Source: Candidatus Omnitrophota bacterium (GTDB lineage: Bacteria > Omnitrophota > Gorgyraeia > Gygaellales > UBA12090). From it: a DNA stretch of 64,000 bases. The notes beneath the pieces were generated by a model. It did no database searches and was not told the origin of the DNA. It saw nothing but the letters and a program-made list of their open reading frames with translations. This document shows positions 1 through 64,000 of this stretch, piece by piece. The stretch spans positions 6,432 through 70,431 of the forward strand of contig JAUSCZ010000035.1 of the NCBI GenBank assembly GCA_030674475.1. The letters are read 5' to 3'. Each line of letters opens with the position of its first letter. Within the stretch, counting starts at the first letter, position 1. The position numbers and the translations under genes were made by a program.

Positions 1-720
1 TTCTAAGTTAGTGTTGGCGCTTAACTCATAGCCCGCGTTTATGCCGCCTAACGTTGTATCGTCATTTAAGGTAGAAACATTTTCCGCAATCTTGGCATAG
101 ATTAAATCCAGGATTAAAGGATTGTAATCTAACCTGGCGCGGATGGCATCAAAAGACTTACGGCTGCTCAAATCGCCTTCGGCTAAACTGGAAGCTAAAG
201 CGATTCCATTGGTATCGGGATCACCCACAATCCAGCCATTACCAAAGCGCAGTTCCTGACGGCCTACGGTCAAGGTCATAGCCGGAGTAAGAAACTCTCT
301 TAAGGTAATAGAAGCTAAATCCAGATCAAATTGCCTTTCAGTAGCGGCAGCGTTTGCTGTAGTGAAACCAATATTTCTATTGCTTCCGGTAGTACCAGTA
401 GCACTATCACCATTCCAGTTTCTCTCATTGATTAACCGGACGCTGGTAGAAACATTATCGGTCAGGTCAGCATCAACTTTTACCCGGGTAATCGAGAGAA
501 AATCGCTCTGGTTATCCTGATTACTGTTTGCTCCTACAGAATTAGCCACACTACTGCTTTTATCTAAACTGCTTTTATCTAAATCCAAATTGCTACGGGC
601 TACCCCGGACACATTAATATCACCGCTGATCTTTACATTTTGCACCGCGGCAAATGCCGGCAGAGCCACAAAGCCTGCTAAGGCCACTAAGCATAAACCT
701 AATCCTATGCGTCTTACCAT
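1..720 (-). CDS. Partial (C-terminus off window) outer-membrane porin-like secreted protein; start codon at 718-720
   Basis: Reverse-strand translation from 720 gives MVRRIGLGLCLVALAGFVALPAFAAVQNVKISGDINVSG..., i.e. a signal peptide followed by alternating beta-strand-like sequence rich in G/S/N/D/T. AGGAGG Shine-Dalgarno lies about 8 nt upstream (reverse complement of 726-731). Not in the ORF track because it runs off the window edge. Confidence 0.5.
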   Translation of the reverse strand, partial: MVRRIGLGLCLVALAGFVALPAFAAVQNVKISGDINVSGVARSNLDLDKSSLDKSSSVANSVGANSNQDNQSDFLSITRVKVDADLTDNVSTSVRLINERNWNGDSATGTTGSNRNIGFTTANAAATERQFDLDLASITLREFLTPAMTLTVGRQELRFGNGWIVGDPDTNGIALASSLAEGDLSSRKSFDAIRARLDYNPLILDLIYAKIAENVSTLNDDTTLGGINAGYELSANTNLE

Positions 721-1228
721 TTGCTTGCCTCCTTTTTGGTTTGTATCTGTATTCCTATTTTCATTAATATGTATTTTCATCTTTTTATTTATTTCCACGC
801 GAGCTATTTAGACTCGCGGATTATTTTTAAAAGACCTTTATATCGTAATGCTGGCTTCCTTGATAGTTACCGGCTTTTGATTTATCATCCTCCTTTTCGC
901 CTGTAAGATTATAACTATCCCAGCACTATAATTGTTCTATTTTTATCATACCGTAGAGGCTTTGTCAAGAGAAAAATGAAAAAATTTGATTTTTCCCCTC
1001 ACCTAACCTCTCCCACAAGGGGAGAGGAAACGGTTACAAAAAAATGATTTTTTATTCTTCCAACCTTTTTTGCTTTCTCTCTTTAGTTATTTTATTTTTA
1101 AGCTCGGCCTCTTCAGCCTCAAGTTGTTTTTCTTTAAGCTCAGGCATTGATGCCACCAGCTCAGCGCATCTGTCCTGGGCCTTTTTTCTCCAGGGGTCAT
1201 CCTCAATTACCTCCCCTACCCCTCCTTG

Positions 1229-1696
1229 TTAAGGAGGGGATAAGAAATCCTCCCTTAAGCCCATCTCCGCTCTCTTGGCCCAATAGGAAACAGCCTTATC
1301 CATTTGGTTTTGGCTTTCGTAAAACAAGGCTAAGTTAGCATACGGCCCGGTAAGCTCCTGATCCAGCTTGATTGCCGTTAAATAGGCCTTCTCGGCAAGT
1401 TCCGGAGAATCCATAGTTTCATGCATTATACCTATATCATTATAAGCGGCGGCTAAGGACGGATCTATTTCTATTGCCTTCTGAAATAAGCTTAGGGCTA
1501 CCTCTATATTTCCCGACTTCTGTAATCTTAAGCCATCCAGGCGATACATTCTGGCCTGTTTTTGAGATTCACTCAGCTTGGTTTCGCTCGCTAAGGGCGG
1601 GTTCGGTTCATCCGCGAAAATAAAACCAGCGCGGAAACTAAAAAAAATGTTTACCGCGCTGATTACCAAAATCATCCGGTAATGTCTTTTCAGCAT
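1229..1696 (-). CDS. TPR-repeat protein with N-terminal signal/TM segment
   Basis: Tetratricopeptide-like helical repeats (AIEIDPSLAAAYNDIGIMHE..., AEKAYLTAIKLDQELTGPYANLALFYESQNQMDKAVSYW). The C-terminal tail reads into a family-A palindromic repeat. Confidence 0.55.
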   Translation of the reverse strand: MLKRHYRMILVISAVNIFFSFRAGFIFADEPNPPLASETKLSESQKQARMYRLDGLRLQKSGNIEVALSLFQKAIEIDPSLAAAYNDIGIMHETMDSPELAEKAYLTAIKLDQELTGPYANLALFYESQNQMDKAVSYWAKRAEMGLREDFLSPP

Positions 1697-1819
1697 AGCT
1701 TAACTATAATAATTTAAGATAGTTTTGTCAAGTAAAATCTGCCTCTGGCGCTTAGATTTTACTTGCCTGCCTGCCGGCAGGCAGGATTCTGAGCTCTGCG
1801 AAGAATCTTAAAAAGCGGA

Positions 1820-2296
1820 TTATTTTATCGGCTTATCGGTTTTGCGCGGAGAGGCCTGGGACTTGGGGGCGATGGATACGGTTATGACTGAGCGGTTATC
1901 CTTACCTTCAACAGTAATAATACAGGCTTCCTGATCCTTCTCAAAGCTAAGCAGGCGCCTTTCGTATTCCACTATATTAACCAGATTCCAGCCATACATC
2001 GGCATCTGCTCTTTAAAAAAGACAATCACCTGGTCTCCGCCGCCTTTACCTTTATACCTTAATAATCCGGCCCGGAAATTAGTGCTCTGGAAGGCGTAAG
2101 ATTCCTCAGGGACAAAAACAAATCCGGCCGGCACCGGCACATCCTGCATCTTCAACATTGCCGCCGGCTCAAGAGAGGGAACCTGGGTGGGGTCTGACCT
2201 GCCCCTTGAGGTAGAGACACAGCCGGATAAAGATAAAACGAGAATAAAAATTAAAATACAAACTAAACTGCTGAATTTATAATTTGTCCGCGGCAT
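1820..2296 (-). CDS. Hypothetical lipoprotein
   Basis: Signal peptide with lipobox LSLSGC. Confidence 0.45.
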   Translation of the reverse strand: MPRTNYKFSSLVCILIFILVLSLSGCVSTSRGRSDPTQVPSLEPAAMLKMQDVPVPAGFVFVPEESYAFQSTNFRAGLLRYKGKGGGDQVIVFFKEQMPMYGWNLVNIVEYERRLLSFEKDQEACIITVEGKDNRSVITVSIAPKSQASPRKTDKPIK

Positions 2297-2428
2297 TCTT
2301 ATCCTCCTTTAATAACCTACTTCAGATCAACGAGGGTCAACGTGTAGTGTAGGGGTCAGCGTAAGCTGACCCTGCAATGTCGCTGCCTTACGGCAGCCGC
2401 TACTATATGAAATGAACATAATTTAGTA

Positions 2429-3076
2429 TTATAACAATTTCTCCAGGAATGTCTTTTGAACAGCGTAAATCCTCTCTATCTCGTCTTCCTTAAGCCCGGC
2501 TGAGAGGGCGGCATTCTTTAAGTCATTTATGGATAAAATGTCTTCCGGTTTATGGCTGTCGTTGTCAATAATTAAGTTAGCTCCGGTTTTTCTGGCTATT
2601 TCCACTATATGAGAATTGCCCTGAGAATGGCCTCTGCGGGTAGTTATTTCCAGGAAGATGCCTTTTTCTTTGGCCAGCAAAGCGTCGGCTTCGCTGATAT
2701 TACCCGGATGGGCCAGGATATTGATATCCGAAAGCAGGGCCGCCCGGTTGGTTCCTATAGTTACCGGTTCAACCGGAGATTCTCCGTGGCCGATAATAAT
2801 TTTTATTCCCGCTTTTCGGGCAAACTTAGTCAAAGGTAAAAATTGTTCTAAAGGGATATGGGTCAACTCTACTCCGGGAAGCACTTTTATCTTGGAGCCT
2901 TTAGGCCAGTTTTGACAAAATTCAATTATGGCCCGGGTGTTGGTTTTGATATTACTATAATCACCGTGGTCGGTAATGGCGATTATTTGATAACCCTTTT
3001 CTTCGTAACGCCGGGCAATCTCAGAAGGCAGTAAACAGCCGTCGCTGAGCAGGGAATGAGTATGGAGGTCATACAT
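2429..3076 (-). CDS. PHP-domain metal-dependent phosphoesterase
   Basis: N-terminal MYDLHTHSLLSDG motif typical of PHP/histidinol-phosphatase-family proteins, plus later His/Asp clusters. Confidence 0.65.
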   Translation of the reverse strand: MYDLHTHSLLSDGCLLPSEIARRYEEKGYQIIAITDHGDYSNIKTNTRAIIEFCQNWPKGSKIKVLPGVELTHIPLEQFLPLTKFARKAGIKIIIGHGESPVEPVTIGTNRAALLSDINILAHPGNISEADALLAKEKGIFLEITTRRGHSQGNSHIVEIARKTGANLIIDNDSHKPEDILSINDLKNAALSAGLKEDEIERIYAVQKTFLEKLL

Positions 3077-3093
3077 CTTTTAGTTTTTTCTTA

Positions 3094-3149
3094 GTAAGGG
3101 CGGGTTCGAACCCGCCCTTACGATAGTGGGGTTCGAACCCGCCCCTACT
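3094..3149. repeat. Two adjacent family-C palindromes (GGGCGGGTTCGAACCCGCCC type)
   Basis: Perfect inverted repeat gtaagggcgggttcgaacccgcccttac, followed by an imperfect copy agtggggttcgaacccgcccctact. Related copies lie at 5739-5766 and 22369-22399. Confidence 0.6.
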
Positions 3150-3156
3150 GTATTAC

Positions 3157-3229
3157 TGCCCCTGGCAAGAATCGAACTTGCCCACGCGGTTTAGGAAACC
3201 AATGCTCTATCCTTATGAGCTACAGGGGC
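3157..3229 (-). tRNA. tRNA-Arg (anticodon CCU)
   Basis: Reverse complement reads GCCCCTGTAGCTCATAAGGATAGAGCATTGGTTTCCTAAACCGCGTGGGCAAGTTCGATTCTTGCCAGGGGCA. It has a 7-bp acceptor stem, a D-arm GCTC/GAGC, an anticodon loop TTCCTAA (anticodon CCT), a T-arm GCAAG-TTCGATT-CTTGC and discriminator A. CCA is not encoded. One mismatch at the top of the anticodon stem. Confidence 0.7.
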
Positions 3230-3466
3230 GGGAATACATCGTTTTAGGCGCTCTCTATTAAATCCTGATTTTAAAGCTTTTTCACGTGCTCTGGCAGCTT
3301 TACGTGAATCTAATTCTTCGTAACGCAGTAAAACCCATGGTTTAAAAAATTTTGTAGATTTTGTTTTTCCAGCATTATGTTCTTTTATTCTCGTGTTAAG
3401 ATTTTGAGTTAATCCTATATATATTCTATTATGCTTAACAGATCGCAATACATATACATAGTACAT
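3191..3466 (-). CDS. Small GIY-YIG nuclease-superfamily protein (COG2827/UPF0213-like)
   Basis: MYYVYVLRS...RIYIGLTQNLNTRIKEHNAGK..TKFFKPWVLLRYEE matches the GIY-YIG / URI-domain small-protein signature. The C-terminal 13 codons overlap the tRNA-Arg gene. Confidence 0.7.
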   Translation of the reverse strand: MYYVYVLRSVKHNRIYIGLTQNLNTRIKEHNAGKTKSTKFFKPWVLLRYEELDSRKAARAREKALKSGFNRERLKRCIPAPVAHKDRALVS

Positions 3467-3510
3467 TTTATTTTATAGAGCCACTGCTCCCTGCCTGCCG
3501 GCAGGCAGGT

Positions 3511-3534
3511 ATCCTTATGAGCTACAGGGGCGGG
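3511..3534. repeat. Direct repeat of tRNA-Arg 5' end (24 bp) flanking the GIY-YIG ORF
   Basis: atccttatgagctacaggggcggg at 3511-3534 is identical to 3209-3232 (tRNA nucleotides 1-21 plus 3 flanking nt). Confidence 0.7.
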
Positions 3535-3537
3535 CGG

Positions 3538-4098
3538 TTATTCGCCTTCAAAATGCACTAAGGAAACAATGGGGTAGTTTTTGAGCTTCTCTCTTCCTTT
3601 TAAGTCAACCAGCTCAATCACAAAGGCCAGGCCAACCACCTTAGCCCCTTGAGCTTCAACTAAGTCTGCCACCGCCCTGACTGTGCCTCCGGTAGCCAGC
3701 AAATCATCAATGATTAAAACCTTATCCCCCGGATTTAAGGCGTCCTGGTGGATTTCCAGGGTATCCGTGCCGTATTCCAAATTATAGGTAATACCTTTGG
3801 TCTTGGCGGGAAGCTTTCCTTTTTTGCGGACAGGGATGAAGCCAAGATTAAGCCTGGTGGCCAAGGCCCCACCGAAGATAAAACCCCGAGCCTCAACCCC
3901 CACCACGTAATCAATTTTTTCCTGGGCGAATTTCTGAGCAATAAGTTCTACAGACTCCTTAAATGCCTTTTTGTCTTTGATTAAGGTAGTGATATCCCGG
4001 AATAAAATTCCCGGTTTGGGAAAATCCGGAATGCTGCGAATGCTTTTAGCTAAGTCAACTTTCTCAGGCATATTTGGCCTCCATATCGTTGACGACAA
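3538..4098 (-). CDS. apt: Adenine phosphoribosyltransferase
   Basis: PRTase motif VLIIDDLLATGGT and overall APRT-like sequence. True start is probably the internal M (MPEKVDL). Confidence 0.8.
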   Translation of the reverse strand: MSSTIWRPNMPEKVDLAKSIRSIPDFPKPGILFRDITTLIKDKKAFKESVELIAQKFAQEKIDYVVGVEARGFIFGGALATRLNLGFIPVRKKGKLPAKTKGITYNLEYGTDTLEIHQDALNPGDKVLIIDDLLATGGTVRAVADLVEAQGAKVVGLAFVIELVDLKGREKLKNYPIVSLVHFEGE

Positions 4099-4099
4099 A

Positions 4100-4152
4100 A
4101 CTACTTTTCTTACCCCTCCCCGCCTCCCCTTGGTAAGGGGAGGATTTCTTCC
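4100..4152. repeat. Family-A palindromic element (CCCCTCCCCGCCTCCCC-TTGGTAA-GGGGAGG...)
   Basis: cttacccctccccgcctccccttggtaaggggaggatttcttcccc. Related copies at about 985-1032, 1196-1258, 5047-5100, 5108-5178 (inverted), 11738-11786, 15786-15870 (two tandem copies) and 62816-62862. Confidence 0.7.
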
Positions 4153-4179
4153 CCGCTTGAAATTCCAAAAAACTATGAA

Positions 4180-5034
4180 TTAATTCTTCCTTGGCTTAAC
4201 GCAGGATTCCCGGAGGACGAGTTTGGCCGGCAATACTGTTTTTACCGGCAGTTTGGCCTTGCCCTGGGAAATCTGGTGCAGGGTTTCTAATCCCAACTGG
4301 CCCATCTCGACAATCGGCTGTCTCACTGTGGTCAGGCCGACTGAAGAATACATCGCCACCGGATTATCGTCAAAACCGACTATGGAAAGGTCCTCCGGAA
4401 TAGCTAAGCCCTCTTTTTTGGCCAGGTCTATGGCCTCTAAGGCCATAACATCGGAGGCGGCGAATATGGCGGTGGGCCTGGTGTTTAGATGCAGAAGTTT
4501 TTCCGCGGACTGGCGGGCCGGGGTGCGCAGAAAATTACCTATGGTAATATACTCGTCCTTTAAGGGAATATTATGTTTGGCCAGGGCTTCTTTATAGCCT
4601 TTAAGCCTGGCCTTTCCCGCTTGAGTGCTTAGGTCTCCGGCAATGGTGGCGATCTTTTTATGGCCTAACTTTATAAGATATTCCATCGCCTCCAGGGCCG
4701 CTTTTTCGTTATCTATTGAAATACAGTTTATGTTTTCCGTAAAGTGGTTATTCAGGACTAAATAAGGAATGCCTTTGGCAATTACCTTTAATAAGGTGGC
4801 CTTGTCTCCGTTGATGTCGGCAAACAAAATCCCGTCAATATAGCTTGAGTTTAAAATCGGCCAGCTCAGCCAGTCTTCATGCTGGAGCCTTTCGGTGATA
4901 TGAATAATTACATCCGCTTTCAGGTGGCTGGCTGAAAGGCTTACCCCTTTAATGATCTCCGAGGCGTAAAAAGAATGCAGGACATCCTCAAAGCGGGGAA
5001 CTATCAGAGCAAAGGCTGTGGGTTTGGTTTTCAT
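4180..5034 (-). CDS. LacI/GalR-family ligand-binding (periplasmic-binding-protein-like) domain protein lacking the N-terminal HTH
   Basis: Full-length similarity to LacI-family sugar-binding cores (LSIVGFDD..., ...TTVRQP...). The ORF begins MKTKPTAFALIVP with AGGAGA Shine-Dalgarno and no upstream in-frame DNA-binding domain. Confidence 0.55.
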   Translation of the reverse strand: MKTKPTAFALIVPRFEDVLHSFYASEIIKGVSLSASHLKADVIIHITERLQHEDWLSWPILNSSYIDGILFADINGDKATLLKVIAKGIPYLVLNNHFTENINCISIDNEKAALEAMEYLIKLGHKKIATIAGDLSTQAGKARLKGYKEALAKHNIPLKDEYITIGNFLRTPARQSAEKLLHLNTRPTAIFAASDVMALEAIDLAKKEGLAIPEDLSIVGFDDNPVAMYSSVGLTTVRQPIVEMGQLGLETLHQISQGKAKLPVKTVLPAKLVLRESCVKPRKN

Positions 5035-5046
5035 TATTATCTCCTG

Positions 5047-5178
5047 GTCTTAAATTACCTCCCCTACCCCTCCTTGTAAAGGAGGGGATAAGAAATCTTC
5101 CTCTTAGTACCGCCGCTGGCGGGGCAAGCAGGGCGGGGAAGAAATCCTCCCCTTACCAAGGGGAGGCGGGGTGGGGTT
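5047..5178. repeat. Two family-A palindromic elements in opposite orientation
   Basis: aattacctcccctacccctccttgtaaaggaggggataagaaatcttcc, then ggggaagaaatcctccccttaccaaggggaggcggggtggggtt (reverse complement of the 4100 copy). Confidence 0.7.
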
Positions 5179-5217
5179 AAAAAAGTGGCTTTACAGTAAA
5201 CGAATTAATTTACCCAA

Positions 5218-5820
5218 TCAAAACTTTTCCCGGCTCGGTCGGGATCCCGATACTGCGTCGGGAAAAGAACCTAATTTATTAATAACCCAGCTGGTTTTTT
5301 TGAGTTCTTCCCATTGGACTGGCGAAGACAGCCCTCCCCAGGAAGCAATCAAAAGAGATATCCGGATAATCCAGCCTAAGGTGTTTATTTCTTTATGCAA
5401 GGCTACAGATAAAATTATATTGGTGATAATCGCGCTTAAGACAATAAAACTGCCGGTTTGGACCGGCAAGAAATACAATTCTTTCTTTAAGCCCTGGGCA
5501 TTATCCACCAGCGCGCTGGTTTTGGCGCAGGTGGTTATCTTATCCTGCCAGGAATAAAAAAGCCTGGAGATTTTTTTTACTACCGCGCTATTCTCTAAGA
5601 TTGCCGGATTAGGCTGGTCGTTTATCTCGGTTATCCTGCCTAAAAAACTGTATCTGAAATTGGTCTTGGTTCCTTGCCAAAACCGCTTGAGTGTTTTATG
5701 AATTTGACTGTTTTGGTATATTTTATCAAACCTGGATTCCAGTAGGGGCGAGTTCGAACCCGCCCCTCCAACGATGTTTTTTATAGTCCGGATTGTCTGG
5801 CTGCTCTGAGTAAGGTTCAT
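5218..5820 (-). CDS. Hypothetical membrane protein; N-terminal region contains an in-frame family-C palindrome
   Basis: TM-rich C-terminal half. Residues IVGGAGSNSPLLES are encoded by the palindrome at 5739-5766. The start codon is uncertain. Confidence 0.35.
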   Translation of the reverse strand: MNLTQSSQTIRTIKNIVGGAGSNSPLLESRFDKIYQNSQIHKTLKRFWQGTKTNFRYSFLGRITEINDQPNPAILENSAVVKKISRLFYSWQDKITTCAKTSALVDNAQGLKKELYFLPVQTGSFIVLSAIITNIILSVALHKEINTLGWIIRISLLIASWGGLSSPVQWEELKKTSWVINKLGSFPDAVSGSRPSREKF

Positions 5821-5825
5821 ATAAA

Positions 5826-6497
5826 TTATTTTTGTTTTTGTTTTGTTTCGCCTTGAGAAGATTCAATCATCCTGATTCTTTCTTTTAGGATGCCGATCTC
5901 CTGGTTCAGGAGGGATATTTTTTGCTCTAAGGGCATAAGCGCATCTTTTATCTTATCGCCGGCTTCCGGCGCTACGACCACGCCCGCCACAGGCAGATAC
6001 AACGCCTCTAATTTATACTTAGCGCTGATAAAATCAATCATAGAATTGGCTTTAATTGGTTTTCCTTTATAGTATAAGACATTATCCTTAAATTCCGCTT
6101 TTATTCTAAGCAGAGCGGGAATTTTCTTGAGCACCGGGTCGTCCTTAATTAATTTTTGTTGTTCTCCCAGATCAATCTCGTAAGCTACAGGGACAGCTTT
6201 GCCTAAAGAAATAATCTCGGCGATAACCTCGCCTTTTTCATTTACTTCCCGATCCCCTTTTGCAATGAGCCTGGCAGTTTCCGGATCCAGCTTATTTAAA
6301 ATAAAATTAAGCTCGGTTTCGATAAATGTTTTAGGAATTTCAACTGCCGGCACAGGCGTATTCTGGGGAGGTTTTTTATTAAAGATTTTATAGCCGAAGT
6401 AAAACATCGGGGTTAGGCAAAGAAAAAACAAAAGCACCAGAAAATCAATCACATTTATCTTGCCGAATAATTTTCCTTTTTCGTCAATAATTTTCAA
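5826..6497 (-). CDS. DUF4330-like membrane-anchored protein with C-terminal coiled coil (TTG start)
   Basis: N-terminus MKIIDEKGKLFGKINVIDFLVLLFFL resembles the DUF4330 family. TTG start preceded by GGAGA. The leader carries a duplicated palindromic motif. Confidence 0.45.
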   Translation of the reverse strand: MKIIDEKGKLFGKINVIDFLVLLFFLCLTPMFYFGYKIFNKKPPQNTPVPAVEIPKTFIETELNFILNKLDPETARLIAKGDREVNEKGEVIAEIISLGKAVPVAYEIDLGEQQKLIKDDPVLKKIPALLRIKAEFKDNVLYYKGKPIKANSMIDFISAKYKLEALYLPVAGVVVAPEAGDKIKDALMPLEQKISLLNQEIGILKERIRMIESSQGETKQKQK

Positions 6498-6722
6498 CTG
6501 AAAGTCTCCTTACAAGTGCGATAAATCGCGCCGCTACACGACACGGACGATTCAAGCTCTATTTTCATACTCATTGGTGCCTCGCCTTTGGCGGGGCATG
6601 ACTGTTTCAACTAAAAATCTCCTCTTAAGCGCGATAAATCGCGCCGCTACGGAACGCGGATAACCCAAACTCTATTTTCATCCTCATTGGTGCCTCGCGG
6701 ACAACGGGGGATGATTATTTTA
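6497..6722 (-). repeat. Tandem duplication (two units of about 110 bp) of the 5' leader/start region, each with the GTAGCGGCGCGATTTATCGCGC palindromic motif plus Shine-Dalgarno plus TTGAAA
   Basis: Two aligned units on the minus strand. They share GCGAGGCACCAATGAG(G/T)ATGAAAATAGAG...GTAGCGGCGCGATTTATCGC(G/A)C...AGGAGA...AGTTGAAA. A third copy of the palindrome lies at 56283-56305. Confidence 0.65.
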
Positions 6723-6723
6723 T

Positions 6724-7536
6724 TTAACCTTCCTTTTCCTGGGCTGATACTAACTTACGCAGTTTTTTAAGAGCTATCTTTTCAATCTGCCTTATCCTCT
6801 CCCGGGAAACATTTAGTTTTTTGGCTATCTGGGCCAGGGTATGCTGTTTCTCATCCTGCAGGCCAAAACGCAAATCCAAGATCCTGCGTTCGCGCTCAGT
6901 CATATGGTCCAGGAGGCCGCTTATCCTTTCTTTGTCCATAACCTTGGAGATTTTTTCTTGCGGGGATTCGGCATTGGTATCCTCAACCATATCCCTAACC
7001 TTATCCTCCCCTTCTTCCCCGATAGGGGCCTCTAAAGAAGAGGTTTTGGAGACCCAAGAGCTTACCTGTTTGAGTTTCTTCACGGTAACCTTCATTGCCT
7101 TGGCCAACTCATCATCGTTAGGCAGGCGGCCTAATTTCTGGGACAGCGACTCATTAGTCTTTTTCCACTTGTAAATCGTCTCACCCATATACACCGGCAG
7201 GCGAATAAGCCGGGATTGATCCGAGATGGCCCTGCCGATGGCCTGCCTTATCCACCAGGCGGAATAAGTGGAAAAACGGAACCCCCGAAGCGGGTTAAAC
7301 TTATCCACTGCCCGCATCAAGCCCATATTTCCTTCCTCAATCAAATCCATAAGCGGCAGGCCAAAATAAGCATAGCGCTTGGCAATATTGATTACGATCC
7401 GCAGATTCGCGCGGATCATTTGTTTACGCGCCTCTTTATCTCCCCGCTTTACCTTTTTGGCTATCTCCAGCTCTTCCTTAGGGGTAAGCAGGGGAATATT
7501 ACGGATATCTTTCAGATAAGCTTTAAGTGATTCCAT
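6724..7536 (-). CDS. Sigma-70 family RNA polymerase sigma factor (RpoD/RpoS-type, regions 1.2-4)
   Basis: Region 2 motifs DLIEEGNMGLMRAVDKF and TYSAWWIRQAI. Region 4 HTH TLAQIAKKLNVSRERIRQIE. Confidence 0.8.
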   Translation of the reverse strand: MESLKAYLKDIRNIPLLTPKEELEIAKKVKRGDKEARKQMIRANLRIVINIAKRYAYFGLPLMDLIEEGNMGLMRAVDKFNPLRGFRFSTYSAWWIRQAIGRAISDQSRLIRLPVYMGETIYKWKKTNESLSQKLGRLPNDDELAKAMKVTVKKLKQVSSWVSKTSSLEAPIGEEGEDKVRDMVEDTNAESPQEKISKVMDKERISGLLDHMTERERRILDLRFGLQDEKQHTLAQIAKKLNVSRERIRQIEKIALKKLRKLVSAQEKEG

Positions 7537-7611
7537 GAACCCTCGCTTTGCTCGGGAGTTACCAGAGGCCAGTTACCAGAGGCCAGATTTCTCCTGGTTA
7601 CTGGTTTCTGG

Positions 7612-10374
7612 TTACTTTCTATTCTTTTCTTTCAACACGGCCTGGGCCGCGGCCAGCCTGGCTATCGGGACCCTAAACGGTGAGCAGGACACATAGTTCA
7701 TCCCCGCCTTATGGCAAAACTCTACTGACTTAGCCTCTCCGCCGTGCTCGCCGCAGATGCCCACTTTCAAATCCTTCTTAGTTTTTCTTCCCCGCTGAAT
7801 ACCCAGTTCAATCAACTGCCCCACGCCTTCCTGGTCAATGGTCTGGAACGGGTCATCCTTAAGTATCCCCTTATCCAGATAATCCGGCAGGAACCCTCCG
7901 ATATCATCCCGGGAAAAACCAAAACTCATCTGGGTAAGGTCGTTGGTGCCGAAAGAAAAAAACTCAGCTACTTCAGCCAGCTTATCCGCGATTAAAACCG
8001 CCCGGGGTATCTCAATCATTGTCCCGAACATATGCGGTATCTTCTTCAGGTTATATTTTTGCAAGACCTCCTGATAAACCTTTTTAAATATAGCCAATTG
8101 GTCAGTCAACTCTTTCACCGCGCAGACCACCGGCACCATTATCTCCGGCTCGGCTTTTACCCCGGACTTAAGCAGTTCCGCGGACGCTTCAAAAATAGCC
8201 CGCACCTGCATTTCAGTTACCTCGGGATAAGTAATTCCCAGGCGCACCCCGCGATGGCCCATCATCGGATTGTTTTCATGCAGGGCATCGGCGCGTTTTT
8301 TGAATTCTTCCAGGTTTATCCCTAAGCTCTGGGCCAGTTCGGTCTGCTGTTTTTCCTCTCTGGGTATAAACTCATGCAAAGGAGGATCCAAAAGACGAAT
8401 AGTAACCGGAAAGCCTTGCATCGCCTCCAATGTCCCTTTAATATCGGATTTCACATAAGGGAAAAGCTCATTTAAGGCTTGCTTTCTTTCTTCTTTAGTT
8501 TTAGAAATAATCATCTTGCGCAGTTTAAACAAGGCTTCTTCGGAGCCTTTGCCGTAGAACATATGCTCGGTCCGGAATAAACCAATGCCTTCAGCCCCGA
8601 AAAATCTGGCCTTGCGGGCGTCTTCCGGGGTATCGGCATTAGTGCGCACTTTAAGCCTGCGGAAAGGATCACAGAGCTTTAAAAACTCAATCAATAACTT
8701 ATTCTCTTCCGAGGCATCCATCATCTTTAACTGCCCCAGATATACATTACCCTTAGTGCCGTTTAAGGTAACCCAATCGCCTTCCTTGATAATTTTATCA
8801 CCGGCAGTTATGGTTTTGTTTCGCGAATCTATATGCAAGCCGCCACAACCGACAATACAGCACTTACCCCAGCCTCTGGCCACTAAGGCGGCGTGAGAAG
8901 TCATTCCGCCTCTGGCAGTAAGAATTGCCTGGGCCGCGCGCATACCTTCAACATCCTCAGGGTTGGTTTCCTCTCTTACCAGAATTACTTTTTTGCCTGT
9001 TTTGGCCCATTCTACTGCCGTATTTGAAGAAAATACCACCATCCCCAGGGCCCCACCCGGCCCGGCCGGTAAACCTTTAGCCACCGGCTGGTGTTCCATC
9101 TCCATCTTAGGGTCAATTACCGGATGCAACAACTCATCTAATTGGTCCGGACTTACCCTTAAGACCGCGGTTTCTTTCTTAATAAGTTTCTCTTTTACCA
9201 TATCCACGGCCATCTTTACCGCCGCCGGGCCGTTACGTTTTCCCACCCGGCACTGGAGCATAAAGAGCTTATTTTTTTCAATGGTAAACTCAATGTCCTG
9301 CATATCATGATAGTGCTTTTCTAAGCGCCGCTGGATATCAAAAAGCTCTTTATAGAGCTTGGGCATTGCCTTTTCCAGGGTTACCAGCTCTTTATTGTGT
9401 TCGCTGGTGGAGTATTCGTTAATCGGAGCGGGGGTGCGGATTCCGGCAACCACGTCTTCACCCTGGGCGTTAATCAGATACTCGCCATAAAATTTATTTT
9501 CACCGTTTCCGGGATTGCGAGTAAAAGCCACGCCGGTGGCTGAATCATTGCCCATATTCCCAAAGACCATAGTCTGGACATTTACCGCGGTGCCCCACTC
9601 ATCGGGAATACGCTCTATCCGGCGGTAGGATACAGCCCGCTTGCCAAACCAGGAAGAAAATACCGCCCCAATACCTCCCCAGAGCTGTTCATAATGTTCG
9701 TCGGGAAATTCCTTTTTTAGCACCTCTTTGATTTTTACCTTAAATAAAGCGCAAAGCCTTTTTAAATCATCAACATTTAAATCCGTATCGCTGGTAATGC
9801 CTTTTTGCTTCTTCATCTCTGACATAATCTTTTCCAGCTGTTTGCGGATTCCCTCGTCATGCTCAGGCTCAATCCCGGCGGCCTTTTCCATCACCACATC
9901 CGAATACATCATAATCAGCCGGCGGTAGGCGTCATAGACAAAGCGCTCATTGCCGCTTTGGCGGATAAGCCCGGGAATAGTTTTCCCGGTAAGCCCGACG
10001 TTCAGCACGGTTTCCATCATCCCCGGCATTGACTTCCTGGCTCCGGAGCGCACCGAAACCAAAAGCGGATTATTAACATCGCCGAATTTACGCTCCATTA
10101 TATTTTCAATTCTTTTTATGGCGGAGTCAGCCTGTTCTTTAAGGCCTTTAGGATAAGTGCGTTTGTTGGCGTAATAATAGACGCAGACATCGGTGGTAAT
10201 GGTAAATCCGGGAGGGACCGGCAGGCGCAAATCTTTATTTCCGGCCATCTCAGCCAGATTTGCCCCTTTGCCGCCTAATAAATTTTTCATACTCTCGTTG
10301 CCATCGGACTTACCGCCGCCAAAAAAATACACCCACTTTTTCGCTTTAGTAGATACAGCTTTACTCTTAGCCAT
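7612..10374 (-). CDS. ppdK: Pyruvate, phosphate dikinase
   Basis: 920 aa. N-terminal KKWVYFFGGG...GGKGANLAEM ATP-grasp segment, central phospho-His domain (GGMTSHAALVARGWGKCCIVG) and C-terminal PEP-utilizing TIM barrel. Confidence 0.9.
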   Translation of the reverse strand: MAKSKAVSTKAKKWVYFFGGGKSDGNESMKNLLGGKGANLAEMAGNKDLRLPVPPGFTITTDVCVYYYANKRTYPKGLKEQADSAIKRIENIMERKFGDVNNPLLVSVRSGARKSMPGMMETVLNVGLTGKTIPGLIRQSGNERFVYDAYRRLIMMYSDVVMEKAAGIEPEHDEGIRKQLEKIMSEMKKQKGITSDTDLNVDDLKRLCALFKVKIKEVLKKEFPDEHYEQLWGGIGAVFSSWFGKRAVSYRRIERIPDEWGTAVNVQTMVFGNMGNDSATGVAFTRNPGNGENKFYGEYLINAQGEDVVAGIRTPAPINEYSTSEHNKELVTLEKAMPKLYKELFDIQRRLEKHYHDMQDIEFTIEKNKLFMLQCRVGKRNGPAAVKMAVDMVKEKLIKKETAVLRVSPDQLDELLHPVIDPKMEMEHQPVAKGLPAGPGGALGMVVFSSNTAVEWAKTGKKVILVREETNPEDVEGMRAAQAILTARGGMTSHAALVARGWGKCCIVGCGGLHIDSRNKTITAGDKIIKEGDWVTLNGTKGNVYLGQLKMMDASEENKLLIEFLKLCDPFRRLKVRTNADTPEDARKARFFGAEGIGLFRTEHMFYGKGSEEALFKLRKMIISKTKEERKQALNELFPYVKSDIKGTLEAMQGFPVTIRLLDPPLHEFIPREEKQQTELAQSLGINLEEFKKRADALHENNPMMGHRGVRLGITYPEVTEMQVRAIFEASAELLKSGVKAEPEIMVPVVCAVKELTDQLAIFKKVYQEVLQKYNLKKIPHMFGTMIEIPRAVLIADKLAEVAEFFSFGTNDLTQMSFGFSRDDIGGFLPDYLDKGILKDDPFQTIDQEGVGQLIELGIQRGRKTKKDLKVGICGEHGGEAKSVEFCHKAGMNYVSCSPFRVPIARLAAAQAVLKEKNRK

Positions 10375-10401
10375 TGCTTTTAATACCCTCCCTATTATTT
10401 G

Positions 10402-11712
10402 TTAGTGCAGCTTATTATTAAAATATTCCTTTAATTTATCTACTGAAATCCGTTCCTGCAACATCGTATCCCTGTCTCGCACCGTAACCTGCTTGTCTTC
10501 TAATGATTGCACATCCACGGTCAGACAAAATAAAGTTCCCACCTCGTCCTGCCGGCGGTAAAGTTTGCCGATGGCCGCGGTGTCATCATACACGCAGGCA
10601 AAAGACCCGCGCAAATCCTGGTAAATCTTTTTGGCCAGCTCCACAATTTCCGGCCGGTTCTTTAGCAAAGGCAGGACTGCCGCCTTTGTAGGAGCTAATT
10701 CCTTGGAAAACTTAAGGACCACCCGGGTTTCATCCTTCACCTTTTCCTCATAATAGGCATCCACCAGGAATGCCAGGGCCGCCCTATCCACGCCTCCCGA
10801 AGGCTCTATAACATAGGGAACAATCTTCTCCTTAGTGTTGGTGTCAAAATAAGACAATTCTTTACCGGAAAACTTGCTATGTTGAACCAGGTCAAAATCG
10901 CCCCTATTGGCAATCCCTTCTAACTCCGACCATCCAAAGGGAAATTGATACTCTATGTCTGAACAGGCCTTGGCATAATGGGCCAATTCCCCTTGATCGT
11001 GAGGCCGCAGGCGCAGGTTTTCCTTTTTCATTCCCAGCCTCAGATACCAGTCGTAGCGCTCCTGGACCCAATATTCATAATATTTCTTCGACTCCTCGGG
11101 CCGGACAAAATACTCTATCTCCATCTGCTCAAACTCCCGGGTGCGGAAGGTAATATTGCCCGGGGTTATCTCGTTGCGAAAAGACTTGCCAATTTGGGCA
11201 ATGCCAAAGGGGAGTTTTTTCCGGGAGACATCCACAATATTAAGGAAGTTAACGAATATCCCCTGGGCGGTTTCCGGGCGAAGATAGACTAAATTAGCCG
11301 CATCCTCAACCGGACCTTGATAAGTCTTATACATTAAATTGAATATCCGGGCTTCGGTTAAATCCTGGCTCCCGCATTCCGGGCATTTGCCCTGAATATG
11401 ATCAGCGCGCCATCTCTTCTTGCAGTTTCTGCAATCTACCGAAAGGTCGGAGAAATTCTGAGTATGACCGGAGGCCTCCCAGACTTTCGGATGCATCAGG
11501 ATTGCCGCGTCTAAGCCCACCATATCCGCGCGCCCGCGCACATTGGCCTGCCACCAGGCCTCCTTAATATTGCGTTTCAGTTCCGTGCCGTAGGGGCCGT
11601 AATCCCAGGTATTAGCCAAGCCGCCGTAAATCTCCGAACCCTGAAAGATAAAACCCCGCCTCTTGCACAAAGAGACTATCTTTTCCATTAAGTCTGCAGT
11701 ATATTGTGACAT
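10402..11712 (-). CDS. glyQS: Glycine--tRNA ligase (alpha2 dimeric class II type)
   Basis: MSQYTADLMEKIVSLCKRRGFIFQGSEIYGG...TWDYGPYG motif characteristic of GlyRS. Confidence 0.85.
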   Translation of the reverse strand: MSQYTADLMEKIVSLCKRRGFIFQGSEIYGGLANTWDYGPYGTELKRNIKEAWWQANVRGRADMVGLDAAILMHPKVWEASGHTQNFSDLSVDCRNCKKRWRADHIQGKCPECGSQDLTEARIFNLMYKTYQGPVEDAANLVYLRPETAQGIFVNFLNIVDVSRKKLPFGIAQIGKSFRNEITPGNITFRTREFEQMEIEYFVRPEESKKYYEYWVQERYDWYLRLGMKKENLRLRPHDQGELAHYAKACSDIEYQFPFGWSELEGIANRGDFDLVQHSKFSGKELSYFDTNTKEKIVPYVIEPSGGVDRAALAFLVDAYYEEKVKDETRVVLKFSKELAPTKAAVLPLLKNRPEIVELAKKIYQDLRGSFACVYDDTAAIGKLYRRQDEVGTLFCLTVDVQSLEDKQVTVRDRDTMLQERISVDKLKEYFNNKLH

Positions 11713-11737
11713 AAATTCTCAATAATCATTCTAATTC

Positions 11738-11786
11738 CCTCCCCCTTGTGGGGAGGGTTAGGGAGGGGGATTACAAACTAATGTCA
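11738..11786. repeat. Family-A palindromic element (inverted orientation)
   Basis: ttccctcccccttgtggggagggttagggagggggattac. Confidence 0.6.
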
Positions 11787-11806
11787 CGGAGCAGTAGCCT
11801 GAGCCC

Positions 11807-12637
11807 TTATTTTATCTTTTTTAGTTCCTCTTCTTTTATACTGAAGGTATGTTCCGGGGCGGGGAATTTTTGAGCCAGGACTTCCTCTTTATATTTTACT
11901 ATTGCCTCTGAAATCAACGGTGAAAGGTTGACATACTTCTTCACAAACTTAGGGGTAAACCTTTCAAACAAACCCAGCATATCATAGCTGACTAAGACCT
12001 GTCCGTCGCAATTAACCCCGGCGCCGATGCCTATCGTCGGTATCTTTAATCTTTGGGTGATAATCTCCGCCAGTTTATCCGGCACGCACTCCAGCACCAA
12101 GGAAAAACAACCTAACCCCTCCAAGGCCAGGGCCTGCTCAATAAGCTTTTGGGCGGCGTCCGCGTCCTTGCCCTGAACCTTAAATCCGCCTAACTTATCC
12201 GCGGTCTGCGGGGTTAAGCCAATGTGGCCCATTACCGCGATACCGGCCTTAATAATCTTTTCGCTAACCTCAAGACACCTATCAAACCATTCCAGCTTTA
12301 CGCAGTCGCATTTGGCCTCATCAATAAAACGTTTAGCGTTTTTCACCGCTTCATCCGGGTTAATCTGATAAGATTCATATGGCATATCTCCCACCACCAG
12401 CGCGTTCTTTACCGCCCGGCGCACGGCTTTGGCATGATGAAGCATCTCGCTCATCCCCACCTTAGTGGTTGAATCCAGGCCCAAAACTACATTAGCCACC
12501 GAATCCCCCACCAAGATCATATCAATGCCCGCGCGATCAATCAAAGAAGCCAGAGGATAATCATAGGCGGTAAGCATAGTGATTTTACGCTTATTTTTTA
12601 AGGCTAAAATATCGGCTATAGTTAATTTGGGTTCCAC
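11807..12637 (-). CDS. panB: 3-methyl-2-oxobutanoate hydroxymethyltransferase
   Basis: PanB/KPHMT family motifs (ILVGDS..., GIGAG...). Confidence 0.85.
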   Translation of the reverse strand: MEPKLTIADILALKNKRKITMLTAYDYPLASLIDRAGIDMILVGDSVANVVLGLDSTTKVGMSEMLHHAKAVRRAVKNALVVGDMPYESYQINPDEAVKNAKRFIDEAKCDCVKLEWFDRCLEVSEKIIKAGIAVMGHIGLTPQTADKLGGFKVQGKDADAAQKLIEQALALEGLGCFSLVLECVPDKLAEIITQRLKIPTIGIGAGVNCDGQVLVSYDMLGLFERFTPKFVKKYVNLSPLISEAIVKYKEEVLAQKFPAPEHTFSIKEEELKKIK

Positions 12638-12654
12638 TTTTTCGTTTTTCGCGA

Positions 12655-13317
12655 TTACTTATTGATTAGGCTGGCGAAATAGCCAGCCCCAAAACCGTTA
12701 TCAATATTTACTACCGCTATCCCGGGAGAACAACTGTTCAGCATAGTAAGCAGGGCAGAGAGGCCCTTAAAACTCGCCCCGTAACCCACGCTGGTAGGCA
12801 CAGCCACTACCGGGCATTTTACCATGCCGCTGACTACGCTGGCCAAGGCCCCCTCCATCCCGGCGGCCACCACAATAACCTTGGCCTTAAAAAGCTGTTT
12901 CTTCTTGTCAATCAAGCGGTGGATTCCCGCCACCCCTACATCATAGAGCCGCTCCACCTTGTTTCCCATCACCTCTAAAACCACCGCCGCCTCCTCAGCC
13001 ACCGGTATGTCTGAAGTTCCGGCGCTGACCACTAATGCCAGTCCTTTTTTCTTAGGAGAACTTTTACTTAGGTAGGCAATGTTCGCCTGAGAATTATATT
13101 TCAGGCGCCCAAAGGTATTTTTCAGGTAAAGATATGACTGCTCCTTAATCCTGGTAATCAACAGAGGCTCGCCGTGGGAAATCAAGCCGCGGGAAATCTC
13201 AAGAATCTGCTTATCCGTCTTACCGGGGGCGTAAACAACTTCAGGAAAACCCCGCCTTTTGGCCCGGTCGGTATCCAGCTTGGCAAAACCCAATTCATGA
13301 TAGCCCTTATTTCCCAC
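12655..13317 (-). CDS. larB: PurE-like COG1691 / LarB-family protein (pyridinium-3,5-biscarboxylic acid mononucleotide synthase-like)
   Basis: C-terminal PurE-like fold (LVVSAGTSDIPVAEEAAVVLEVMG..., VVAAGMEGALASVVSGMV.PVVAVPTS) with an N-terminal extension typical of COG1691. Confidence 0.55.
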   Translation of the reverse strand: MGNKGYHELGFAKLDTDRAKRRGFPEVVYAPGKTDKQILEISRGLISHGEPLLITRIKEQSYLYLKNTFGRLKYNSQANIAYLSKSSPKKKGLALVVSAGTSDIPVAEEAAVVLEVMGNKVERLYDVGVAGIHRLIDKKKQLFKAKVIVVAAGMEGALASVVSGMVKCPVVAVPTSVGYGASFKGLSALLTMLNSCSPGIAVVNIDNGFGAGYFASLINK

Positions 13318-13623
13318 CTATCCCCTGATGATTATGGCCAGCAGTATGGCTATCAATACGCCTGACAAAAGATAAAAATCGTAAAAATAAAAAAAATCCT
13401 TCAGGCGCTCACTAAAAGTAAATTGCGGTTTGATGCTTACTCTATGAGTTACCGTATCTATTTTAACCTTATATTGATCTATCTGATCCTTTTGAAAGCG
13501 CAGGTAAAGCCCGCCTACTTTATAAGCCGGAATCTTGCCCTCTTCGGATAAATCAATTACCTCTTTTTCGCTTAAGGCTAAAGCATACGCCACTTCCCGG
13601 ATAGTCAACAATTTCTCAGCCAT
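13318..13623 (-). CDS. Excisionase/MerR-type HTH domain protein with C-terminal TM helix
   Basis: LLTIREVAYALALSEKEVIDLSEEGKIPAYKVGGLYLRFQKDQIDQY is an HTH_17-like motif. Hydrophobic C-terminus. Confidence 0.5.
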   Translation of the reverse strand: MAEKLLTIREVAYALALSEKEVIDLSEEGKIPAYKVGGLYLRFQKDQIDQYKVKIDTVTHRVSIKPQFTFSERLKDFFYFYDFYLLSGVLIAILLAIIIRG

Positions 13624-13730
13624 TATTTTATTTATTTAAGACCGCTAAACCACAAAAAAAACACTAACCTAGCATTTCTTTTTTCGCGCTTACCTGCTCA
13701 ACAGGCAGGTAACTTTTGCGTTTTTGCGGT

Positions 13731-14234
13731 TTATTTTACCTTACCCGCGGAAATCCATTCCTCGATTGCCTTGCGCTCAAACTTCCAATGGTCGGATTCT
13801 TTTACCGCCGGAATCCTGCCTGAACCCGCCCACTCCAATATTGAGGCCAGCTCCACCTCTAAATATTTAGCCACTTCTTCAGCGCTCAAATTATCGTTAA
13901 GCATATGGCAGGTTCCTTCCAAAACCGCTCCCTCACTGACAATTAATTTCGCGGTCCTTAACTCGGCCTCAACCACCGCCGTGGGAAGCAGGGTGAGCCT
14001 TTGCTTGGCCAGGATATCTCCCTTAATCCTGCCGGCCACTATTATATCATCTCCGATAAGATTGGCCTTGACTATCGCGCTTGGCCCGATGACTAAAGTT
14101 CCTCTAGTCTCCAGAGTCCCTTCAAACTTTCCGTTGATTCTTAAGTTTACCGGATCCCGAAAAGTCAGACTTCCGGACATCGCGGCATCCACATCCAGGA
14201 TTTTTTCTTCCTTATGCCGATCTTTAAACGCCAT
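13731..14234 (-). CDS. Bactofilin-domain protein fused to a C-terminal excisionase-type HTH domain
   Basis: Bactofilin beta-helical repeat region (GTLETRGTLVIGPSAIVKANLIGDDIIVAGRIKGDI...). C-terminus LSAEEVAKYLEVELASILEWAGSGRIPAVKESDHWKFERKAIEEWI resembles the HTH of the two neighbouring ORFs. Confidence 0.55.
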   Translation of the reverse strand: MAFKDRHKEEKILDVDAAMSGSLTFRDPVNLRINGKFEGTLETRGTLVIGPSAIVKANLIGDDIIVAGRIKGDILAKQRLTLLPTAVVEAELRTAKLIVSEGAVLEGTCHMLNDNLSAEEVAKYLEVELASILEWAGSGRIPAVKESDHWKFERKAIEEWISAGKVK

Positions 14235-14274
14235 ATCTGCCTCCTCTTAGAAATTCAGGGGCGTATCAACAAGG

Positions 14275-14700
14275 CTAACCCAAAATTTTATTTTCAATCG
14301 TCTTAAGCAGTAATAAAACCGCCAAGGCGATTATGGTTGTGGCGCAGGCCGCCAGGTAAAACCCGCAGCCTACCGCCATACCTACTGCCGCCGCTACCCA
14401 AAGAGTAGCGGCAGTGGTAAGGCCTTTGATCTCTTCCCCGTAACGGATAATTGTACCGGCTCCCAAAAAGCCGATACCGGTTATGATTCCTGAGGCAATC
14501 CTGGATGGATCCGATAAAACCTTGTCTTTATATATATCAAAAATATACATAGATGTCAACATAATCAAGGTTGAACCGACAGAAACTAAAATATGAGTGC
14601 GCAGTCCGGCTGCCCGGCGATGCAGTTGACGCTCTAATCCAATCAGGCCGCTTAACACGGCCGATACCAACAAGCGCAGAACAACCTGGATATCATTCAT
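14275..14700 (-). CDS. mgtC: MgtC/SapB family membrane protein
   Basis: LERQLHRRAAGLRTHILVSVGSTLIM...GIGFLGAGTI signature of the MgtC family. Confidence 0.8.
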   Translation of the reverse strand: MNDIQVVLRLLVSAVLSGLIGLERQLHRRAAGLRTHILVSVGSTLIMLTSMYIFDIYKDKVLSDPSRIASGIITGIGFLGAGTIIRYGEEIKGLTTAATLWVAAAVGMAVGCGFYLAACATTIIALAVLLLLKTIENKILG

Positions 14701-14708
14701 AGGTCACC

Positions 14709-15125
14709 TCACACCCGACGCTCAGCCAGAATATCTAAGAATTTCCTGACATCTATTATCTTTATCCCTTCAAATTCAACTAACTTCTTTAGGTGCTTAT
14801 CGCCGCTGATAATGTAATCCGCCTGAGCTTCGATAGCACATTCTAAAAACTTATTGTCTGAAGGGTCTTCTTTTATGACTTTGATTTTTCTGGCAGGAAC
14901 TACAGAAATAGCATTTTTCCTTATCACCTTATCCCAATCCGCGATAATTCCTGGATCAACATTTAGCCTACGCATTACTTTAAGGCTTTCCTGGATGATT
15001 TCTTCTGTGATGAAAAGCTGATACTTCCGGGCCCTCTTCCAGGCTTTGATTACCAAAGAAGGATTACCTGCTTCTACGAGGACACCGGAGATAAAAACAT
15101 TGGTATCAATAACGACTTTCAGCAA
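14709..15125 (-). CDS. PIN-domain toxin (putative toxin-antitoxin toxin component, PIN family)
   Basis: MLKVVIDTNVFISG... with conserved acidic residues. Overlaps the upstream HTH gene by a 2-nt gap. Confidence 0.7.
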   Translation of the reverse strand: MLKVVIDTNVFISGVLVEAGNPSLVIKAWKRARKYQLFITEEIIQESLKVMRRLNVDPGIIADWDKVIRKNAISVVPARKIKVIKEDPSDNKFLECAIEAQADYIISGDKHLKKLVEFEGIKIIDVRKFLDILAERRV

Positions 15126-15126
15126 A

Positions 15127-15417
15127 TTATCTTTCCTCTCGCCTTACTTCTTCAACTGTCTGCTGAATCTTCTGTTCTGTAATCCCTGTTACCTTGCCAA
15201 ACCTTTGACTTCTCTTCAAGAGGTTTTCAAACTCCTGATCCCATCCGCTTTCAACCTCAAGCCATTTGTCAATAATGTCTTTTTTGAAACGCAAAGCTCT
15301 GCCCATCCGGATAACAGGGATTTCCCCCAAATGCACCTTTTTATAAAGGGTCATCTCATTAATCTGGAGATAATCTGCCATCTGTCTTGCGGTCATAATT
15401 TCCTGCATTTGTATCAC
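15127..15417 (-). CDS. Excisionase-family HTH DNA-binding protein (cognate antitoxin of the PIN protein)
   Basis: MTARQMADYLQINEMTLYKKVHLGEIPVIRMGRALRFKKDIIDKWL is an excisionase/HTH_17 motif. Lies immediately upstream of the PIN gene. Confidence 0.65.
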   Translation of the reverse strand: MIQMQEIMTARQMADYLQINEMTLYKKVHLGEIPVIRMGRALRFKKDIIDKWLEVESGWDQEFENLLKRSQRFGKVTGITEQKIQQTVEEVRREER

Positions 15418-15431
15418 CTCTTTTCATAACT

Positions 15432-15460
15432 AATATAACATATTCTTGTTTGTTTGTCAA
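15432..15460 (-). promoter_or_regulatory. Sigma-70-type promoter for the HTH-PIN-mgtC-bactofilin operon
   Basis: Minus-strand TTGACA (15455-15460), a 17-nt spacer, then TATATT (15432-15437). GAGGTG Shine-Dalgarno and ATG follow about 20 nt downstream. Confidence 0.5.
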
Positions 15461-15662
15461 GTATTTTGTATATTATTTTATGTTGGTGTATATTCTAATT
15501 ACCTTTCCGCCAATATCTCTGCCGCCTCTTCTAAATCCTCAGGAAACACCTACCTGCCAGTAGGCAGGCATCTATATGATACCTCCACATTGTCGCCACA
15601 GGGGAAAAACACTTAATGTTTAGGCTCATTTTATGTTTTAGGTTTTAAAAAGAGATTTGTCA

Positions 15663-16736
15663 TCAAGAATTTGTGTTTAAATAATAATTTGACCTTTTGC
15701 CTCTTTTAAACAGCTGATACCCTAAGCCGGCAATCATCGCGGCGTTGTCCAGGGTAAGTCCTTTACCGGGAAAATAAACCTTTATATTTTTTAACCCCTC
15801 CCCGCCTCCCCTTGTTAAGGGGAGGATTTCTACCCCTCCCCGCCTCCCCTTGGTAAGGGGAGGATTTCTTGATTCGGCCTCTTCTTTGAATTTGTTTCTC
15901 AGGTAATTATTCGCCGCCACCCCGCCTCCAATAACCAGCGTATTAATTTTATGGCGCTCACAGGCCAAGAAGGACTTTTCAATCAGCGCCTCAACCACTG
16001 CTTTTTGAAAACTTGCCGCCAAATCCGCGGCTTGGGGCTTGCGGCTGGTAACCTGTGACTTGTAGAGGACTGCCGTCTTGATGCCGCTAAAGGAAAACCC
16101 CAAATCGCTGGGGCCCTGGCAGGAAAAGCGAAAACCCTTAGAGTCCCCTTCCCTGGCCAATTTTTCAATCACCGGGCCGCCGGGATAACCCAGGCCCAAA
16201 ATCTTGGCTACCTTATCAAAGGCCTCACCAGCGGCATCATCGGCGGTAGAGCTTAATTGCTTAAAACGAAAATCGCGCTCAACCAAAAATAAATTAGTAT
16301 GCCCCCCGGAAACCACCAGGCCCACAAAAGGGAGCGCGGGAAGCCGGAGCCTATCTTTAACGTCAGCGCCGGATAAAAAGCTGGCATATAAATGCGCCTC
16401 TAAATGATTAACCCCGATAAGCGGTTTCTGAAGAGCCAGGCTTAAGGCCTTAGCAAAAGATATTCCCACTAAAAGAGAGCCGATCAAACCCGGGGATTGA
16501 GTAACACAGATTAAATCCATATCGCTGAGCTTTTGACAAGCCGCCTCCAGAGCTTTTCTTGCGGTTATGGTTATTGACTCGATATGCGCCCGGAAGGCGA
16601 TCTCCGGGATTATCCCTTGGTATTTCCGGTGCTCTTTTAAGCTGGAGGCAATAATATTAGAAAGAACATATCTCCCGTCCTTAACTACAGCCACCGAAGT
16701 TTCGTCGCAGGAAGTTTCAATACCTAAAGAAAGCAT
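15663..16736 (-). CDS. tsaD: tRNA N6-adenosine threonylcarbamoyltransferase TsaD, with an in-frame insertion of two family-A palindromic elements near the C-terminus
   Basis: MLSLGIETSCDETSVAVV...HLEAHLYA Kae1/TsaD signature. The insertion ESRNPPLTKGRRGGVEILPLTRGGGEGL is encoded exactly by the palindromes at 15786-15870, just before the conserved LDNAAMIAGLGY C-terminus. Confidence 0.85.
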   Translation of the reverse strand: MLSLGIETSCDETSVAVVKDGRYVLSNIIASSLKEHRKYQGIIPEIAFRAHIESITITARKALEAACQKLSDMDLICVTQSPGLIGSLLVGISFAKALSLALQKPLIGVNHLEAHLYASFLSGADVKDRLRLPALPFVGLVVSGGHTNLFLVERDFRFKQLSSTADDAAGEAFDKVAKILGLGYPGGPVIEKLAREGDSKGFRFSCQGPSDLGFSFSGIKTAVLYKSQVTSRKPQAADLAASFQKAVVEALIEKSFLACERHKINTLVIGGGVAANNYLRNKFKEEAESRNPPLTKGRRGGVEILPLTRGGGEGLKNIKVYFPGKGLTLDNAAMIAGLGYQLFKRGKRSNYYLNTNS

Positions 16737-17666
16737 CTACTTTGCCAGCTCCGAGGCGTAAACGAATCTGAACCCGCGTTTTTTTAATTCCGGAATAGCT
16801 TGGACCAATACCTCCAGAGTCCTCTTGCGGTCATGGCCTATCCCCACCGCGAAACCCTCCTGCTTAGCCATTTTAGCCAAGGACTCCAGCTGTCCCTGGA
16901 TGTATTCGGCATCGCTTTTATTATCCAAAAAGACACTCCTTCGGGCATAAGGAAGCTTTACCTCTAAGGCTAATTTTGGACAGACGGTTTTTCCGGTAAA
17001 GCTATCTAAGAAATACAGCTTCTTTTTCTTTAGCTCTTCAAAGATTACCCTCATTAAATCTTCACTCTCAGTTGCCTGGGAGCCCATATGGTTAGAGATA
17101 CCTTTTAGGCCCGGAACGCTTTTAAAATCCATCTCTAATATTTTCAAAATTTCCTGCTTAGACATATTAATCAGTAGTGTGTCCGGCTCAAGCTGATATT
17201 GTTTTTCCTGGTGCGGCTCCATCGGAAGATGTAAAATAACTTCTTTGTTAAGCTCTTTGGCTAACTCGGCAATCCGGACAGAATAGGCCCTGCGGGGAAG
17301 TATGGCCAGGGTCAAAGGCGCGTCTATCTGCCTTAACAGCTCAATATTATTCAGATTGTATCCCCAATCATCTAAGACTATGGCGATCTTTCCCTGAGTA
17401 GCAGCCAAATAAGCTTCCCTGCTTTCAGGCTTAGATTGCTCCTTACTCCTTGTCCCGCCAGAAACATCTTGCTTCTTTTGGGCCGCGCTATAGCTTCTAA
17501 CGGGGCTTGCCTTAGGCTGATCTTTTTTTCTTTCGACCTTGGGTTTAGGCATAGCCGGCCGGATGCCTTCCTTTTTCTGGCAAGAGGCAATCAAAAACAC
17601 AGCTTCAATCACCACTATTGCCAGCAGGGCATAAATAGATTTTTGGTAATTAGGTTTACGACGCAT
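16737..17666 (-). CDS. Divergent polysaccharide deacetylase family protein (YibQ-like) with N-terminal TM segment
   Basis: AIVLDDWGYNLNNIELL...LTLAILPRRAYS...ILHLPMEPH motifs of PF04748-like proteins. Confidence 0.6.
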   Translation of the reverse strand: MRRKPNYQKSIYALLAIVVIEAVFLIASCQKKEGIRPAMPKPKVERKKDQPKASPVRSYSAAQKKQDVSGGTRSKEQSKPESREAYLAATQGKIAIVLDDWGYNLNNIELLRQIDAPLTLAILPRRAYSVRIAELAKELNKEVILHLPMEPHQEKQYQLEPDTLLINMSKQEILKILEMDFKSVPGLKGISNHMGSQATESEDLMRVIFEELKKKKLYFLDSFTGKTVCPKLALEVKLPYARRSVFLDNKSDAEYIQGQLESLAKMAKQEGFAVGIGHDRKRTLEVLVQAIPELKKRGFRFVYASELAK

Positions 17667-17761
17667 TACCTCTCCTTTTAAAAATAAGGTTTCGTGTACC
17701 GTGTGCCGTTTACGGTGTACGGTAAACGGTTAGCGGTTAACGGTAAACGCGGCATTCATTA

Positions 17762-19045
17762 TCATCTCTTATTCATCTCTTGGTAGATTCTTATTCCTCG
17801 AATGATGTCTATGGCCCGGATAAGCTGATTATCTTTTTTGTAATCAAAAAGCGTCTCTTTTAGGGGCGGTTCTTTTTCCGCCTTGGGCCCTTTCTCTTTT
17901 ATTTTATCAAAGACATCTTCGGTCCCGGGCTCAACAGCGGTAAAATCAATCCGGCCGGCCTCAACGGTTATATCCGGAATTACTCCCTGATTATGAATTA
18001 CCCGGCCCAGAGGGGTAAAATACTTGCTGGTGGTTAATTTCACCGCCGAGCCATCGGATAAAGGCAGGACCGACTGCACCGAGCCTTTACCGAAAGACTT
18101 GTTTCCGATTATCACCGCCCGCTTGTAGTCTTGTAAGGCCCCGGCCACAATCTCGCTTCCCGAGGCTGAGCCCTGATTAAGTAATACCACCAGAGGAATA
18201 TCTAAATATTTGGGGCAATTTGAGGATTTAAACTCCATATTCTGAAGAGGCACCCGCCCCCTTATGGAAACAATGATTTTGTCAGCCGGAATAAACTTGT
18301 CTACCACTTTAACCGCCACATCCAGCAAGCCGCCGGGATTATTCCTTAAGTCCAAAACTAAACTGTTCATTCCTTCTTCTTTTAATTTGCTCAGGCTTAG
18401 CTCAATATCTTTTGGGGTGGTTTCCCGGAATTCGGTCAGGCGGATATAACCGATATGGTCTTCCAGCATCCGGGCGTATTTAATATCCTTGATTTTAATC
18501 ACATCCCGGATAATCCTAACCTCTAAAAGCTTAGGCGCTCCTTCACGCAAAATAGTTAAAACAACCTCACTTCCCGGCTTACCGCGCAGTTTCTTTACCG
18601 CCTCATCACTGGAGATATTCCGGGTAATCTCACCATCTATCTTTACAATCTTATCCTCCGGCTTTAACCCGGCCTTCCAGGCCGGGGTATCCTCAATAGG
18701 GGTTATCACCGTAAGCAGGCCGTCTTTAATGGTAATCTCTATTCCTAACCCTCCAAACTTGCCCTCGGTATCCGTCTTCAGCTCTTTGTAGCGCTCGGGG
18801 TCAAGGAACTCACTGTAGGGATCAAGCGAAGAAAGCATTCCCCGCATCGCCCCGTAGATTAAATCCTTGGTCTTGGGCTCATCCACATATTCCCCGTTGA
18901 TTAAACTTAAGGTATCCGAGAATAATTCCAATTGTTTATAGAGCTCGTTTCTTTTTTTGCGCTCGCCGTCATCAGAAAAGGCGGAAAAAGAAAAACTCAA
19001 AACCACTACCGCGGCAATCAAAATTGAGCTTATTTTCTTACACAT
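17762..19045 (-). CDS. ctpA: Carboxyl-terminal processing protease (S41 family)
   Basis: PDZ domain plus S41 catalytic segment (LVLDLRNNPGGLL..., ...GSASGSEIVAG...K). Confidence 0.85.
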   Translation of the reverse strand: MCKKISSILIAAVVVLSFSFSAFSDDGERKKRNELYKQLELFSDTLSLINGEYVDEPKTKDLIYGAMRGMLSSLDPYSEFLDPERYKELKTDTEGKFGGLGIEITIKDGLLTVITPIEDTPAWKAGLKPEDKIVKIDGEITRNISSDEAVKKLRGKPGSEVVLTILREGAPKLLEVRIIRDVIKIKDIKYARMLEDHIGYIRLTEFRETTPKDIELSLSKLKEEGMNSLVLDLRNNPGGLLDVAVKVVDKFIPADKIIVSIRGRVPLQNMEFKSSNCPKYLDIPLVVLLNQGSASGSEIVAGALQDYKRAVIIGNKSFGKGSVQSVLPLSDGSAVKLTTSKYFTPLGRVIHNQGVIPDITVEAGRIDFTAVEPGTEDVFDKIKEKGPKAEKEPPLKETLFDYKKDNQLIRAIDIIRGIRIYQEMNKR

Positions 19046-20462
19046 TGGTTAATTTCTCCTTAAGCATTTCCTGGGCCACCTTGGGGTTAGCCTTGCCTTT
19101 GCTTTGGCGCATGACCTGGCCCACCAAAAACATCAGGGCATTGGCTTTACCGGATGAATAATCCTGGACCGACTTTTGGTTGGCGGAAATGACCGCGTCA
19201 ATGATAGCGCTTAATTCTCCCGAGTCGCAAATCTGCAAGAGGTCTTTTTCCTGGATAATCTCCTCAACTGTCTTTTTGCTGTTGAGCCTTGCAGTCAAGA
19301 CTTCCTTCGCGGACAGATTGCTGATTTTATCTTGATCAACAAAACTTATTAAAGTAGTTAACTCCGGCGGTTTTAGGCCCAAAGATTGAATATCCAGATT
19401 CCGGGAGTTTAATTCATAACTTAGCGGCCCGATAAGCCAATTGCTGATACTCTTGGCCTGGGGATAAATCTTAAAACAGGCCTCAAAATAATCCGCGACT
19501 CGCTTTTCCTGGGCCAAAATCTCAACATCATAATCGCTCAAGCCGTAGTCGCGGATGAACCTTTGCTTGAGGGCTTGAGGCAGTTCCGGAAGATTATCCT
19601 TGACCGCCTTTATCTTTTCCTCAGTCAAGACAAAACCCGGCAGGTCCGGCTCAGTAAAATAACGATAATCCATGGCCTCTTCTTTACTGCGCATGGCAAC
19701 AGTCTTGGCTGACACCTCATCCCACAAAAGAGTTTCCTGAATTATCCTTTGTCCGCTTTCCAGGATCCCGGTCTGTCTTTTTATTTCATAGTTCAAAGCC
19801 TCCCGGACCGCCTTAAAAGAATTCATATTTTTTAATTCGGTCTTGGTCCCTAATTTTTCCGCGCCGATAAGCCGTAAAGAAATATTAGCATCGCATCTTA
19901 AAGAACCCTTCTCCATATCGCAGTCAGAAACCTCTAAATATTTGAGTATAGCCTTAAGCTCACTCAGGTATTCATAGGCCTCATCGGGAGAATGTATCTC
20001 GGGCTCGGTAACTATCTCTAAAAGGGGAACTCCGGCCCGGTTATAATCCACCAGACTGCCCTCCCCCTCATGGATAAGCTTCCCGGCATCCTCCTCCAGA
20101 TGCACCCTTTTTACGGGAATGGTCTTTTCTCTGTCCTTGATTTTAATCTTCAGGCCTCCATCCAAAGCCAGGGGCAGGTCATACTGGGAAATCTGGTAGT
20201 TTTTAGGCAGGTCAGGATAAAAATAATGCTTGCGGTCAAACTTGGTAAAATTCTGGATTTGGCAATTTAAGGCCAAAGCTGCCTTCATCCCGTGCTCAAA
20301 AGCCATCTCATTAAGCACCGGCAGGCTTCCCGGAAAACCCAGGCAGACCGGACAGGTCCGCGTATTAGCCGGAGCCCCGAATTCGTTAAGGCACCCGCAA
20401 AAAGCCTTGGTCCTAGTCTTTAACTGAGCATGCACCTCTAAACCGATAACTGTCTCGTACAT
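19038..20462 (-). CDS. gatB: Asp-tRNA(Asn)/Glu-tRNA(Gln) amidotransferase subunit B
   Basis: MYETVIGLEVHAQL...FCGC N-terminus typical of GatB. Confidence 0.9.
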   Translation of the reverse strand: MYETVIGLEVHAQLKTRTKAFCGCLNEFGAPANTRTCPVCLGFPGSLPVLNEMAFEHGMKAALALNCQIQNFTKFDRKHYFYPDLPKNYQISQYDLPLALDGGLKIKIKDREKTIPVKRVHLEEDAGKLIHEGEGSLVDYNRAGVPLLEIVTEPEIHSPDEAYEYLSELKAILKYLEVSDCDMEKGSLRCDANISLRLIGAEKLGTKTELKNMNSFKAVREALNYEIKRQTGILESGQRIIQETLLWDEVSAKTVAMRSKEEAMDYRYFTEPDLPGFVLTEEKIKAVKDNLPELPQALKQRFIRDYGLSDYDVEILAQEKRVADYFEACFKIYPQAKSISNWLIGPLSYELNSRNLDIQSLGLKPPELTTLISFVDQDKISNLSAKEVLTARLNSKKTVEEIIQEKDLLQICDSGELSAIIDAVISANQKSVQDYSSGKANALMFLVGQVMRQSKGKANPKVAQEMLKEKLTNV

Positions 20463-20503
20463 ATTTTAACGTTGAGCGTTGAGCGATATTTTCTATTCGC
20501 CAT

Positions 20504-21937
20504 TTAAATCTTTGGTTTCAGCTTATGCCAGGGAGTGGCTTGCTCGTAATTATAAGCGGTTCGAAAAAGCATTTCTTCATCAAAGGCCTTGGCGGTTATT
20601 TGCAGTCCTATGGGCAGCCCTTTCTTGCTGAAACCGCAAGGAACGGATATTGCCGGCACCCCGGCGAGGTTAGCCGAGATGGTATAGACATCCGAAAGAT
20701 ACATCGCCAGGGGATTCTCTAACTTTTCCCCCAGCCCAAACGCGGTGGTTGGAGAAGTCGGGGTAACGATACAATCATATTCCTTAAAGGCCTCGGTGAA
20801 ATCCCGGGCAATCAGGGCCCGCACCTTAAGCGCCCTCACATAGTAAGCCTCATAATAGCCGTGGGATAAAACATAAGTCCCTAAGATAATTCTGCGCTTG
20901 GCCTCCGGGCCAAATCCTGCTTGGCGGGTTTTTTTATACATAGCAATAAGATTATCCGCGCTCCTTACCCGCAGGCCATATTGCACCCCGTCAAAACGGG
21001 CCAGGTTAGAGCTGGCCTCAGCCGTAGCCACGATATAATACACCCCCACCGCGTATTCGGTATGCGGCAGGCTGACTTCACTCACCACCGCCCCCAGCTT
21101 TCTCAATTGGGCAATTGCTTCCTCAACGGCTTCTTTAACCTCTCCGTCTAATCCCTCAAGCCCGGCATTCGCGGATAAACTAAAATATTCCTTAGGGACG
21201 CCGATTTTTATACCCTTAATATCCTTTTCTAAGGATTTTAGATAATCCCCCACCGGCAAGTTTAAAGATGTGGAATCCCTGGGGTCATGGCCGGAGATTA
21301 TACTGGTAAGATAAGCGTTATCCCGGACATCCTTGGTCAGCGGGCCGATCTGGTCCAGGCTGGAGGCAAAGGCAATCAGCCCGTAGCGGGAAACCCGGCC
21401 GTAGGTAGGCTTAAGCCCCACCACCCCGCAAAAAGAAGCCGGTTGGCGGATTGAGCCGCCGGTATCCGAACCCAAAGCCCAGACTGCTTCATCTCCGGCC
21501 ACTGCCGCGGCTGAGCCGCCGGAGGAGCCGCCGGGAACACAATCCAGATTCCAGGGATTACGGGTAGGAAAGAACGCGGAATTTTCGCAGGATGAACCAA
21601 AGGCAAACTCATCCATATTAGTCTGGCCCTGGATAATAAAACCGGCGTTTTTTAACCTTTGGATTACCGTGGCGTCATAAGGCGGGATAAAGTTTTCTAA
21701 AATCTTAGAAGCGCAAGTTGTGGGTTGGCCCTGGATACAAATATTATCTTTGACGGCTATAGGAATACCGGAGGTAGTATTATCGGTAAAACGCGCGAAA
21801 GCCTTAACCTTACCCTCAACTGCCTTTGTTCTCAGACTTTGAGATTCCAAGATATCCGCGATACCTATCTTTTTTTGTTTTATCAAATCTAAAAGCTCAA
21901 GACCGGTGAGAGCATAGAGGGGTTTTTCAGCAGGCAT
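20504..21937 (-). CDS. gatA: Glu-tRNA(Gln) amidotransferase subunit A
   Basis: Amidase signature [12 protein letters not shown]. Confidence 0.9.
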
Positions 21938-22225
21938 TTATTCGATTACCTTGGGCACGCGAAAATGCCCTTTCAGGCTTTCCGGGGCATTTTTCAATAC
22001 CAGGGCATTCGGCAGGGATTCTCCGGGAATATCGGCCCTTAAGACATTTTGGATATCCAGAATATGGCTCATCGGCTTCACAGAAGAAACATCCGCTTTT
22101 TTAAGCTTCGCAATAAATTCCAGCACTGATTCCAATTGCCCGGAAAATAAATTCAATTCTTCCTGATTCAATTCTATCCTGGCTAAATTCGCCACCTTCA
22201 AGACATCATCTTTGGAAATTATCAT
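21938..22225 (-). CDS. gatC: Glu-tRNA(Gln) amidotransferase subunit C
   Basis: 95-aa GatC-like protein immediately upstream of gatA and gatB. Confidence 0.8.
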   Translation of the reverse strand: MIISKDDVLKVANLARIELNQEELNLFSGQLESVLEFIAKLKKADVSSVKPMSHILDIQNVLRADIPGESLPNALVLKNAPESLKGHFRVPKVIE

Positions 22226-22332
22226 TCTTGAATTATAACACCGCTTACTATAGCTGTCAAAGTAAAAAACCCTCGATAAGTAACGCGTCAGCCAACGGGA
22301 GGAAATCTCCCCTCACCCTGAAAATCCCCCTC

Positions 22333-22399
22333 CCTGCCTGCCGGCAGGCAGGGTTTGGCTTTCAATATAGTAGGGGCAGGTTCAGAACCTGCCCCTACT
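22333..22399. repeat. Composite of a family-B palindrome (CCTGCCTGCCGGCAGGCAGG) and a family-C palindrome variant
   Basis: ccctgcctgccggcaggcaggg at 22333-22353. agtaggggcaggttcagaacctgcccctact at 22369-22399. Other family-B copies at 1766-1785, 3489-3509, 13690-13712 and 15554-15569. Confidence 0.65.
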
Positions 22400-22472
22400 C
22401 AACGGGGGTTAGGGGGATTTTTAAAAAAAAGCCCCCGTTTAGTGGCCGGTTACCTCGATAACTCACGATTGG

Positions 22473-23183
22473 TTATTCGCCTTGCTGTTCTATAAAATGA
22501 ATAATGACGCTGAAAGCGGCCAGGGGTGAGTCTAATTCTTTGGGCAGGGGAGGAAACGGTGAGGCATCCAACAGGCCTTCGACAGCCATACGTTTTAATC
22601 TTTCACTGGCCTGGCTTTTTTCATTAATCACCCGATACTCCAGGAGTGAACCGTCAGCCTTCAGGGCGAATTTAAGGCAGACCACGCCTTCATCGCTGAC
22701 CTCGGAAAACTTATTATACAGGCATCTTCGAATGCGCTCGCGCAGGAAATTATTATAGGTAAGATAGGCCGGTTTCCGGGCTAGCTTAAGCGAAGACTCC
22801 ATCTCCACCTCGGAAAGCTTAATCGGGGCATTGCGTGAAAACTCAATTCTTCCCAGGGCGGGTTTTTGAACTGACCTTGAGAACATTGCCGAAACATCAT
22901 CGCGCTTGGCGCCGGAAAAGGGCAGGCTGTCCTCGAAAAACTTATTATCGGCGGATAAAGACAGAGGCTGACTTAAGCTAAGTTTATCCGGGTTATCCCG
23001 GGTTTTACTTTTAATCCGGGCCTTTTCTAAAACTGCCGGTTTAATCTTTAAATAATTGACCTCTATTCCTTTAATTATATTATCTTTAGGCAGGATATTC
23101 AGCACCGATAAGGAAAATAAAATAAGGATATGCGCCGATAAGGATATAGCCAGGGCCCAGGGAAAATTCCTATTCTCTCGCAT
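22473..23183 (-). CDS. tonB: TonB-family protein (N-terminal TM anchor, C-terminal TonB_C domain)
   Basis: The C-terminus VVCLKFALKADGSLLEYRVINEKSQASERLKRMAVEGLLDASPFPPLP matches the TonB C-terminal domain. Confidence 0.6.
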   Translation of the reverse strand: MRENRNFPWALAISLSAHILILFSLSVLNILPKDNIIKGIEVNYLKIKPAVLEKARIKSKTRDNPDKLSLSQPLSLSADNKFFEDSLPFSGAKRDDVSAMFSRSVQKPALGRIEFSRNAPIKLSEVEMESSLKLARKPAYLTYNNFLRERIRRCLYNKFSEVSDEGVVCLKFALKADGSLLEYRVINEKSQASERLKRMAVEGLLDASPFPPLPKELDSPLAAFSVIIHFIEQQGE

Positions 23184-23296
23184 ATTTTCAGTATATCAGA
23201 TTTTTCTTTTGAATCAAGCGCCCAACACCTGAAACGAATAACAGTGTATGGCGTATGATTTATAGCTAAAACAACAACCATAAACTACGCATTAAT

Positions 23297-23935
23297 TTAT
23301 TTCTGAGGCTTTCTCATCTTCAGGAATTCGATAACCGCCGGAATCACGGAAAGGACAATGATTGCCAATATCACCTCTGAGAAATGTTCTTTGACTAAAG
23401 GGATATTCCCGAAATAAAACCCCGCGCAATAAAAAAGCAGGACCCAAACACACCCCCCGGCTATATTGTAAAGCAGGAACTTCCGATAATCCATACGCAC
23501 AATTCCGGCCACAAAAGGCGCGAAGGTGCGCACTATAGGCAAAAAACGGGCCAGGATAATGGTCTTACCGCCATATTTTTTATAGAAGTGGTGGGTGCGG
23601 TCAAGATATTCCTTCTTAAAAAACGGTATATGCTTGGCCTGAGTAAGCCGCTTGCCGAAATATTTGCCTATCGCGTAATTTACGCTGTCTCCGGCAATCG
23701 CCGCCGCCAGTAATATTCCTCCCATAAGAAACGGCTGGAACGCGCCTTGGGCCGAAAAAGCCCCTACCACAAAAAGCAGGGAATCTCCCGGCAAAAATGG
23801 GGTTAAGACCAAACCGGTCTCGGCAAAAATTATCCCAAATAGAACAAGATAGGTCCATGCTCCGCACTGCTGAATAATAACCATTAAATGCTTATCAAAA
23901 TGCATAAAGAAACCAAGAATACCCGGTAATTCCAT
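23297..23935 (-). CDS. DedA/SNARE-associated family membrane protein
   Basis: AETGLVLTPFLPGDSLLFVVG motif. Confidence 0.75.
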   Translation of the reverse strand: MELPGILGFFMHFDKHLMVIIQQCGAWTYLVLFGIIFAETGLVLTPFLPGDSLLFVVGAFSAQGAFQPFLMGGILLAAAIAGDSVNYAIGKYFGKRLTQAKHIPFFKKEYLDRTHHFYKKYGGKTIILARFLPIVRTFAPFVAGIVRMDYRKFLLYNIAGGCVWVLLFYCAGFYFGNIPLVKEHFSEVILAIIVLSVIPAVIEFLKMRKPQK

Positions 23936-24005
23936 AATTTATTATCTCCTCTCTAATCGCTAAAACGCAAAAAGTAGATAAGAAAATTTCGCGCTTTCGC
24001 GGTGT

Positions 24006-25694
24006 TTAACATATTTCGCGTTTCCGCGTTGTAAAAAATAACACCCGCGCCGCCTCCATAATCAATAGCAAACTCAAACCCAAAAGCAGAATCCCGCATA
24101 CACCTAAGAGCCAGATATCCGCTGAAGGGAAAACTCCGCCTGATATATTGAACAATGATTTCACAAAAGGCAGGCTCAAATTAACCAATGCCCAGGAAGT
24201 TACCGTGAACATAAATATCATCGGCAGGATAGTATACCAGGGCCGGCGGCCTAAATGAATAAGCCATAGCGATACCGCCAGCAGAATAATACTGGCTAAC
24301 AACTGATTGCTGGCCCCGAACAACGGCCAGGCGGCCAGATACCCTTTCTCTTTAGAGGCCATCAGAAAAACAAACGGCAGTAACACGCTGGCAATGCCGG
24401 CCACTAAGCCCCCCTTCTTTGAAGACATCCCGGTTAACTCCTGGAAGATATAACGCGCCAGCCGCGTGCAGACATCCAATGTGTCATACACAAAAGTAGA
24501 GAATGCCAGCAGGGCAAAGGTAAACGCTAATTGATACGGAATATTAAAAAGCGCCAAAGATTTGGCAATCCCGCCGGCATAAATAAGGTTAGGGTCAGCT
24601 TTTAAAAGAGGGCTGTTTTTGGGTAAAATAATTACGGTAATAATCGCCAGCACCGCCACCAGACCCTCAAGAAGCATCGCGCCATAGGTTATCGGCACGC
24701 AGTCTCTTTCCTTCTTCACCTGCTTGGCGGTGGTGCCGGAGGAGACAATCCCGTGGAATCCGGAACAAGCGCCGCAGGCGATAGTAATAAAAAGAATCGG
24801 AAATATATTTTTTCCGTTTGCCAGGCTCTTCAGCCCGCTGAGGTTAATAGCCGGATATTCTATGGAGAATCCCCCGCACAATGCCCCGGCCAGGCCGATA
24901 AATATAACCAGATACAGAAACCAGCCGCCCAAATACCCCCGCGGCTGAAGCAAAAGCCAGACCGGGATTACCGAAGCAATGAGGCAATAAAACAATAACA
25001 GCACATCCCACTGTTTTACCGAAAGGGCCGAAAGCGGCGCCAAGAGCTGGTTTGGCAGATGCGGCCCCAACCAGACAATCCCCAAAAGAAACGGTAAAAA
25101 TATAATAGTTGCCTTCCAGAGCGCGAGCTTACCGCGATAAAGCGCGATTCCCATAATCATTGCTACTATAAGATACAAAACCGAAGAAGCCGCTACCCCC
25201 GACCCAAAGGCAGCGCCTTCTATGTTCGTTTTAAAGGTGTGGGCGGTAATATCGGTAAAGGTAATAATCACATATTCCAGGGCCAGCCAGACAAAAATAA
25301 GGAAGAATTTATAGGAGCGCCCGGGCATATATCTTTTAATTACTTCACCAATTGATGTCCCCCTGTGCCGTATGGAGGCGGCCAAGGCAAAAAAATCATG
25401 CGCTCCTCCGATAAATACCGCGCCTATAACCACCCATAATAACGCGGGCAGCCAGCCAAACCAGAGACAGGCGATGATAGGCCCGACAATCGGCCCGGCC
25501 GCGGCAATCGCGGAAAAGTGCTGGGCTAAAATTAAGGCGGGCTTGGCCGGGACATAATCAATGCCGTCGTTTATACTACAGGCAGGAGTGATAAAGTCAT
25601 CATTGAGCGGTATCCTCTTTCCCAGGAAACGCCCGTAAAAAATATAGGCCAGAAGAAAGATACCTATAACAGTCAAAACAATTAAGCTAATCAT
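24006..25694 (-). CDS. cstA: Carbon starvation protein A family transporter
   Basis: N-terminal segment ...ALILAQHFSAIAAAGPIVGPI... plus multi-TM topology, typical of CstA. Confidence 0.8.
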   Translation of the reverse strand: MISLIVLTVIGIFLLAYIFYGRFLGKRIPLNDDFITPACSINDGIDYVPAKPALILAQHFSAIAAAGPIVGPIIACLWFGWLPALLWVVIGAVFIGGAHDFFALAASIRHRGTSIGEVIKRYMPGRSYKFFLIFVWLALEYVIITFTDITAHTFKTNIEGAAFGSGVAASSVLYLIVAMIMGIALYRGKLALWKATIIFLPFLLGIVWLGPHLPNQLLAPLSALSVKQWDVLLLFYCLIASVIPVWLLLQPRGYLGGWFLYLVIFIGLAGALCGGFSIEYPAINLSGLKSLANGKNIFPILFITIACGACSGFHGIVSSGTTAKQVKKERDCVPITYGAMLLEGLVAVLAIITVIILPKNSPLLKADPNLIYAGGIAKSLALFNIPYQLAFTFALLAFSTFVYDTLDVCTRLARYIFQELTGMSSKKGGLVAGIASVLLPFVFLMASKEKGYLAAWPLFGASNQLLASIILLAVSLWLIHLGRRPWYTILPMIFMFTVTSWALVNLSLPFVKSLFNISGGVFPSADIWLLGVCGILLLGLSLLLIMEAARVLFFTTRKREIC

Positions 25695-25761
25695 AATTTA
25701 CTATTTCTAAAAAAAAAGCCAGAAAACCATTCTGGCCTTTTTTTCTCAAACCGCGTAAGAG

Positions 25762-28035
25762 CTAAAACCCATGCTCGCGGCGGGTATTCTTGAAACTAAG
25801 CGCTCCGTGCTTTGAATAGAGAATTGCCCCAAATATCAAAAGAGAGCATATCACTATAGCAACAATGATTCTGGGGTCACTGCGTTGATACCGGATAAGG
25901 ATTGGAGCGGCAAGAAGCGAAACTAAATTAATTACCTTTATCATCGGATTTAAGGCCGGCCCCGCGGTATCTTTAAGCGGATCGCCCACAGTATCGCCGA
26001 CTATCGATGCCTTATGCGCCTCCGAGCCCTTACCGCCATGCAGGCCGTCTTCAATGGTCTTTTTGGCATTATCCCAGGCGCCTCCGGCGGTTGACATAAA
26101 TACCGCTAAAAGCTGTCCGGAAAGGATTACCCCGGCGAGGAATCCGCCTAATGCCTCTACACCAAGCAGCATCCCTATCAAAATCGGACTGACCACCGCG
26201 ATCAAGGACAAGCCAATTAATTCCTTTTGCGCGGCTACGGTGCAGATATCCACCGCGTTTTTATAGTCAGGCTTGACTTTTCCTTCCATTATCCCGGGGA
26301 TACGAAACTGCCTGCGCACTTCTTCAACTATTAATGCCGCGGCGCGGGCAACAGCATTAATGGTCAACGCGGAAAATAAACAGGGAATCGCCCCTCCTAA
26401 CAACATTCCGATAAATACGGCGGGAACAGACACCCGTATACCGGTAACAAAGAGTTGGAGATTTTCCACGATGCCCATCTGCGCCTGAACTTTGCTTACA
26501 TCAGTAATGAACGAACCAAAGAGCGAGACCGCCGCGATTACCGCTGAACCTATAGCTAACCCCTTGGTAATAGCCTTGGTGGTATTTCCTACCGCATCCA
26601 GGTCTGCCAAAATCTTACGCGCCTCCGGCTCCAAACGCGCCATTTCGCCGATACCGTTGGCATTGTCAGCGATAGGGCCAAAGGAATCCATAGCCACGTT
26701 GTTTCCAGTTAGAGTAAGCATCCCAATACCGGTCATTGCCACGCCATAGAGCACAAATACCGCCGGCTGTCCCCAGTAAATCAGGATTGCCGCGAGTATG
26801 GTTACCGCGATGACGATAAACTGCCAGGCCGAAGATTCAAAACCGATTGAAAGCCCGCGCAGGATTAAGGTCGCCGAGCCTGTTTTTGAAGAATGGGCAA
26901 TCTCCTTTACCGGAGGATGTTGGGTATGGGTAAAATATTTGGTAATTTCATCAATGACTATCGCCAAAGCTATCCCGACCCCTACAGAAAGGAACGCCCT
27001 CCATTCGTGCATATAAAACATAGAGAGGAAGAAAAAGGCAACTATAGAAATACCTGCTGAGGCATAAAACCCTTTATTGATACTGGAAAAGGCATCCTGA
27101 TTCTTGCCTTCCCCTTTTACCAGATAGGTGCCAAAGATAGAAGAAAGCACCCCGATTCCTCGCACCAAAAGCGGAAAAACAATCCATTTTAGCTCATGGG
27201 TAAGCGATACTAACGCCAGCCCTAAAATCAACCCCGCGACTATGGTTACCTCGTAAGACTCAAAGATATCCGCGGCCATTCCCGCGCAGTCTCCGACATT
27301 GTCCCCTACCAAATCCGCGATTACCGCGGCATTACGGGGATCATCCTCAGGGATATTTTGCTCAACCTTCCCCACTAAATCCGCGCCCACATCCGCGGCC
27401 TTGGTGAAAATACCGCCGCCAACACGCATAAATAAAGCCAGCAGGGTTCCCCCGAAACCAAAACCCAAAAGCACATCCGGTGAGGCGATCCCGAATATAA
27501 TGAAAATAACCGTGCCTCCTAACAGCCCCAGCCCATCTGTCAACATACCGGTAACCGTACCGGAGCGATAAGCGATTTTCAGGGCTTCCGCGAAACTCCT
27601 GCGGGCAGCAGATGCTACCCGGACATTGCCTTCAACTGCCATACGCATCCCGAACTGCCCGACTATCAGAGAGAATATCGCCCCCATGACAAAGGCGGCC
27701 GCGCGGCCAAAGCCGACAATTAAACGTACGGTTTCAGATGAATACGCGCTAAAACGATGCAACGCCTCTTCACTAGGAGGAATGATATAGACAGAAAAAA
27801 ACAGGACCGCCGTAAGCACGAAGATTAACGGCAAAATGGTCTTTAACTGGCGGGCTAAATAGGCATCAGCACCCAGGCGAATGGCCTGCCAGACCTCCTG
27901 CATTTTAGCTGTGCCTTTGTCGTGGCGCATAATCTGATAACGCAGTAAAAACGCGTACCCCAGCCCTATGATGGCAATAAACAGCACTACCCAAATCGAG
28001 ATAATTTCAAATAACGTTGCATCCATGCTAAACAT
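25762..28035 (-). CDS. hppA: Membrane-bound ion-translocating pyrophosphatase (V-PPase)
   Basis: GDNVGDCAGMAADIFESYEV and related V-PPase motifs. 757 aa polytopic protein. Confidence 0.9.
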   Translation of the reverse strand: MFSMDATLFEIISIWVVLFIAIIGLGYAFLLRYQIMRHDKGTAKMQEVWQAIRLGADAYLARQLKTILPLIFVLTAVLFFSVYIIPPSEEALHRFSAYSSETVRLIVGFGRAAAFVMGAIFSLIVGQFGMRMAVEGNVRVASAARRSFAEALKIAYRSGTVTGMLTDGLGLLGGTVIFIIFGIASPDVLLGFGFGGTLLALFMRVGGGIFTKAADVGADLVGKVEQNIPEDDPRNAAVIADLVGDNVGDCAGMAADIFESYEVTIVAGLILGLALVSLTHELKWIVFPLLVRGIGVLSSIFGTYLVKGEGKNQDAFSSINKGFYASAGISIVAFFFLSMFYMHEWRAFLSVGVGIALAIVIDEITKYFTHTQHPPVKEIAHSSKTGSATLILRGLSIGFESSAWQFIVIAVTILAAILIYWGQPAVFVLYGVAMTGIGMLTLTGNNVAMDSFGPIADNANGIGEMARLEPEARKILADLDAVGNTTKAITKGLAIGSAVIAAVSLFGSFITDVSKVQAQMGIVENLQLFVTGIRVSVPAVFIGMLLGGAIPCLFSALTINAVARAAALIVEEVRRQFRIPGIMEGKVKPDYKNAVDICTVAAQKELIGLSLIAVVSPILIGMLLGVEALGGFLAGVILSGQLLAVFMSTAGGAWDNAKKTIEDGLHGGKGSEAHKASIVGDTVGDPLKDTAGPALNPMIKVINLVSLLAAPILIRYQRSDPRIIVAIVICSLLIFGAILYSKHGALSFKNTRREHGF

Positions 28036-28128
28036 AGCGCGTCTTCTCCTTTTCCATTCTTAGGTACTTATCACATACTTTCTCACACACTATACTGAAT
28101 CCATTTTATTTTGTCAATATAATGTTAC

Positions 28129-28307
28129 TATTGTGTGACACTCGTGTCCAAATTAGCTATTACTTATCGACGAGAAATATGTTTTGAGATATCGAATTTG
28201 TCATACCCGCGAAAGCGGGTATCCAGAAAATACTCTCGTCGTGGATTCCCGCTTTCGCGGGAATGACAGCGGCTAATTTGGACAGCAATGATTGTGTGAC
28301 TATTGTT
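28129..28307. repeat. Large nested palindromic structure containing family-D hairpins, flanked by a 10-bp direct repeat attgtgtgac
   Basis: Inverted pairs tgtccaaattagc/gctaatttggaca, cgacgaga/tctcgtcg, and gtcATACCCGC-GAAA-GCGGGTATcc ... ggATTCCCGC-TTTC-GCGGGAATgac. A related family-D unit lies at 57655-57722 inside cbiA. Confidence 0.6.
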
Positions 28308-28331
28308 ATTTATTGACAAAAAACAAATTAT

Positions 28332-29663
28332 GTGTATTATATTGTGATTAACTTCACAAATGATACTATGGCAGACGAAAAATTTGATTGCATAATTGTA
28401 GGCGCCGGCCCCGCGGGCTTAAGCGCGGGCTATACCTTAGCTAAAGCCGGGCTTTCCGCGATTATCATAGAAAGAGGAGATTATCCGGGGGCAAAGACCG
28501 TAATGGGCGGAATTTTGTATTCCCACGCGATTGGCGAACTTATCCCCGATTTCTGCAAAGAGGCCCCCTTAGAAAGGCCCATTACTGAACAAAGGGTCTT
28601 ACTGTTAACCGAAGACGCAAGCATACAGGCGGGATACAAAACTAAAAAATTCGCTCAAGAACCCTATAATTCTTTTTCCGTATTAAGGGCGCAATTTGAC
28701 GGCTGGCTTGCCCAAAAAGTAGACCAGGCCGGGGTAATGGTTATCCCTAAGACACTGGTAGATACTGTCTTAAAAGAAAATAACCAAGTCATCGGAATAA
28801 AAACTGACCAGGGCGAAATTTTATACGCGGATTGCGTGCTGGCCTGCGACGGAATTAATTCACTGCTTGCCCAGAAAGCCGGCCTGCATCAGGAATGGCA
28901 GCCTCAAGACGTGGCGCTGGCCGTCAAAGAGGTGCTCACCCTGCCTAAAGAAAAAATCCAGGACAGGTTTAACTTAGAAGATAACGAAGGCTGTGCCATT
29001 GAATTTATGGGCACCATTTCCCACGGAATGACCGGCATAGGATTTCTTTATACCAATAAAGAATCTATTTCTCTGGGTATGGGCTGCCTGCTCTCAAACT
29101 ACCAAAAGAGTTTGATTAAACCTTACGACCTGATAGAAGAGGTTAAGTCGCACCCGGCGATTAAAAGGTTTATTGACGGCGCCCAGACCGAAGAATACCT
29201 GGCGCACCTTATCCCCGAGGGCGGATATAACCGCGTCCCTCCTCTTTATACCGACGGCATGCTGGTCTGCGGTGACGCGGCGCTTCTGGTAAACTCTATC
29301 CATAGGGAGGGCTCTAATCTGGCGATAAAAAGCGGAATCCTCGCCGCCCAAACCGTAATTGAGGCAAAAAACAAAAAAGACTTCTCTAAGAAAACACTTT
29401 CTTTATACAAAAAGAAGATTGAAGAAAGTTTTATCATCCAGGACTTAAAGAAATACCGGCGCCTGCCTCATCTTTTGCACACAAGAAACGAACTTTTCAG
29501 CCGTTATCCCCAGTTGGCCTCGGAAATCGCCGCGGAACTTCTTACGGTAGACGGCCGGTCAAAGGCGGAAAAAGAAAAAAAGATTATCGCGAAAATCCTG
29601 GGGACTCACTCACTCTGCGGATGGGGGAAAATGGCTTTTGATTTCTGGAGGGCAACGCGATGA
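28332..29663 (+). CDS. fixC: FAD-dependent electron-transfer-flavoprotein:quinone oxidoreductase FixC-type
   Basis: DCIIVGAGPAGLSAGY Rossmann motif and overall FixC/EtfQO likeness. True start is possibly the internal MADEKFD at 28368. Confidence 0.75.
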   Translation: MYYIVINFTNDTMADEKFDCIIVGAGPAGLSAGYTLAKAGLSAIIIERGDYPGAKTVMGGILYSHAIGELIPDFCKEAPLERPITEQRVLLLTEDASIQAGYKTKKFAQEPYNSFSVLRAQFDGWLAQKVDQAGVMVIPKTLVDTVLKENNQVIGIKTDQGEILYADCVLACDGINSLLAQKAGLHQEWQPQDVALAVKEVLTLPKEKIQDRFNLEDNEGCAIEFMGTISHGMTGIGFLYTNKESISLGMGCLLSNYQKSLIKPYDLIEEVKSHPAIKRFIDGAQTEEYLAHLIPEGGYNRVPPLYTDGMLVCGDAALLVNSIHREGSNLAIKSGILAAQTVIEAKNKKDFSKKTLSLYKKKIEESFIIQDLKKYRRLPHLLHTRNELFSRYPQLASEIAAELLTVDGRSKAEKEKKIIAKILGTHSLCGWGKMAFDFWRATR

Positions 29664-29938
29664 AGATAGAAGAAAAGCTGTTTAAGACTAAATTCAAGGC
29701 CGACGCCCACGAACACTGCCACCTTAAAATAAAAGACCGCGAGGTCTGCCTAAAATGCGAATTTAAACCCTGCACCACCTTCTGTCCTGCCCAGGTATAT
29801 ACCTGGGACAAAGAGAAAATTATTGTGGGTTATGAAAACTGCCTGGAATGCGGCTCCTGCCGGATTGCCTGCCCGTATTACAATATTGAGTGGCGCTACC
29901 CCCGCGGTGGTTTCGGAGTGCAATACCGGATGGGTTAA
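29660..29938 (+). CDS. fixX: Ferredoxin-like protein FixX
   Basis: 92 aa with Cys clusters (CLKCEFKPCTTFCP, CLECGSCRIACPY). Overlaps the fixC stop codon. Confidence 0.75.
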   Translation: MKIEEKLFKTKFKADAHEHCHLKIKDREVCLKCEFKPCTTFCPAQVYTWDKEKIIVGYENCLECGSCRIACPYYNIEWRYPRGGFGVQYRMG

Positions 29939-29971
29939 GCCATTACGCATTAAAATAAGGAGAAAAAAGGG

Positions 29972-30607
29972 ATGCTGTTACAGAAATTATTAGCAATTGC
30001 CTTAATCAGCACGGAATGGATAATCTGGGTCCTTTTGCTTTTATCAGTTATATCCGTGGCGGTCATAATTGAGCGTTTCTTTGTTTTACGCCTCAAGCGG
30101 GGAGATTTGCAACTCCTGAAGCAAAGGATAGGCGCTGCTATGCGCAAGGCGAATAACGCGGGGATAGAAAGCATCTTGCGGCAGGATAATTCATCGGCGG
30201 CAAAGATATTACTGGAGACTATTCAAAACACCAAGAGTATGGGGCTTGATTTTGAAGATAGCCTGGCCATAGCCATCTCTGAAGAAAAACTGCGGCTGGA
30301 GAGCCGTATCGCTATCTTGGGAACCCTGGGAAATAACGCCCCCTTCATCGGGCTTTTTGGCACAGTGCTGGGCATAATCAATGCCTTCCACAGCCTGGCC
30401 CAAAATACCAAGGGCGGCCCGACAATCATAATGACGGGGATCTCAGAAGCCCTGATTGCCACGGCGTTGGGGTTATTTATTGCCATACCCGCGGTCGGGG
30501 CGTATAATTATTTTATCCGGCGGATCAAGAAAATAATCGTTTCGGCTGAGAATTTTACCCGGATGCTGACACCTGTGTGTATGGCTAAAGAGAAAGAGAG
30601 AAGTTAA
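29972..30607 (+). CDS. exbB: MotA/TolQ/ExbB proton-channel family protein
   Basis: Three TM segments and the conserved LGTLGNNAPFIGLFGTVLGI motif. Confidence 0.75.
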   Translation: MLLQKLLAIALISTEWIIWVLLLLSVISVAVIIERFFVLRLKRGDLQLLKQRIGAAMRKANNAGIESILRQDNSSAAKILLETIQNTKSMGLDFEDSLAIAISEEKLRLESRIAILGTLGNNAPFIGLFGTVLGIINAFHSLAQNTKGGPTIIMTGISEALIATALGLFIAIPAVGAYNYFIRRIKKIIVSAENFTRMLTPVCMAKEKERS

Positions 30608-30610
30608 GCG

Positions 30611-31027
30611 ATGGGCGCGAGGGCATTGCAAAGAGATAATTTTGATGAGATTATATCGGAAATAAACATCATCCCGTTTGTAGATATAAGCCTTGTGTTG
30701 CTGATTATTTTTATGGTGACGGCAAATTATATTATGACGTCTTCTCTTACGATAAATATCCCCCAGGCATCACATGCCAAACAAATTCAGCCGAATGATG
30801 TGGTTACGATTAATGTTTCCCGCGAAGGACCGGTATATATTGAGAAAGAATTGGTTACCAGCGCTGAATTAAGAAAAAGAATAAAGGCCAAATTCCAGGA
30901 CAACCATGATGTGGCGGTTATACTCTCAGCAGACAGGAATGTCAGCTTTAAAAACGTGGTTAATATCCTTGACCTATTAAGCGAGATAGGAATCAGCCGG
31001 CTTAATATCGCGACGGTAAACGAATAG
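30611..31027 (+). CDS. exbD: ExbD/TolR biopolymer transport protein
   Basis: INIIPFVDISLVLLIIFMV TM segment followed by a periplasmic domain. Confidence 0.75.
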   Translation: MGARALQRDNFDEIISEINIIPFVDISLVLLIIFMVTANYIMTSSLTINIPQASHAKQIQPNDVVTINVSREGPVYIEKELVTSAELRKRIKAKFQDNHDVAVILSADRNVSFKNVVNILDLLSEIGISRLNIATVNE

Positions 31028-31304
31028 CATAATTTTGAGAGCTGATTCGGGGCGCATTACCGGCTGGGTTAAACTTTTATAGGCAATATCACAAACGGCA
31101 TTCCCTGCGGTCTAAGCCCTTAGAGATTTCCTCTTTAAAGCTATCCATTTCCCGCGGGCTTTTAAAATTTCCGGCATCTAATGCCCCGACCTGCACAAAA
31201 ACAAAATTCTTAAATGTCCCGCCAAATAAACGAATAACCGCGAAAAGCGTATGCAGCCCCATTCCGTTGAAATACGGATTCTCTCTTCACGTAATATCCT
31301 CTTT

Positions 31305-32012
31305 TTATTCCCCTAAATAAGCTTTGCGCACCTGGGTATTCATAAGAAGCTTTCTACCTTCTCCCTCTAAGACAATTTTTCCGGTTTCAAGAACATAGGC
31401 CCAAGCCGCGGCCTCAAGCGCCCAGCGGGCATTCTGCTCTACAAGCAATATCCCCACACCTTCCGCCTGAATTTTTAAGAGGACATCAAAGATTTTCTCC
31501 ACCACTAAAGGCGCCAGGCCAAGTGAGGGCTCATCAAGCAAAAGTATCTTAGGCTTGGCCATCAGCGCCCTGCCGATGGCCAGCATCTGTTGTTCTCCGC
31601 CGGAAAGTGTCCCGGCCTCCTGCTTCTGGCGTTCAGAAAGTATGGGAAAAAGCCTGTATACCCGCTCTATGTCTTCTTTAACCGTGCGGTCTTTTTGGCG
31701 TCCAAAAGCGCCCAGCTGAAGGTTTTCTAACACCGTTAATCCGCGAAACACCCGCCTTCCTTCAGGAACCTGAACAATTCCTCTGGAGACAATCTCATCC
31801 GGCCGGATACGCTTTATCCGCCTGCCGTCAAGCTCCATACTACCTTCTTTAAAAGGCAAAATTCCTGAGATAGCCATTAAGGTAGTTGACTTTCCCGCCC
31901 CATTAGCCCCGACCAGCGCGGTAATTTTGCCTTGGCTGACCTCTAAAGTTATCCCCTTAAGCACCTCAATCTTACCGTAGCCGACACGCAGATTCTCAAC
32001 CTTTAACACCAT
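31305..32012 (-). CDS. livF: Branched-chain amino acid ABC transporter ATP-binding protein
   Basis: Walker A GANGAGKST, LSGGEQQ signature, and LivF-like length. Confidence 0.8.
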   Translation of the reverse strand: MVLKVENLRVGYGKIEVLKGITLEVSQGKITALVGANGAGKSTTLMAISGILPFKEGSMELDGRRIKRIRPDEIVSRGIVQVPEGRRVFRGLTVLENLQLGAFGRQKDRTVKEDIERVYRLFPILSERQKQEAGTLSGGEQQMLAIGRALMAKPKILLLDEPSLGLAPLVVEKIFDVLLKIQAEGVGILLVEQNARWALEAAAWAYVLETGKIVLEGEGRKLLMNTQVRKAYLGE

Positions 32013-32035
32013 ACTTTCTTTTACCTTTTGCCTTT

Positions 32036-32803
32036 TTACTTTTTACTTTTTCCTAGATAGGCCTCGATTACTTTAGGATTGCATTGGACATCACCGGGTT
32101 TGCCTTCGCAAATTTTTTCACCTGAATCAAGCACCACTATTCTCTGGCAAAGCCCCATTACCAGCTTCATATCATGCTCAATGACCAGGACACTGACGCC
32201 GCTGGCGCGAATCTTGCGGATTATCTCCAACAGCTCTAATTTCTCTCCCGCGTTCATCCCCGCCGCCGGCTCATCCATCAGCAAAAGACGCGGCTCGGTA
32301 GCTAATGCCCGGGCAATCTCAAGGCGCCTTTGTAAGCCAAACGGCAGGCTGGATGCCAAATCAGATGCCCGATTACCTAGTTTTACAAAACGCAATAACT
32401 CTTCCGAGCGCCCACGCACCGCTTGTTCTTCGTTTCTCATCCCGGATGAACGCCTTAAAGTAGCCCAGATATTTGATGATGTGCGCGAAAAAGTCCCCAC
32501 CATCACATTTTCTAACGCGCTCATACTGGCAAAGACCCGCGCGTTCTGAAATGTCCGGGCTATTCCGCGTTCACTTACCCGGTGAGCCGGGAAACGGGTA
32601 ATATCCTGCGCGTATTCACCGAAAGCAATCTTTCCTGAGTCAGGCCGGTAGACGCCGGTGATACAATTAAAGAAAGTAGTTTTACCCGCCCCGTTAGGGC
32701 CGATCAGCCCGACGATCTCTGATTTAGCTATTGACATACTAATATTGCTAAGCGCGGTAATTCCGCCAAAATGTTTAGAAATACCTTGGACTTCCAATAT
32801 CAT
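32036..32803 (-). CDS. livG: Branched-chain amino acid ABC transporter ATP-binding protein
   Basis: Walker A GPNGAGKTT and ABC signature. Confidence 0.8.
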   Translation of the reverse strand: MILEVQGISKHFGGITALSNISMSIAKSEIVGLIGPNGAGKTTFFNCITGVYRPDSGKIAFGEYAQDITRFPAHRVSERGIARTFQNARVFASMSALENVMVGTFSRTSSNIWATLRRSSGMRNEEQAVRGRSEELLRFVKLGNRASDLASSLPFGLQRRLEIARALATEPRLLLMDEPAAGMNAGEKLELLEIIRKIRASGVSVLVIEHDMKLVMGLCQRIVVLDSGEKICEGKPGDVQCNPKVIEAYLGKSKK

Positions 32804-33840
32804 TGCCTTAAATCCTCGGACAATACTTCATCTTCTTCCTGGCGAACGCGCTCGTTTTCGGGCCTGAATTCTTCAAAAATCCGCATCCCGCCCAAAATAC
32901 CTTGAGGCCGAAATAACATCATTACAATCATCACCGCGCCAAAAAGAAACATCCGATATTGCTGTAATGGTCGTAAAATTTCCGGTAATACGGTAAGCGC
33001 CACCGCACCCACAATTGAACCGGAGATACTTCCGATACCACCCAATACCAGCATAGCAACCAGCATTATTGAAGTAATAAAATCAAAGCTGTCCGGCGAG
33101 ACAAAACCCTGTTTACCGGCAAAAAGCCATCCGGCAAACCCGGCTATCGCCGACCCCGCGCAAAAAGCCAGCAATTTAAGCTTTCCGGTATTGATTCCCA
33201 TGCAGGCGGCAGCTACTTCATCCTCCTTAATCGCGATCCACGCCCGGCCAAAACGCGAAGACGATAAACGATTAGTTATAATGACTGTTACTATAATTGC
33301 CAATAAGGTAAGATAATAATAAGGCATACTCTTGATGCCAAAGTCAAAACTCTTAGGGCTAAGCCCAATAACCGGATGACTCACGGTCAGGCCGTTTGGC
33401 CCTCCGGTTAAACTATCCATATTGTTAAGGGCGATACGGACAATCTCCCCAAAACCCAAAGTCACCAGAGCAAGATAATCACCTTTAAGCCTAAGCACGC
33501 AAGAGCCAAAAAGTAAGCCTAAGCCTCCGGCTGAAATAACACAGGCAGGCAGGCTTACCCAAAAAGACAGTCCTAATTTTACGTTGAGTAAGGCGTAGGT
33601 ATAGGCGCCGGCCGCGAAAAAGGCGGCCTGCCCTAAGTTGAGCAGGCCGCAATAACCGGTCATCACATTTAGCCCTAATACGAGAATAGCAAAAATCCCC
33701 GCGCTGACCAGGACTTCCAGATGATATTCATTATGGTTAAAAAGCGGCAACGCGACAAGGATTAAGAGGACAACCGCGGACATAGCCCATCGAGAAAGTT
33801 TCCCTTTCTTTTGATATGCCGTAAGGGCTCTTTTATTCAT
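32800..33840 (-). CDS. livM: Branched-chain amino acid ABC transporter permease
   Basis: Polytopic LivM-like permease. Start overlaps the livH stop. Confidence 0.75.
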   Translation of the reverse strand: MNKRALTAYQKKGKLSRWAMSAVVLLILVALPLFNHNEYHLEVLVSAGIFAILVLGLNVMTGYCGLLNLGQAAFFAAGAYTYALLNVKLGLSFWVSLPACVISAGGLGLLFGSCVLRLKGDYLALVTLGFGEIVRIALNNMDSLTGGPNGLTVSHPVIGLSPKSFDFGIKSMPYYYLTLLAIIVTVIITNRLSSSRFGRAWIAIKEDEVAAACMGINTGKLKLLAFCAGSAIAGFAGWLFAGKQGFVSPDSFDFITSIMLVAMLVLGGIGSISGSIVGAVALTVLPEILRPLQQYRMFLFGAVMIVMMLFRPQGILGGMRIFEEFRPENERVRQEEDEVLSEDLRQ

Positions 33841-34738
33841 TGCGGGATTTTCTTAAAATTCCTGACGGCCAGCATAAAAGCAGGATGACTAAAATCAAGA
33901 ACGCGAATACATTCTTCCAGGCCGAAGAAAGGTATCCCGCGCCTAATCCTTCCAGCATCCCCAAGGCTATCCCCCCCAGCATTGCCCCCGGAACATTGCC
34001 GATACCTCCCAGCACCGCCGCGGTAAAGGCCTTAATCCCCACCAGATAGCCGTCATGGAAACTAATGGTATTATAATACATCCCATACATCACCCCACCC
34101 GCGCCGCCCAAAGCCGAGCCGATTAAAAAACACACACTAATTACTTTATCTACGTTAATACCCATAAGCCGGGCGGCAGTCATATCTTCTGAGGTAGCGC
34201 GCAAGGCCTTACCCAACATAGTCCGGGTTACAAAAAAACGCAAGGCAATCATCATCACCAAGCTGGTAGTAATGATAAAACCTTGCATGAAGGTAATACG
34301 CAGCGCCCCGACAGTCAAAGCCGAATGTTTGAAAAACGCGGGAAAGCTCTTATCTACCGGGCCCCAGATAAGCATCAGCACATTCTGCAGGATAAAAGAA
34401 ATGCCTATGGCGGTAATCAGACAAGCCAGCCTTGGCGCCTTACGCAAGGGGCGATAGGCGATACGCTCTATTACCACACCCAAGAGCCCGCAGCCGGCCA
34501 TCGCCGCGCAAAACATCAGGACAAGTGTAAAAACACTGTTCCATTGCGTTAGAGAGGGAAATAACGAAAAAACAGCTAGCCCAAAAAACGCGCCGGTGAT
34601 AAAAATTTCACCGTGCGCGAAATTGATCAGCTGGATAATCCCGTAGACCATGGTATAGCCAAGGGCTATCAGGGCATAAATCATCCCAATGGTCAGGCCG
34701 TTAATCAGCTGTTGCAGGAAAGTTTCTAGGTGGCTCAC
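33833..34738 (-). CDS. livH: Branched-chain amino acid ABC transporter permease
   Basis: LivH-like permease. Confidence 0.75.
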   Translation of the reverse strand: MSHLETFLQQLINGLTIGMIYALIALGYTMVYGIIQLINFAHGEIFITGAFFGLAVFSLFPSLTQWNSVFTLVLMFCAAMAGCGLLGVVIERIAYRPLRKAPRLACLITAIGISFILQNVLMLIWGPVDKSFPAFFKHSALTVGALRITFMQGFIITTSLVMMIALRFFVTRTMLGKALRATSEDMTAARLMGINVDKVISVCFLIGSALGGAGGVMYGMYYNTISFHDGYLVGIKAFTAAVLGGIGNVPGAMLGGIALGMLEGLGAGYLSSAWKNVFAFLILVILLLCWPSGILRKSRNE

Positions 34739-35865
34739 TTCTTGGCAGGGCCTATATACTCAAAGGCTTGGTTCTTCACCCGGAAAACCCCTATAAGACC
34801 GATAGTAGAATCCCCTTTAGCGTCAAAATTGGTTACGCCGACAATCCCGGGGAAATCTTTGGTTGCTTTCACCTGGGCAAGGATAGCCTGACGGTCAAGC
34901 TTTCCGGTCTTGCGAATAGCATCTATAATAATATTAGAAGCATCATAGGCATAGGCGCTATAAGGCCCGCGCTCTTGGCCAAAACGGGCATTATAGGTTT
35001 CTATGTAGTGCTTGGCGCTTGCCAAGCTACGGACATCCGCGCCGATAAAGGTGCAATAAACTCCCTCGGCGTCCTCCTTAGCCAAGACGATAAATGCCGG
35101 AACGTAGAGACCGTCACCGCCCAGCCACTCTGCGCTAAGTCCTAAAGCCTTGGCCTGTCTGACTAACAATGCCCCTTCCGGATACATCCCTCCGAAAAAG
35201 ATAACCTCAGGATTGAGTGCCTTTATTTTCGTCAATAAGGGGGTAAAATCTTTATCACCCTGCATAATCCCTTCATGGCCAAACATAGTTGCCCCTAAGC
35301 GCAGAATCTCTTTTTCAAATTCGTCGGCAATCCCTTTACCATAAGTAGTCTTATCATCAATGATAAAAACTTGCCGCGCCTTTAATTGGGTAAAGGCAAA
35401 ATACGCGGCCTGAGGCGCTTGAATATCATCGGTGGCGCAGGTCCTAAAAAAGGTATCGTATCCTTTACGGGAGATTTCCGGATTTGAGGAAGAAGGTGAA
35501 ATTTGGGTAAGCCGGGCGTTTTGATAAATTGGCCCTGCCGCCAGGCTGCAGGATGAATTCACATGGCCGACTACTGCTACCACTGCAGGATCAGATGCTA
35601 AACGCTTGGCCATAGCTACTGCCTGAGATGGGTTGTGCTGGTCATCAAGTGAAACAATTTCAAGGCGGTAGCCGGGAATAATTTCCCCTTTAGCATTAGT
35701 CTCATCAACAGCGATTTGCAAGGCATGCAGCTGGTCCAGCCCTAAACTTGCCTGATCCCCGGTAATCGGCCCCACACAGCCAATTTTAATCACCCCAATT
35801 TTCTTAGCCCCAAGGCTTATCACCGCGAAAAAACAACACACAAAAATAAGTACTTTTTGCCTCAC
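34735..35865 (-). CDS. livK: Branched-chain amino acid ABC transporter substrate-binding protein
   Basis: Signal peptide plus type-I periplasmic binding fold of the Leu/Ile/Val-binding family. Confidence 0.75.
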   Translation of the reverse strand: MRQKVLIFVCCFFAVISLGAKKIGVIKIGCVGPITGDQASLGLDQLHALQIAVDETNAKGEIIPGYRLEIVSLDDQHNPSQAVAMAKRLASDPAVVAVVGHVNSSCSLAAGPIYQNARLTQISPSSSNPEISRKGYDTFFRTCATDDIQAPQAAYFAFTQLKARQVFIIDDKTTYGKGIADEFEKEILRLGATMFGHEGIMQGDKDFTPLLTKIKALNPEVIFFGGMYPEGALLVRQAKALGLSAEWLGGDGLYVPAFIVLAKEDAEGVYCTFIGADVRSLASAKHYIETYNARFGQERGPYSAYAYDASNIIIDAIRKTGKLDRQAILAQVKATKDFPGIVGVTNFDAKGDSTIGLIGVFRVKNQAFEYIGPAKK

Positions 35866-36018
35866 CGTATGGTCCTTTCATTTAAACGCAAAAGCGCAAA
35901 AAATATAAGAAATAATTTATACCGCAAAAATGCGAAGAAAGCGTAAAAGCGTGAAGAAACTATCGAGATTTAAGGGTAGACGAATAAAGCGCATCAAACC
36001 GTCCGCTGGATCGAATTA

Positions 36019-36258
36019 TTAGAATAATTCTTTGATTAAATCACTTTTATCTATTTTGAAATGGATAGCGATATCGCTTAAAATGCTGCTTAATGTGCCG
36101 ATTTTAAGGTATTTGTGCGCGGGGATAGTGATGTGGTGTTCGCCGTGCAGAATAGTGGTAAGCCGCATATGACTGCCGGTTTGTCGCGTAATCGCGTAGT
36201 CATATTTTCTGAGAAGCTTAGCGAGTTCTTCTCCGCTGATTTCCCTGGGAAGCTTCAT
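36019..36258 (-). CDS. hicA: HicA-family mRNA interferase toxin (YcfA-like)
   Basis: KLPREISGEELAKLLRKYDYAITRQTGSHMRL motif of COG1724/HicA. Overlaps the upstream hicB by 4 nt. Confidence 0.7.
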   Translation of the reverse strand: MKLPREISGEELAKLLRKYDYAITRQTGSHMRLTTILHGEHHITIPAHKYLKIGTLSSILSDIAIHFKIDKSDLIKELF

Positions 36259-36461
36259 ATCGCCATTACTTCATCTTTTACCATATGGAGACGCGCGATA
36301 CGAGGAATGGTCTTTTCGTCAAAATGACACTTTACCGCGTCTTTGATGTTTTCTTTTAGCTCGTCCAAAGTTTCACCTTCGGTATAGATAGAGTAACCTA
36401 GAGCCTTAGCAGTGTAGCCGCCTTCGTCTGAACTTTCAATGATAAATATAATTTCACTCAT
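36255..36461 (-). CDS. hicB: HicB-family antitoxin (UPF0150-like)
   Basis: 68 aa, ...ESSDEGGYTAKALGYSIYTEGETLDELKENIKDAV..., the HicB N-terminal RNase-H-like fold. Confidence 0.65.
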   Translation of the reverse strand: MSEIIFIIESSDEGGYTAKALGYSIYTEGETLDELKENIKDAVKCHFDEKTIPRIARLHMVKDEVMAI

Positions 36462-36545
36462 CGTTATTCACCCCTATTTAAGTATATCATAGTTTTATTT
36501 ATTTTTCTAATTTTATATTGTTTCCACCCTAAGAAGCCATTTCTA

Positions 36546-36584
36546 TTGCAAACTCCAGTATAAGTATGTTATACTGCAACTATG
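36546..36584 (+). promoter_or_regulatory. Sigma-70-like promoter giving a near-leaderless transcript for the thioesterase gene
   Basis: TTGCAA (36546-36551), an 18-nt spacer, then TATACT (36570-36575). The ATG is at 36582, only 6 nt after the -10 element, with no Shine-Dalgarno. Confidence 0.4.
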
Positions 36585-37004
36585 TTTATATACAAGCGAA
36601 AAATCAGGTTTCAGGATACGGATGCCGCGGGAGTTATCTTCTTCCCTAACCAATTCTGCTTCTACCAGGAGGCATTCGAGGCATTTCTGGAGAGCATAGG
36701 ATATGATTTAGCAACAGTAACGCGAAAAAATAAACATCATTTGCCGGTTGTCTATGCCGAGGCTGATTATAGCGCGCCCTTACGCTTAGGGGATAATATT
36801 GAGATTCACCTAAAGGTCGCGCACATAGGGAATTCCTCCCTTACTTTCCAGGTTGACATTCTCAAACAAGGTAGAATCCGCGCTGGACGCGTAAAGATAG
36901 TCCATGTGTCTGTTGACGCCCGCACCCGCAAGAAAACTCCCCTCCCCCCAAGCCTACGCGAAAAGATGGCACGACTCCATAAAATAAATCACTTACCATT
37001 ATAA
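36582..37004 (+). CDS. Hotdog-fold acyl-CoA thioesterase (YbgC/4HBT family), candidate DHNA-CoA thioesterase
   Basis: FQDTDAAGVIFFPNQFCFYQEAFEAF motif of 4HBT thioesterases. Adjacent to the men cluster. Confidence 0.6.
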   Translation: MFIYKRKIRFQDTDAAGVIFFPNQFCFYQEAFEAFLESIGYDLATVTRKNKHHLPVVYAEADYSAPLRLGDNIEIHLKVAHIGNSSLTFQVDILKQGRIRAGRVKIVHVSVDARTRKKTPLPPSLREKMARLHKINHLPL

Positions 37005-37039
37005 CCGTCGCGTAAAAACTTCCGGAAGGAGCTTTTGCT

Positions 37040-38404
37040 TTACTTTACGCCGATAGAAACTGACTCCTTCGGCAAAATATAAAAGGCGTCGGGAATCTTA
37101 AATTTAGGCAGGAATTTACTTAAATATTTTTCCAGCGCCAAAGGGTTTAGGCGCTGGTTTTTTTTTATTTTTATGAAGGCAACCGGACGAAATCCATATT
37201 CCTGATTGGGATGCGCCACAACATAAGCATCTTCAATTAACGCGCACTTACGCAAAAAATATTCTATCTCTTCAGGAAAGATGTTTTCTCCCCCTGAGAT
37301 AAACATGGCGTCTTTCCTCCCCCTTACTGTCAGAAATCCTCCTCTTCTAAGAGAGCCCATATCCCCGGTATGAAACCAGCCATCTTTATCAACTGCCGGC
37401 TTTAACGCTCCGTTTTTGATATAACCTTGAAAAAGCGTCTTGCCGGCGGCCAGGATTTCTCCGTCATAAGCCACGCGTATTTTGCGATAACGCAGCACTT
37501 TCGCGCCTTTATGATTAAGCGTGGCGGTTGTTGCTACTTGAGAAGCCATTTCCGTGAGCCCATATGATACATAGAGAGGAACTCCTCGGCTGCGCGCCTC
37601 TGCCCTGAGTTGTTCTGGCATAGCGCTCCCTCCTACAAGCAGCGCTTTAAGTTTCTTGAGCGCGCTACACCCTTTTGCCGCCAAAGCTCTTTGTAACTGC
37701 GCGGCCACCAAGGAAACATGGGTAATATGACACTTACTAATTACCGAACAGACATCTTTATTTTTAGAAATAACCACTGCCGCGCCTTTTAAAAAACAAC
37801 GAAATAGAATACTCAGGCCGGACACATGATAAAGCGGCAGAGATAAAAGCCAGCGGTCAGAAGACTTAACCGGGATATTTCCATCGGAGCCAAGCGCGCT
37901 GTAATAATGGTTGGCGAAGGTATGTTGAACAGCTTTGGGCAGGGCGCGGCTGCCTGAGGTAAAAAGTATTGTTGCCGGTTGATTAAACGCGTAAAGGACA
38001 CTTTTAGATAAAGTTAGCGGCGCGTTTTTTATAACTATGCTTTCTAAAGAAATTACGTCAACCGGAAGGTTTTTATACGCTTCAGGTTCTCTAGCGAAAA
38101 GAGTTTTTCCGCGAACATTTTTTATTTGCTCACCAAGCGCCTCCGGCGGAAGCCTATCGCTTAAAAGGCAGGCCACCGCGCCAATGCGCCACAAGGCAAA
38201 TAAGGTAATGATGTATTCAGGATTTGCCGGAGCCGATATACAAACCCTCTCTTTTTCCTTAATGCCTATATGCTTGAGTTTTTGGGCGCAATAGTCTATG
38301 GCGCGGTCAAAGGCTTTATAAGTAAGCGTTTCGCTATCAGATATAATCGCGCCCCGCCAGCCATATTTAAGCGCGTTTATTTTTATAGGACAGCGAATCT
38401 GCAT
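37040..38404 (-). CDS. menE: o-Succinylbenzoate--CoA ligase
   Basis: AMP-binding motifs (TSGSRALPKAV, YGLTEM, GDMG). Position inside the men cluster. Confidence 0.75.
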   Translation of the reverse strand: MQIRCPIKINALKYGWRGAIISDSETLTYKAFDRAIDYCAQKLKHIGIKEKERVCISAPANPEYIITLFALWRIGAVACLLSDRLPPEALGEQIKNVRGKTLFAREPEAYKNLPVDVISLESIVIKNAPLTLSKSVLYAFNQPATILFTSGSRALPKAVQHTFANHYYSALGSDGNIPVKSSDRWLLSLPLYHVSGLSILFRCFLKGAAVVISKNKDVCSVISKCHITHVSLVAAQLQRALAAKGCSALKKLKALLVGGSAMPEQLRAEARSRGVPLYVSYGLTEMASQVATTATLNHKGAKVLRYRKIRVAYDGEILAAGKTLFQGYIKNGALKPAVDKDGWFHTGDMGSLRRGGFLTVRGRKDAMFISGGENIFPEEIEYFLRKCALIEDAYVVAHPNQEYGFRPVAFIKIKKNQRLNPLALEKYLSKFLPKFKIPDAFYILPKESVSIGVK

Positions 38405-38421
38405 AATTTTTTTGGGGGGGG

Positions 38422-39504
38422 TTAAGCTTGACTTAAGTTTTCGAAATTAATATCGCCCTCACTTAGAGGTTTAGGAGACACTACTATCTTTCCTTCTTGA
38501 ATCACAAAAGGCGCCTTTAATAAATCTTTTTCAAAATATTTTAAGGTATCAATCCCTGCCCGGCAAGTGCCGCCCAGCCCCGCGGCAAGCTGAATTAGAG
38601 AAAACAATCCGATTCCGGATTCAAACGAAGAACTCACCACAATTTGTATTCCGTTTTTCTTGGCATCATTTGCCATCACAAGCGCTTTCCTTACGCCTCC
38701 CAACAGAGTAGGTTTTAACACCCAGGCCCTCACCCCTTCACGCATCTTAACAGCCTTACCTCCTTGTGAAATAAGCGATTCATCTAAGGCGGAGACGATG
38801 CCTGTCTTATGAAAAAAAACAGAAGTCTTTTCTATGTCTTTAAAAGGCTCTTCAAGGTATTCAATCTGCTTGGGGTCAATCGCGCCCGCGAAATACAGGG
38901 CGTCATCGTAACTCCATCTTTGATTCACGTCTAAATGTATCCGGGCGCGATTATTCAACAATTTCAAAACCGCTTTGACACGCTCAACATCTTTTTTTAC
39001 CGCGCCGCCGGCCTTTACTTTTATTGATTGAAACCCTTTTCTAAGCAAATCATTAACCGCCTGGCCAAGAGGCTCTTCCTCTTGAAGCAGTCCATTAACC
39101 ATAATGGCAGAACTTGGAGATTCTCCCCAAAGATAAGACAGCGGCTTTTGCAGTTTACGCGCTAACGCGCTATAAAGCGCTGTTTCCACCCCAAAACGGA
39201 CTTCGGGGATAAGGGGACATAAACCTATCTGACGAAACAAACCGTCTAATTCATCAGGAAATTCTTGAATGGCTAAACCCTTAGTGAATTCCTTAAGATT
39301 ATTGAGACATTCTTCTATTTCTCCACCCTCCAATCCTTTGAGAGGAGCAATCTCGCCAAATCCCTGCCATTGGTCATCCAGGGTCAAAGAAAGAATAATC
39401 CCTTCCCGTAAACGCGTTTGGCTTCTGCCTCGAATTACAATGGGAGATTTTAAGGGCAAGGCATAGCGATAGATTTTAAAGGAGGTAACTTTCACAGTAT
39501 CCAA
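38422..39504 (-). CDS. menC: o-Succinylbenzoate synthase (enolase superfamily)
   Basis: Enolase-superfamily metal-binding segments (KVKAGG..., HLDVNQRW, EEP). Position inside the men cluster. Confidence 0.7.
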   Translation of the reverse strand: MDTVKVTSFKIYRYALPLKSPIVIRGRSQTRLREGIILSLTLDDQWQGFGEIAPLKGLEGGEIEECLNNLKEFTKGLAIQEFPDELDGLFRQIGLCPLIPEVRFGVETALYSALARKLQKPLSYLWGESPSSAIMVNGLLQEEEPLGQAVNDLLRKGFQSIKVKAGGAVKKDVERVKAVLKLLNNRARIHLDVNQRWSYDDALYFAGAIDPKQIEYLEEPFKDIEKTSVFFHKTGIVSALDESLISQGGKAVKMREGVRAWVLKPTLLGGVRKALVMANDAKKNGIQIVVSSSFESGIGLFSLIQLAAGLGGTCRAGIDTLKYFEKDLLKAPFVIQEGKIVVSPKPLSEGDINFENLSQA

Positions 39505-40373
39505 CCCAGGGAAAAAAGAATACTGTAAATAATCAGGAGTTTTCCGGTAAAGCCTAACACCCGGTTAAGCGAAGGGCCGTCAGTTTTGGTAAGAATGACT
39601 TGAATGCTGGGAATAGCAATGAGGATTATACTTGAGACAAATACTATCTTGAAATGCTCCTTGGTGATAAGATAAAGGTAAACAGGGATTGCCGCCGCGA
39701 AAAGAATCGAGCCTATGTATTCGCACTGAGCGAAGCCCCTGCCAAAACGCACGGCCAGGGTGGATTTGCCGGTTAGGGCGTCAGTAGATATATCCCGGTA
39801 ATTATTGACGCAGAGCATTGAGACTGAAAGAGCGCCCGCTCCTAATCCCGCGAGGATTGCCGCGTTATTCCAAGCGAGTGATTGCGTATAATAAGTCCCG
39901 GCCACGGCAACCGGCCCAAAGAAGATAAAGACAAAAAGCTCACCCAGGCCTATATACCCCAGCGGTTTTGGGCCAGCGGTATAAAGAATTCCTGAGGCGA
40001 TAGAAAAAATACCGATAACCACAATAGGCACCCCACCCCTGTACACCAAATAGGCTGATGCCAAAATAGCGGCCGCGAAAACAAAAATAAAACTTCTCTT
40101 TACTGCCTGAGGGCTGAGCAGGCCTGCCTGGGTTACCCTGGTCGGCCCAATACGCTCGGAGGTATCCGCTCCTTTCTTAAAATCAAAATAGTCGTTGGCA
40201 AGATTCGTCCCGATCTGAATCAAAAGCGCGCACAAAAGGCATAAAGACGCGCTTAAGAAATGGGATACCCCATCCCCGTAGGCCATTGCCGCGCCTATGA
40301 CTACCGGTGCCCCTGCCGCGGGCAAAGTCTTTAGCCGACAAGCCATCTGCCAGGCTTTTAATCTACTATTCAT
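39492..40373 (-). CDS. menA: 1,4-dihydroxy-2-naphthoate polyprenyltransferase (UbiA family)
   Basis: Polytopic UbiA-family protein with NDYFD motif. Confidence 0.75.
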   Translation of the reverse strand: MNSRLKAWQMACRLKTLPAAGAPVVIGAAMAYGDGVSHFLSASLCLLCALLIQIGTNLANDYFDFKKGADTSERIGPTRVTQAGLLSPQAVKRSFIFVFAAAILASAYLVYRGGVPIVVIGIFSIASGILYTAGPKPLGYIGLGELFVFIFFGPVAVAGTYYTQSLAWNNAAILAGLGAGALSVSMLCVNNYRDISTDALTGKSTLAVRFGRGFAQCEYIGSILFAAAIPVYLYLITKEHFKIVFVSSIILIAIPSIQVILTKTDGPSLNRVLGFTGKLLIIYSILFSLGWIL

Positions 40374-40394
40374 TATGCGGATATTGTAACTATC

Positions 40395-41222
40395 TTACGG
40401 CCGTTTGGGGAAGCGCGAAAAGTTGGGTTTTCTTTTTTCCACAAAGGCATCGCGGCCTTCCTGGCCTTCTTCGGTCATATAAAAAAGCATCGTGGTATTT
40501 CCGGCTAATTCTTGCAGGCCGGCCTGGCCATCGCAGTCAGCGTTTAAGGCTGCCTTAAGGCAGCGTAGGGCAATCGGAGAATTCGCCAGAATCTCCTTAC
40601 ACCACTTGAGAGTTTCTTTTTCCAGGTCTTTTAAGGTTACGACCTTGTTCACTAAGCCCATTTGAAGCGCTTCCCGGGCGTTATACTTGCGGCACAAAAA
40701 CCAGATTTCCCGCGCCTTCTTCTGCCCCACCACCCGCGCCAGATAAGAAGCACCATAGCCGCCGTCAAATGAGCCCACCTTTGGCCCGGTTTGACCGAAA
40801 ATAGCGTTATCCGCGGCAATCGTAAGGTCTGCCATAAGAGCCAAGATATTTCCACCGCCAATGGCATAACCGGCCACCATGGCAATAATCGGTTTGGGGC
40901 AGGTCCTCATCTGGCGCTGAAAATCAAGCACATTCAGCCGCTGGACGCCTTTTCCATCCTTGTATCCGGCATCGCCGCGTATCTTTTGGTCTCCGCCTGA
41001 ACAAAAAGCGCGCCTTCCCTTGCCAGTGAGAATTATTACCCCGATTTTCTCATCATTACGCGCGTCATCCAGGGCCTTAGACATTTCAATCACAGTTAGA
41101 GGACGAAAGGCGTTTAACGCCTCGGGGCGGTTAATGGTAATTTTGGCAATTCCCTCTGTCTTTTCATATTCAATATCGCTAAAGCTTAGCGTTTTTATCC
41201 ACTTAATCTTTTGATTCTTCAT
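40395..41222 (-). CDS. menB: 1,4-dihydroxy-2-naphthoyl-CoA synthase (crotonase fold)
   Basis: Crotonase fold with a strongly conserved MenB sequence ([12 protein letters not shown]...[13 protein letters not shown]). Confidence 0.85.
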
Positions 41223-42997
41223 TTCTTAGGCCTCCCCCTCAAACAAGCTCGTATCGTGTTTTGCGAAGTTTGCAGCGCCTTATAATTTTCATCGCGATTA
41301 GCTTCAATTTCAATAATAGTTGTTCCCTTTTTTTCTAAAGCGCCGCGGTAAGTGTCAGCGAATTCCCGCGCTGTTGTCACCCTGGCGTAGGCGATCTGAA
41401 ACATTCCTGCCGCCAGCTCAAAGCTAAAGGTATGCGGCGCGGCAAAATATTTTTCAAAAACACTCGGAAACGCGGCAATCGGCAAAAAAGAAAAAATCCC
41501 GCCTCCGCGATCATTGATTACAATAATAACCAGCGGATATTTAAGTTCTTTTGCCAGCGCCAAAGAATTAAGGTCATGGAGAAAGGCTAAATCCCCGATA
41601 AGCACGACACAAGGCTTACCTAAACCATTAGTGAACCCTATCGCGGAAGCAATGGTACCATCAATACCGCTTGAGCCGCGGTTCGCACCCACGCGGCATA
41701 AATTCTTATTTACCCCGGCAAACATATCCATTATTCGAATAGACATACTGTTGGCCAAGAATATCCCTGTTTCCTGGGAAGGGAGCGTGCTTATACGCTG
41801 TGCCAAAACGCCGGGAGTAAGAGACGCGGCCCCATTTATCTCAGCTAAAAGACATTGCTGAACGCGTTCGGATGCCTTTTTGAGCTGGGCGGTAAAATTA
41901 TTCCTTTTGCGCTGTTTTAAAAACTGCTTGATAGCCCCGCAAAAATAGGAAACTGAACATTCAATCCGCGTTGTTACGCGATGCAGGGGGTCATTACGCA
42001 AAGGATGATTAAGCACGGTAATATAAGAAATGAGGGTAATCTTTTTAATAAACTCATACCAGCGGCTCGAAGTCAATCGTCCTCCCAGATGAAGAACGCC
42101 ATCTGGCTTATAGCGCGCCAAGAGCGCGGGCTCAAGCAAGAGTTGGTCAAAATAATGAATTACCATTTCGTCATTACTTTTTAGGCGCAATCCAGAGGTT
42201 ATATCGGCGAAAACCGGCCATTGCAGGATACGCGCGAGGATAAGGACATTTTTCTCTTCCTCTTCATTTCTTAATTTCCCTACAGCGATAATTCCCCGTT
42301 TGATCGCGCTAAGTTCCTGAGCAAGGTTTTTAAGCTCCTCTGATGATAAGCTTTTTTCATAAAACGTATAGCGCGTCCACGGCAAGGAATTTTTTAACCA
42401 CCGGCTAAGAGGTTTTAAGTTCCCCGGGGTAAATCCTTTTTCCGGTATCGGAGCCAGCGGCTCGCGAAACATACAATTTATATGCACCGGGCCGGGGAAG
42501 TTGGCGCGCGCGCGATAGACTGCCTGATCAATAGTAGTTACTACCGTTTCTAAGGGTATCTCTTTCGTGGGGCAGGGCAGGTCAAAGAAAAAACGCGCGT
42601 AATCGCCAAAAATTTTTACCTGGTCAATGGTTTGATTAGCTCCGGTGTTCCGCAATTCAGGGGGACGATCAGCAGTCAGAATAATCAAGGGAAGTTTTTT
42701 CTTGGATGCCTCAATAATCGCGGGGAAAAAATTGGCCACCGCCGTGCCTGAGGTCGCGATAAGACAAGCTGGCTTACCACTTGAGGCAGCATACCCTAAG
42801 GCATAATAGGCCAGGCCCCGCTCATCAAAATGAATAAAGCTCTTCGCGCGCCTATTCTCGGCAACCGCGACCACCAGCGGCCCGGAACGCGAACCCGGAG
42901 CAATACAAAAATGCTCCACCCCCAAGCGTATCAGCTCCTCAATAATCAGCTTTCCCCAGAGATGGTTTATGTTTTTTGTATCGCGTAGATCAAACAT
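41219..42997 (-). CDS. menD: SEPHCHC synthase (TPP-dependent)
   Basis: ThDP-binding fold ([12 protein letters not shown]), MenD-like length and position. Confidence 0.8.
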
Positions 42998-44383
42998 TTA
43001 TCGCTCGCTAAAAAGGTTAAGGAAAATGCTCTTTTTCTGCTCTATCTCCTGCCATTCCTCATCCGCGGTTGAGCCCTCCACAATACCCGCGCCAGCGTAT
43101 AAATTGACGCGGCTGCCCTGCATCAGCGCGCAACGAAGGGCAACGGCGAAATCAACTGAATCATAGCCTATATGCCCTATCGGCCCGGCATACCAGCCGC
43201 GCTCAAATGGCTCTAATTTCGCGATTGCCTTTAGCGCCTGAGCCCTGGGCATCCCGCCTACCGCGGGTGTTGGATGAAGCACGGTTAAAATCTGGGCGTC
43301 ATCTACTGTGTCCCTCAATGTCCCTTGGAAACGGGTAATTAAATGATGCGCGCTTGAGGCCTTTACCACCGAGGGCACGGCATCCGCCTGCCAAGACACG
43401 CATAATTTTTTGAAGGCGTCTTTAATCGCCTCAACCACGATTTTATGTTCCCGCGCGTCTTTGGGTGAATCAAGCAGTATTTTTTCAAAATGAGCGTCCT
43501 CATCAGTTGTTTCTCCCCGCGGCCTTGTCCCCGCAAGGGCCTCGCTTTCGATAGCAACGCCTTGACGCTTAAGCAGGCGCTCCGGTGACGCGCCAAAAAA
43601 GGCACAGTCATCTTGCGGCTGGAAATAATAGTGGAAAGAGCCTTGCGCCTGTTGAGTAAGTTTTTTAAATACCGCAAGGGGATCAACCTTTGAAACAAGC
43701 TCAATAGATGTCTTTTGGGCCAAGACTATTTTTTGATAGATAGTTTTACCTGAAGGCTGAATATGCTCTTTGAATAGTTTTTGCCATTCTTGGCTATTGG
43801 GAGACACGGAAAAAGACTTAATCTTCGGAATAGAAACATCCGCCAGGCTCAGAGAAAATAAAATTTCATCTAAAGCGCGCAGGTAATCCTTAATCAAGGA
43901 TTCAGTAACATCTTGGGTTACTATATTACAGGCAAAGAAACATTCACCTTTTCTCTTTACAATTTCGAAGCGAGGAAGTAAAAAACAGTAGGCGCCGAAT
44001 GCCTTCCATTCTTGCGCCGTCTTTCTCGTGCCGGCTATGTCTCTATTAACTTCAGGCGGATAGAAATCCATTCCTCCATAATAACGGATATCACCGCCTG
44101 CCGAAAGCCTTTGGGAAATAGCGTTAAAAGGCGCATTGTAAGTATCAATCGCGCTACCTCGCGTTATATCCGCGGTTCCAATTCCCGCCATCCGGAAAGA
44201 ATTATCCCTGCTTGCCCAATACAGCTTAACCTGGCTTGTTTGAGCGTCCAGCCAATCTAAGCAATTAACTCGCGGACAAGGCACCTCAAAGCGCAAGATA
44301 CTTTTTTGCTTATCACGATATGCGCCTCGCGAAAGCCTAAGGATGTCTTGGGCTATTCTCTCTTTAACTTCCTGAAATGACAT
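42998..44383 (-). CDS. menF: Isochorismate synthase
   Basis: Chorismate-binding C-terminal domain (GTLHPTPAVGG, AGAGIVEGS). Confidence 0.8.
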   Translation of the reverse strand: MSFQEVKERIAQDILRLSRGAYRDKQKSILRFEVPCPRVNCLDWLDAQTSQVKLYWASRDNSFRMAGIGTADITRGSAIDTYNAPFNAISQRLSAGGDIRYYGGMDFYPPEVNRDIAGTRKTAQEWKAFGAYCFLLPRFEIVKRKGECFFACNIVTQDVTESLIKDYLRALDEILFSLSLADVSIPKIKSFSVSPNSQEWQKLFKEHIQPSGKTIYQKIVLAQKTSIELVSKVDPLAVFKKLTQQAQGSFHYYFQPQDDCAFFGASPERLLKRQGVAIESEALAGTRPRGETTDEDAHFEKILLDSPKDAREHKIVVEAIKDAFKKLCVSWQADAVPSVVKASSAHHLITRFQGTLRDTVDDAQILTVLHPTPAVGGMPRAQALKAIAKLEPFERGWYAGPIGHIGYDSVDFAVALRCALMQGSRVNLYAGAGIVEGSTADEEWQEIEQKKSIFLNLFSER

Positions 44384-44409
44384 AATGATTTGCTCTGAAC
44401 AGATAACAA

Positions 44410-44988
44410 CTAATAGTTCTCTGCCAAGACCTCATAATAGGCCTGTGGGTGCTTGCAGGCAGGGCATTCCTTGGGGGCATCAGCTGATTCACTTACGTAT
44501 CCGCAGTTGATACAGTGCCATTTTACCGGAGATTTTTTCTTAAATACCTCACCATTCATAAGGTTATTAATAAGTTTACGGTAACGTGTTTCGTGGAATT
44601 TCTCAACCTTGGCCACCTGTTCAAATGAACGGCACACATCAGGAAATCCTTCGTCCTTTGCTGTTTTGGCAAAGTCCTGATACAGCGCGGTCCACTCTAA
44701 GTTTTCGCCCGCGGCCGCGGCCTCAAGGTTGGTTTTTGTGTCCTTTATTGCCCCGGCAGGATATACCGCGGTTATCTCCACATCCCCGCCTTCAAGATGT
44801 TTAAAAAACACCTTGGCGTGCTCCTTTTCATTCTCCGCGGTCTCGGTGAAAATATTGGCTATCTGCTCATAGCCTTCCTTTTTCGCGGCAGAGGCAAAGT
44901 AAGTATAACGGTTACGCGCCTGCGACTCACCGGCAAATGCCTTCAATAAATTCTGCTCTGTCTTACTGCCTTTAATTGATTTTACCAT
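44410..44988 (-). CDS. rbr: Rubrerythrin
   Basis: Ferritin-like di-iron E..H motifs plus a C-terminal rubredoxin-like CxxC...CxxC. Confidence 0.85.
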
Positions 44989-45032
44989 GGGCTGAGTCCT
45001 CCTATGTATTTTTAATTTAATATATCACCGCG

Positions 45033-45893
45033 TCAGCGGCGCGTGAATAAAAGCGCGTACCAGTTTTTTTGAACGAGCACCCGCAGGCATCTGAGCCGCC
45101 TGTCGCTAAACTTTTTCCTGAAACCGGAATAATTATCGCGATAAATCCCGGAAACCGCCAGATATTTTCCCGGCTTCAGGCACGCGATGAACTTGTTCTT
45201 TAGCTTGATCAAATCCTCGGTGAGCAGGTTTGCCGCGATAAAATCAAATTGCTTCTCTGCGCGAAACTCATCAAAACTTAGCGTCTTTATACAGGCTGGC
45301 CGACACTGATTTATCCTTAAATTACGCCGCGCCGTCTTTATCGCGTCTTTGTCAATGTCAATGGCATAGAGCTGGCTCGCGCCGTATCTATGGGCAATAA
45401 TTGAGAGTATGCCTGAACCGGTGCCTACATCAAGAAAACACGAAAACCTTCCTTTTTCCAAAGCAATGAACCGCGCCATCATTCGCGTAGTCGCGTGCAG
45501 CCCTGAGCCAAAGGCAAAAACCGTATCAATATAAATATCCTTATCGCTCTTTTTTGTTTCTTGCCGCGCCTTCCATAAGGGCACAACCCGAATCTGCCTG
45601 GTGATGGCAAAAGGCTTGACGTATTTTTTCCAGCGCGTCTTCCAATCTTTATCTTTTAACGGCTTCACGCGCAGAAAAAAGCCCTTAAGCCTCAGCGCGC
45701 GGATTTTGGCAAAAACCGCCAGGGCCTTTTTTCTTGATTTAAGGAAAAATGAAAGGCAGGTTTTTCCTTTTTGCAGTTTTTCAACAATATCCTGCTCTCT
45801 CACACCGAGATTTATTAAAACAAGGCGTAATAAATCGGACTGCGCCAACCGCGCCGATTTTATGATAAGCCTACATTCAAACATGCCCCCCAC
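45033..45893 (-). CDS. prmA: Ribosomal protein L11 methyltransferase
   Basis: IDTVFAFGSGLHATT...FLDVGTGSGILSI motifs. Confidence 0.75.
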   Translation of the reverse strand: MGGMFECRLIIKSARLAQSDLLRLVLINLGVREQDIVEKLQKGKTCLSFFLKSRKKALAVFAKIRALRLKGFFLRVKPLKDKDWKTRWKKYVKPFAITRQIRVVPLWKARQETKKSDKDIYIDTVFAFGSGLHATTRMMARFIALEKGRFSCFLDVGTGSGILSIIAHRYGASQLYAIDIDKDAIKTARRNLRINQCRPACIKTLSFDEFRAEKQFDFIAANLLTEDLIKLKNKFIACLKPGKYLAVSGIYRDNYSGFRKKFSDRRLRCLRVLVQKNWYALLFTRR

Positions 45894-45903
45894 CTTCTTG
45901 GCC

Positions 45904-46725
45904 TTAAGCAGTGAAATATCCCCGCGGGGTAATCATATATTTATCTTTAACAAAAGTTTGTGAATTGCCTACGATAATGGTGGTTACCATGTCTATGTTC
46001 TTAAAAGAAGGCATTGCTTTTAATGTGGTGATTTTTACTTCCTGGCCGACCCTTTCGCAATTACGCACTATCCCCACCGGTGTTTTAGGTGATCTGCAAC
46101 GCATCAGTATCTGCCAGGCTCTTTGCAAAGGTTTAGCGCGCTTCTTGCCTTTAGGATTATACAGCGCGATTACAAAATCCGCCTTCGCGGCTGCTTCAAC
46201 CCTCTGCTCAATCAAACCTAAATCCGTAAGAAGGTCACTCAATGAAATCACCGCGAAATCATGCATAAGCGGCGCCCCCAAAATAGCCGCGCTGCCAGAA
46301 GAAGCCATTACCCCGGGGATGATTTCAACTTTTATCTTATCATCTTTTTTGAGCAATTCCAAGACCAGTCCGGCCATACCATAAACACCGGAATCGCCGC
46401 TGGAAACGAGACAGACGCGATAACCTTCCTTAGCCTTATCTATAGCCTGCCTGGCCCTTTCCACTTCGTGGGTCATACCGGTAGAAATTAATTCTTTGCC
46501 TCTGGATAAATTCCCCAAAAGCGCTATATAGGTTTTATATCCGGCGATGACACTGCTTTTTTCTATAGCCTTTTTTGCCCTTAAAGTCAACAGGTCGAGG
46601 CTTCCCGGCCCAATACCTACAACGGTTAATTTTCCCTGGCGATGGCTACGGTGAGGCCGCTTAATTTCATTTTTGGCACTATCAGTTTCGCTCTTTTTCC
46701 GGCTAATAACGCGCATGGCTCGCAT
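45904..46725 (-). CDS. cbiH: Cobalt-factor III / precorrin-3B C17-methyltransferase
   Basis: Tetrapyrrole methylase fold VVGIGPGSLDLLTLRAKKAI. The 5' end overlaps cbiG by 100 nt, so the true start probably lies downstream. Confidence 0.75.
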   Translation of the reverse strand: MRAMRVISRKKSETDSAKNEIKRPHRSHRQGKLTVVGIGPGSLDLLTLRAKKAIEKSSVIAGYKTYIALLGNLSRGKELISTGMTHEVERARQAIDKAKEGYRVCLVSSGDSGVYGMAGLVLELLKKDDKIKVEIIPGVMASSGSAAILGAPLMHDFAVISLSDLLTDLGLIEQRVEAAAKADFVIALYNPKGKKRAKPLQRAWQILMRCRSPKTPVGIVRNCERVGQEVKITTLKAMPSFKNIDMVTTIIVGNSQTFVKDKYMITPRGYFTA

Positions 46726-47378
46726 ACTCCTTCTATCCCGATTTTTTTTAACACAAATGCTGATTTCGTATATGCCCCCTGGTAATGCTTAATTCTTATT
46801 CTTGAAATAATCCGTAGAGGCACTCCTAATGTTTGAGATGCTTCACATAACCCTTTTTCCTTAGCCTTCAAATCTATAGTAGCCAGATAACGCACTCTTT
46901 TTAAAGGGCACCTTGCTTTCCTCAATGCCTTCTTAATCCCCGACACCACATCTTCCTTTTTTATCCCCTTCCTACAGCCGATACCAATAATAGTATCCTT
47001 CAAAGCCTCAGTCGCGGTAGTAATTACCGGCTCGGCATCCAGAATATTGGCCGTTTGTATGGCTAAATTATTGGCCCCGCCTTCGTGTCCGGAAAGCAGG
47101 CTGATCGCGTAACGGGAGAAATCATCCACCACCACTACAGCCGGATCACGGTATTTATTCTTTAGATATGGGGCAATCATCCGCACGGCAATCCCCATCG
47201 CCATTATAAAGATTATGCCTTCAAACTTATCCTTATCAAATATCCCGGTAACTAAATCCTTAAGCTGACCCGGCGAAGGATTAAAACAGGAAACCTCTTG
47301 CTGCCTAAAGCCGTGTTTAATGATTTTGGCAATCTCCCGGCCGTTCTTATTAATCGCCACTACCGCTATTTTTTTCAT
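46626..47378 (-). CDS. cbiG: Cobalt-precorrin-5A hydrolase
   Basis: CbiG-like N- and C-domains. Position between cbiF and cbiH. Confidence 0.7.
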   Translation of the reverse strand: MKKIAVVAINKNGREIAKIIKHGFRQQEVSCFNPSPGQLKDLVTGIFDKDKFEGIIFIMAMGIAVRMIAPYLKNKYRDPAVVVVDDFSRYAISLLSGHEGGANNLAIQTANILDAEPVITTATEALKDTIIGIGCRKGIKKEDVVSGIKKALRKARCPLKRVRYLATIDLKAKEKGLCEASQTLGVPLRIISRIRIKHYQGAYTKSAFVLKKIGIEGVCEPCALLAGKRAKLIVPKMKLSGLTVAIAREN

Positions 47379-48160
47379 TACTTGCGTATCTGCCTAAATC
47401 CGTGGGCAAAATCCTTAGCATAAAGCCGGCTGGGCTGATAACCTTTTTTCCTTAACACCTCTCCTACGATTATCAAGGCCTGGCGTTTGATTCCGGCGGC
47501 TTTGACCTTTTTGGCGATATCCGCTAATGTCCCCTGAATCCCGCGCTCATCCGGCCAGGAAACCCGCTCTATCACTGCCACCGGGGTATCATGGGCATAG
47601 CCGCGTTTCAATTTTCTAACCACTCGGCCGATATCCTGAACGCTCAAGAAAATAACTAAGGTGGCCCGGATCTTGGCTAATTTCTCTAAATCTTCCTTTT
47701 CGGGAACCTTGGTCCTTCCGGAAAGCCGGGTAATAATTACCGTCTGGGATACCCCAGGCAGTGTCCACTCCTGTTTCAGGCTGGCCGCCGCGGCCTGAAA
47801 CGAACTCACTCCCGGAATAACCTCATAGGATATTCCCTCTTTTTCGCACCAATCCATCTGCTCCTGAGTGGCCCCGTATAGAGAAGGATCCCCGGTATGC
47901 AGGCGGGCGATTATTTTCTTATCGGATTTCTCCTTTTCAATAACCCCCAAGATCTCCTCCAGGGTCATTTTAGAGGAGTCATAGCTGACTGCCGCCTTCT
48001 TGGCAAATTTCAAGATATCCTTATTCACCAGCGAGCCAGCATAAATGATAACATCCGCCTTCCGGATGATCTTTACCGCCTTAAGAGTCAACAACTCCAA
48101 ATCCCCCGGCCCAGCCCCGATGAAATAAACCTTAAGTAAAATTTTTGCGCTTTTCTTCAT
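47378..48160 (-). CDS. cbiF: Cobalt-precorrin-4 C11-methyltransferase
   Basis: VYFIGAGPGDLELLTLKAVKII motif, CbiF/CobM-like. Confidence 0.8.
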   Translation of the reverse strand: MKKSAKILLKVYFIGAGPGDLELLTLKAVKIIRKADVIIYAGSLVNKDILKFAKKAAVSYDSSKMTLEEILGVIEKEKSDKKIIARLHTGDPSLYGATQEQMDWCEKEGISYEVIPGVSSFQAAAASLKQEWTLPGVSQTVIITRLSGRTKVPEKEDLEKLAKIRATLVIFLSVQDIGRVVRKLKRGYAHDTPVAVIERVSWPDERGIQGTLADIAKKVKAAGIKRQALIIVGEVLRKKGYQPSRLYAKDFAHGFRQIRK

Positions 48161-48307
48161 AATATTTATTTATAATATAAACCCTTATTCCTTTCCCTGA
48201 GGCTGTACAAATAGATAACCCCGCCCTAACCTTTACAGGAATCAAGCGGGGAGTAAGTGTCATTATTTTAATATAGCTGCTGACTTTATTAAGGACTCTT
48301 TTTCGCG

Positions 48308-48511
48308 TTATTTTACGTGAGAAACTTTTCTAAGGCTGAGGCCATACTTTTTTGCTGCTTCTTCAGATTCACTATGAATGGCGGCAAGCTTTTCCTTGCT
48401 AGTCATATTTTTGTGTTCTTCGTAAATTTTTTCCTGAATCTCATGTATTTCTCTCATTGGTTTAGGTTCTTTAAACATTCTCCACCACCTCCTGAGGGGA
48501 ACAGATTTCAA
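48308..48511 (-). CDS. Small hypothetical protein, candidate partner of the upstream PIN protein; likely true start MFKEPKPM
   Basis: Follows and overlaps the 3' end of the PIN gene. Charged helical 55-67 aa product. Confidence 0.35.
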   Translation of the reverse strand: MKSVPLRRWWRMFKEPKPMREIHEIQEKIYEEHKNMTSKEKLAAIHSESEEAAKKYGLSLRKVSHVK

Positions 48512-48974
48512 TTGGCTTATATCCCATTAGGGCATTTATCCCTGAAACTTCCCGTTTTGTCTTAAGTTTTACGATATGGGTAAAATTCCAGCTCACTATC
48601 GCATCCAAATCATTTACGGAAGCGATAGCAATATGAAACGCGTCATCTTCATATTTGGCAGGAATTATGCCTTTTTCTATGTATTCTCTGGCTAAAGTCT
48701 CCGCGCTATCATCAAAAATAAGCTCTTCAGGATTTATCTTCTTTATACAATCCCTTAACTGTATTGCTTTAGGTTCAGGCGCCTTATTTATCTCTAACAT
48801 AACGATTTGAGAAATAAACACGTTATATTTACCACTCCTTATTTCTTCAAAAAGTCTAAGGGTAATTTCCCTTTCCAGCAAAACATCGTCGGCAATGGCA
48901 AAATTAAATACAGATGTATCAAAATAGAGTTTTGGTATTTTCATAAATGTGCCCTCGATAATAAAATACCACAA
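48471..48974 (-). CDS. PIN-domain nuclease; likely true start MKIPKLYFDTSVFN
   Basis: PIN-like acidic residues (YFDTSVF, QIVMLE, DDAFHIAIASVNDLDAIVSWNFTHI). Inserted between cbiL and cbiF. Confidence 0.6.
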   Translation of the reverse strand: MWYFIIEGTFMKIPKLYFDTSVFNFAIADDVLLEREITLRLFEEIRSGKYNVFISQIVMLEINKAPEPKAIQLRDCIKKINPEELIFDDSAETLAREYIEKGIIPAKYEDDAFHIAIASVNDLDAIVSWNFTHIVKLKTKREVSGINALMGYKPIEICSPQEVVENV

Positions 48975-49009
48975 GAAAGAGCTTGTAACAAGAAGAATCT
49001 GCGAAAGGC

Positions 49010-49771
49010 TTACTTTTTTACCAGGATCACCGAAAGATAGCCCAGCTCTTTGTCTTTTATAGAGGCGATATTGCGGATGATTTTTTCGTTGGGATGGCCT
49101 ACGCGGCTGATCAGGACGGCATTTTTGGTGAGGCCTTTTTGTTTAAGCAAGTGGATTACTTTTTGCAGTTTTGCCCCTACCTTCATCAGCACCACCGTAT
49201 CAAAATCATTAAGCGCCTCTTCTATTCCCGCCAGGTCTTCACCTACCGGCAGGACTGCCATTTTTTCTTTTCCCTCTAAAAGGGAAAACCCTGCCCGGGA
49301 GGCCGCGGCATTAAAGGCGCTTATTCCGGGGATAGTCTCAACATCTATCTTCGGAAAATTCTGTTTAAGCATTTTTAAAAGATAAATGTAAGTGCTGTAA
49401 ATAAAGGGGTCACCAAGGGTAACAAAGGCCGCTTGTTTACCTTTTTTTATTTCTCCCGCGATTCTCTGAGCGGCCTTTTTCCAGTATCTTTTCAAGACCG
49501 CCTTATCTTTAGTCATCGGAAAAGTAAGCTCAACATAGGTCTTTTTACCCTCAATGACCTGTTCAATTATCCTACGGGCAACCGATACGCCCTCGTCGCT
49601 TCCTTTGGGGGCAAAAATGATATCCGCCTCCTCCAGCGCCTCTTTAGCCTTCAAAGTTAACAATTTGGGGTCTCCCGGACCGATGCCAATTCCGTAAAGC
49701 TTCCCCTTTGAAACCTTCCGCGAACTTACGCGGTTCGTAAAGGTTAAATCTTTTTTACGATCATTACGCAT
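49010..49771 (-). CDS. cbiL: Cobalt-factor II C20-methyltransferase
   Basis: LYGIGIGPGDPKLLTLKAKEAL motif. Confidence 0.8.
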   Translation of the reverse strand: MRNDRKKDLTFTNRVSSRKVSKGKLYGIGIGPGDPKLLTLKAKEALEEADIIFAPKGSDEGVSVARRIIEQVIEGKKTYVELTFPMTKDKAVLKRYWKKAAQRIAGEIKKGKQAAFVTLGDPFIYSTYIYLLKMLKQNFPKIDVETIPGISAFNAAASRAGFSLLEGKEKMAVLPVGEDLAGIEEALNDFDTVVLMKVGAKLQKVIHLLKQKGLTKNAVLISRVGHPNEKIIRNIASIKDKELGYLSVILVKK

Positions 49772-50367
49772 AAACCAAATCCTCTCATCTTGCTTAAATT
49801 CACCAAGTCAGTATCAATTATCCTTTCATTGGGATAGGTAAGATTTTCTAAAACCACGGCCCTCCTATTTTCTACGCCTTCCTTAAGCAGATATTCGGCT
49901 ATTTTCTGCGGAGGAAAATCAGCGTCAGTGAATAAAAATACCTTAAAGTGGGCCTTAATTTCTTCACTCAAGTTATTCACCGGGCGTCCGTGGAGACTGA
50001 TAATTTTGGCATCCTGCCAGCTTTCCCCTATCTTGGAAAAAGCAATCTGTAAAGTGCTGATGCCGGGAATAACCTCGTATTCTTCTTTCTTAAATTCCTT
50101 AGACAACTTCTCTAATAAACTATATAATCCCGTGTCACCGGAGACCAGCACCGCCAGTTTTTTTTCATCCTTATGCGCCTGAACATAAGGAATAACCTCA
50201 TCAAAATGCTCATCCAAAACAAATTCTTCCTTCTTGCAATCTTTAAACATCGCCAAAATTCTTCTGGAGGAAATCAGGCAATCGCTGTTTTCTATTTGTT
50301 TTTTGGCAACAGGAAGCAAATAATCTTCTATCCCCGGCCCAACCCCGATAATATATATTTTACTCAT
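49744..50367 (-). CDS. cbiE: Cobalt-precorrin-7 C5-methyltransferase (CbiE-type)
   Basis: IYIIGVGPG...SGDTGLYS motifs. Confidence 0.7.
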   Translation of the reverse strand: MSKIYIIGVGPGIEDYLLPVAKKQIENSDCLISSRRILAMFKDCKKEEFVLDEHFDEVIPYVQAHKDEKKLAVLVSGDTGLYSLLEKLSKEFKKEEYEVIPGISTLQIAFSKIGESWQDAKIISLHGRPVNNLSEEIKAHFKVFLFTDADFPPQKIAEYLLKEGVENRRAVVLENLTYPNERIIDTDLVNLSKMRGFGLCVMIVKKI

Positions 50368-51439
50368 TTTCTCTAAAATTCAAACGATTTCCTAGAAGCT
50401 CACCTTGCAAGGAAAGAATATAACAATTTATCTTTAATACCGAATTAACCAGCTCATTCAGCTTTTCTACTACTGCCTTAGCCAGCATATCAAATACCGC
50501 GCTTAGATTATTTTTCTTCAGGATTTCCCCGGCGCTCTCAGCAGTTTCCTGCAGGGAAAGCTCCCGGATTATTTCTTCCGGGGCCTTGCTCATCCGGGCA
50601 TAACGCGCAATAGTATCTACGCGGCCGTCTCCATGCTGGCAATGGGTGTTAAGCTGTCCGTTAGCCACCTTAACTAATTTCCCGATGTGCCCGGCAAAAA
50701 TTACTTCGTTTATCCCTTTTCTGGCGCACTCCTCAAACATAAAACCGATGTGGTCGCCAATCTTGACTATTATATCATCTTTTATGCCTAAAACCTCTTT
50801 ACAGAATTTCTCTCCCACATACCCCGGCACTAATGCCGCCCTGACCTGGCCCGAGGCCTTAATCACATCCAATTGCAGGGATAAAGAGGCCTTATAGGCG
50901 GCTAATGACTTTGGCTCAACTATCCCGGTTGTTCCCAGTATGGAAATGCCGCCTTCTATACCCAGCCGGGGATTAAAGGTCTGCTTAGCCAACTCTTCAC
51001 CCCGGGGGACACTGATAGTTATTTCAAGGCCTCTTTTTTCCAGATAAGGCTCAAGTTCTTGCAAAATCATCTTACGCGGCACAGGGTTAATCGCCCACTC
51101 CCCAACCGCTACCGCTAAACCGGGCTTAGTTACCCGGCCAACGCCTTTTCCGCCTTTAAGAATAATCCCCGGCTGTTCAGAAAACCTGGCCTCGGCAAAA
51201 AACTTAGCCCCGTTAGTTATATCCGGGTCATCACCGGAGTCTTTGATTACGGAGCAGTGAGCAAAACCAGCGCCTATTTCCTGGTCGCTTAAATTAATAT
51301 TTAATTTAGCGCCTGAAGCAGTTGCTACATTCACGGTTTCCACAATCTTGCCTGAAGTAAGCATCATCACCGCCGCCTTTGCCGCGGCTTGAGCACAAGT
51401 TCCGGTAGTATAACCTTTCCTAAGTTCTTTTAACTCCAT
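50360..51439 (-). CDS. cbiD: Cobalt-precorrin-5B C1-methyltransferase
   Basis: LRKGYTTGTCAQAAAKAA N-terminus typical of CbiD. Confidence 0.85.
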   Translation of the reverse strand: MELKELRKGYTTGTCAQAAAKAAVMMLTSGKIVETVNVATASGAKLNINLSDQEIGAGFAHCSVIKDSGDDPDITNGAKFFAEARFSEQPGIILKGGKGVGRVTKPGLAVAVGEWAINPVPRKMILQELEPYLEKRGLEITISVPRGEELAKQTFNPRLGIEGGISILGTTGIVEPKSLAAYKASLSLQLDVIKASGQVRAALVPGYVGEKFCKEVLGIKDDIIVKIGDHIGFMFEECARKGINEVIFAGHIGKLVKVANGQLNTHCQHGDGRVDTIARYARMSKAPEEIIRELSLQETAESAGEILKKNNLSAVFDMLAKAVVEKLNELVNSVLKINCYILSLQGELLGNRLNFRENE

Positions 51440-52272
51440 AACTTCTTCAACTCCTGCCTGGCCTCGCCGACAGTCAAAGGCAAATGCTCAATATTATGGC
51501 CATCCTCATTTTTCAAAACCTCAAACAAATGGCCGATATGGGGCAGGCGTAATTTAGCGCTTTTAAGTTTATCCGAATCGGAAAATACCGCTTGAGGCGC
51601 GCCGTCCTGGGCTACTATTCCCTTATCCAAAATAATCACCCGGTCAATAAATACCGGGACCAAATCCACCGAATGGGTAGACATCACAAAGGTAATCCCT
51701 TTTTGTTTATTTAGATTCTTCAATAACCGCATTATGGAGCTTACCCCGGCCGGGTCCAAACAGGAAGTAGGCTCATCCAAAAGGATAATTTCCGGATCCA
51801 TTGCCAGAACCCCGGCTAAACAAACCCTTTTTTTCTGCCCAAAACTTAAAGCGTGTATCGGCCGCTGGGCGAAATCGGACATCTCTACCGCCTCCAGGGC
51901 CGAGCTCACCCTTTGCCTGACCTCTTCGCGGCCCAAACCCATATTCACAGGCCCAAAGGCGATATCTTGAGCTACGGTGGGAGAAAACAGCTGATCCTCG
52001 GGATTTTGAAACATAGTGCAGACTTTAGTAAACAAAGCATCCCGGTCAATAGACTTGATATTTTTCCCCTCAATTAAAATATCGCCTTGAGCCGGTTTCA
52101 ACAGCCCGTTAAGTAATCTTAAAAGCGTGCTTTTACCGGAACCATTGCCTCCAAGAACTCCGGCGAATTCGCCCTTAGGAATAGAAATATTAATTCCCTT
52201 TAAAGCGGCAGTGCCGTCAGGATAAGAAAAATAGACCTCTTTGGCTTCAATGGCTTTATGATTAACGTTCAC
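51430..52272 (-). CDS. cbiO: Cobalt ECF transporter ATP-binding protein
   Basis: Walker A GGNGSGKST and ABC signature. Lies in the cbiMNQO context. Confidence 0.8.
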   Translation of the reverse strand: MNVNHKAIEAKEVYFSYPDGTAALKGINISIPKGEFAGVLGGNGSGKSTLLRLLNGLLKPAQGDILIEGKNIKSIDRDALFTKVCTMFQNPEDQLFSPTVAQDIAFGPVNMGLGREEVRQRVSSALEAVEMSDFAQRPIHALSFGQKKRVCLAGVLAMDPEIILLDEPTSCLDPAGVSSIMRLLKNLNKQKGITFVMSTHSVDLVPVFIDRVIILDKGIVAQDGAPQAVFSDSDKLKSAKLRLPHIGHLFEVLKNEDGHNIEHLPLTVGEARQELKKLWS

Positions 52273-52559
52273 CCCGCCCTTCCTCCACTCGTTAGCCCAA
52301 GACGTAACTTAAGCTTTGATAGACCGCTTCCATAAGTCTTCAAACTTTTTTCCCGTTCATATGCCCAATCTTTGAATGGATACGCCTCATAATAAATTAA
52401 TTCTACCGGTAACATCTTTTTAGTAGAATAAACTTTCCCTTCGACATGTTCTTTTAATCTTCTTACTAAATCATTAGTGCAGCCAATATAGATTGCCGGC
52501 ATCTTATCACTCTTTAGTAGATACACATAATACCAACTGCTAGGAAGGGCGGGGTTCAT
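52269..52559 (-). CDS. Small GIY-YIG nuclease-superfamily protein (second copy of the family)
   Basis: WYYVYLLKSDKMPAIYIGCTNDLVRRLKEHVEGK..TKKMLPVELIYYEAY...REK. Embedded between cbiQ and cbiO with a 4-nt overlap. Confidence 0.7.
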   Translation of the reverse strand: MNPALPSSWYYVYLLKSDKMPAIYIGCTNDLVRRLKEHVEGKVYSTKKMLPVELIYYEAYPFKDWAYEREKSLKTYGSGLSKLKLRLGLTSGGRAG

Positions 52560-52563
52560 TTTT

Positions 52564-53328
52564 TTAACCAGCCCTCTCTAATGCTATCAAAATCAGCCCA
52601 AAAATAAAAGCGGCAAGGACATCCGCGGTTTTAAGCCTTTCCATAGGAGCTAAAGCTTGATTTATATTTTTATAACCCCGGAGCATCATTGCCTCATAAG
52701 TGGCGATGCTTTGGTCATAAGCCTTAATCACGATTGTTCCCGCCAAAACCCCCAATGAACGCAATGACCTGAAAGGAGCAGTATATCCTAAGCGAACCTT
52801 CTGGGCGTCAAAGACTGTTTTGGCGTCTTCTAACAATACGAATATATAGCGGTAAGTCAGGAAACAGACCTCAATCCAGGCCGGGGGGAGCTTAAACCAG
52901 AGTCCGGCCTCCAGCAATTTAGGTAAAGGCGTGGTCATGCTCAAGAATAACACCCAAGAAGTACTAGCCATAATCTTAAGTACTATCGCGTATCCGTATC
53001 TTAACCCTTCGGCGTAAGCCGTTAAGCTCAAGCCCGCGATATGCAGACGCCATATCGGAGTATTCCCGTGATAAAAAGTCTGGATGCACAGGATGCTTAA
53101 GGCTATTCCCAGCGGGGCGCAAATACGATGGATTATTATCTTTACCGGCACCTTTATACTCAAAAGGATCACCGGAACTGATAAAATAATACACCAAGAC
53201 GCGAACACCTTTTGCGAATAAAGCGTCAGGATAATGGCCATAATCACAAAAACGGCCTTGAGCCTGGCATCCAGACGAGTCAGAAAATTATCTCTCTGGG
53301 CAAAATAATCCGAGAAAATGTCGTTCAC
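52564..53328 (-). CDS. cbiQ: Cobalt ECF transporter T component
   Basis: Polytopic CbiQ-like protein. Position in the cbiMNQO operon. Confidence 0.75.
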   Translation of the reverse strand: MNDIFSDYFAQRDNFLTRLDARLKAVFVIMAIILTLYSQKVFASWCIILSVPVILLSIKVPVKIIIHRICAPLGIALSILCIQTFYHGNTPIWRLHIAGLSLTAYAEGLRYGYAIVLKIMASTSWVLFLSMTTPLPKLLEAGLWFKLPPAWIEVCFLTYRYIFVLLEDAKTVFDAQKVRLGYTAPFRSLRSLGVLAGTIVIKAYDQSIATYEAMMLRGYKNINQALAPMERLKTADVLAAFIFGLILIALERAG

Positions 53329-54386
53329 TGTGCGCCCTCTCTTTCACAAAACAATTTTCGCCAGCAGAAACCGGCCATAAATCCTCCGGCCGCGCCGGCC
53401 AGCAGAAAAACAAAAAGCAATAAATCCCCCTGGTCGGTATTGATAAAAGGCGTCCAAGCCGGCCGGCCGTGCTCCTGGGCAAACTTCTCCACCACATTTA
53501 CATCTACCCCCGGCCATTTGCTTTCCTCCTGGGCCAAAACAGAAGAAGTTAGAATCCAAGAGGCGAAGGTCAGAATTAAAATATAGCCGCTAAGATTTTG
53601 ATTTTGGGTTTTAGTTTGTAATTTTGACTTTTGACTTTCGACTTTTGACTTTCCTGTCACTCCCAAAGAGTGCAGGATGTCCGGCCGGCGCTTATAGACA
53701 AATACAACCATCCCTCCGGTGAGAAATCCCTCTAATATCCCCAAGGGAAGCTGGGTAGGGATAAAGGCAACCAGAATAGTGTAAAATAACGACAACATTG
53801 ATTTGCTGCCGTGTAAGGCTGAAGCTAACTCAAAAGAAGTGGTGGCATAGGTCGCCCAATCCGCGAGAAGCCCGGCAATAAAACCGCAAAGGAATAAAGG
53901 GGCCTTTAACTTTTGCAGAATCCTGAAAGAAAAATAAGCGGCAAATGAGCCCATTACTCCCATTGAGACAATATCCGCGCCCCAGGTAGTCAGGCCGCCG
54001 TGGGCCAGGAATAAGGCCTGAATGAGCAAGGCGATTGAGGTTACCAAAATACTCATTACCGGCCCCACCAGCACCGCCGATATTCCTGTTCCGGCGGGAT
54101 GACTGCAGGTTCCGGCAGTAGGCACCGGCACCGGCATACAAGAAATAATGAAGACTACCGCTCCCATCAACCCCAAGAGGACCTTAAAATGAGGATTGAT
54201 TTCCGTCTTCTTCTTTATATCCCTTATTCCCTTGATCACGAAAGGGATGGCTATCAGATACCAGAACCCGGCCCACTTCATCGGCAAAATCCCTTCGGAT
54301 ATATGCATTGCCCAGGCGTTCCCTGAAGCCAAAAGGCAAAAAATAGCGGATAATACTAAATAAAAGGCAGTTTTTTTAATATTCAT
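53325..54386 (-). CDS. cbiMN: CbiM-CbiN fusion protein (cobalt ECF transporter substrate-capture components) with a K/S/Q-rich linker
   Basis: N-terminal CbiM (signal peptide, MHISEGILP...). C-terminal about 95 aa CbiN-like (EESKWPGVDVNVVEKFAQEHGRPAWTPFINTDQGD..., two TM segments). The linker is encoded by the heptamer repeat at 53620-53650. Confidence 0.7.
   Translation of the reverse strand: MNIKKTAFYLVLSAIFCLLASGNAWAMHISEGILPMKWAGFWYLIAIPFVIKGIRDIKKKTEINPHFKVLLGLMGAVVFIISCMPVPVPTAGTCSHPAGTGISAVLVGPVMSILVTSIALLIQALFLAHGGLTTWGADIVSMGVMGSFAAYFSFRILQKLKAPLFLCGFIAGLLADWATYATTSFELASALHGSKSMLSLFYTILVAFIPTQLPLGILEGFLTGGMVVFVYKRRPDILHSLGVTGKSKVESQKSKLQTKTQNQNLSGYILILTFASWILTSSVLAQEESKWPGVDVNVVEKFAQEHGRPAWTPFINTDQGDLLLFVFLLAGAAGGFMAGFCWRKLFCEREGAQ
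53617..53651. repeat. Heptamer microsatellite (TTTYGAC)x4 at the cbiM/cbiN fusion junction
   Basis: aattttgacttttgactttcgacttttgactttcc read directly from the sequence. Confidence 0.7.
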
Positions 54387-54398
54387 TTTTGTTCCTCC

Positions 54399-55376
54399 TT
54401 AAAAGGTATACACACAGGTAAAGACTACGGAATCATTGGCATCGGTATTGGTGCCGGTCAGTGTCCTCTGGTAACCAAGAAGCATTTGTATTTTCTCGCT
54501 TGACCAGCCTATCCCCGGGGATAGGTTTAAATACATTACATCCGTGGCAGGAGTCTTTTCTCCGCTTTGCTCTTTATCAGCCTGTAAAAAACCATTAAGT
54601 TCAAAGCTGAGATTAAATCCTGCCGCCATAAAATACTCCATACCGAAGTCATAATTTAAATACCTGCCATAGCCGGTCTTTACCGTGTCTATCTTCCTTT
54701 CCTGAGGAACACTATATATAAAATCCGCGTGGGTTACAAAAGGTTTGAGTTTTTTGCTCAAGTTTATCCCTGCCCCTAAATCATACGAGCCGCCTCCGGA
54801 GCTCGCGCCCATCAAATCAGTGCCCAGTTTATCAGGGTCGGCCTTTTGATATTTTCCCGTAGGCACTTTTAACTGAAATATTCCCGTAAGGTGCGGCAGC
54901 CATCTTTCTTCTTCTAAGGCGCAATAACGCAAGAAAAGATAACTATCCCCCAAACCATTGGTATGCGCCTTTCTATCGCTTTGTGTGGCATAATTTTCCT
55001 GATATACGGCTTGGGCGTCTATTTCTAACCTTTCACTAAGGCCATACTGGGCGAATAACTGCTCTTGGAACTGGAACTTCCTATCGTCAGCCGGCAAAGA
55101 GCCATAATGGCTGTCGGAATTAAATGTGCCGCGGCTGCGGTTATAGAATAGAAACGTCTGGACTACTAATTTTCCTTGGTCACACAAAGGAGCGGTCCAG
55201 GTAGTAAGCGGACCGGCGGAAACGGGATTCCATTCATCAGCTTCTTTACCTTCCTTATGGCTGCGGTTATCGGAAGCCGCACCATCGCCCTCTGGCTTAT
55301 GAGCGAAAGATATATCCGACAGAGCGCACAAAACAAACTGTAGCAAAACATAAACTATTATTTTCCTTCTACACAT
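54399..55376 (-). CDS. Outer-membrane beta-barrel protein (signal peptide, C-terminal aromatic residue), first gene after the riboswitch
   Basis: Signal peptide, alternating amphipathic beta-strand pattern, terminal ...CVYTF. Resembles transporter barrels of the MetA-pathway/OmpP1 type; the family assignment is tentative. Confidence 0.45.
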   Translation of the reverse strand: MCRRKIIVYVLLQFVLCALSDISFAHKPEGDGAASDNRSHKEGKEADEWNPVSAGPLTTWTAPLCDQGKLVVQTFLFYNRSRGTFNSDSHYGSLPADDRKFQFQEQLFAQYGLSERLEIDAQAVYQENYATQSDRKAHTNGLGDSYLFLRYCALEEERWLPHLTGIFQLKVPTGKYQKADPDKLGTDLMGASSGGGSYDLGAGINLSKKLKPFVTHADFIYSVPQERKIDTVKTGYGRYLNYDFGMEYFMAAGFNLSFELNGFLQADKEQSGEKTPATDVMYLNLSPGIGWSSEKIQMLLGYQRTLTGTNTDANDSVVFTCVYTF

Positions 55377-55439
55377 AGCATTTCTCCTTTTCTCGGAAGT
55401 TTTGGGAATAAGAGGTTTCCTGACTTAAGACATCTAACC

Positions 55440-55570
55440 TACTTGCCATCCTTCCCATTCCGACGAATCGTCAGAACAGTGGACTTATTGGCTTTCGTTT
55501 CTCTTACAGTTACCGAATAGTAGAGGATTTCCACCTCTTTCCACAACCTTATTCCCGTTAAAATTATTTT
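55440..55570 (-). promoter_or_regulatory. Candidate cobalamin (AdoCbl) riboswitch aptamer
   Basis: The minus-strand transcript contains ACGGGAAUAAGG, GGUGGAAAUCC, a B12-box-like GUCCACUG and GGGAAGG, in the canonical order. It lies in the 266-nt gap between cbiC and the barrel/cbiMNQO genes. Confidence 0.6.
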
Positions 55571-55642
55571 AATTACCCGTTGTTTCCTTTTTCACCTCCT
55601 GTCTCTTTCGCTAAGATTACCAATTCCAAACCCGCATTGGAA

Positions 55643-56278
55643 TTATGGTTTGTTTGCCAGAATTAACAAGGCATTGACAATTGCCGCGGCTACTGTGCTG
55701 CCGCCTTTTCGGCTCTTGTTAGTTATATATGGTATTTTCAAGCCGCGCAGGACCCTCTTGGACTCTGCCGCGCCTACAAAACCTACAGGGATGCCCACTA
55801 CCAACGCGGGTTTGGAATTGGCGTTTTTAATCAAATCACAAAGCTCAAAAAGCGCGGTCGGGGCATTGCCGATAGCGACTATCCCGCCTTCGTTTTCCCT
55901 TTGAGACTTACGCATCGCCACAATGGCCCGGGTAAGATTTAATTCTCCGGACTTTTTTATAACATCTCTATCGTGTATCCGGCAGATAATCTTATTTTTA
56001 AAGCAAGCAGTGATACTTTTGTTAATCCCGGCCATAACCATAGTAGAATCAACCACGATATTTTTGCCCTGCCTTATCGCCTTAAGCCCAGCCTCAATGG
56101 CGCCGGCGGAAAAAACCAAATCCCCGGCATAGCCCAAATCCGTGGTGGTATGGATCACCCGGGTAATCACCGCCTTGCGCGGCCCGGATAAATCTATCCC
56201 TTTTTTCTTAAGCAGGCCGCCGATAATCTCAAAACTCTTCTCCTCAATTCTACGGCCCTCATTTATTGGCTTCGTCAT
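55643..56278 (-). CDS. cbiC: Cobalt-precorrin-8 methylmutase
   Basis: CbiC/CobH-like (GNAPTAL motif). The leader carries the GTAGCGGCGCGATTTATCGCGC palindrome at 56283-56305. Confidence 0.8.
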   Translation of the reverse strand: MTKPINEGRRIEEKSFEIIGGLLKKKGIDLSGPRKAVITRVIHTTTDLGYAGDLVFSAGAIEAGLKAIRQGKNIVVDSTMVMAGINKSITACFKNKIICRIHDRDVIKKSGELNLTRAIVAMRKSQRENEGGIVAIGNAPTALFELCDLIKNANSKPALVVGIPVGFVGAAESKRVLRGLKIPYITNKSRKGGSTVAAAIVNALLILANKP

Positions 56279-56310
56279 CGTTCTCCTTTTACGCGCGATA
56301 AATCGCGCCG

Positions 56311-56994
56311 CTACAGTGTCGTACCTATGTTTTCTCTTATCTTATCCGCGACAATATCAGCTATGCGGCTGTCTTCGCCTAAGTTTTTGGTATAGATAAA
56401 ACGGACCTCCGGATACTTCTTCTTCTCCTGCTCAATTATTTCCGGGATATCCCGACTGACGTGATTGCCCACAAAAAGAAAAAAAGGAATAATAATTATC
56501 CTGCGGCAACCGGCCTTAGCCAGCTTTTCTAAGCTCTGGCCTAAATCAGGTTTGGCCAACTGTAAATAAGCCGGATATATTTTGGATAATCCCAAAGTCC
56601 GTTTTAAACCATTTATAATCTCCGGGATCAAGGCATTGGCCTTCTTTAATCTGCTGCCATGGCCCAGGACCACAACCCCGGTTTGTTTATCCGAGAAGGT
56701 TTTACTTCTCGCTTTAGCCACGGGGATATCTTTTCTTAAATAGCTGCCATGTTCGCTGATCAAGCGATAAATACGGTCAACTGTTTTTCTTTGGTGTATC
56801 CAGCCGCAGTCTTTGCAGGACCAGATCTTTTTATTAAGCCTTGAAGAATAGACATAGCGGCCCAGGCCTTCTTCTTGGCAGGGGTAGAATGGGCAGTAGC
56901 AAAAGGTGCAGTCTTCCAAATCCTCGTGGCAGGGGAAATAACTACAGGCATTATTTACCCTGAGTAAAGTCGAAGGGTTTGTTCTTTTAATCAT
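56311..56994 (-). CDS. cbiX: Fusion of an N-terminal Cys-rich (zinc-finger-like) domain with a short CbiX-type sirohydrochlorin cobaltochelatase
   Basis: N-terminus has 9 Cys in about 60 aa (CSYFPCHEDLEDCTFCYCPFYPC...CKDCGW). The C-terminal about 120 aa has the CbiX signature VVLGHGSR...IIIPFFLFVGNHV. Confidence 0.65.
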   Translation of the reverse strand: MIKRTNPSTLLRVNNACSYFPCHEDLEDCTFCYCPFYPCQEEGLGRYVYSSRLNKKIWSCKDCGWIHQRKTVDRIYRLISEHGSYLRKDIPVAKARSKTFSDKQTGVVVLGHGSRLKKANALIPEIINGLKRTLGLSKIYPAYLQLAKPDLGQSLEKLAKAGCRRIIIIPFFLFVGNHVSRDIPEIIEQEKKKYPEVRFIYTKNLGEDSRIADIVADKIRENIGTTL

Positions 56995-58454
56995 CGGCTC
57001 TCGTGATAGCTTTTACAGTTTCTTATAAAATTCCGAACCAGGTTAAGGTTTGAGGCGAAATGCAGATGGGCGTAGCTGGCCAAGACATTTTTGTAAATTA
57101 AGCCGTCATAAAAAATCTTATCTTTATGCTTTGTTACCTTGTAAGCAAACTCAATGCCCTTTGGTAAAGCATCAAGATATGACCAGTGAAAGGTATGGGC
57201 GCGAATTTTATCACCTGCCCTGCTTAAGATATTATTTTTGACGACCTCAATATCAATATACCCTAATGCCTGCAATTTGCGCGCCATTATCGCGGAACAC
57301 TTAAAAATACCAGACATGGGAAAGCTTTTTTTCTTAAAATTAACGAGACGCTTCACCAAATACATTAAACCTCCACATTCGGCATATATTGGTAACCCCT
57401 CCTCCGCGCGCTGATGCGTCTCCTGTCTAAGGCTTATATTCTTGGCTAACCTCTCGGCAAAAAGCTCCGGGTAGCCGCCGCCGATATACATACCGTCTAT
57501 CCCTTGGGGTAAAGATTTATCCTTAAGCGGACTGAATTCCACCAGACGCGCTCCTAAAGCTTCCAGAATATCCAGATTATCCTGGTAATAGAAATTAAAG
57601 GCCTTATCCCTGGCAATGGCGATGGTAACTTGTATTGCGTCAGTTGAATTTAATATCTTGTCATTCCCGCGAAAGCGGGAATCCAACTGTATAGATTCCC
57701 CGGTCAAGCCGGGGAATGACAAATTAACCGCCGCTAATCCCGGCGCCTGTTTGCTTATTTTTATTATGCGCCGCAGGTCTATATTTTTCTCCACCAAAAC
57801 GCGTAATTTAGCATATAAACCTGTATCCAGTTTTTTCTCTCCGGCCGGCACCAGGCCCAGGTGCCTCTCGGGAAGCCTTATCCCCGCATCCTTGGGCAAA
57901 AACCCCAATACTGGAATTCTCGTCTTTTTTTCAATTGCCGATTTGGTAAAATGATAATGGTTTGGGCTTCCTATATTATTCAGGATTACCCCGGACAGAT
58001 TCACCTTTTTATCAAACTCTTTACAGCCTAAGACTATTGCCGCCGCGCTCCGGGAAAACGAGGCGGCGTTTAAGACCAGGATCACCGGCGCGCCCAATAT
58101 CTTGGCTAAATGCGCGGTTGAGCCGTATTCCGTATCCCGGAAACCGTCATAAAGCCCCATCACCCCTTCTATAACCGAGATATCCGCTCCCTTGGCGTTT
58201 CTGGTAAATAACTCTAAGATTGCCCCCGGCTGGATCAGCCAGGAGTCCAGATTCCGGCTGATCCTGGCGCAGACCGCGCTATGCTGCATCGGGTCCAGAT
58301 AATCCGGCCCAGCCTTAAAAGGCTGAACCCGCAAGCCCATCTTGCGCAAGGCCAGCATCACCCCTAAAGTTAAGGTGGTCTTTCCGCTTCCGCTTTGGGT
58401 AGCGGCAAAGACTATCCGAGGACACCCGTCGGGTGTCTTTTTTAAGGTTTTCAT
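56991..58454 (-). CDS. cbiA: Cobyrinate a,c-diamide synthase with an in-frame family-D palindromic insertion between the ATPase and glutaminase domains
   Basis: N-terminal P-loop VFAATQSGSGKTT. C-terminal GATase (CGGLMYL). Residues GLTGESIQLDSRFRGNDKILNSTDA are encoded by the palindrome pair at 57655-57722. Confidence 0.8.
   Translation of the reverse strand: MKTLKKTPDGCPRIVFAATQSGSGKTTLTLGVMLALRKMGLRVQPFKAGPDYLDPMQHSAVCARISRNLDSWLIQPGAILELFTRNAKGADISVIEGVMGLYDGFRDTEYGSTAHLAKILGAPVILVLNAASFSRSAAAIVLGCKEFDKKVNLSGVILNNIGSPNHYHFTKSAIEKKTRIPVLGFLPKDAGIRLPERHLGLVPAGEKKLDTGLYAKLRVLVEKNIDLRRIIKISKQAPGLAAVNLSFPGLTGESIQLDSRFRGNDKILNSTDAIQVTIAIARDKAFNFYYQDNLDILEALGARLVEFSPLKDKSLPQGIDGMYIGGGYPELFAERLAKNISLRQETHQRAEEGLPIYAECGGLMYLVKRLVNFKKKSFPMSGIFKCSAIMARKLQALGYIDIEVVKNNILSRAGDKIRAHTFHWSYLDALPKGIEFAYKVTKHKDKIFYDGLIYKNVLASYAHLHFASNLNLVRNFIRNCKSYHESR
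57655..57722. repeat. Family-D double-hairpin palindromic element inside cbiA
   Basis: gtcATTCCCGC-GAAA-GCGGGAATcc...gATTCCCCGG-TCAA-GCCGGGGAATgac. A related copy lies at 28200-28265. Confidence 0.7.
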
Positions 58455-59791
58455 AATTGGTAATTATAGACCAGGTTATCCCAGCCTTCTTCCCGGAAAC
58501 AGTATTTTTCTTTACCCTCGGCAATCAGCTTAAAGGCATGCCTAATCACCGCTTTGTAAAACTCACAGAATACGGCCTTCTGAAACATATTCCCCATAGA
58601 ACCCAGCTCCGCAGGGCAGGGCGAACCGCAGATATTACGGTAAAGGCAGGCATCACATTCGGCAATCTTCTCCACAAAACGGGAACGGATCTTCTGAAAA
58701 GGCGCCGACTGCATTGCCTCTTTTATCCCGGTCTTGAAGATATTACCTCCGGATGAATTCTTCAAGCCGATAAACTCTCCGCAAGGGATCATCTCTCCCG
58801 ATGCGGTAACCGTCAGGAAACAGCGGCCTCCTCCGCAAGGCGAAATATCGCACATCATCCTGCGGGCCTCGGGGGCAACTATGCCTAAGATAGTGTTGCT
58901 GAAATTAGCCACGACTATCCTGCGGCCGGAGCTTTGAGACAACTCTATCGCGGTATCTACGGCTTTCAGGAAATTCTTAGTCATCAGTTTTTCATCCGGC
59001 TTAGTTTTCAGGCTATGTTTCTGGGTCAATCTTACCGGATTAAACAACACGCAAGGGACCTTTTTGCTATGCAGGAACTTCACCAATTTATCTAATGAAT
59101 GAATGTTGAACTTGGTCATTGTGGAGATAACATTTAAACCCTGGTATCCATCAAACCAGTCAATTGCCCGAATCACCGCGTCAAAATTCCCTCCCTTAGC
59201 CGATGGCCGAGTCTTGTTATTTAAAGAACGCAGAGGAGCATCCAAGGAAATCCCTACCCCCACCCGGTATTCTTTCAAGAATTCCACATCCTCTTTTTCT
59301 AATAACAGACCATTGGTCTGCAGGCCGAAGCTAAACTTGTCCTTAAATTCCCTGATTGCCGAAAAGACCGCCTCTTTAGCCAAGAGCGGCTCGCTGGCAT
59401 GAAAGATAATGACCGGCTTTCTCTTTTTATCCCGAAAATAATCCAGCACCTTATTCAAGGCCTGGCGAAGTTGTTCCTTAGTCATTTGAGCGCCGTGTTT
59501 ACGCATCTTGGCCGGGACATAGCAATAAGGGCAGTTGGAATTACAGCGGTCAGTCGGGTCAATATAGACCGCGGAAAGCTCCGCGCTAAACCTGAACTGT
59601 TTCATTTCCCCATCTAAGCTGTCCTTTTGCTTTTGGTAAAGGGATAAAACCTCGCGGGACACAAAGGGCGCGCCTTGCGCGTCTTTAGCCGTCATCGCCC
59701 AAAAGACATTGTCCGCGTCAATCAAGACCGTATTAGCCTGATCAATACTATGGACAGCCAAGCCATTCACCTTTTCATCTGAATTAGACAT
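58451..59791 (-). CDS. Radical SAM enzyme with C-terminal SPASM domain and an N-terminal extension of about 75 aa
   Basis: CNSNCPYC (CxxxCxxC) radical-SAM cluster motif. C-terminal Cys-rich SPASM-like region (CDISPCGGGRC...CGEF...CDACLYRNICGSPCP). GGAG Shine-Dalgarno upstream. Confidence 0.7.
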   Translation of the reverse strand: MSNSDEKVNGLAVHSIDQANTVLIDADNVFWAMTAKDAQGAPFVSREVLSLYQKQKDSLDGEMKQFRFSAELSAVYIDPTDRCNSNCPYCYVPAKMRKHGAQMTKEQLRQALNKVLDYFRDKKRKPVIIFHASEPLLAKEAVFSAIREFKDKFSFGLQTNGLLLEKEDVEFLKEYRVGVGISLDAPLRSLNNKTRPSAKGGNFDAVIRAIDWFDGYQGLNVISTMTKFNIHSLDKLVKFLHSKKVPCVLFNPVRLTQKHSLKTKPDEKLMTKNFLKAVDTAIELSQSSGRRIVVANFSNTILGIVAPEARRMMCDISPCGGGRCFLTVTASGEMIPCGEFIGLKNSSGGNIFKTGIKEAMQSAPFQKIRSRFVEKIAECDACLYRNICGSPCPAELGSMGNMFQKAVFCEFYKAVIRHAFKLIAEGKEKYCFREEGWDNLVYNYQL

Positions 59792-59819
59792 AATTTAAAT
59801 CTCCAAATTAGTATAATCT

Positions 59820-60070
59820 ACCTATTGTAACGGAGCTGGGGGTTTTCGCAGCGAATGTCGGTTTTAGCCAAAGCAGCTTTCGGATTTTCGGGAATCCCGA
59901 GGCCGAAGCCGTAAGGCGAGGCAAACTCGGGACGGCGAGGATGTTTGAGCTGTTTTTGCTAGAGCAAAAACAGCGAGTTCCGCAGCCGCCGAAAATACGA
60001 AAGAACTTTGGCGGCCCCGCCAAAGGCGGGGCAAAACCGACCTGAGCGAGAAAACCCTCAGCTCCGTTAT
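59820..60070. mobile_element. MITE-like nonautonomous element (about 250 bp) with about 20-bp terminal inverted repeats and flanking TA
   Basis: Left end acggagctgggggttttc..., right end ...gaaaaccctcagctccgt. There are longer imperfect inverted-repeat arms and a central palindrome gctgtttttgctagagcaaaaacagc. TA dinucleotides flank both ends. No coding capacity. Confidence 0.55.
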
Positions 60071-60078
60071 AATATATT

Positions 60079-60237
60079 CTACAATAACGTCTTCTCCTTC
60101 GGCACATCACCATACATCACAAAATGCGACAGACCGTTGGCGGTCTTGGCGCATTTGAGCCGGTAGGACATCTCCCCGGAAACCGGCTTTGACTTCTGTT
60201 TCTTGTTCTCCTTGCCGCTTTCTACCTTCTTTGCCAT
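60079..60237 (-). CDS. 52-aa hypothetical peptide (not in the ORF track), translationally coupled downstream of cbiB
   Basis: ATG at 60237 preceded by GGAGGTGA Shine-Dalgarno. Translation: MAKKVESGKENKKQKSKPVSGEMSYRLKCAKTANGLSHFVMYGDVPKEKTLL. Sits upstream of the rSAM/SPASM gene, separated from it by the MITE. Confidence 0.4.
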   Translation of the reverse strand: MAKKVESGKENKKQKSKPVSGEMSYRLKCAKTANGLSHFVMYGDVPKEKTLL

Positions 60238-60256
60238 AGCTCTACTCACCTCCTTT

Positions 60257-61201
60257 TTAATATTTTAACATCCAAGTTAAACCTATTCCTGATAACAATG
60301 CCAGGAACGAACTAGCATACACAATCCTGATACTTTCTAAGATATGCCTGGCCTCTAATGGGCAGGCGCCATCCCCGATATACGGCTCTACCTTGGCCGA
60401 GGAATTATAAAAATTCACTCCCCCCAGCCGCACCCCCAATGCCCCGGCCATTGCCGCCTCCGGCAGGCCGCTGTTGGGACTGGCGTTTTTCCGGCCATCC
60501 CTTAAGGCCAGGCGAAAGGCCGAAGAGCCGTCCTGGCCGCAGACCCAGCTTCCTAAAGACAAAAATAAAACCGACAAACGCGCCGGGATATAATTCGCAA
60601 AATCATCCAGCCTGGCCGAGGCCCAGCCAAAATCAATATATCTTTCATTCTTATAACCAACCATTGAATCCAGGGTACTTACTGCCTTATAGGCCAGGGC
60701 CAAAGGCGCGCCGCCTATAAAGGTATAGAACAGCGGCGAGAGTATTCCGTCCACAAAATTTTCCCCCACAGTCTCAACCGCGGCCCGGGCCACCTCTTTC
60801 TCATCCAGATTTCCGGTATCCCTGCCCACTACTTGAGAAAGTAAGCTCCTAGCCTGGGCCAGGTCATTGTCCTTTAGCCTGGAATATACCCGCATTGTAT
60901 GGGCCTTTAAATCCTTGATCGCGATTGCGGTATAAATAAAGAACACCTCTAAGGCCGCGCCGAAGAAAGGATTAAGCTGATAACCTGCCTTTATTATTCC
61001 CCAAACCAGGAAATAAGTCAATCCAATAACCAAAACCACCAAGATAACCCCGGCTATCTTTAAATTAAAGATATACCTGCGCAGAAAATCCTCCAGATGC
61101 CGGACAAGAAATCCGATTATCCTTACCGGATGGGGAAACCAGCGCGGATCACCAAAAATAATATCCAAAAAATAGGCCAAAATTATATTAATTCCCGGCA
61201 T
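60257..61201 (-). CDS. cbiB: Adenosylcobinamide-phosphate synthase
   Basis: CobD/CbiB family polytopic protein (FGDPRWFPHPVR N-terminus). Confidence 0.8.
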   Translation of the reverse strand: MPGINIILAYFLDIIFGDPRWFPHPVRIIGFLVRHLEDFLRRYIFNLKIAGVILVVLVIGLTYFLVWGIIKAGYQLNPFFGAALEVFFIYTAIAIKDLKAHTMRVYSRLKDNDLAQARSLLSQVVGRDTGNLDEKEVARAAVETVGENFVDGILSPLFYTFIGGAPLALAYKAVSTLDSMVGYKNERYIDFGWASARLDDFANYIPARLSVLFLSLGSWVCGQDGSSAFRLALRDGRKNASPNSGLPEAAMAGALGVRLGGVNFYNSSAKVEPYIGDGACPLEARHILESIRIVYASSFLALLSGIGLTWMLKY

Positions 61202-62678
61202 TTATAATTCTCTCTAATTCTTTCATATCCATATTATTCTCCACCAAATCCGCCAGCTTCTCAAACTCCGCGTCTAAGTTAATCCCCGAAGCCCTGGCTT
61301 TAAGCGGCAGGCCTTTCTTCATCCGGAGCTTATTCAGGATAAGATTACGAAAACCCGGCTGATCAAATACCCCATGCAGATAACTGCCGTAGACCCGGCC
61401 GTCGTTTGACACTGCCCCGTCGTTGTAGCTTTTACCTGAAATATCCGTAACCTCAAAAAGCGCCTTCTGCCCATTTAAACGGTTGGTCAATCCATGATGA
61501 ATTTCGTATCCGCGGACCCGGATATTTTTCCGCAACATCCTCCCCTTTACCCGGCGCAGGATTTTTTCTTTCCCGAAAGAAGTTTCTACCTTTAATAATC
61601 CTATCCCCCGGATTTCCCTTAAATCGGATTCAACACCCAGAGGATCAACTATTTTAACCCCCAGCATCTGAAACCCTCCGCAGACCCCGAAAATAAGCGC
61701 GCCCTGCTGATGCGATTGTTTTATTACCTGGGTTAAACCGGAATTATGCAGATAGCGCGTATCTCCCAGGGTATTCTTGCTCCCCGGGATAATCAGCATA
61801 TCCGCGTCTTCCAAATCCTTCTTCCCCTGGGCATAACTTAAATCCACATCGCTTTCATAAGCCAGGCTGTCAAAATCGGTAAAATTAGAGATGTGCGGCA
61901 ATTTTAACACTGCTATTTTTAGGGGATGCCCGGTTTTGTTTTTCTTATTCTCAATATTCGCCGAGTCTTCTTCCGGGATCAAGATATCCTTAAAATAAGG
62001 AATAACCCCGCAGACCTTCTTGCCGGTAACTTTTTTAATATACTCCAGTCCGCTCTTTAAAAGCCTTTTATCTCCCCGGAATTTATTAATAATCAGGCCT
62101 TGTATCCGGCGGCGCGATCTCTCCGGCAAAAGGGCGAGGGTGCCGTATAGAGAGGCAAAGACCCCGCCTTTATCTATATCCCCGGCCAGCAACACCGGGC
62201 TTTGGGCATAGTCCGCGATTTTGAGATTGGCGATATCGTGGCTGGAGAGGTTTATCTCCGCGGGACTGCCTGCCCCCTCCATAATCACCAGGTCATAATC
62301 CTTCCTTAGCCGATCCAAAGAGTCAGTAACCGCGCCCCAAATCCTGGCCTTAAGATTTTTATACTGCAGGGCGGAGTATTTTCCTATCGGCCTGCCCCGC
62401 AAAATCACCTGGGCCATCGCGTTGCTTGAAGGCTTTAAGAGCACCGGGTTCATATCCACATCCGGCTCAAGACGGGCGGCCTGGGCCTGAACCACCTGGG
62501 CCCGGGCAATCTCCCCGCCGTCTAAGGTAACATAGGAATTTAAAGACATATTCTGGGCCTTAAACGGACAGACCCGCAAACCCCGCCTCAAAAATATACG
62601 GCACAAAGCGCTGACCAAAACACTCTTGCCCACCCCAGAGGCAGTGCCCCAAACCATTAAAGTCTTGGCCTGTTTCAC
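61188..62678 (-). CDS. cobQ: Cobyric acid synthase
   Basis: N-terminal P-loop GTASGVGKS plus C-terminal GATase-1 domain. CbiP/CobQ length. Confidence 0.85.
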   Translation of the reverse strand: MKQAKTLMVWGTASGVGKSVLVSALCRIFLRRGLRVCPFKAQNMSLNSYVTLDGGEIARAQVVQAQAARLEPDVDMNPVLLKPSSNAMAQVILRGRPIGKYSALQYKNLKARIWGAVTDSLDRLRKDYDLVIMEGAGSPAEINLSSHDIANLKIADYAQSPVLLAGDIDKGGVFASLYGTLALLPERSRRRIQGLIINKFRGDKRLLKSGLEYIKKVTGKKVCGVIPYFKDILIPEEDSANIENKKNKTGHPLKIAVLKLPHISNFTDFDSLAYESDVDLSYAQGKKDLEDADMLIIPGSKNTLGDTRYLHNSGLTQVIKQSHQQGALIFGVCGGFQMLGVKIVDPLGVESDLREIRGIGLLKVETSFGKEKILRRVKGRMLRKNIRVRGYEIHHGLTNRLNGQKALFEVTDISGKSYNDGAVSNDGRVYGSYLHGVFDQPGFRNLILNKLRMKKGLPLKARASGINLDAEFEKLADLVENNMDMKELERIINAGN

Positions 62679-63757
62679 TCTAACACCTCTTTCAGTCTGG
62701 AGAGCAGTTTCAGGTTCTCTTTTCTGGCGCGCACCGCTACCCGGAAAAAACTTTTATCCAATCCCCGGAAATTGGAACAATCCCTAACCAAAATACCTTT
62801 TAAGGCTAATCTGTCCCTTATTCCCCCTCCCCTAACCCCTCCCGCGCGGGGAGGGGAATTTGTTTGACAAAGGATAAAGTTAGCTGAAGGTCTCCAGACC
62901 TGCAAAGCTCTAAAACCGGATAATTGAGAATAAAGAAATACCTTTTCTTCCTGAATTAATTTATAGGAATCACGGATATACTTTTTATCTTTCAGGAACT
63001 CTCTGGCCGCGGATACCGCCAAGGAATTTACCGGCCAGGGCGGCTGATATTTCTTAAGCCGGGCAATCACCTTAGGATGAGCGATAGCCCCCCCCAACCT
63101 TAAACCGGCTAAAGCAAAGAACTTGGTCATTGAACGCAGGATGATTAACCCCTGGGATTGGACTGCCTCGCCAATCAGGGTGGCTTCCCGCGGGGAATCG
63201 CTAAATTCCATAAACACCTCATCCAGGATCAAGATTACGCCTCTATTTTTTGTTTCCTTCAAAACCATTAAGAGGTCTTTTTTATCCACGGATAGACTGG
63301 TAGGATTATTGGGATTGGCTAAATACAGGGAATCCTTTCCTCTAAGCCCCTTGATTAAACTATCCACATCCAGACTAAAGTCAGCTTTAGGTTTCAAGAA
63401 CGCGGCCTCGCCGGAAGACAGACACGCCGCCTTTTCATATTCGCTGAATGCCGGAACAGGGATAAGCGCCTTCTTCAATCCCAAGGCCCGGGGGATAAGA
63501 TAGATTAAAGACACGGAGCCGTTATCCAGCAGGAGATTTTGCGGCTTCACTCCGTAAAAAGCGGCCAGGTCTTTTCTTAATTCCAAGTATTCGCATTCCG
63601 GATAGTTGTGCGCGCTATCCATAGCCTTAGTTACCGCCCTTTTCACCGCGTAAGGGATGCCTAAAGGATTTATGTTGGCGCTAAAGTCTATAACCGCGCT
63701 CTCCACAAGCGAATACTGTTTTAAGGCCTGCTCTATATTCCCGCCGTGTTCATCCAT
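62675..63757 (-). CDS. cobD: Threonine-phosphate decarboxylase (class I/II aminotransferase fold) with an in-frame family-A palindromic insertion
   Basis: HisC-like PLP fold (SMTKFFALAGLRLG, the Lys of the PLP site). Residues TNSPPRAGGVRGGGIR are encoded by the palindrome at 62816-62862. Confidence 0.7.
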   Translation of the reverse strand: MDEHGGNIEQALKQYSLVESAVIDFSANINPLGIPYAVKRAVTKAMDSAHNYPECEYLELRKDLAAFYGVKPQNLLLDNGSVSLIYLIPRALGLKKALIPVPAFSEYEKAACLSSGEAAFLKPKADFSLDVDSLIKGLRGKDSLYLANPNNPTSLSVDKKDLLMVLKETKNRGVILILDEVFMEFSDSPREATLIGEAVQSQGLIILRSMTKFFALAGLRLGGAIAHPKVIARLKKYQPPWPVNSLAVSAAREFLKDKKYIRDSYKLIQEEKVFLYSQLSGFRALQVWRPSANFILCQTNSPPRAGGVRGGGIRDRLALKGILVRDCSNFRGLDKSFFRVAVRARKENLKLLSRLKEVLE

Positions 63758-64000
63758 AATAAGACCAGAATTTCTATCCCTTCATTCATCGCGCCGATAG
63801 CATCGCCGGTTATCCCGCCTATCTTGCGCCGGAAATAATTCTTAGCCAACCGGATAATCAATACTAAGAATACCAGGAGTAAGGCTAAAGAAACCGGCTT
63901 TAATAAAAACAGGCAAATGCCAAACATTATCATGCTGGAAAACCCAAATATGCCGGGAGTTAAATTACCGCTAAAATACCCGCCCCGGCTCTCTGCCCGG
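63733..64000 (-). CDS. cobS: Adenosylcobinamide-GDP ribazoletransferase, partial (N-terminus beyond window end)
   Basis: C-terminal motif IGGITGDAIGAMNE typical of CobS. The reading frame stays open upstream to the window edge. Confidence 0.55.
   Translation of the reverse strand, partial: RAESRGGYFSGNLTPGIFGFSSMIMFGICLFLLKPVSLALLLVFLVLIIRLAKNYFRRKIGGITGDAIGAMNEGIEILVLLWMNTAGI

Follow-up and report, generated by a model that had tools for sequence, protein, structure and literature searches.

Organization of the tRNA-Arg(CCU) locus

The window, that is, the whole 64,000-nucleotide stretch of DNA analysed here, contains a single tRNA gene called by ARAGORN, a tRNA-Arg(CCU) on the minus strand. 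The gene is overlapped by the 3' end of an open reading frame (ORF) coding for a 91-aa GIY-YIG protein, which is the sole ORF between apt and PHP. ARAGORN, Rfam and Pfam agree on this overlap, which had been described in a first-pass annotation of the window. The locus is composed of the following features:

3093-3149, no strand: two T-arm-like 'family A' hairpins of the GGGCGGGTTCGAACCCGCCC type, directly past the tRNA (repeat search)
3157-3229, minus strand: intact tRNA-Arg(CCU) (ARAGORN, cct; Rfam RF00005, 55.8 bits; alignment to relatives)
3191-3466, minus strand: 91-aa GIY-YIG ORF, overlapping tRNA-Arg(CCU)
3191-3235, minus strand: C-terminal tail of the ORF, CIPAPVAHKDRALVS and stop, mostly tRNA-encoded and modelled as disordered
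3208-3232, minus strand: downstream copy of the direct repeat, nt 1-22 of the intact tRNA preceded by 3 bases
3236-3466, minus strand: GIY-YIG nuclease domain, residues 1-77 of the ORF (Pfam PF01541, AlphaFold, fold matches)
3467-3480, minus strand: A/T-rich linker CTCTATAAAATAAA, up to the start codon (sequence)
3481-3489, minus strand: continuation of the displaced tRNA copy, nt 23-31, GAGCAGTGG (sequence; comparison with relative L213)
3490-3509, no strand: PAL1, a perfect 20-bp palindrome CCTGCCTGCCGGCAGGCAGG between the repeat copies, at D-loop position 22/23 of the displaced tRNA copy
3510-3534, minus strand: upstream copy of the direct repeat, consisting of tRNA nt 1-22 and the 3 bases before them; it is the resident tRNA-Arg(CCU) 5' part in displaced position

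The two repeat copies (3208-3232 and 3510-3534) are identical over 25 bp (100%, repeat search), and the chance expectation for a same-strand 25-mer repeat in 64 kb is about 2e-6 (64000^2/2 x 4^-25). The first-pass annotation had correctly seen a perfect direct repeat with a palindrome between its copies, here PAL1 at 3490-3509, but had placed the upstream copy at 3511-3534 with a length of 24 bp (tRNA nt 1-21 plus 3 bases), one base short of its full extent. In alignments with empty-site relatives, this upstream copy matches the 5' part of their uninterrupted tRNA. Past PAL1 (CCTGCCTGCC/GGCAGGCAGG), the tRNA sequence resumes with nt 23-31, so that the upstream repeat belongs to a truncated tRNA copy of greater length (nt 1-31), which PAL1 splits at position 22/23. 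The displaced copy retains G27 like the empty-site relatives, and the intact tRNA has T27, its single change relative to the tRNA of relatives (G27T, alignment). A second, degenerate tRNA copy, which the first-pass annotation had regarded as a threat to its interpretation, thus does explain the repeat, yet this copy is the displaced resident 5' part and is therefore itself the footprint.

The linker at 3467-3480 may derive from tRNA nt 32-40 by degeneration or else belong to the cassette; elsewhere in Omnitrophota, tRNA-like sequence reaches nt 40. No Shine-Dalgarno motif is visible in the linker. At the other end of the ORF, the final 14 codons and the stop (ending GTT TCC TAA) consist of tRNA sequence, and the stop codon (TAA, 3191-3193) falls within the anticodon loop. 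The tail APVAHKDRAAVS is kept in about 26 homologues because the tRNA is conserved. The 'family A' hairpins directly past the tRNA are missing in close relatives (alignment with L213, L214 and L209).

Between 2900 and 3800, at E values up to 1, Rfam found the tRNA only and neither a group I nor a group II self-splicing intron. The downstream tRNA is complete as it stands, with no need of splicing, and a group I intron in the tRNA is therefore ruled out. A promoter and terminator scan detected no terminator; nor was any promoter ahead of the ORF on the minus strand convincing. Predicted folding of the leader or of the whole ORF-tRNA transcript is no better than that of shuffles (z about -1.1); the modelling makes no case for an RNA structure special to this transcript beyond the hairpin itself.

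The ORF encodes a minimal GIY-YIG domain

The ORF product matches the Pfam GIY-YIG domain PF01541 over residues 1-71 (E 1.9e-17; 63.8 bits for a curated cut-off of 22.6). It has the GIY/YIG tyrosines and glycine and the catalytic-type Arg and Glu that the GIY-YIG superfamily requires: among 39 homologues Y5, G18, R26 and E62 are invariant, and Y3, Y16, E29, H30 and N31 nearly so. The AlphaFold model has a pLDDT above 87 for residues 1-70 and below 50 for the tail (residues 78-91). A sequence search of the PDB returns only the UPF0213 entries 1ZG2 and 1YWL, and Foldseek ranks 1ZG2 first, followed by Slx1 (7CQ2, 4XLG, 6SEI); ranks 9 and 15 are taken by I-TevI and UvrC, respectively. Neither Pfam nor NCBIfam reveals a second domain or a DNA-binding domain (NUMOD, IENR or HTH), and TIGR01453 scores 20.1 bits against a cut-off of 56. 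Judging from sequence and model, the protein is a minimal 77-aa single domain of the Slx1/UPF0213 type and a predicted nuclease. An I-TevI-type homing endonuclease is ruled out by the missing DNA-binding domain, the missing intron and the Slx1/UPF0213 fold matches that rank ahead, and the homing-endonuclease-like element suggested in the first-pass annotation needs correction as regards its enzyme. The dN/dS of the ORF (0.11-0.25) indicates that it evolves under purifying selection.

UPF0213-type proteins are a minimal stand-alone domain within the Slx-1 cluster (PMC1564403). Slx1 and UPF0213 proteins (YhbQ, BH0048, EF2693) share the fold of the ORF product and are its closest sequence relatives. 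Slx1 cuts branched and stem-loop DNA, an activity which, by analogy, would fit a hairpin-associated role of the nuclease described here; unlike this single domain, Slx1 requires Slx4 and a RING domain. To our knowledge, no function has been assigned to the UPF0213 proteins of bacteria, and neither a linkage to tRNA genes nor flanking repeats have been reported for them.

PHROGs and PADLOC give marginal matches only, confined to the generic GIY motif; those of PADLOC to candidate defence proteins are weak (E about 2e-4). No exact-sequence match was found to the apt or the GIY-YIG protein of the window, and the genomic context below is drawn from homologues. The window itself has a second GIY-YIG paralogue at 52269-52559, answering a search that the first-pass annotation had proposed. 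The family of this paralogue is bracketed throughout by inverted arms (MNPALP...GRAG) similar to the family-A hairpins of the window.

Empty sites and history of the cassette in Omnitrophota

The first-pass annotation had also predicted that an empty site might be found in related genomes. In relatives L213 and L216, tRNA-Arg(CCT) is unbroken and lies 2 nt past the apt stop codon, in the order apt-TAA-CC-tRNA-PHP. Amino acid identity to the window is 96% for apt, 92% for PHP and 97% for sigma70, and 92-98% for the flanking proteins overall. The uninterrupted tRNA in such close relatives implies that a block of roughly 306 bp is an indel between near-identical genomes. This result, together with the recurrence of the arrangement at 74 of 80 loci described below, partly supports the earlier proposal of a small selfish element of about 300 bp that carries a GIY-YIG gene and duplicates part of its tRNA, with the qualification that the indel may be a gain or a loss in this lineage. 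Presence/absence polymorphism at one locus among close relatives is also observed for free-standing homing endonuclease genes. The apt-tRNA spacer carries unrelated inserts in other relatives, namely an IVP ORF in L209 and a hairpin element in L214.

The nearest homologues of the ORF are only 73-76% identical, whereas the nearest flanking genes (92-98% identical) come from genomes without the ORF. More distant Omnitrophota have the cassette at the same syntenic locus, with identities of 55-75% for the cassette protein versus 57-82% for its neighbours. The shared position and the neighbour-like divergence lead us to conclude from these comparisons that the cassette in Omnitrophota is long-lived as well as polymorphic, a pattern that fits long vertical residence or domestication no less than it fits repeated invasion. 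The same arrangement without direct repeats, which the first-pass annotation had held to be contrary to its proposal, is seen in one related genome (L084), where the ORF and the tRNA are present and the upstream repeat is absent.

The design recurs across phyla and tracks tRNA isotype

We compared 80 homologous loci drawn from Omnitrophota, Bacteroidota, CPR and other phyla. At 74 of them a tRNA on the same strand abuts the ORF: it starts at a median of -1.5 nt from the domain end at 64 of the 80 loci and lies just upstream at 10. Upstream of the ORF, 49 of these 64 loci have an exact copy of at least 15 nt of the tRNA 5' part, and hairpin-interrupted partial copies of the adjoining tRNA are found at most loci with an abutting tRNA. 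It is usually the 5' part that is duplicated, with variable breakpoints (nt 31-60), and the hairpins, which are confined to broken tRNA copies, occupy D, anticodon and T loops.

In an NJ tree, the ORF clades track tRNA isotype and not host phylum. The Glu clade comprises CPR, Bacteroidota, Gammaproteobacteria and Bdellovibrionota, and the Arg/Lys/Met clade comprises Bacteroidota, Omnitrophota, Chlorobiota, Ignavibacteria and CPR. Each ORF clade has its particular type of hairpin.

The intact tRNA and the displaced fragment are usually identical in sequence. In L001 the intact tRNA is of the GCGCC type and the fragments are of the GCCCC type, L084 shows the reverse, and in L161 and L167 fragment and intact tRNA are likewise different alleles, indicating that the cassette brings along an intact tRNA, or the 5' part of one. 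Marivirga tractuosa carries, in its complete genome, five near-identical 383-bp units in tandem. Arrangements of fragment, PAL1 and tRNA that lack the ORF also exist (L055, L167, L123), and duplication of the tRNA therefore does not require the ORF in cis.

A tblastn search of phages and plasmids gave no match, and IMG/VR yielded no relative and no PAL1-in-D-loop pattern; the cassette thus has no known vector. No partner genes are conserved around the ORF across phyla. A full-text literature search of incomplete coverage returned no description of small GIY-YIG genes linked to bacterial tRNA genes or of the PAL1 sequence.

PAL1 and other hairpins

At least 24 loci, belonging to several phyla, share the identical PAL1 20-mer at this D-loop position. 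Among 44 Arg-clade loci, at least 29 have PAL1 or a close variant adjoining the ORF, and GGATA or GAATA immediately precedes 30 of 34 Arg-clade hairpins (PAL1 or close variant). Some cassettes have PAL1 on both sides (L001) and some ORF-adjacent fragments contain two copies (L182, L187). The palindrome is also present alone in the window:

1766-1785, no strand: solo PAL1, exact copy (alignment with L213 and L214)
22333-22352, no strand: solo PAL1, exact copy in a hairpin-rich intergenic region

With one copy 24 nt upstream of the ORF start codon and these two solo copies, the nuclease gene is flanked by a dispersed palindrome. The copy at 1766-1785 is a clean 20-bp insertion relative to L213 and L214; on this alignment, PAL1 is a 20-bp insertion without target duplication that is polymorphic between relatives.

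Metagenomes have PAL1 at more than 120 places, and about 90% of the copies are not near a tRNA or GIY-YIG gene. Across about 240 kb of Bacteroidota loci, PAL1 is confined to the ORF-adjacent tRNA fragment and is never solo. PAL1 is missing from the 8 loci (about 22 kb) of cassette-less relatives, whereas carriers have 5 solo copies in about 109 kb, the flanks of L218, of L088 and of the cassette in the window being where solo copies occur; these counts are too small for significance. Perfect flanking stems of 7 bp or more enclose 7% of solo copies versus 0.6% in controls, giving weak support only to a rule that PAL1 always inserts in hairpin loops, which we did not retain.

The Glu-type double hairpin is 97.4% paired, with changes on both sides at 7 of 12 pairs. 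Its covariation score is 0.476 versus 0.14 in shuffles, and none of 500 shuffles reaches 0.476. At the level of sequence, then, the hairpins keep their pairing via compensatory changes.

A proposed selfish cassette in tRNA genes

We slightly favor reading the region as a single copy of a compact, selfish-looking cassette resident in tRNA genes, one that both targets and restores the tRNA. This reading builds on the anatomy of the locus, the empty-site indel, the recurrence at many isotypes and in many phyla, the isotype-tracking clades and the purifying selection, all of which sequence comparison establishes; every step of the movement is what we infer from them. On the minus strand, the apt stop codon is followed by the displaced tRNA nt 1-31 with PAL1 in the D-loop, the A/T-rich linker, the nuclease ORF and the intact tRNA-Arg(CCU), the 5' part of which would be the duplicated or imported copy, so that tRNA-Arg(CCU) would stay functional and on the apt transcript. 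Like Slx1, the nuclease would cut DNA where the hairpin or the tRNA gene adopts a stem-loop, cruciform or branched form. The break would be repaired by recombination with the tRNA sequence as homology, and repair would copy the hairpin-ORF-tRNA segment into a naive tRNA gene in a homing-like manner. Recombination between the repeat copies could delete the cassette precisely, restoring the empty site. PAL1 would be the cis hairpin of the cassette, also able to spread alone.

The missing DNA-binding domain, which would provide site specificity, counts against a cassette as far as the predicted protein goes, as do the location of most metagenomic PAL1 copies away from tRNA and GIY-YIG genes, the ORF-less arrangements (L055, L167, L123), the lack of copies in phage, plasmid and IMG/VR collections and, in Omnitrophota, the single syntenic locus with its neighbour-like divergence. 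Moreover, because the intact tRNA usually has the sequence of the fragment, a nuclease recognizing tRNA-gene sequence would also cut the cassette's own tRNA, which counts against the targeting of tRNA genes. Immunity through a sequence difference between cassette tRNA and target is ruled out as a general rule by the same identity.

Endonuclease ORFs of mitochondria insert into a gene and bring a replacement for the displaced gene end, as in the Allomyces atp6 hybrid gene. As in the cassette, the host gene is kept functional by a carried duplicate of the displaced part. These ORFs are accompanied by short GC-rich hairpin or double-hairpin elements (Paquin et al. 2000, as cited in PMC3787672), which likewise are mobile in their own right and invade the loops of structural RNA genes. 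The mitochondrial ORFs, however, belong to organelles, have protein genes as targets, duplicate the 3' end and code for larger endonucleases, whereas the cassette is bacterial, has a tRNA target, usually duplicates the 5' part, has hairpins in D, anticodon and T loops and encodes a minimal enzyme. Another parallel is T4 SegB, a free-standing GIY-YIG homing endonuclease gene in the phage tRNA cluster (PMC2330249). Both GIY-YIG genes lie between or beside tRNA genes, are present or absent between close relatives and are presumed to spread by break repair that copies the gene with neighboring tRNA sequence. SegB, by contrast, is encoded by a phage, has a DNA-binding region and cleaves at a defined site; the protein here is a chromosomal 77-aa Slx1/UPF0213-type domain absent from phage collections. 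Seg elements also have no partial tRNA duplication and no conserved hairpin, and the cassette has both.

Alternative explanations

A REP/RAYT-like system, in which a single-copy and largely vertical GIY-YIG nuclease mobilizes or maintains its cognate PAL1, is a possible but doubtful alternative; the tRNA position would provide expression and the fragments would be collateral damage of hairpin insertion and repair. In both systems a nuclease gene that is usually single-copy and mostly vertical is flanked by a cognate short palindrome, which is also dispersed in the genome and inserts without target duplication. The solo PAL1 copies of the window, the more than 120 metagenomic places and the clean 20-bp indel agree with this, as do PAL1 on both sides of L001 and doubled in the L182 and L187 fragments, the inverted arms around the second paralogue family (MNPALP...GRAG), the synteny and neighbour-like divergence in Omnitrophota and, in numbers too few for significance, the distribution of PAL1 between cassette-less loci (0 in 8) and carriers (solo copies near L218, L088 and in the window). 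Such a system leaves unexplained the tRNA abutment at 74 of 80 loci and the isotype-tracking clades, and predicts poorly the lack of solo PAL1 in about 240 kb of Bacteroidota loci. The enzyme class differs as well, since RAYTs are HUH/Y1 proteins (IS200/IS605-like) and the protein here is GIY-YIG; REPs are imperfect palindromes moving as doublets, with no tRNA-gene link and no regenerated host gene. We consider it improbable that the ORF has a tRNA-linked function beneficial to the host, such as tRNA-gene maintenance or repair, defence against elements that integrate into or cleave tRNA, or processing of the co-transcript, the fragments being old scars. Purifying selection (dN/dS 0.11-0.25), a locus retained across deep Omnitrophota divergence, a tight conserved ORF-tRNA junction suggestive of co-transcription and the weak PADLOC matches (E about 2e-4) would all be accounted for. 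The cassette is nevertheless dispensable, near-identical genomes being without it or with unrelated inserts at the same spot; tandem amplification and allele replacement look selfish, the PADLOC and PHROG matches are limited to the generic GIY motif, and no partner genes are conserved across phyla.

The comparative data make a passive origin very unlikely. Partial tRNA duplication, or hairpin insertion and repair, would then have enclosed an unrelated small ORF, with the nuclease uninvolved, as the ORF-less combinations of fragment, PAL1 and tRNA (L055, L167, L123) and the apt-tRNA spacer as a hot spot for unrelated inserts (the IVP ORF of L209, the hairpin element of L214) might suggest; the association is far too regular for this, with 74 of 80 loci abutting a tRNA, isotype-specific clades and clade-specific hairpins. 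Islands classically integrate at tRNA genes, where they are bordered by direct repeats of tRNA sequence. As in the cassette, a supplied tRNA segment keeps the target gene intact and a partial copy marks the far end. The region could on these grounds be the remnant of an integrase-driven island or prophage at a tRNA att site, reduced to 300 bp, much as the first-pass annotation had offered the remnant of a larger integrative element as one of its options. However, islands extend over kilobases and have a recombinase and a fixed core site, whereas the cassette has about 300 bp, variable breakpoints (nt 31-60) and no integrase or other island gene between apt and PHP. Its repeat corresponds to the 5' part of the tRNA (nt 1-22) rather than the 3' part, dozens of lineages show the 300-bp architecture intact, and no homologue is found in phage, plasmid and IMG/VR collections. 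With the recombinase absent and the wrong tRNA end repeated, an integrase island is effectively refuted.

Implications

Returning to the selfish cassette, a bolder generalization, which we put forward only tentatively, is that minimal Slx1-type GIY-YIG nucleases may be the enzymes of an unrecognized kind of bacterial mobile DNA. Its hairpin units, as short as 20 bp, would insert without target duplication, with a preference for the loops of DNA able to form stem-loops, for example the D, anticodon and T loops of tRNA genes, and its autonomous form, with a nuclease gene and a replacement tRNA, would destroy its target and rebuild it in a single step. Such DNA would amount to a GIY-YIG equivalent of REP/RAYT, tRNA-addicted and spread across phyla. 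A perfect 20-bp palindrome, identical across phyla, behaves as a discrete insertion, and pairs of small nuclease and hairpin could, if the cassette reading holds, serve as structure- or site-directed DNA tools.

If the cassette reading is correct, mobile DNA can take up residence in an essential single-copy gene without cost, because it brings the displaced piece along. Cost-free occupation is known from integrase islands and a few mitochondrial ORFs, and not for a 300-bp bacterial element with a minimal nuclease. The cassette would also explain many partial tRNA genes and annotations of tRNA-overlapping ORFs in Bacteroidota, CPR and Omnitrophota, and a large family to which no function is assigned, the bacterial UPF0213/Slx1-like GIY-YIG proteins, would gain a context as tRNA-gene-resident selfish cassettes.

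Anatomy of the tRNA-Arg(CCU) locus

As the first-pass annotation had claimed, the 64-kb window holds a single tRNA gene by ARAGORN, a tRNA-Arg(cct). The GIY-YIG ORF runs into it without a break, and the block that they form lies between a phosphatase gene and apt:

2429-3076, PHP-family phosphatase, one neighbour of the block
3093-3149, a pair of T-arm-like palindromes, AAGGGCGGGTTCGAACCCGCCCTT and GTAGGGGCGGGTTCGAACCCCAC, that follow the tRNA immediately and are missing in close relatives
3157-3229, minus strand, tRNA-Arg(cct), called by ARAGORN and confirmed by Rfam
3191-3466, minus strand, GIY-YIG ORF of 91 aa (PF01541 over residues 1-71, E 1.9e-17)
3208-3232 and 3510-3534, perfect 25-bp direct repeat of tRNA nt 1-22 plus 3 upstream bases
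3481-3489, GAGCAGTGG, continuation of the tRNA (nt 23-31) directly after PAL1
3490-3509, PAL1 (CCTGCCTGCC/GGCAGGCAGG), perfect palindrome between the upstream repeat copy and the ORF
3538-4098, apt (NCBIfam equivalog), the other neighbour

The end codons of the ORF (...GCC CCT GTA GCT CAT AAG GAT AGA GCA TTG GTT TCC TAA) are tRNA nt 1-38, and its stop is the UAA 3' of the CCU anticodon. Besides the tRNA, an Rfam scan of 2900-3800 found no intron and no other family. The chance expectation for the direct repeat in 64 kb is about 2e-6. Repeat, ORF and tRNA had been described correctly overall by the first-pass annotation, with coordinates off by one base (the repeat is 25 bp), and the continuation of the tRNA had been missed. 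Because nt 23-31 follow PAL1, the upstream "repeat" is a truncated tRNA copy that PAL1 splits in the D-loop between nt 22 and 23. Further exact copies of PAL1 lie at 1766-1785 and 22333-22352. A hairpin at 22370-22398 (GTAGGGGCAGGTTCAGAACCTGCCCCTAC) is related to the T-arm-like palindromes. In the predicted fold of the ORF-tRNA transcript (3150-3540, minus), bases of the 5' acceptor strand in the displaced fragment are paired with the intact tRNA's 3' acceptor strand; this fold is no better than those of shuffles (z -1.06), and the pairing is therefore only a curiosity.

An empty site in close relatives

The window comes from a Candidatus Omnitrophota MAG. Relatives were reached through PHP proteins 92-94% identical to that of the window, and on their contigs the locus takes one of three forms. 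The empty site that the first-pass annotation had predicted is matched exactly in L213 and L216 (Omnitrophica WOR_2 RIFOXYB2_FULL_45_11), where an uninterrupted tRNA lies 2 bases past the apt stop (junction ...GAAGGCGAATAA-CC-GCCCCTGTAGCTCATAAGGATAGAGCAGTGG...). In L209-L211 (2880-3320), the apt-tRNA spacer holds an unrelated 117-aa PF05635 ORF (23S_rRNA_IVP, 23S rRNA intervening-sequence protein), with inverted arrays of GTCCACA-type heptamers on both sides. The same spacer in L214 and L215 (3130-3385) is occupied by a 250-bp non-coding hairpin element between inverted GTCACAA arrays. Several kinds of cassette bounded by hairpins have inserted in the apt-tRNA spacer, which is an insertion hot spot.

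The proteins of these relatives are 94-96% (apt), 92% (PHP) and 97-98% (sigma-70) identical to those of the window. Compared with them, the window carries about 306 additional bp (4 nt, tRNA nt 1-22, PAL1, remnant plus linker, and ORF), the substitution G27T in its intact tRNA (G27 being found in the relatives' tRNA and in the window's own displaced remnant) and the two extra T-arm-like hairpins after the tRNA (3093-3149). These differences make the cassette an indel between near-identical genomes. In the intact tRNA of the window, T27 (position 3203) stands opposite C43, a mismatch atop the anticodon stem. L213 and L214 carry a hairpin, GTAGGGGCTGTTCGCGAACAGCCCCTAC, that is missing from the window near 1700-1760.

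Age and selection

More distant Omnitrophota (L001, L081-L084, L088, L217 and L218) have the cassette at the same syntenic place, in the order PPDK - sigma70 - apt - cassette - PHP. Protein identity to the window is 55-75% for GIY-YIG, similar to that of its neighbours apt (61-82%), PHP (57-64%) and sigma-70 (59-67%), and the order of identities is not fully congruent (L217, apt 63% and GIY-YIG 75%; L218, apt 82% and GIY-YIG 73%). The dN/dS of the ORF is 0.11-0.25. Synteny, neighbour-like identity, dN/dS and the indel together indicate that the cassette is long-lived and under selection, yet polymorphic. The fragments follow the lineage-specific substitutions of the local intact tRNA (identical through nt 40 in L081, L082 and L088), which calls for gene conversion or repeated re-creation.

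Recurrence across phyla and tRNA isotypes

The tRNA-encoded tail APVAHKDRAAVS is common to about 26 protein homologues at 57-76% identity, and some homologues have an N-terminal extension that is the translated fragment plus PAL1 (APVAHKDTCLPAGREQQFP). A scan of 185,579 species genomes yielded 80 homologous loci, from Omnitrophota, many Bacteroidota (including isolates), Ignavibacteria, Chlorobiota, CPR/Patescibacteria, Margulisiibacteriota, Gammaproteobacteria, Acidobacteriota and others. In 64 of the 80 loci, a same-strand tRNA starts close to where the nuclease domain ends (median offset -1.5 nt), and in 10 the tRNA lies just upstream of the ORF; only 6, some of them at contig ends, have no adjacent tRNA. 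In 49 of the 64, the sequence upstream of the ORF repeats at least 15 nt of the tRNA 5' part exactly. The isotypes at the 74 tRNA-adjacent loci are Arg (38), Glu (15), Ala (5), Ser (4), Gly (4), Met (2), Pro (2), Lys, Leu and Asp (1 each), with 1 untyped by ARAGORN. In a neighbour-joining tree of 90 domains, the ORF clades sort by tRNA isotype and not by host phylum: the Glu clade unites CPR, Bacteroidota, Gammaproteobacteria and Bdellovibrionota, and the Arg/Lys/Met clade unites Bacteroidota, Omnitrophota, Chlorobiota, Ignavibacteria and CPR.

A second GIY-YIG gene, a paralogue of the kind that the first-pass annotation had suggested looking for, lies at 52269-52559 (minus) between cbiQ and cbiO, its stop overlapping the cbiO start. 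It is 45% identical to the first, has no nearby tRNA and clusters with the Glu clade. Its bracketing arms, ACCCCGCCCTTCCT / AGGAAGGGCGGGGT (52271-52284 / 52542-52555), form a perfect 14-bp inverted repeat. All of its more than 100 homologues start with MNPALP and end with KGRAG, the translated repeat arms, so that the arms belong to a conserved cassette. They resemble the GGGCGGGTTCGAACCCGCCC hairpins of the window.

Hairpins in the partial tRNA copies

In the Arg clade, the truncated copy spans from about nt 1 to nt 31-60, and PAL1 or a near variant almost always stands directly 3' of GGATA/GAATA, the end of the D-loop. A PAL1-like hairpin occurs in at least 29 of 44 Arg-clade loci, and 30 of 34 such hairpins directly follow GGATA/GAATA. 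The 20-mer is identical in Omnitrophota, Flavobacteriia and CPR, and in variants such as CCTGTCTGCCGACAGGCAGG the paired positions 5 and 16 are altered together. Elsewhere in broken copies PAL1 is found at positions 8/9, 9/10, 12/13 and 26/27 and in the T-loop (L001, L084), and two metagenomic loci (L182, L187) have two PAL1 within a single fragment. Five transitions separate PAL1 from a second 20-mer, CCTGTCTACCGACAGGTAGA, which is added in L082 and in Bacteroidota L009 and L012.

The broken copies of the Glu clade carry a double hairpin of about 30 nt, exactly between anticodon positions 35/36 or in the T-loop. Its sequence varies while its two helices persist: 97.4% of cells are paired, both sides have changed in 7 of 12 pairs, and the covariation score is 0.476 vs 0.14 in shuffles (0 of 500 reach 0.476; slid controls all <0.05). 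Hairpins were seen in broken copies only, which is partly definitional since ARAGORN would not call a hairpin-bearing tRNA intact.

Away from the cassette, a metagenome scan for the exact 20-mer CCTGCCTGCCGGCAGGCAGG found at least 120 loci (L089-L208) with at least 127 copies. Among the matches listed, only about 10% of copies are near a tRNA or GIY-YIG ORF and about 90% are far from either; the same short heptamer-like repeats often occur on either side of a copy, and about 7% of copies lie within a larger perfect stem vs 0.6% in controls. At 1766-1785, alignment with L213/L214 (L213 4600-4860) shows the solo copy to be a precise insertion of 20 bp between GAAT and CAAG, with no target-site duplication. 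Solo copies number 0 in 8 cassette-less relative loci, and 2, 1 and 2 in the carriers L218, L088 and the window, a suggestive difference that is not significant. Across about 240 kb of Bacteroidota loci, PAL1 is confined to the fragment beside the ORF; we therefore take PAL1 to be a part of the cassette that multiplied alone in some lineages.

Probable movement of tRNA sequence with the ORF

Allele differences are evidence that the intact tRNA, or its 5' part, moves together with the ORF. In L001, fragments of the GCCCCTG.../...CAGGGGCA type flank an intact tRNA of the GCGCCTG.../...CAGGCGCA type, and in L084 the types are reversed. In L161 and L167 (tRNA-Lys and tRNA-Val), the allele of the fragment differs from that of the intact tRNA. 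In the complete genome of Marivirga tractuosa (L077 2680-4900, CP159478), a culturable species, two intact tRNA-Glu precede five near-identical tandem 383-bp units, each made of GIY-YIG ORF, T-loop double hairpin, tRNA 3' end and terminator. ORF-less versions (L055, L167, L123), in which an intact tRNA comes after fragment and PAL1, have the look of non-autonomous derivatives; alternatively, they indicate that the ORF can be dispensed with in cis. In L123 (180-400), an intact tRNA-Ala between the arms of an 11-bp inverted repeat (CTGCTATTGCC / GGCAATAGCAG) interrupts a resident tRNA-Ala after about nt 38, and the 3' fragment of the resident has PAL1 in its T-loop: in effect a tRNA gene within a tRNA gene, without ORF.

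The nuclease and a possible mechanism

Slx1 recognises DNA by structure and cuts branched and stem-loop forms. The protein of the window is a GIY-YIG domain alone, modelled with an overall pLDDT of 83.8 and with its tRNA-encoded residues 81-91 disordered (pLDDT <50). Among solved structures, the UPF0213 proteins BH0048 and EF2693 are its only sequence relatives. I-TevI and UvrC rank lower in Foldseek than UPF0213, which comes first, and the Slx1-Slx4 nuclease domains (TMq 0.57-0.63, 25-34% identity), which come next. By this resemblance, an Slx1-like activity would fit a hairpin-associated enzyme better than a sequence-reading homing enzyme. A 2006 survey of the superfamily placed such stand-alone bacterial proteins, a minimal domain form, in the Slx-1 cluster and reported no tRNA-gene link for them (PMC1564403).

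We lean somewhat towards a tRNA-targeting selfish cassette that is copied by nuclease cutting and recombination repair, with the gene rebuilt. The Slx1-like nuclease would cut a stem-loop or cruciform, located either at the hairpin or at the tRNA gene, and repair with tRNA sequence as homology would copy hairpin, ORF and tRNA into a cognate gene so far free of the cassette. The 5' part of the resident gene would stay as the fragment, and the rebuilt tRNA gene would still be transcribed from apt. A clean loss of the cassette would result from recombination between the 25-bp repeats, and the hairpin may slow it, since it divides the shared sequence into stretches of 22 nt and about 9-18 nt. The main weakness of this reading is that fragment and intact tRNA usually have identical sequences, so that the intact tRNA has no evident protection from a tRNA-directed cut. 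Directly supported are the anatomy, the exact empty site, isotype-specific recurrence across phyla, allele replacement, tandem amplification, selection on the ORF and constraint on the hairpins.

Among the rival readings, we regard a RAYT-like hairpin system as unlikely. A host-beneficial function linked to the tRNA seems to us less probable again, and a passive origin of the arrangement is doubtful in the extreme. The relic of an integrase island, the larger integrative element of which the first-pass annotation had considered this a remnant, is the least credible: the cassette has no recombinase and repeats the 5' part of the tRNA, not the 3' part.

The selfish cassette would work like the ORFs of Allomyces atp6, mitochondrial ORFs that insert into a gene while bringing a replacement of its displaced end. 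It is also like the mobile double-hairpin elements that accompany those ORFs (Paquin et al. 2000, as cited in PMC3787672), like T4 SegB, a free-standing homing endonuclease gene in a phage tRNA cluster (PMC2330249), and, in its flanking dispersed palindrome, like REP/RAYT. It does not qualify as an I-TevI-type element, the protein having no DNA-binding domain and the locus no intron, nor as RAYT, whose enzyme is of another class. The core of the first-pass annotation, a small selfish element at the tRNA, describes a real feature and was largely right, with repeat, enzyme class and remnant corrected. A full-text search, covering the literature incompletely, found no description of the GIY-YIG/tRNA-gene association or of the PAL1 sequence. 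The feature in the window is one case of a widespread and apparently undescribed class: GIY-YIG cassettes that reside in tRNA genes and carry conserved hairpins.

Follow-up and report, generated by a model that had tools for sequence, protein, structure and literature searches.

The 64-kb stretch of Omnitrophota DNA that we analyzed (the window) contains several families of short GC-rich repeats, which lie between genes and also within conserved reading frames (Table 1). The clearest case is in tsaD. When its product is aligned with the solved T. maritima TsaD, query residues 3-290 correspond to residues 3-282 and query residues 317-355 to residues 283-321. The flanks thus join without a gap at T. 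maritima residues 282/283, and residues 291-316 are a clean insertion. The match to TIGR03723 ends at residue 291. The flanking AAGAAAT leaves an uncertainty of up to 7 nt in the placement of the insertion. A preliminary description of this DNA had recognized two tandem family-A units here, and Tandem Repeats Finder agrees: at 15794-15869 it reports 2.0 copies of a 38-nt period with 97% matches. The translation across the insert, ...EEAESRNPPLTKGRRGGVEILPLTRGGGEGLKNIKVYFPGKGLTLDNAAMIAGLGY, is also as described.

The repeats were further thought to preserve the reading frame in each case. All are in frame and free of stop codons, but a 38-nt unit alone breaks the tsaD frame, and the length reaches 78 nt through two compensating 1-nt differences. 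In unit 2, a T added after GGGGT changes a would-be TAA to TTA and so restores the frame. The frame then continues unbroken through the conserved DNAAM motif, and dN/dS of the gene relative to five relatives is 0.12-0.18, indicating that tsaD is under purifying selection. Judging only from conservation of the frame and of the stop codon, the insert is probably translated. It is predicted to be a disordered surface loop: in the structural model, residues 295-313 have pLDDT <50 and form a coil between a helix (277-289) and a strand (319-321).

Table 1. Repeats and host genes in the window.
Feature	Position	Strand	Details
Family F, triplex-motif-type, near E. coli TMECO design	995..1027	minus	CCTCTCCC cttgt GGGAGAGG tta GGTGAGGGG
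Family A' copy	1210..1239	minus	CCCCTCCTT..AAGGAGGGG TA GGGGAGG; provides last residues and stop codon of TPR gene 1229..1696
Further family-B copies	1763-1785; 3487-3509		
Two adjacent family-C GTAG REPs, intergenic	3093..3144	plus	
Family-A copy, intergenic	4112..4143	minus	AAGAAAT on one flank, AAGAAAA on the other
Family A' copy, intergenic	5058..5087	minus	Not in relative L001
Family-A copy, intergenic	5146..5177	plus	Missing in L001 (73 nt there, 232 nt in the window)
GTAG-tagged REP (family C) in ORF 5218..5820	5742..5766	plus	Read antisense as GAGSNSPLL, 18 codons past the start
Family-E copy, intergenic	11736..11770	plus	Sibling of the cobD copy; not in L001
tsaD	15663..16736	minus	357 aa, intact; TIGR03723 (2e-110) and PF00814
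In-frame insertion in tsaD	15789..15866 (approx.)	minus	78 nt, 26 aa, residues 291-316; two tandem family-A units
Family-A core, unit 2	15794..15825	minus	Frame differs from unit 1; read as ILPLTRGGGEGL
Family-A core, unit 1	15832..15863	minus	CCTCCCCTT ACC AAGGGGAGG C GGGGAGGGG T; read as PPLTKGRRGGV
Family-B palindrome beside family-C REP, intergenic	22330..22399	unassigned	CCTGCCTGCCGGCAGGCAGG; ORF called there has no Pfam match
Family-D inverted pair, REPIN-like, intergenic	28198..28268	unassigned	
GTAG REP, family G	56293..56314	minus	Overlaps stop of 56311..56994; siblings at 6516-6537 and 6629-6650
Family-D composite in CbiA inter-domain linker	57655..57722	minus	Two hairpin modules within an outer inverted repeat; encodes SFPGLTGESIQLDSRFRGNDKI
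Family-E copy in cobD (62675..63757)	62822..62856	minus	Encodes SPPRAGGVRGGG

These short hairpins were located with a custom scan; a generic inverted-repeat tool missed them. The 31-nt family-A core pattern has four matches in the window (4113, 5146, 15795, 15833) versus none in 100 shuffles, and the same sequences occur between genes and in frame inside a conserved one, as had been proposed. The element follows the formula CCTCCCCTT-NNN-AAGGGGAGG-C-GGGG(A/T)GGGGT, and its ends are sharp and constant. In this lineage, the sequence gained with family A is 39 nt (the 32-nt core together with AAGAAAT), and five of its six frames are open. The hallmark of REPs, an imperfect palindrome of 20-40 nt with a terminal GTAG, is found in family C (AGTAGGGGCGAGTTCGAACCCGCCCC) and family G (GTAGCGGCGCGATTTATCGCGC) and is missing from families A, A', E, F, B and D. 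Rfam searches (whole window at the gathering threshold; positions 900-6800 at an E-value threshold) identified only one tRNA and a cobalamin riboswitch, with no family over the repeats, and a literature search with the exact nucleotide and peptide strings of the repeats returned nothing relevant.

Repeats in other host genes differ in how cleanly they were added. In CbiA, the repeat-coded residues (approximately 245-267) lie after the CbiA domain (14-199) and before the GATase_3 domain (277-468), consistent with the linker position suggested earlier. Alignments show that the linker segment is lineage-specific: P0141 is without module 2, and in P0123 and P0125 the whole segment is shorter. The repeats in cobD and near the start of ORF 5218..5820, which had been described as insertions, are in frame and are lineage-specific as well, but both replace ancestral residues and neither is a clean insertion. 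In CobD, 15 residues substitute for about 11 ancestral loop residues, a net gain of 4 aa; the net gain in ORF 5218..5820 is likewise only 4 aa, and the L001 orthologue reads ARAYNN at the position of GAGSNSPLL. At this site, relatives of CobD either lack a repeat or carry other ones. Both the CbiA linker and the CobD loop are hot spots, with different repeats in different relatives. L001 has in-frame inserts of its own: one of 48 nt in GatB and one of 24 nt in GatC, which have an 18-nt sequence in common. We also noted two intragenic cases beyond those listed before, the A' copy at the end of the TPR gene and the GTAG REP at the stop of 56311..56994.

Orthologue and DNA alignments revealed 0, 1 or 2 units at the tsaD site across relatives that are 84-95% identical. 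Relatives that are 88-89% identical have no insert, others with 84-95% identity have one 39-nt unit, and the two-unit allele is found in the window only. The empty site is GCGGC-AAGAAAT-ATAAAG and the filled site is AAGAAAT-core-AAGAAAC. Three assemblies that are independent and derive from different samples have the one-unit allele at exactly this position, and an assembly artefact therefore does not account for the insertion site. The stems of the orthologous single units (in L004, L006 and L005) have decayed, and the two units in the window have not. Another Omnitrophota tsaD (L094) has a family-B-like palindrome in a different loop. In TsaD, CobD and CbiA, presence and absence among orthologues is lineage-specific and coincides with the repeats, as the preliminary description anticipated.

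In the purine/pyrimidine repeats, a hairpin precedes a mirror copy of its purine arm. Among 123 hairpins with 26 distinct arms, the mean match was 0.80 to the mirror sequence versus 0.69 to the direct sequence and 0.69 to a shuffled arm. The mirror match was greater than the direct match in 16 of the 25 asymmetric arms and less in 2 (Wilcoxon p = 7e-4). This arrangement is that of the known "intrastrand triplex motif" design. The G/C tracts could also be read as G-quadruplexes or i-motifs, but the mirror-repeat pattern is the better supported regularity.

Genomes whose labels span at least eight phyla (Omnitrophota, Patescibacteria, Nitrospirota, Desulfobacterota/Thermodesulfobacteriota, Bacteroidota, Gammaproteobacteria, Acidobacteriota and Nitrospinota) have an identical 32-nt family-A core, unpaired positions included, at unrelated loci. 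The exact core is present in about 30 genomes, and some of these copies are in frame within MurD-, PheT- and RluD-like genes, with identities read from the sequences. Genes are strongly depleted of repeat copies: of the 22 in the window, no more than 6 lie in genes, versus approximately 92% of the window that is ORF (binomial P = 1e-13). In other genomes, 13 of 46 family-A copies are deep within ORFs, versus 69% of random positions (P = 1e-8). Four in-frame insertions had been considered unlikely to be coincidental; the cases are real, but given this depletion they mostly reflect survivorship.

Viral contigs contain no matches to the family-A core, leaving a phage vector without support. No transposase or other mobilizing gene was found beside the copies: neighbor clustering of approximately 85 loci gave no common partner, and neither the window nor the related loci examined showed a RAYT gene. 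A recurrent REPtron-like transposase near family A was considered and rejected, as the clusters contained only redundant loci or similarity among repeat peptides. A single tsaD unit is flanked by AAGAAAT and AAGAAAC, and the empty site has one AAGAAAT. In the Omnitrophota family-A copies, however, the left flank is invariably AAGAAAT and the right flank varies with no covariation. A target-site duplication model was therefore rejected as unproven, and transposition is inferred.

Together, the lineage-specific alleles, the intergenic copies, the three independent assemblies and the positions in loops or linkers indicate that behavior like that of the Rickettsia palindromic elements (RPEs), proposed at the outset, is real. 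The repeats themselves are probably not RPE homologues but short repeats of the REP type and the triplex-motif type. We think it very probable that they are non-autonomous, REP- or MITE-like repeats that survive in genes only when in frame and in tolerant loops. The Omnitrophota genome carries several families of non-coding hairpin repeats of approximately 25-70 nt, some of them GTAG-tagged REPs and others polypyrimidine/polypurine hairpins with a mirror copy of the purine arm. A trans-acting mechanism would copy them to new sites, and most copies landing in genes would be purged by selection. Survivors would be those that add a multiple of three nucleotides, are open in the frame that is used, and occupy a surface loop, linker or terminus. 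Such placement in loops and linkers had been presumed before, and it agrees with the modelled coil in TsaD and the interval between Pfam domains in CbiA. At 39 nt and open in five of six frames, family A would be well suited to survive. The inserted peptide would be a passenger tolerated by the host enzyme and not a functional module, and the same loops would be struck repeatedly, with hairpin modules then gained, lost and decayed. The different frames of the two tsaD units, the decayed stems in relatives and the five open frames argue that the peptide itself is not selected. Removal of the inserts as introns, as inteins or by bypass is unlikely, since every insert is in frame and lacks stop codons, properties that precise removal would not need. 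We are doubtful of a bolder proposal, that family A is a currently active miniature element moving between phyla, with a triplex-capable fold that is the substrate of the mobilizing machinery and a stop-free 13-codon format that colonizes essential genes of small-genome groundwater bacteria and generates new surface loops.

The repeats could instead be non-mobile, arising locally at structure-prone sites through replication slippage, template switching or error-prone repair at triplex or hairpin DNA, in which case the resemblance among family members would reflect a reused constraint or repair template. Several observations are in keeping with such an origin. The mirror architecture covaries across 25 different arms, and motifs of this type are linked to instability in E. 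coli (PMC4666352). The lack of viral copies and of an associated transposase, the 7-nt microhomology AAGAAAT adjoining the tsaD insertion, and the replacements in CobD and ORF 5218 point in the same direction. However, a 32-nt core that is identical at unrelated loci in at least eight labelled phyla implies copying from a template and not independent origins, and the element boundaries are sharp and constant. We consider local origin improbable.

Even less probable, in our estimation, is that the inserts are adaptive. Gly/Arg/Pro-rich peptides such as KGRRGG, RGGGEG and RAGGVRGGG could provide an RNA- or partner-binding loop, or the mRNA hairpin or its GGAGG-like tracts could adjust how well the host mRNA is translated or how stable it is. 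Several hosts do bind RNA (TsaD, and the PheT- and RluD-like ORFs elsewhere, by sequence reading), most of the intragenic family-A copies have the sense orientation (9 versus 4 antisense), and both tsaD units in the window are undecayed. Nevertheless, the same DNA in different frames gives unrelated peptides, the hosts also include MurD-like proteins, CbiA, CobD and hypothetical proteins, and near relatives manage without the tsaD insert or with a decayed hairpin at that site; the TsaD insert is, moreover, predicted to be disordered. RNA folding likewise argues against this possibility. Folded with ViennaRNA, the sense strand of family A does no better than shuffled sequences (z = -0.9 for the mRNA strand of the tsaD insert and -0.5 for an intergenic copy). 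Since shuffled polypurine/polypyrimidine sequences fold just as well, nothing points to a selected mRNA structure. Values below -2.9 were obtained only for copies of families D, C and E (z = -5.1 for the family-D copy in CbiA). Lastly, an assembly or binning artefact, or a decaying tsaD pseudogene, either of which would make the inserts uninformative about protein tolerance, is extremely unlikely: the source assembly is of metagenome type, the exact TsaD protein of the window has no match on record in an exact-protein look-up and the two-unit state is confined to the window, but the one-unit allele occupies the identical site in three independent samples, tsaD is intact through DNAAM and under purifying selection, and a spurious 38-nt duplication would break the frame that the two 1-nt changes preserve.

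These findings bring Omnitrophota and, by way of the family-A core, Patescibacteria and further groundwater lineages within the range of the RPE and intragenic REP phenomenon. They add examples of probably translated repeat DNA in essential enzymes: TsaD, CbiA and CobD here, GatB and GatC in L001, and MurD-, PheT- and RluD-like ORFs elsewhere. They also place in coding sequence a class of triplex-motif repeats that is strictly intergenic in reports from E. coli. For annotation and phylogenomics, such inserts disrupt HMM alignments, inflate the apparent number of lineage-specific "insertions" and seed spurious hypothetical proteins. The natural tsaD alleles with 0, 1 or 2 units are test material for the tolerance of a conserved enzyme to loop insertions.

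The mirror-arm repeats resemble the intrastrand triplex motifs (PIT motifs; ITxF class II), including TMECO of E. coli, whose consensus is CCCTCNCCC N3-6 GGGNGAGGG N3 GGGNGAGGG (Holder 2015, PMC4666352). Both have a C-rich stem, a loop of 3-6 nt, a G-rich stem, a loop of about 3 nt, then another G-rich stem. Membership in TMECO was rejected: even when 3 mismatches are allowed, the window contains no match to the consensus, and among 93 loci there is one exact match (L037). The published motifs are G/C-rich, highly conserved and multi-copy, occur in many bacteria with no association with transposons or phages, and are tied to local sequence variability and genomic instability (PMC4666352). The repeats in the window are similar in their composition, conservation, copy number and occurrence across many bacteria, in lacking a transposon or phage link, and in lying near local variability. 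In contrast, TMECO is reported to be always intergenic in E. coli MG1655 (PMC4666352), whereas the window motif is in frame within essential genes, and its triplex is a predicted one.

RPEs (families RPE-1..10) are palindromes of approximately 100-150 bp that are inserted in frame in Rickettsia genes, including housekeeping genes; there are several families per genome, and the encoded peptide is presumed to be on the protein surface (Ogata et al. 2000, via PMC10969869, PMC3733652). The Omnitrophota repeats are similar in having both intergenic and in-frame copies in unrelated housekeeping genes, a presumed surface peptide, and several families per genome. They are shorter, from 32-39 nt (family A) to approximately 68 nt (family D composite), and on inspection do not resemble RPEs. 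Unlike an RPE, family A does not encode a single conserved peptide, since its copies are read in different frames. The hosts also differ: an obligate intracellular alphaproteobacterium for RPEs, and free-living or epibiotic groundwater Omnitrophota here.

MITEs are typically 70-300 bp with IS-derived terminal inverted repeats and target-site duplications, and in-frame fusions are known (PMC10969869). The repeats described here are similarly small, non-autonomous and translatable within host ORFs, but consist of a single hairpin, with neither an IS parent nor a target-site duplication that can be demonstrated. Intragenic GTAG/CGTC-tagged REPs are 20-40 bp, occur in genes of known function, and are often dimers that encode 20-30 aa in loops or termini; such inserts are argued to persist in flexible linkers and loops (Di Nocera et al. 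2013, PMC3733652). Omnitrophota and Patescibacteria are outside the coverage of that survey (PMC3733652). Families C and G share the GTAG tag, whereas families A, A', E and F have neither GTAG nor CGTC and have an extra mirror arm. Selfish repeats within genes are thus already known from Rickettsia and other bacteria, and the Omnitrophota families are a further case.

The preliminary description reported two tandem family-A units lying in frame in tsaD, and the database comparisons bear this out. A 38-nt unit occurs there in 2.0 copies (15794-15869, 97% identity). The 31-nt core of family A, CCCCTCCCCGCCTCCCCTTGNTAAGGGGAGG (plus strand), has four matches in the window (at 4113, 5146 (minus), 15795 and 15833) and 0 in 100 dinucleotide-preserving shuffles of it. 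The ORF that holds both copies is TsaD (NCBIfam TIGR03723, 2e-110; Pfam PF00814) and is under purifying selection, as indicated by pairwise dN/dS of 0.12-0.18 against five relatives. The TIGR03723 equivalog alignment ends at residue 291, and the broader model TIGR00329 covers residues 4-336 using just 305 model positions, already indicating ~28 extra residues. An alignment of 27 TsaD proteins, in which the nearest database sequences carry an Omnitrophota label, gives 26 extra residues in the window. At the same place, 13 extra residues, SRNPPLAKGMRGGV, are present in P0001 and P0002 (95% identity), and P0006 (84%) has 13 diverged ones, LSNHPLNKGRRKGV. The extra residues are absent from P0003-P0005 (88-89%) and from every more distant sequence of the alignment; the insert is lineage-specific.

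The tsaD alleles were also compared at the DNA level by aligning the fetched contigs that encode them. The empty site is GAAGAGGCC-GCGGC-AAGAAAT-ATAAAG. One-unit alleles read AAGAAAT-core-AAGAAAC-ATAAAA, with a 32-nt core (+39 nt), and the window reads AAGAAAT-core-AGAAAT-core-TAAAAAAT-ATAAAG (+78 nt). The window's two units, spaced 38 nt, are translated in different frames, as PPLTKGRRGGV and then ILPLTRGGGEGL; the frame is restored by an absent A between the units and an additional T after unit 2, which turns the canonical GGG-TAA into GGG-TTA. The one-unit allele was found in three unrelated samples and the two-unit state in the window only. These samples and the compensating 1-nt changes indicate that the insertion site is not an assembly artefact; frame compensations of this kind are unexpected in an artefactual duplication. 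The insertion adjoins an AAGAAAT that was already present as conserved Arg-Asn codons, an arrangement that would be equally compatible with a target preference, a 7-nt duplication, or microhomology-mediated copying.

Relative to the solved TsaD of T. maritima (6NAK, 6N9A), residues 3-290 correspond to 3-282 and residues 317-355 to 283-321. The insertion is clean, with no ancestral residues lost. In an AlphaFold2 model built from the alignment (mean pLDDT 82), the insert is predicted to be coil, with pLDDT <50 at residues 295-313; helix 277-289 precedes it and strand 319-321 follows. The stems of the orthologous single units at three loci of other genomes (L004, L006 and L005) have gained unpaired substitutions, as would be expected of passenger sequence. 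Between tsaD and mgtC there is also a toxin-antitoxin-like pair, PIN_3 (14709..15125) and HTH_17 (15127..15417), that is absent from the syntenic loci L001 and L007 (141 nt vs 944 nt in the window).

Repeat copies within genes and at gene ends in the window
Gene or ORF	Gene position	Strand	Repeat	Repeat position	Remark
tsaD	15663..16736	minus	two tandem family-A copies		357-aa ORF
cbiA	56991..58454		family-D 68-nt composite	57655-57722	
cobD	62675..63757		repeat copy	62822-62856	encodes SPPRAGGVRGGG
ORF	5218..5820		GTAG-tagged REP	5742-5766	read as GAGSNSPLL, 18 codons past start
TPR gene	1229..1696		family-A' copy	1210-1239	gives last residues and stop codon
ORF	56311..56994		GTAG REP		overlaps stop codon

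The CbiA repeat is in the inter-domain linker, as had been proposed. The composite, in which an outer inverted repeat encloses two small hairpins (RNA fold z = -5.1), encodes residues ~245-267, which fall after the CbiA domain (14-199) and before the GATase_3 domain (277-468). It has an intergenic family-D sibling, an inverted pair at 28198-28268. The segment is shorter or different in relatives at 76-80% identity: P0123 and P0125 have just NLSFPR, P0141 has the first module alone, NLSFPGLTGESI, and others have different repeat-like strings (e.g., SFPRKRESRRLDSPVKPGNDR in P0151). The low-pLDDT coil in TsaD and the linker in CbiA agree with the expectation that inserts fall at loops or linkers.

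Two further cases stand in part. CobD does contain a lineage-specific repeat, with an intergenic sibling at 11736-11770, but here the repeat has replaced residues at a hot spot rather than being cleanly inserted. From a conserved Cys to Leu-Arg there are 15 residues in the window vs 11 in repeat-free relatives, comparison with the solved S. enterica CobD leaves a 7-residue gap at the repeat, and at this point other relatives have 20 to >50 residues made up of different repeats. In P0243-P0245 and P0250 (86-90% identical), these 20 to >50 extra residues are a chain of repeat-type peptides (PPPLTPPTSRLG..., SFPRKRES..., VPAKAGI...), which suggests nested insertions. ORF 5218..5820 is the weakest case because its protein has no family assignment in NCBIfam/Pfam profile searches; the REP is indeed read in frame, but the L001 orthologue (73% identity) has ARAYNN at the same place, for a net gain of only 4 residues. 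The two gene-end copies (Table) are additional to the preliminary description. The cobalamin gene cluster also includes a cobalamin riboswitch (RF00174, 56.7 bits; 55394-55567, minus).

In-frame repeat insertion is general in the clade. L001, a syntenic contig from a relative with ~80-93% nucleotide identity to the window, has none of the intergenic copies that the window carries at 5058-5177 and 11693-11797. It has in-frame inserts of its own, one of 48 nt in GatB and one of 24 nt in GatC (opposite window ~20136 and ~22048), that have an 18-nt sequence in common, GGTGAGCGCAGTCGAACC; no member of this family was seen in the window's genes. L067 (GCA_040960315.1) has a 54-nt palindrome, CCCGCCCTTCC...GGAAGGGCGGG, at the CobD/CobQ junction (opposite window 62678), through which its CobQ has 512 aa vs 496 aa, and a different repeat in the CobD hot-spot loop (opposite window 62851). 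In L094, another Omnitrophota tsaD, a different loop has a stretch with CCTGCCTTGCCGGCAGGCAGG, a sequence variant of family B, which is intergenic in the window. Together with the tsaD alleles, this indicates that TsaD was hit independently several times. Separately, L001 lacks a 93-nt intergenic block of the window (17669-17761) with ACGGTAA heptamer repeats (17719-17749) and a hairpin (17706-17729).

Of the ~22 repeat copies that a hairpin scan and family search identified in the window, bona fide genes contain five, two more lie at the 3' ends of genes, and all others are intergenic. Since long ORFs make up ~92% of the window, almost every copy would be expected in a gene if placement were random, and the observed number is below that (binomial P = 1e-13). 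The repeats are strongly counter-selected in genes, and those left are the in-frame, stop-free subset at tolerant places. Given this depletion, we take the improbability of four in-frame insertions, noted in the preliminary description, as a mark of survivorship rather than of targeting. Family A is open in five of six frames and in Omnitrophota adds exactly 13 codons. We regard as established the in-frame, stop-free persistence of repeats in loops and linkers of selected genes, their depletion from coding DNA and the repeated hits at the same loops.

Families A, A', E and F consist of a pyrimidine arm, a 3-5 nt loop, a purine arm, a 1-3 nt spacer and a second purine tract. This second tract is a mirror image of the purine arm, neither a direct nor an inverted copy (e.g., GGGAGAGGA-ttg-AGGAGAGGG and GGGGAGAAGG-gac-GGATGAGGGG). 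In a set of 123 distinct hairpins (26 different arms) taken from the window and the fetched loci, the mirror image had a mean match of 0.80, whereas a direct repeat and composition-matched shuffled arms each scored 0.69. For the 25 asymmetric arms, mirror exceeded direct in 16 and fell below it in 2 (Wilcoxon p = 7e-4; p = 3e-5 vs shuffled arms). The mirror-arm architecture is established, as are the repeat families and their presence or absence at orthologous sites. Holder et al. (2015) catalogued intrastrand triplex motifs of the same design, including the E. coli motif TMECO, CCCTCNCCC N3-6 GGGNGAGGG N3 GGGNGAGGG, a single strand of which forms a triplex in vitro (PMC4666352). TMECO is multi-copy in 262 proteobacterial genomes, has no link to transposons or phages, and is associated with local sequence variability (PMC4666352). 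Its consensus has no match among the window's families; judged by the design of their arms, A, A', E and F are other members of this structural class.

The GTAG tag that marks classical REPs is present in families C and G. Family G also occurs in a 113-nt unit, tandemly duplicated at 6492-6717 (82% identity), each copy with a GTAG REP and a second hairpin; L001 has 65 nt opposite the window's 216 nt. A palindrome of family B adjoins an exact 25-nt duplicate (3510-3534) of the 5' end of tRNA-Arg(CCT) (3157-3229, minus). Duplicate and tRNA flank a 91-aa GIY-YIG ORF (3191..3466, minus; PF01541, 2e-17), and 3157-3534 looks like the site where a small mobile GIY-YIG element inserted at a tRNA gene and duplicated its target.

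The exact family-A pattern CCTCCCCTTNNNAAGGGGAGGCGGGG is present in 58 stretches (L008-L065) of the species-representative genome collection, in genomes labelled, from record titles, as at least eight phyla. The labels are Omnitrophota (UBA12090, nine contigs), several Patescibacteria, Nitrospirota (including a closed Manganitrophaceae chromosome), Deltaproteobacteria/Thermodesulfobacteriota, Bacteroidota (including the isolate Prevotellaceae KH2P17), Gammaproteobacteria, Thermoanaerobaculia and Nitrospina. Although MAG labels may be wrong, this distribution is credible because the isolate and the closed chromosome carry family A. Conservation stops sharply at the edges of a 32-nt block, which ends GGGGT and has unrelated flanks; an AAGAAAT left flank is confined to the Omnitrophota copies and one Parcubacteria copy. 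Of 46 copies with enough flank, 13 are in ORFs that stay open for ≥40 codons to either side, some of which may be spurious, vs 69% of random positions. For three of the clear cases we take the host ORFs, from reading the sequences, to be MurD-like in L027 (Parcubacteria), PheT-like, with several repeats, in L043, and RluD-like in L062. The viral collection contained no family-A copies, and a search for a neighbouring gene common to the family-A loci found none.

We postulate that copies of both the GTAG REPs and the triplex-type families might arrive through trans-acting mobilisation, RAYT-like (by a REP-associated transposase) for the GTAG REPs; alternatively, they could arrive through structure-provoked templated repair. 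The inserts are presumably translated and may be neutral.

The observation is solid and its original interpretation is supported. It is moderately new in the host lineages, in the triplex-type repeats inside coding sequence, and in the identical 32-nt core across phyla. The suggested resemblance to Rickettsia palindromic elements (PMC10969869) applies to behaviour but not to size. Intragenic GTAG/CGTC REPs, known from Opitutus, Thauera, Rickettsia and others and often dimers encoding 20-30 aa (Di Nocera et al., PMC3733652), are alike in behaviour and closer in size. In structure, families A, A', E and F fall into the class of the intrastrand triplex motifs. However, whereas TMECO is always intergenic in E. 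coli MG1655 (PMC4666352), the triplex-type repeats of the window are also found within coding sequence.

Follow-up and report, generated by a model that had tools for sequence, protein, structure and literature searches.

A probable CbpA/CbpB-type peptide and radical-SAM maturase pair in an anaerobic cobalamin operon of an Omnitrophota bacterium

Organization of the locus

Cobalamin genes form a supercluster of ~18 kb within the window (the whole stretch of DNA analysed, 64,000 nt), where the order cobQ-cbiB-cbpA-cbpB-cbiA-cbiX-cbiC is found, with cbpA designating a gene for a peptide of 52 aa and cbpB that for a radical-SAM/SPASM enzyme of 446 aa. The start of cbpA lies 19 nt beyond the cbiB stop codon, and the cbiA ATG shares bases with the cbpB stop codon (ATGA, 58451–58454). 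The features considered in this analysis are as follows.

60257–61201, minus strand: cbiB (adenosylcobinamide-phosphate synthase), upstream neighbour in the operon; PF03186 and TIGR00380
60247–60254, minus strand: Shine–Dalgarno sequence AGGAGGTG, separated from the cbpA ATG by 9 nt; read from the sequence
60079–60237, minus strand: cbpA-like precursor peptide gene, 52 aa from ATG, stop codon included; ORF, orthologues upstream of the enzyme gene, third-position variation, TIGR04164
60100–60171, minus strand: conserved CbpA core block (residues 23–46, MSYRLKCAKTANGLSHFVMYGDVP), probable recognition and modification region; alignment of 72–76 orthologues
59823–60074, no strand assigned: palindromic element of 252 bp with 25-nt terminal inverted repeats, between cbpA and cbpB
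58451–59791, minus strand: cbpB, radical-SAM/SPASM peptide maturase, 446 aa; TIGR04163, Pfam Radical_SAM and SPASM, AF2 model, fold matches to CteB, anSME and ChlB
59576–59791, minus strand: CbpB N-terminal extension (residues 1–72), putative peptide-docking domain; AF2 secondary structure
59522–59545, minus strand: radical-SAM cluster motif C83-x3-C87-x2-C90 (DRCNSNCPYCY); sequence, invariant in 82 homologues
58565–58852, minus strand: SPASM/auxiliary Fe-S region (C314, C319, C324, C337, C379, C382, C388, C392, C409); Pfam SPASM, Cys conservation, alignment to the CteB SPASM domain
56991–58454, minus strand: cbiA/cobB (cobyrinic acid a,c-diamide synthase); NF002204, 522 bits

The palindromic element occurs as a single copy in the window. 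In L001, a relative with 92% identity, it is missing and the cbpA–cbpB spacer measures 67 nt. Folded as RNA, the spacer of the present locus reaches −137 kcal/mol (z = −10.6), and this hairpin might alter the co-expression of the two genes here.

The enzyme belongs to the CbpB family

The curated CbpB family includes the 446-aa protein as a full member. Its match to TIGR04163 (‘peptide-modifying radical SAM enzyme CbpB’) scores 515.1 bits (E = 1.2e-154) for a curated equivalog cutoff of 375 bits and aligns residues 15–429 with profile positions 5–425 of 428; the next best NCBIfam model, that of PapB, gives 124 bits. The first-pass annotation, which had placed the ORF at the same position and described a CxxxCxxC motif behind an N-terminal extension together with a C-terminal Cys-rich SPASM-type domain, is borne out in these respects. 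Pfam Radical_SAM covers residues 79–239 (70 bits), with ~80 residues ahead of the motif C83/C87/C90, and Pfam SPASM covers residues 319–382 (28.4 bits, cutoff 21.5). Among 82 homologues, all the cysteines listed for the auxiliary region are invariant except C324, which is kept in at least 90%. Public data contain 2,014 homologues at E≤1e-30, and in GenBank relatives with 92% identity (MAGs) the protein is already called CbpB by the NCBI pipeline.

The AF2 model (pLDDT 90) gives residues 1–72 as three β-strands and one long helix, not a full winged helix-turn-helix. This extension had been read as a substrate-recognition element, with an RRE search suggested as a check. As a recognised RRE it is not supported here: no Pfam PqqD/RRE match was found in residues 1–80, even at E≤10, and the modelled fold is a three-stranded sheet with a single helix. 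The profile search likewise gave no sequence alignment of the extension to CteB, and the Foldseek alignments of CbpB with CteB and SuiB are whole-length rather than domain-level. Four residues of the extension (N28, F30, W31 and Y52) are invariant.

A small conserved gene precedes cbpB

Translation of the 52-codon ORF from its ATG yields exactly the peptide that had been proposed, and the strong Shine–Dalgarno sequence assigned to it is present 9 nt ahead. A mechanical ORF list begins the same frame at GTG 60249 (56 aa), a codon that falls inside the Shine–Dalgarno sequence. On comparative sequence evidence, the ORF is a real, conserved protein-coding gene that nearly always directly precedes the enzyme gene, since homologues occupy that position in 76 of the 77 assessable loci of other species, the core is near-invariant and variation concentrates at third codon positions (0.107/0.063/0.452 at positions 1/2/3 in the peptide core, a coding-type pattern). 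Over all pairwise comparisons, codon differences amount to 28,269 synonymous versus 12,597 non-synonymous. The gap between peptide and enzyme genes ranges from −9 to 454 nt, with a single peptide copy per locus. Hundreds of homologues exist (714 public ones of 45–55 aa), and they accompany the radical-SAM gene with or without cbiB nearby, in keeping with the pairing first suggested; the opposite outcomes, named beforehand as refuting that pairing, are not seen.

In profile searches, the 52-aa peptide has no Pfam match, and its only NCBIfam match is TIGR04164 (‘modified peptide precursor CbpA’), at a sub-threshold 12.4–12.6 bits (E 0.07–0.08; curated cutoff 35 bits). The same model is matched by 32 of 45 peptide orthologues, and no other family is matched consistently. 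Nine variants scored singly reach 27 bits at best, so that all peptides scored from this clade fall below the curated cutoff. The present CbpA model overlooks this large clade, and its peptides consequently go unnamed in public genomes, where records that call these homologues label them only ‘hypothetical protein’.

The core consensus SYRLKCAKTANGLSHFVMYGD is almost invariant. In the 72 long-type CbpA sequences, the C, N-G-L, H and M-Y-G-D positions do not vary; the MYGD stretch is absent from four orthologues, and in one orthologue (L080) the core Cys is replaced by Gly. The Lys-rich N-terminus varies in both sequence and length, and conservation is concentrated in a C-terminal block of ~25 residues, which is not the pattern of a conserved leader with a variable core. 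The division into a basic N-terminal leader and an HFVMYGD core, as initially drawn, consequently does not fit, the conserved residues 23–46 spanning both the Cys-containing and the HFVMYGD stretches. Aromatic-x-x motifs are also found in the core (YRL, HFV, FVM, YGD), although such motifs are not specific to the cyclophane family.

The pair is a conserved member of the cobalamin regulon

At 70 of 80 related loci, the pair is co-directional with cob genes, and three additional loci recognized through Pfam bring the number with cob, cbi or btu genes to 73. This context recurs in Omnitrophota, Nitrospirota, Planctomycetota, Bacillota and other phyla, while the place of the pair inside the operons differs between loci, several arrangements being encountered across phyla. 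At locus L018, an AdoCbl riboswitch is located 74 nt upstream of cbpA, so that the pair stands directly behind it. In view of the 73 cobalamin contexts, the varied operon positions and the riboswitch at this one locus, cbpA/cbpB belongs to the B12 regulon as a conserved constituent and is not a chance insertion, and the earlier wording ‘inserted into the cbi operon’ is not supported. Apart from the peptide gene beside the enzyme gene, no neighbouring gene is constant at the related loci, and their neighbourhoods contain no recurring protease or exporter.

Comparison with characterized systems

The locus shares with the CbpA/CbpB ‘cobalamin operon peptide’ system (TIGR04164 cobo_pep/TIGR04163 rSAM_cobopep) an enzyme above the cutoff, a small gene upstream and a cobalamin operon, the name ‘cobopep’ presumably deriving from the location within cobalamin biosynthesis gene clusters. 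This curated family is defined by bioinformatics only; a literature search retrieved no paper on the pair and no experimental data for any family member. The statement that either reading of the locus would be new needs correction, the pair being already NCBIfam/TIGRFAMs CbpA/CbpB and the enzyme being named by NCBI in the 92%-identical MAGs.

By sequence and fold, the nearest solved relatives of CbpB are CteB, ChlB, anSME, TigE and SuiB, all of them peptide or protein maturases, and CbpB is about equidistant from enzymes forming thioethers (PapB, CteB), cyclophanes or C–C bonds (DynA, YhhB, ChlB) and from the Cβ-oxidising anSME. The best of them is the thioether-forming SCIFF maturase CteB (PDB 5WGG, 5WHY), with a profile E of 1.5e-22 over residues 70–423 and a fold E of 1e-18 (query TM-score 0.69). 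Both enzymes combine a radical-SAM core, a two-cluster SPASM domain and an extra N-terminal domain, but identity is only ~18–20%, the SCIFF maturase model TIGR03974 gives 79 bits (cutoff 425) and the N-terminal domain of CbpB (three strands and one helix) is shorter than the CteB RRE, with no sequence alignment between them. SCIFF itself is a short, highly conserved, housekeeping-like peptide without a dedicated protease or exporter; CbpA resembles it in being short, conserved and devoid of a protease or exporter of its own, but has one conserved Cys instead of six.

Of the other thioether-forming enzymes, the ranthipeptide maturase PapB (NF047865) is the top non-self NCBIfam match (123.9 bits, cutoff 340) and the QhpD model gives 90 bits (cutoff 453). 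The chemistry of these enzymes, a Cys-to-Asp/Glu thioether, would suit the invariant Cys29 and Asp44 of CbpA, although CbpA has no repeated CxxxD motifs. Second among the solved relatives comes the three-residue cyclophane synthase ChlB (E 6e-20 by profile, mainly over the N-terminal half of the radical-SAM core, and 8e-17 by fold), and the aromatic-x-x motifs of CbpA recall the substrates of such enzymes (3-CyFE, triceptides). The YhhB (NF041707; 100.7 bits, cutoff 445) and GrrM/OscB (TIGR04261; 91.7 bits, cutoff 310) models also remain below threshold.

CbpB does not group with anSME or with AhbD/NirJ, an outcome that the first-pass annotation had named as refuting, the scores lying far under the cutoffs. 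With anSME (PDB 4K36–4K39), CbpB shares the radical-SAM and SPASM fold and shows its best local superposition (rmsd ~3.2 Å, target TM-score 0.81–0.83), but the model TIGR03942 gives 110 bits (cutoff 349), an N-terminal extension is lacking in anSME and CbpA, as read from its sequence, has no C/S-x-P/A-x-R, the anSME substrate motif. AhbD, AhbC and NirJ share with CbpB a SPASM architecture and a genomic setting among tetrapyrrole-pathway genes; their models score 62.4 (AhbD, cutoff 500), 60.5 (AhbC, 650) and 60.2 bits (NirJ1, 650), and these enzymes have no cognate peptide gene, whereas CbpB has cbpA.

Alternative explanations

SPASM enzymes of the AhbD/NirJ type acting on tetrapyrroles exist, and CbpB could be of this kind (AhbD-, AhbC- or NirJ-like), tailoring a corrinoid intermediate with the peptide as an accessory or scaffold rather than a substrate. 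The strict embedding of the pair in cob operons, the weak matches of the corresponding models and the failure to find a protease or exporter near the pair are all compatible with such a role. It is nevertheless judged improbable: these models give 60–62 bits for cutoffs of 500–650 when those of peptide maturases give 90–124 bits, peptide or protein maturases account for all the best fold matches, the enzyme gene almost never occurs without the conserved peptide gene (76/77 loci), and the canonical anaerobic pathway has, to our knowledge, no vacant step for such an enzyme. The obligate adjacency of peptide and enzyme, no other neighbour being constant, also weighs against CbpB acting in the manner of anSME on another protein, such as an enzyme of the cobalamin pathway or a corrinoid protein, with CbpA not the substrate. 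The closeness of the anSME fold and the lack of an RRE detectable by sequence speak for that option, which is held to be very unlikely given also the low score of the anSME model and the missing C/S-x-P/A-x-R motif in CbpA.

A small precursor gene followed by a radical-SAM/SPASM maturase is a typical RiPP architecture, and the closest characterized relatives make ranthipeptides, sactipeptides or triceptides, so that an ordinary secreted natural product (antimicrobial or signal), encoded in a cbi operon by accident, deserves consideration. Four observations leave it little room: the cobalamin context at 73/80 loci across phyla and at varied operon positions, a CbpA core near-invariant across phyla where antimicrobial RiPPs have hypervariable ones, the lack of any transporter or leader peptidase consistently alongside, and the location of the L018 pair directly behind a B12 riboswitch. 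That the ORF arose by chance in a non-coding upstream region might be suspected from its shortness, its lack of a Pfam match and its score under the curated CbpA cutoff; because of the comparative data (retention in 76/77 assessable loci, excess of synonymous over non-synonymous differences with third-position variation, 714 homologous called proteins), to which a well-spaced strong Shine–Dalgarno sequence is added, this idea is effectively refuted.

Proposed function of the CbpA/CbpB pair

The locus probably represents a CbpA/CbpB system, in which integral genes of an anaerobic cobalamin operon encode a CbpA-like ribosomal peptide of 52 aa and the radical-SAM/SPASM maturase dedicated to it. 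The RiPP-like pairing put forward at the outset agrees with the CbpB family membership, the peptide-maturase relatives and the linkage of peptide homologues to the enzyme gene, and CbpA is presumably modified by CbpB. The enzyme would dock the invariant 25-residue CbpA block, possibly via its small N-terminal β-sheet domain; SAM would be reductively cleaved at the C83/C87/C90 cluster, and the resulting 5′-deoxyadenosyl radical would take a hydrogen from a residue of the CbpA core, with the two SPASM auxiliary clusters assisting an oxidative intramolecular cross-link. The best inference is a thioether or a cyclophane. The likeliest product would be a thioether between the invariant Cys29 and a carbon of Thr32 or Asp44, which follow it in the peptide, with a three-residue cyclophane at His38, Phe39 or Tyr42 as the alternative.

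For modified CbpA, a housekeeping role inside the cell, linked to cobalt/corrinoid metabolism, is likelier than that of a secreted antibiotic, because of its hyper-conserved core, the absence of a travelling protease or exporter and the control by a B12 riboswitch at at least one locus. More specifically, and only tentatively, it may be a so far unrecognised component dedicated to making cobamides anaerobically or to handling cobalt or corrinoids; modified CbpA could then act as a cofactor derived from a peptide, as a metallochaperone for cobalt or as a carrier of corrinoids, using the Cys, His, Met, Tyr and Asp residues that do not vary in the peptide.

Significance

Since CbpA/CbpB is already a curated family and the enzyme is named automatically by NCBI, the locus is no discovery but a well-defined orphan system, in which a near-invariant peptide and a radical-SAM maturase are retained within the B12 operons of at least six phyla of bacteria. 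The practical yield is the consensus of the peptide core given above. Should the product serve cobalt/corrinoid metabolism, a component derived from a peptide would join the ‘complete’ anaerobic cobalamin pathway. If modified CbpA is indeed a dedicated component of this kind, Omnitrophota, Nitrospirota, Planctomycetota and other anaerobes would have a ribosomal-peptide step in their B12 pathway.

CbpB family membership

The pair considered here consists of a maturase-type enzyme gene and a small peptide gene, separated by a spacer:

58451-59791 (-): cbpB, radical-SAM/SPASM enzyme gene, 446 aa
60079-60237 (-): cbpA, peptide ORF, 52 aa counted from its ATG
59823-60074: 252-bp palindromic element in the spacer between cbpA and cbpB
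60006-60025: terminator-like hairpin within the spacer

The enzyme belongs to the CbpB family. In an NCBIfam search, it matches TIGR04163 (‘peptide-modifying radical SAM enzyme CbpB’) at 515 bits (E 1.2e-154, cutoff 375), and every other model scores far under its own cutoff. The models for AhbD and NirJ1, and likewise for anSME, are among the latter, so that a grouping with tetrapyrrole-modifying enzymes or with anSME, which would have told against the peptide/maturase pair proposed in the first-pass annotation, is not observed.

Scores of other NCBIfam models against CbpB (bits)
Model; score; cutoff
PapB; 124; 340
DynA; 117; 450
anSME; 110; 349
HxsB; 102; 370
YhhB; 101; 445
AhbD; 62.4; 500
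AhbC; 60.5; 650
NirJ1; 60.2; 650

The architecture described from the sequence in the first-pass annotation is borne out: the radical-SAM motif reads C83-x3-C87-x2-C90 and is preceded by ∼80 residues, and Pfam places Radical_SAM at residues 79-239 and SPASM at residues 319-382, both above cutoffs. Among 82 homologues, eight C-terminal cysteines are invariant (C314, C319, C337, C379, C382, C388, C392 and C409) and a ninth, C324, near-invariant. By analogy with known SPASM structures, such as those of anSME and CteB, this C-terminal set would suffice for two fully Cys-ligated auxiliary [4Fe-4S] clusters.

The family is large. A large protein collection holds 2014 relatives at E ≤1e-30, and a scan of species-representative genomes yielded at least 595 genomes with a CbpB relative. 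The closest relatives, from Candidatus Omnitrophota metagenome-assembled genomes (MAGs), share 92% identity and are already named CbpB at NCBI; the top match of the genome scan, also at 92%, is locus L001 from an Omnitrophica groundwater MAG. The first-pass annotation had supposed that either of its readings would be new, but the system is not: NCBIfam/TIGRFAMs already contains it as a curated family, the CbpA/CbpB ‘cobalamin operon peptide’. Literature searches on the pair, the family and SPASM enzymes in cobalamin biosynthesis found no paper characterizing CbpA/CbpB.

The peptide gene

The peptide sequence reported initially is matched exactly. Only 19 nt separate the cbiB stop codon from the cbpA ORF, and the strong Shine–Dalgarno sequence, AGGAGGTG, lies 9 nt 5′ of its ATG. 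Conservation was assessed in 80 related loci from other genomes: all small ORFs on the strand of the enzyme gene and up to 1.5 kb upstream of it were gathered, and the window peptide served as query. Matches were found in 75 loci (E 2e-31 to 3e-7), tblastn adding one more (L048). As three loci end at a contig edge just upstream of the enzyme gene, 77 are assessable; the peptide gene is present in 76 of them and truly absent only in L010. It is single-copy and always upstream of the enzyme gene, at a distance of -9 to 454 nt.

The first 15-30 residues of CbpA are rich in Lys and differ between homologues in both sequence and length. The block at the C-terminus, [IV][SA][YF][RH][LM]KCAKTANGL[ST]H[FY]VMYGDVP, is near-invariant, with C, N-G-L, H and M-Y-G-D conserved in all 72 long-type sequences. 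Four loci (L072, L075, L078 and L080) encode a shorter variant, ...NGLSHYVPxEKKxLV, devoid of the otherwise invariant MYGD, and in that of L080 the core Cys is replaced by Gly, with a CC pair farther upstream. Such natural short and Gly variants are useful for deducing which residues are modified.

At the codon level, the fraction of non-majority bases in the core is 0.107, 0.063 and 0.452 at positions 1, 2 and 3, respectively, and codon differences summed over all pairwise comparisons amount to 28 269 synonymous versus 12 597 non-synonymous. This third-position bias and synonymous excess mark the ORF as a protein-coding gene that is under purifying selection.

TIGR04164 (‘modified peptide precursor CbpA’) is the sole NCBIfam family matched by the window peptide, at 12.4-12.6 bits for a cutoff of 35. 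It is also matched by 32 of 45 CbpA orthologues, none of which consistently match another family; the top individually scored variant, of the long type, reaches 27 bits, still under the cutoff. Derivation of the curated 25-position model from the short ‘...SHYVPxEKK’ variant was considered and is unconfirmed, short variants scoring only 17-20 bits. In public data, a CbpA profile retrieves 714 clustered proteins of 45-55 aa, for which any name given is ‘hypothetical protein’. The window peptide is therefore a CbpA homologue from a large clade missed by the curated model. The peptide has homologues, and these accompany the radical-SAM gene with or without cbiB in the vicinity, so that neither ground for rejection named in the first-pass annotation holds. 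The CbpB gene has a coding peptide gene as its obligate partner, and the RiPP-type pair proposed initially was right in kind.

Integration into cobalamin operons

In the window, the pair is found inside a co-directional anaerobic cobalamin supercluster of ∼18 kb, ordered cobS (partial) - cobD - cobQ - cbiB - cbpA - cbpB - cbiA - cbiX (zf-like domain) - cbiC, followed by a cobalamin riboswitch - porin-like gene - cbiM - cbiQ - cbiO - cbiD, and finally by four tetrapyrrole methylases - cbiG. Features in and around it are:

56991-58454: cbiA
57658-57722: small palindromic repeat in cbiA
56311-56994 (-): cbiX-type chelatase
55394-55567 (-): cobalamin riboswitch RF00174, 56.7 bits
54399-55376: porin-like ORF
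48471-48974 (-): 167-aa ORF amid corrin methylase genes
37040-44383 (-): menaquinone biosynthesis cluster

The cbiA start codon overlaps the cbpB stop codon (ATGA), which suggests translational coupling of the two genes. Among the related loci, 70 of 80 have at least one cob/cbi/btu marker within ∼6 kb, in every case co-directional with cbpB, and CbiD or corrin methylases adjoin the pair in three more. Its placement varies by locus: between cbiB and cbiA, after cobD, between cobU and cobT, after cbiMNQO, or beside btuF, cobA or a PF01902 gene. In locus L018, cbpA (1741-1911) is preceded, at a distance of 74 nt, by an AdoCbl riboswitch (1538-1667). Neither a protease nor an exporter is a recurrent neighbour of cbpAB in the related loci. 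The first-pass annotation had envisaged a RiPP system inserted into the cbi operon; a natural-product cluster inserted just once would not give this context, and the recurrent but varied placement is the pattern expected from selection for co-expression with B12 genes. cbpAB is integrated into cob operons.

PF01902 (‘Diphthami_syn_2’, a Dph6-like ATP pyrophosphatase) was considered as a constant third gene; found in 14 of 80 loci but missing from the majority, and from the window as well, it does not belong to the core. It adjoins cbpAB in cobalamin/salvage clusters (e.g. L081, 11223-11912; L082, 7065-7739), sometimes accompanied by an Asn-synthase-like gene and a second radical-SAM gene (239 aa).

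Other features of the region deserve mention. The window riboswitch, downstream of cbiC and upstream of the porin-like ORF and cbiM-cbiQ-cbiO, splits the supercluster into an upstream unit with cbpAB and a riboswitch-controlled cobalt-uptake and corrin-ring unit. The cbiX-type chelatase carries a fused N-terminal Cys-rich ‘zf-like’ domain (PF04071) and is most similar in NCBIfam to small CfbA/CbiX(S) nickel or cobalt chelatases, under cutoffs. The 167-aa ORF, surrounded by cbiE/L/F/H-type genes and lacking a Pfam match at E ≤1e-5, could be a CbiT- or CbiJ-like protein that has diverged, or else some unknown component. Directly downstream of the supercluster is the menaquinone cluster (MenF, MenD, MenB, MenA, MenC and MenE-like by Pfam), with PrmA and rubrerythrin genes in between.

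Palindromic elements

The 252-bp element is bounded by inverted repeats of 25 nt (92% complementary) and contains nested hairpins; it is missing in L001, where the spacer is 67 nt. The predicted fold of the spacer RNA has -137 kcal/mol (z = -10.6), and no Rfam family covers it. A dispersed MITE is unsupported: the window contains no second copy, and a metagenome scan gave six contigs, each matching one terminal repeat a single time and none carrying a paired inverted copy.

The smaller repeat in cbiA (TTGTCATTCCC...GGGAATGACAA) contains two internal hairpins and is inserted in frame, lengthening the inter-domain linker of CbiA by ∼21 residues (...GESIQLDSRFRGNDKILNSTD...) compared with L001. 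This repeat, rather than an sRNA, accounts for a weak, sub-threshold Rfam match to ‘FtrB’ (57637-57742).

Structural model of CbpB

An initial AlphaFold model built on 16 aligned sequences was of low quality (pLDDT 57, SPASM region <50) and was dropped for an 82-sequence model (mean pLDDT 90, pTM 0.91). In the latter, residues 1-72 form three β-strands (11-15, 20-25 and 30-36) and a long helix (46-68), followed by the partial TIM barrel of the radical-SAM domain and then by the SPASM region. In a Foldseek search of the PDB, CteB (E 1e-18), anSME (4e-18) and ChlB (8e-17) come out on top, then TigE, SuiB and SkfB, with viperin-type enzymes far down; a PDB-sequence profile search gives the same ranking. 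Three-residue cyclophane synthesis is the activity described for ChlB (Ruel et al. 2025, as cited in PMC12912966). In the profile alignment to CteB, CbpB residues 70-423 match its core and SPASM domain, whereas the N-terminal extension of CbpB is unaligned. An RRE-type N-terminus, as raised initially, is unsupported by Pfam, which detects no PqqD/RRE similarity in residues 1-80 even at E ≤10; as modelled, the extension may be a reduced peptide-docking domain.

Proposed chemistry and biological role

In the proposed mechanism, CbpB would bind the invariant CbpA block and generate a 5′-deoxyadenosyl radical, which would take a hydrogen from a core residue; an intramolecular cross-link in CbpA would then be made with assistance of the auxiliary clusters. 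The chemistry cannot be assigned from sequence because the nearest relatives differ: PapB, CteB and QhpD make thioethers, ChlB, YhhB and DynA make cyclophanes or C–C links, and anSME oxidizes Cβ. The favoured product, at somewhat less than an even chance, is a thioether linking the invariant Cys29 to Thr32 or Asp44; a cyclophane on His38, Phe39 or Tyr42 ranks next, as a tentative but serious alternative. The Gly-for-Cys replacement in L080 and the variants devoid of MYGD call for caution with both.

The extreme conservation of the CbpA core is closer to that of cofactor precursors (PqqA and MftA) and SCIFF than to that of antimicrobial RiPPs. Together with the cob context, this analogy suggests that the CbpA product would have an intracellular role tied to cobalt or corrinoids.
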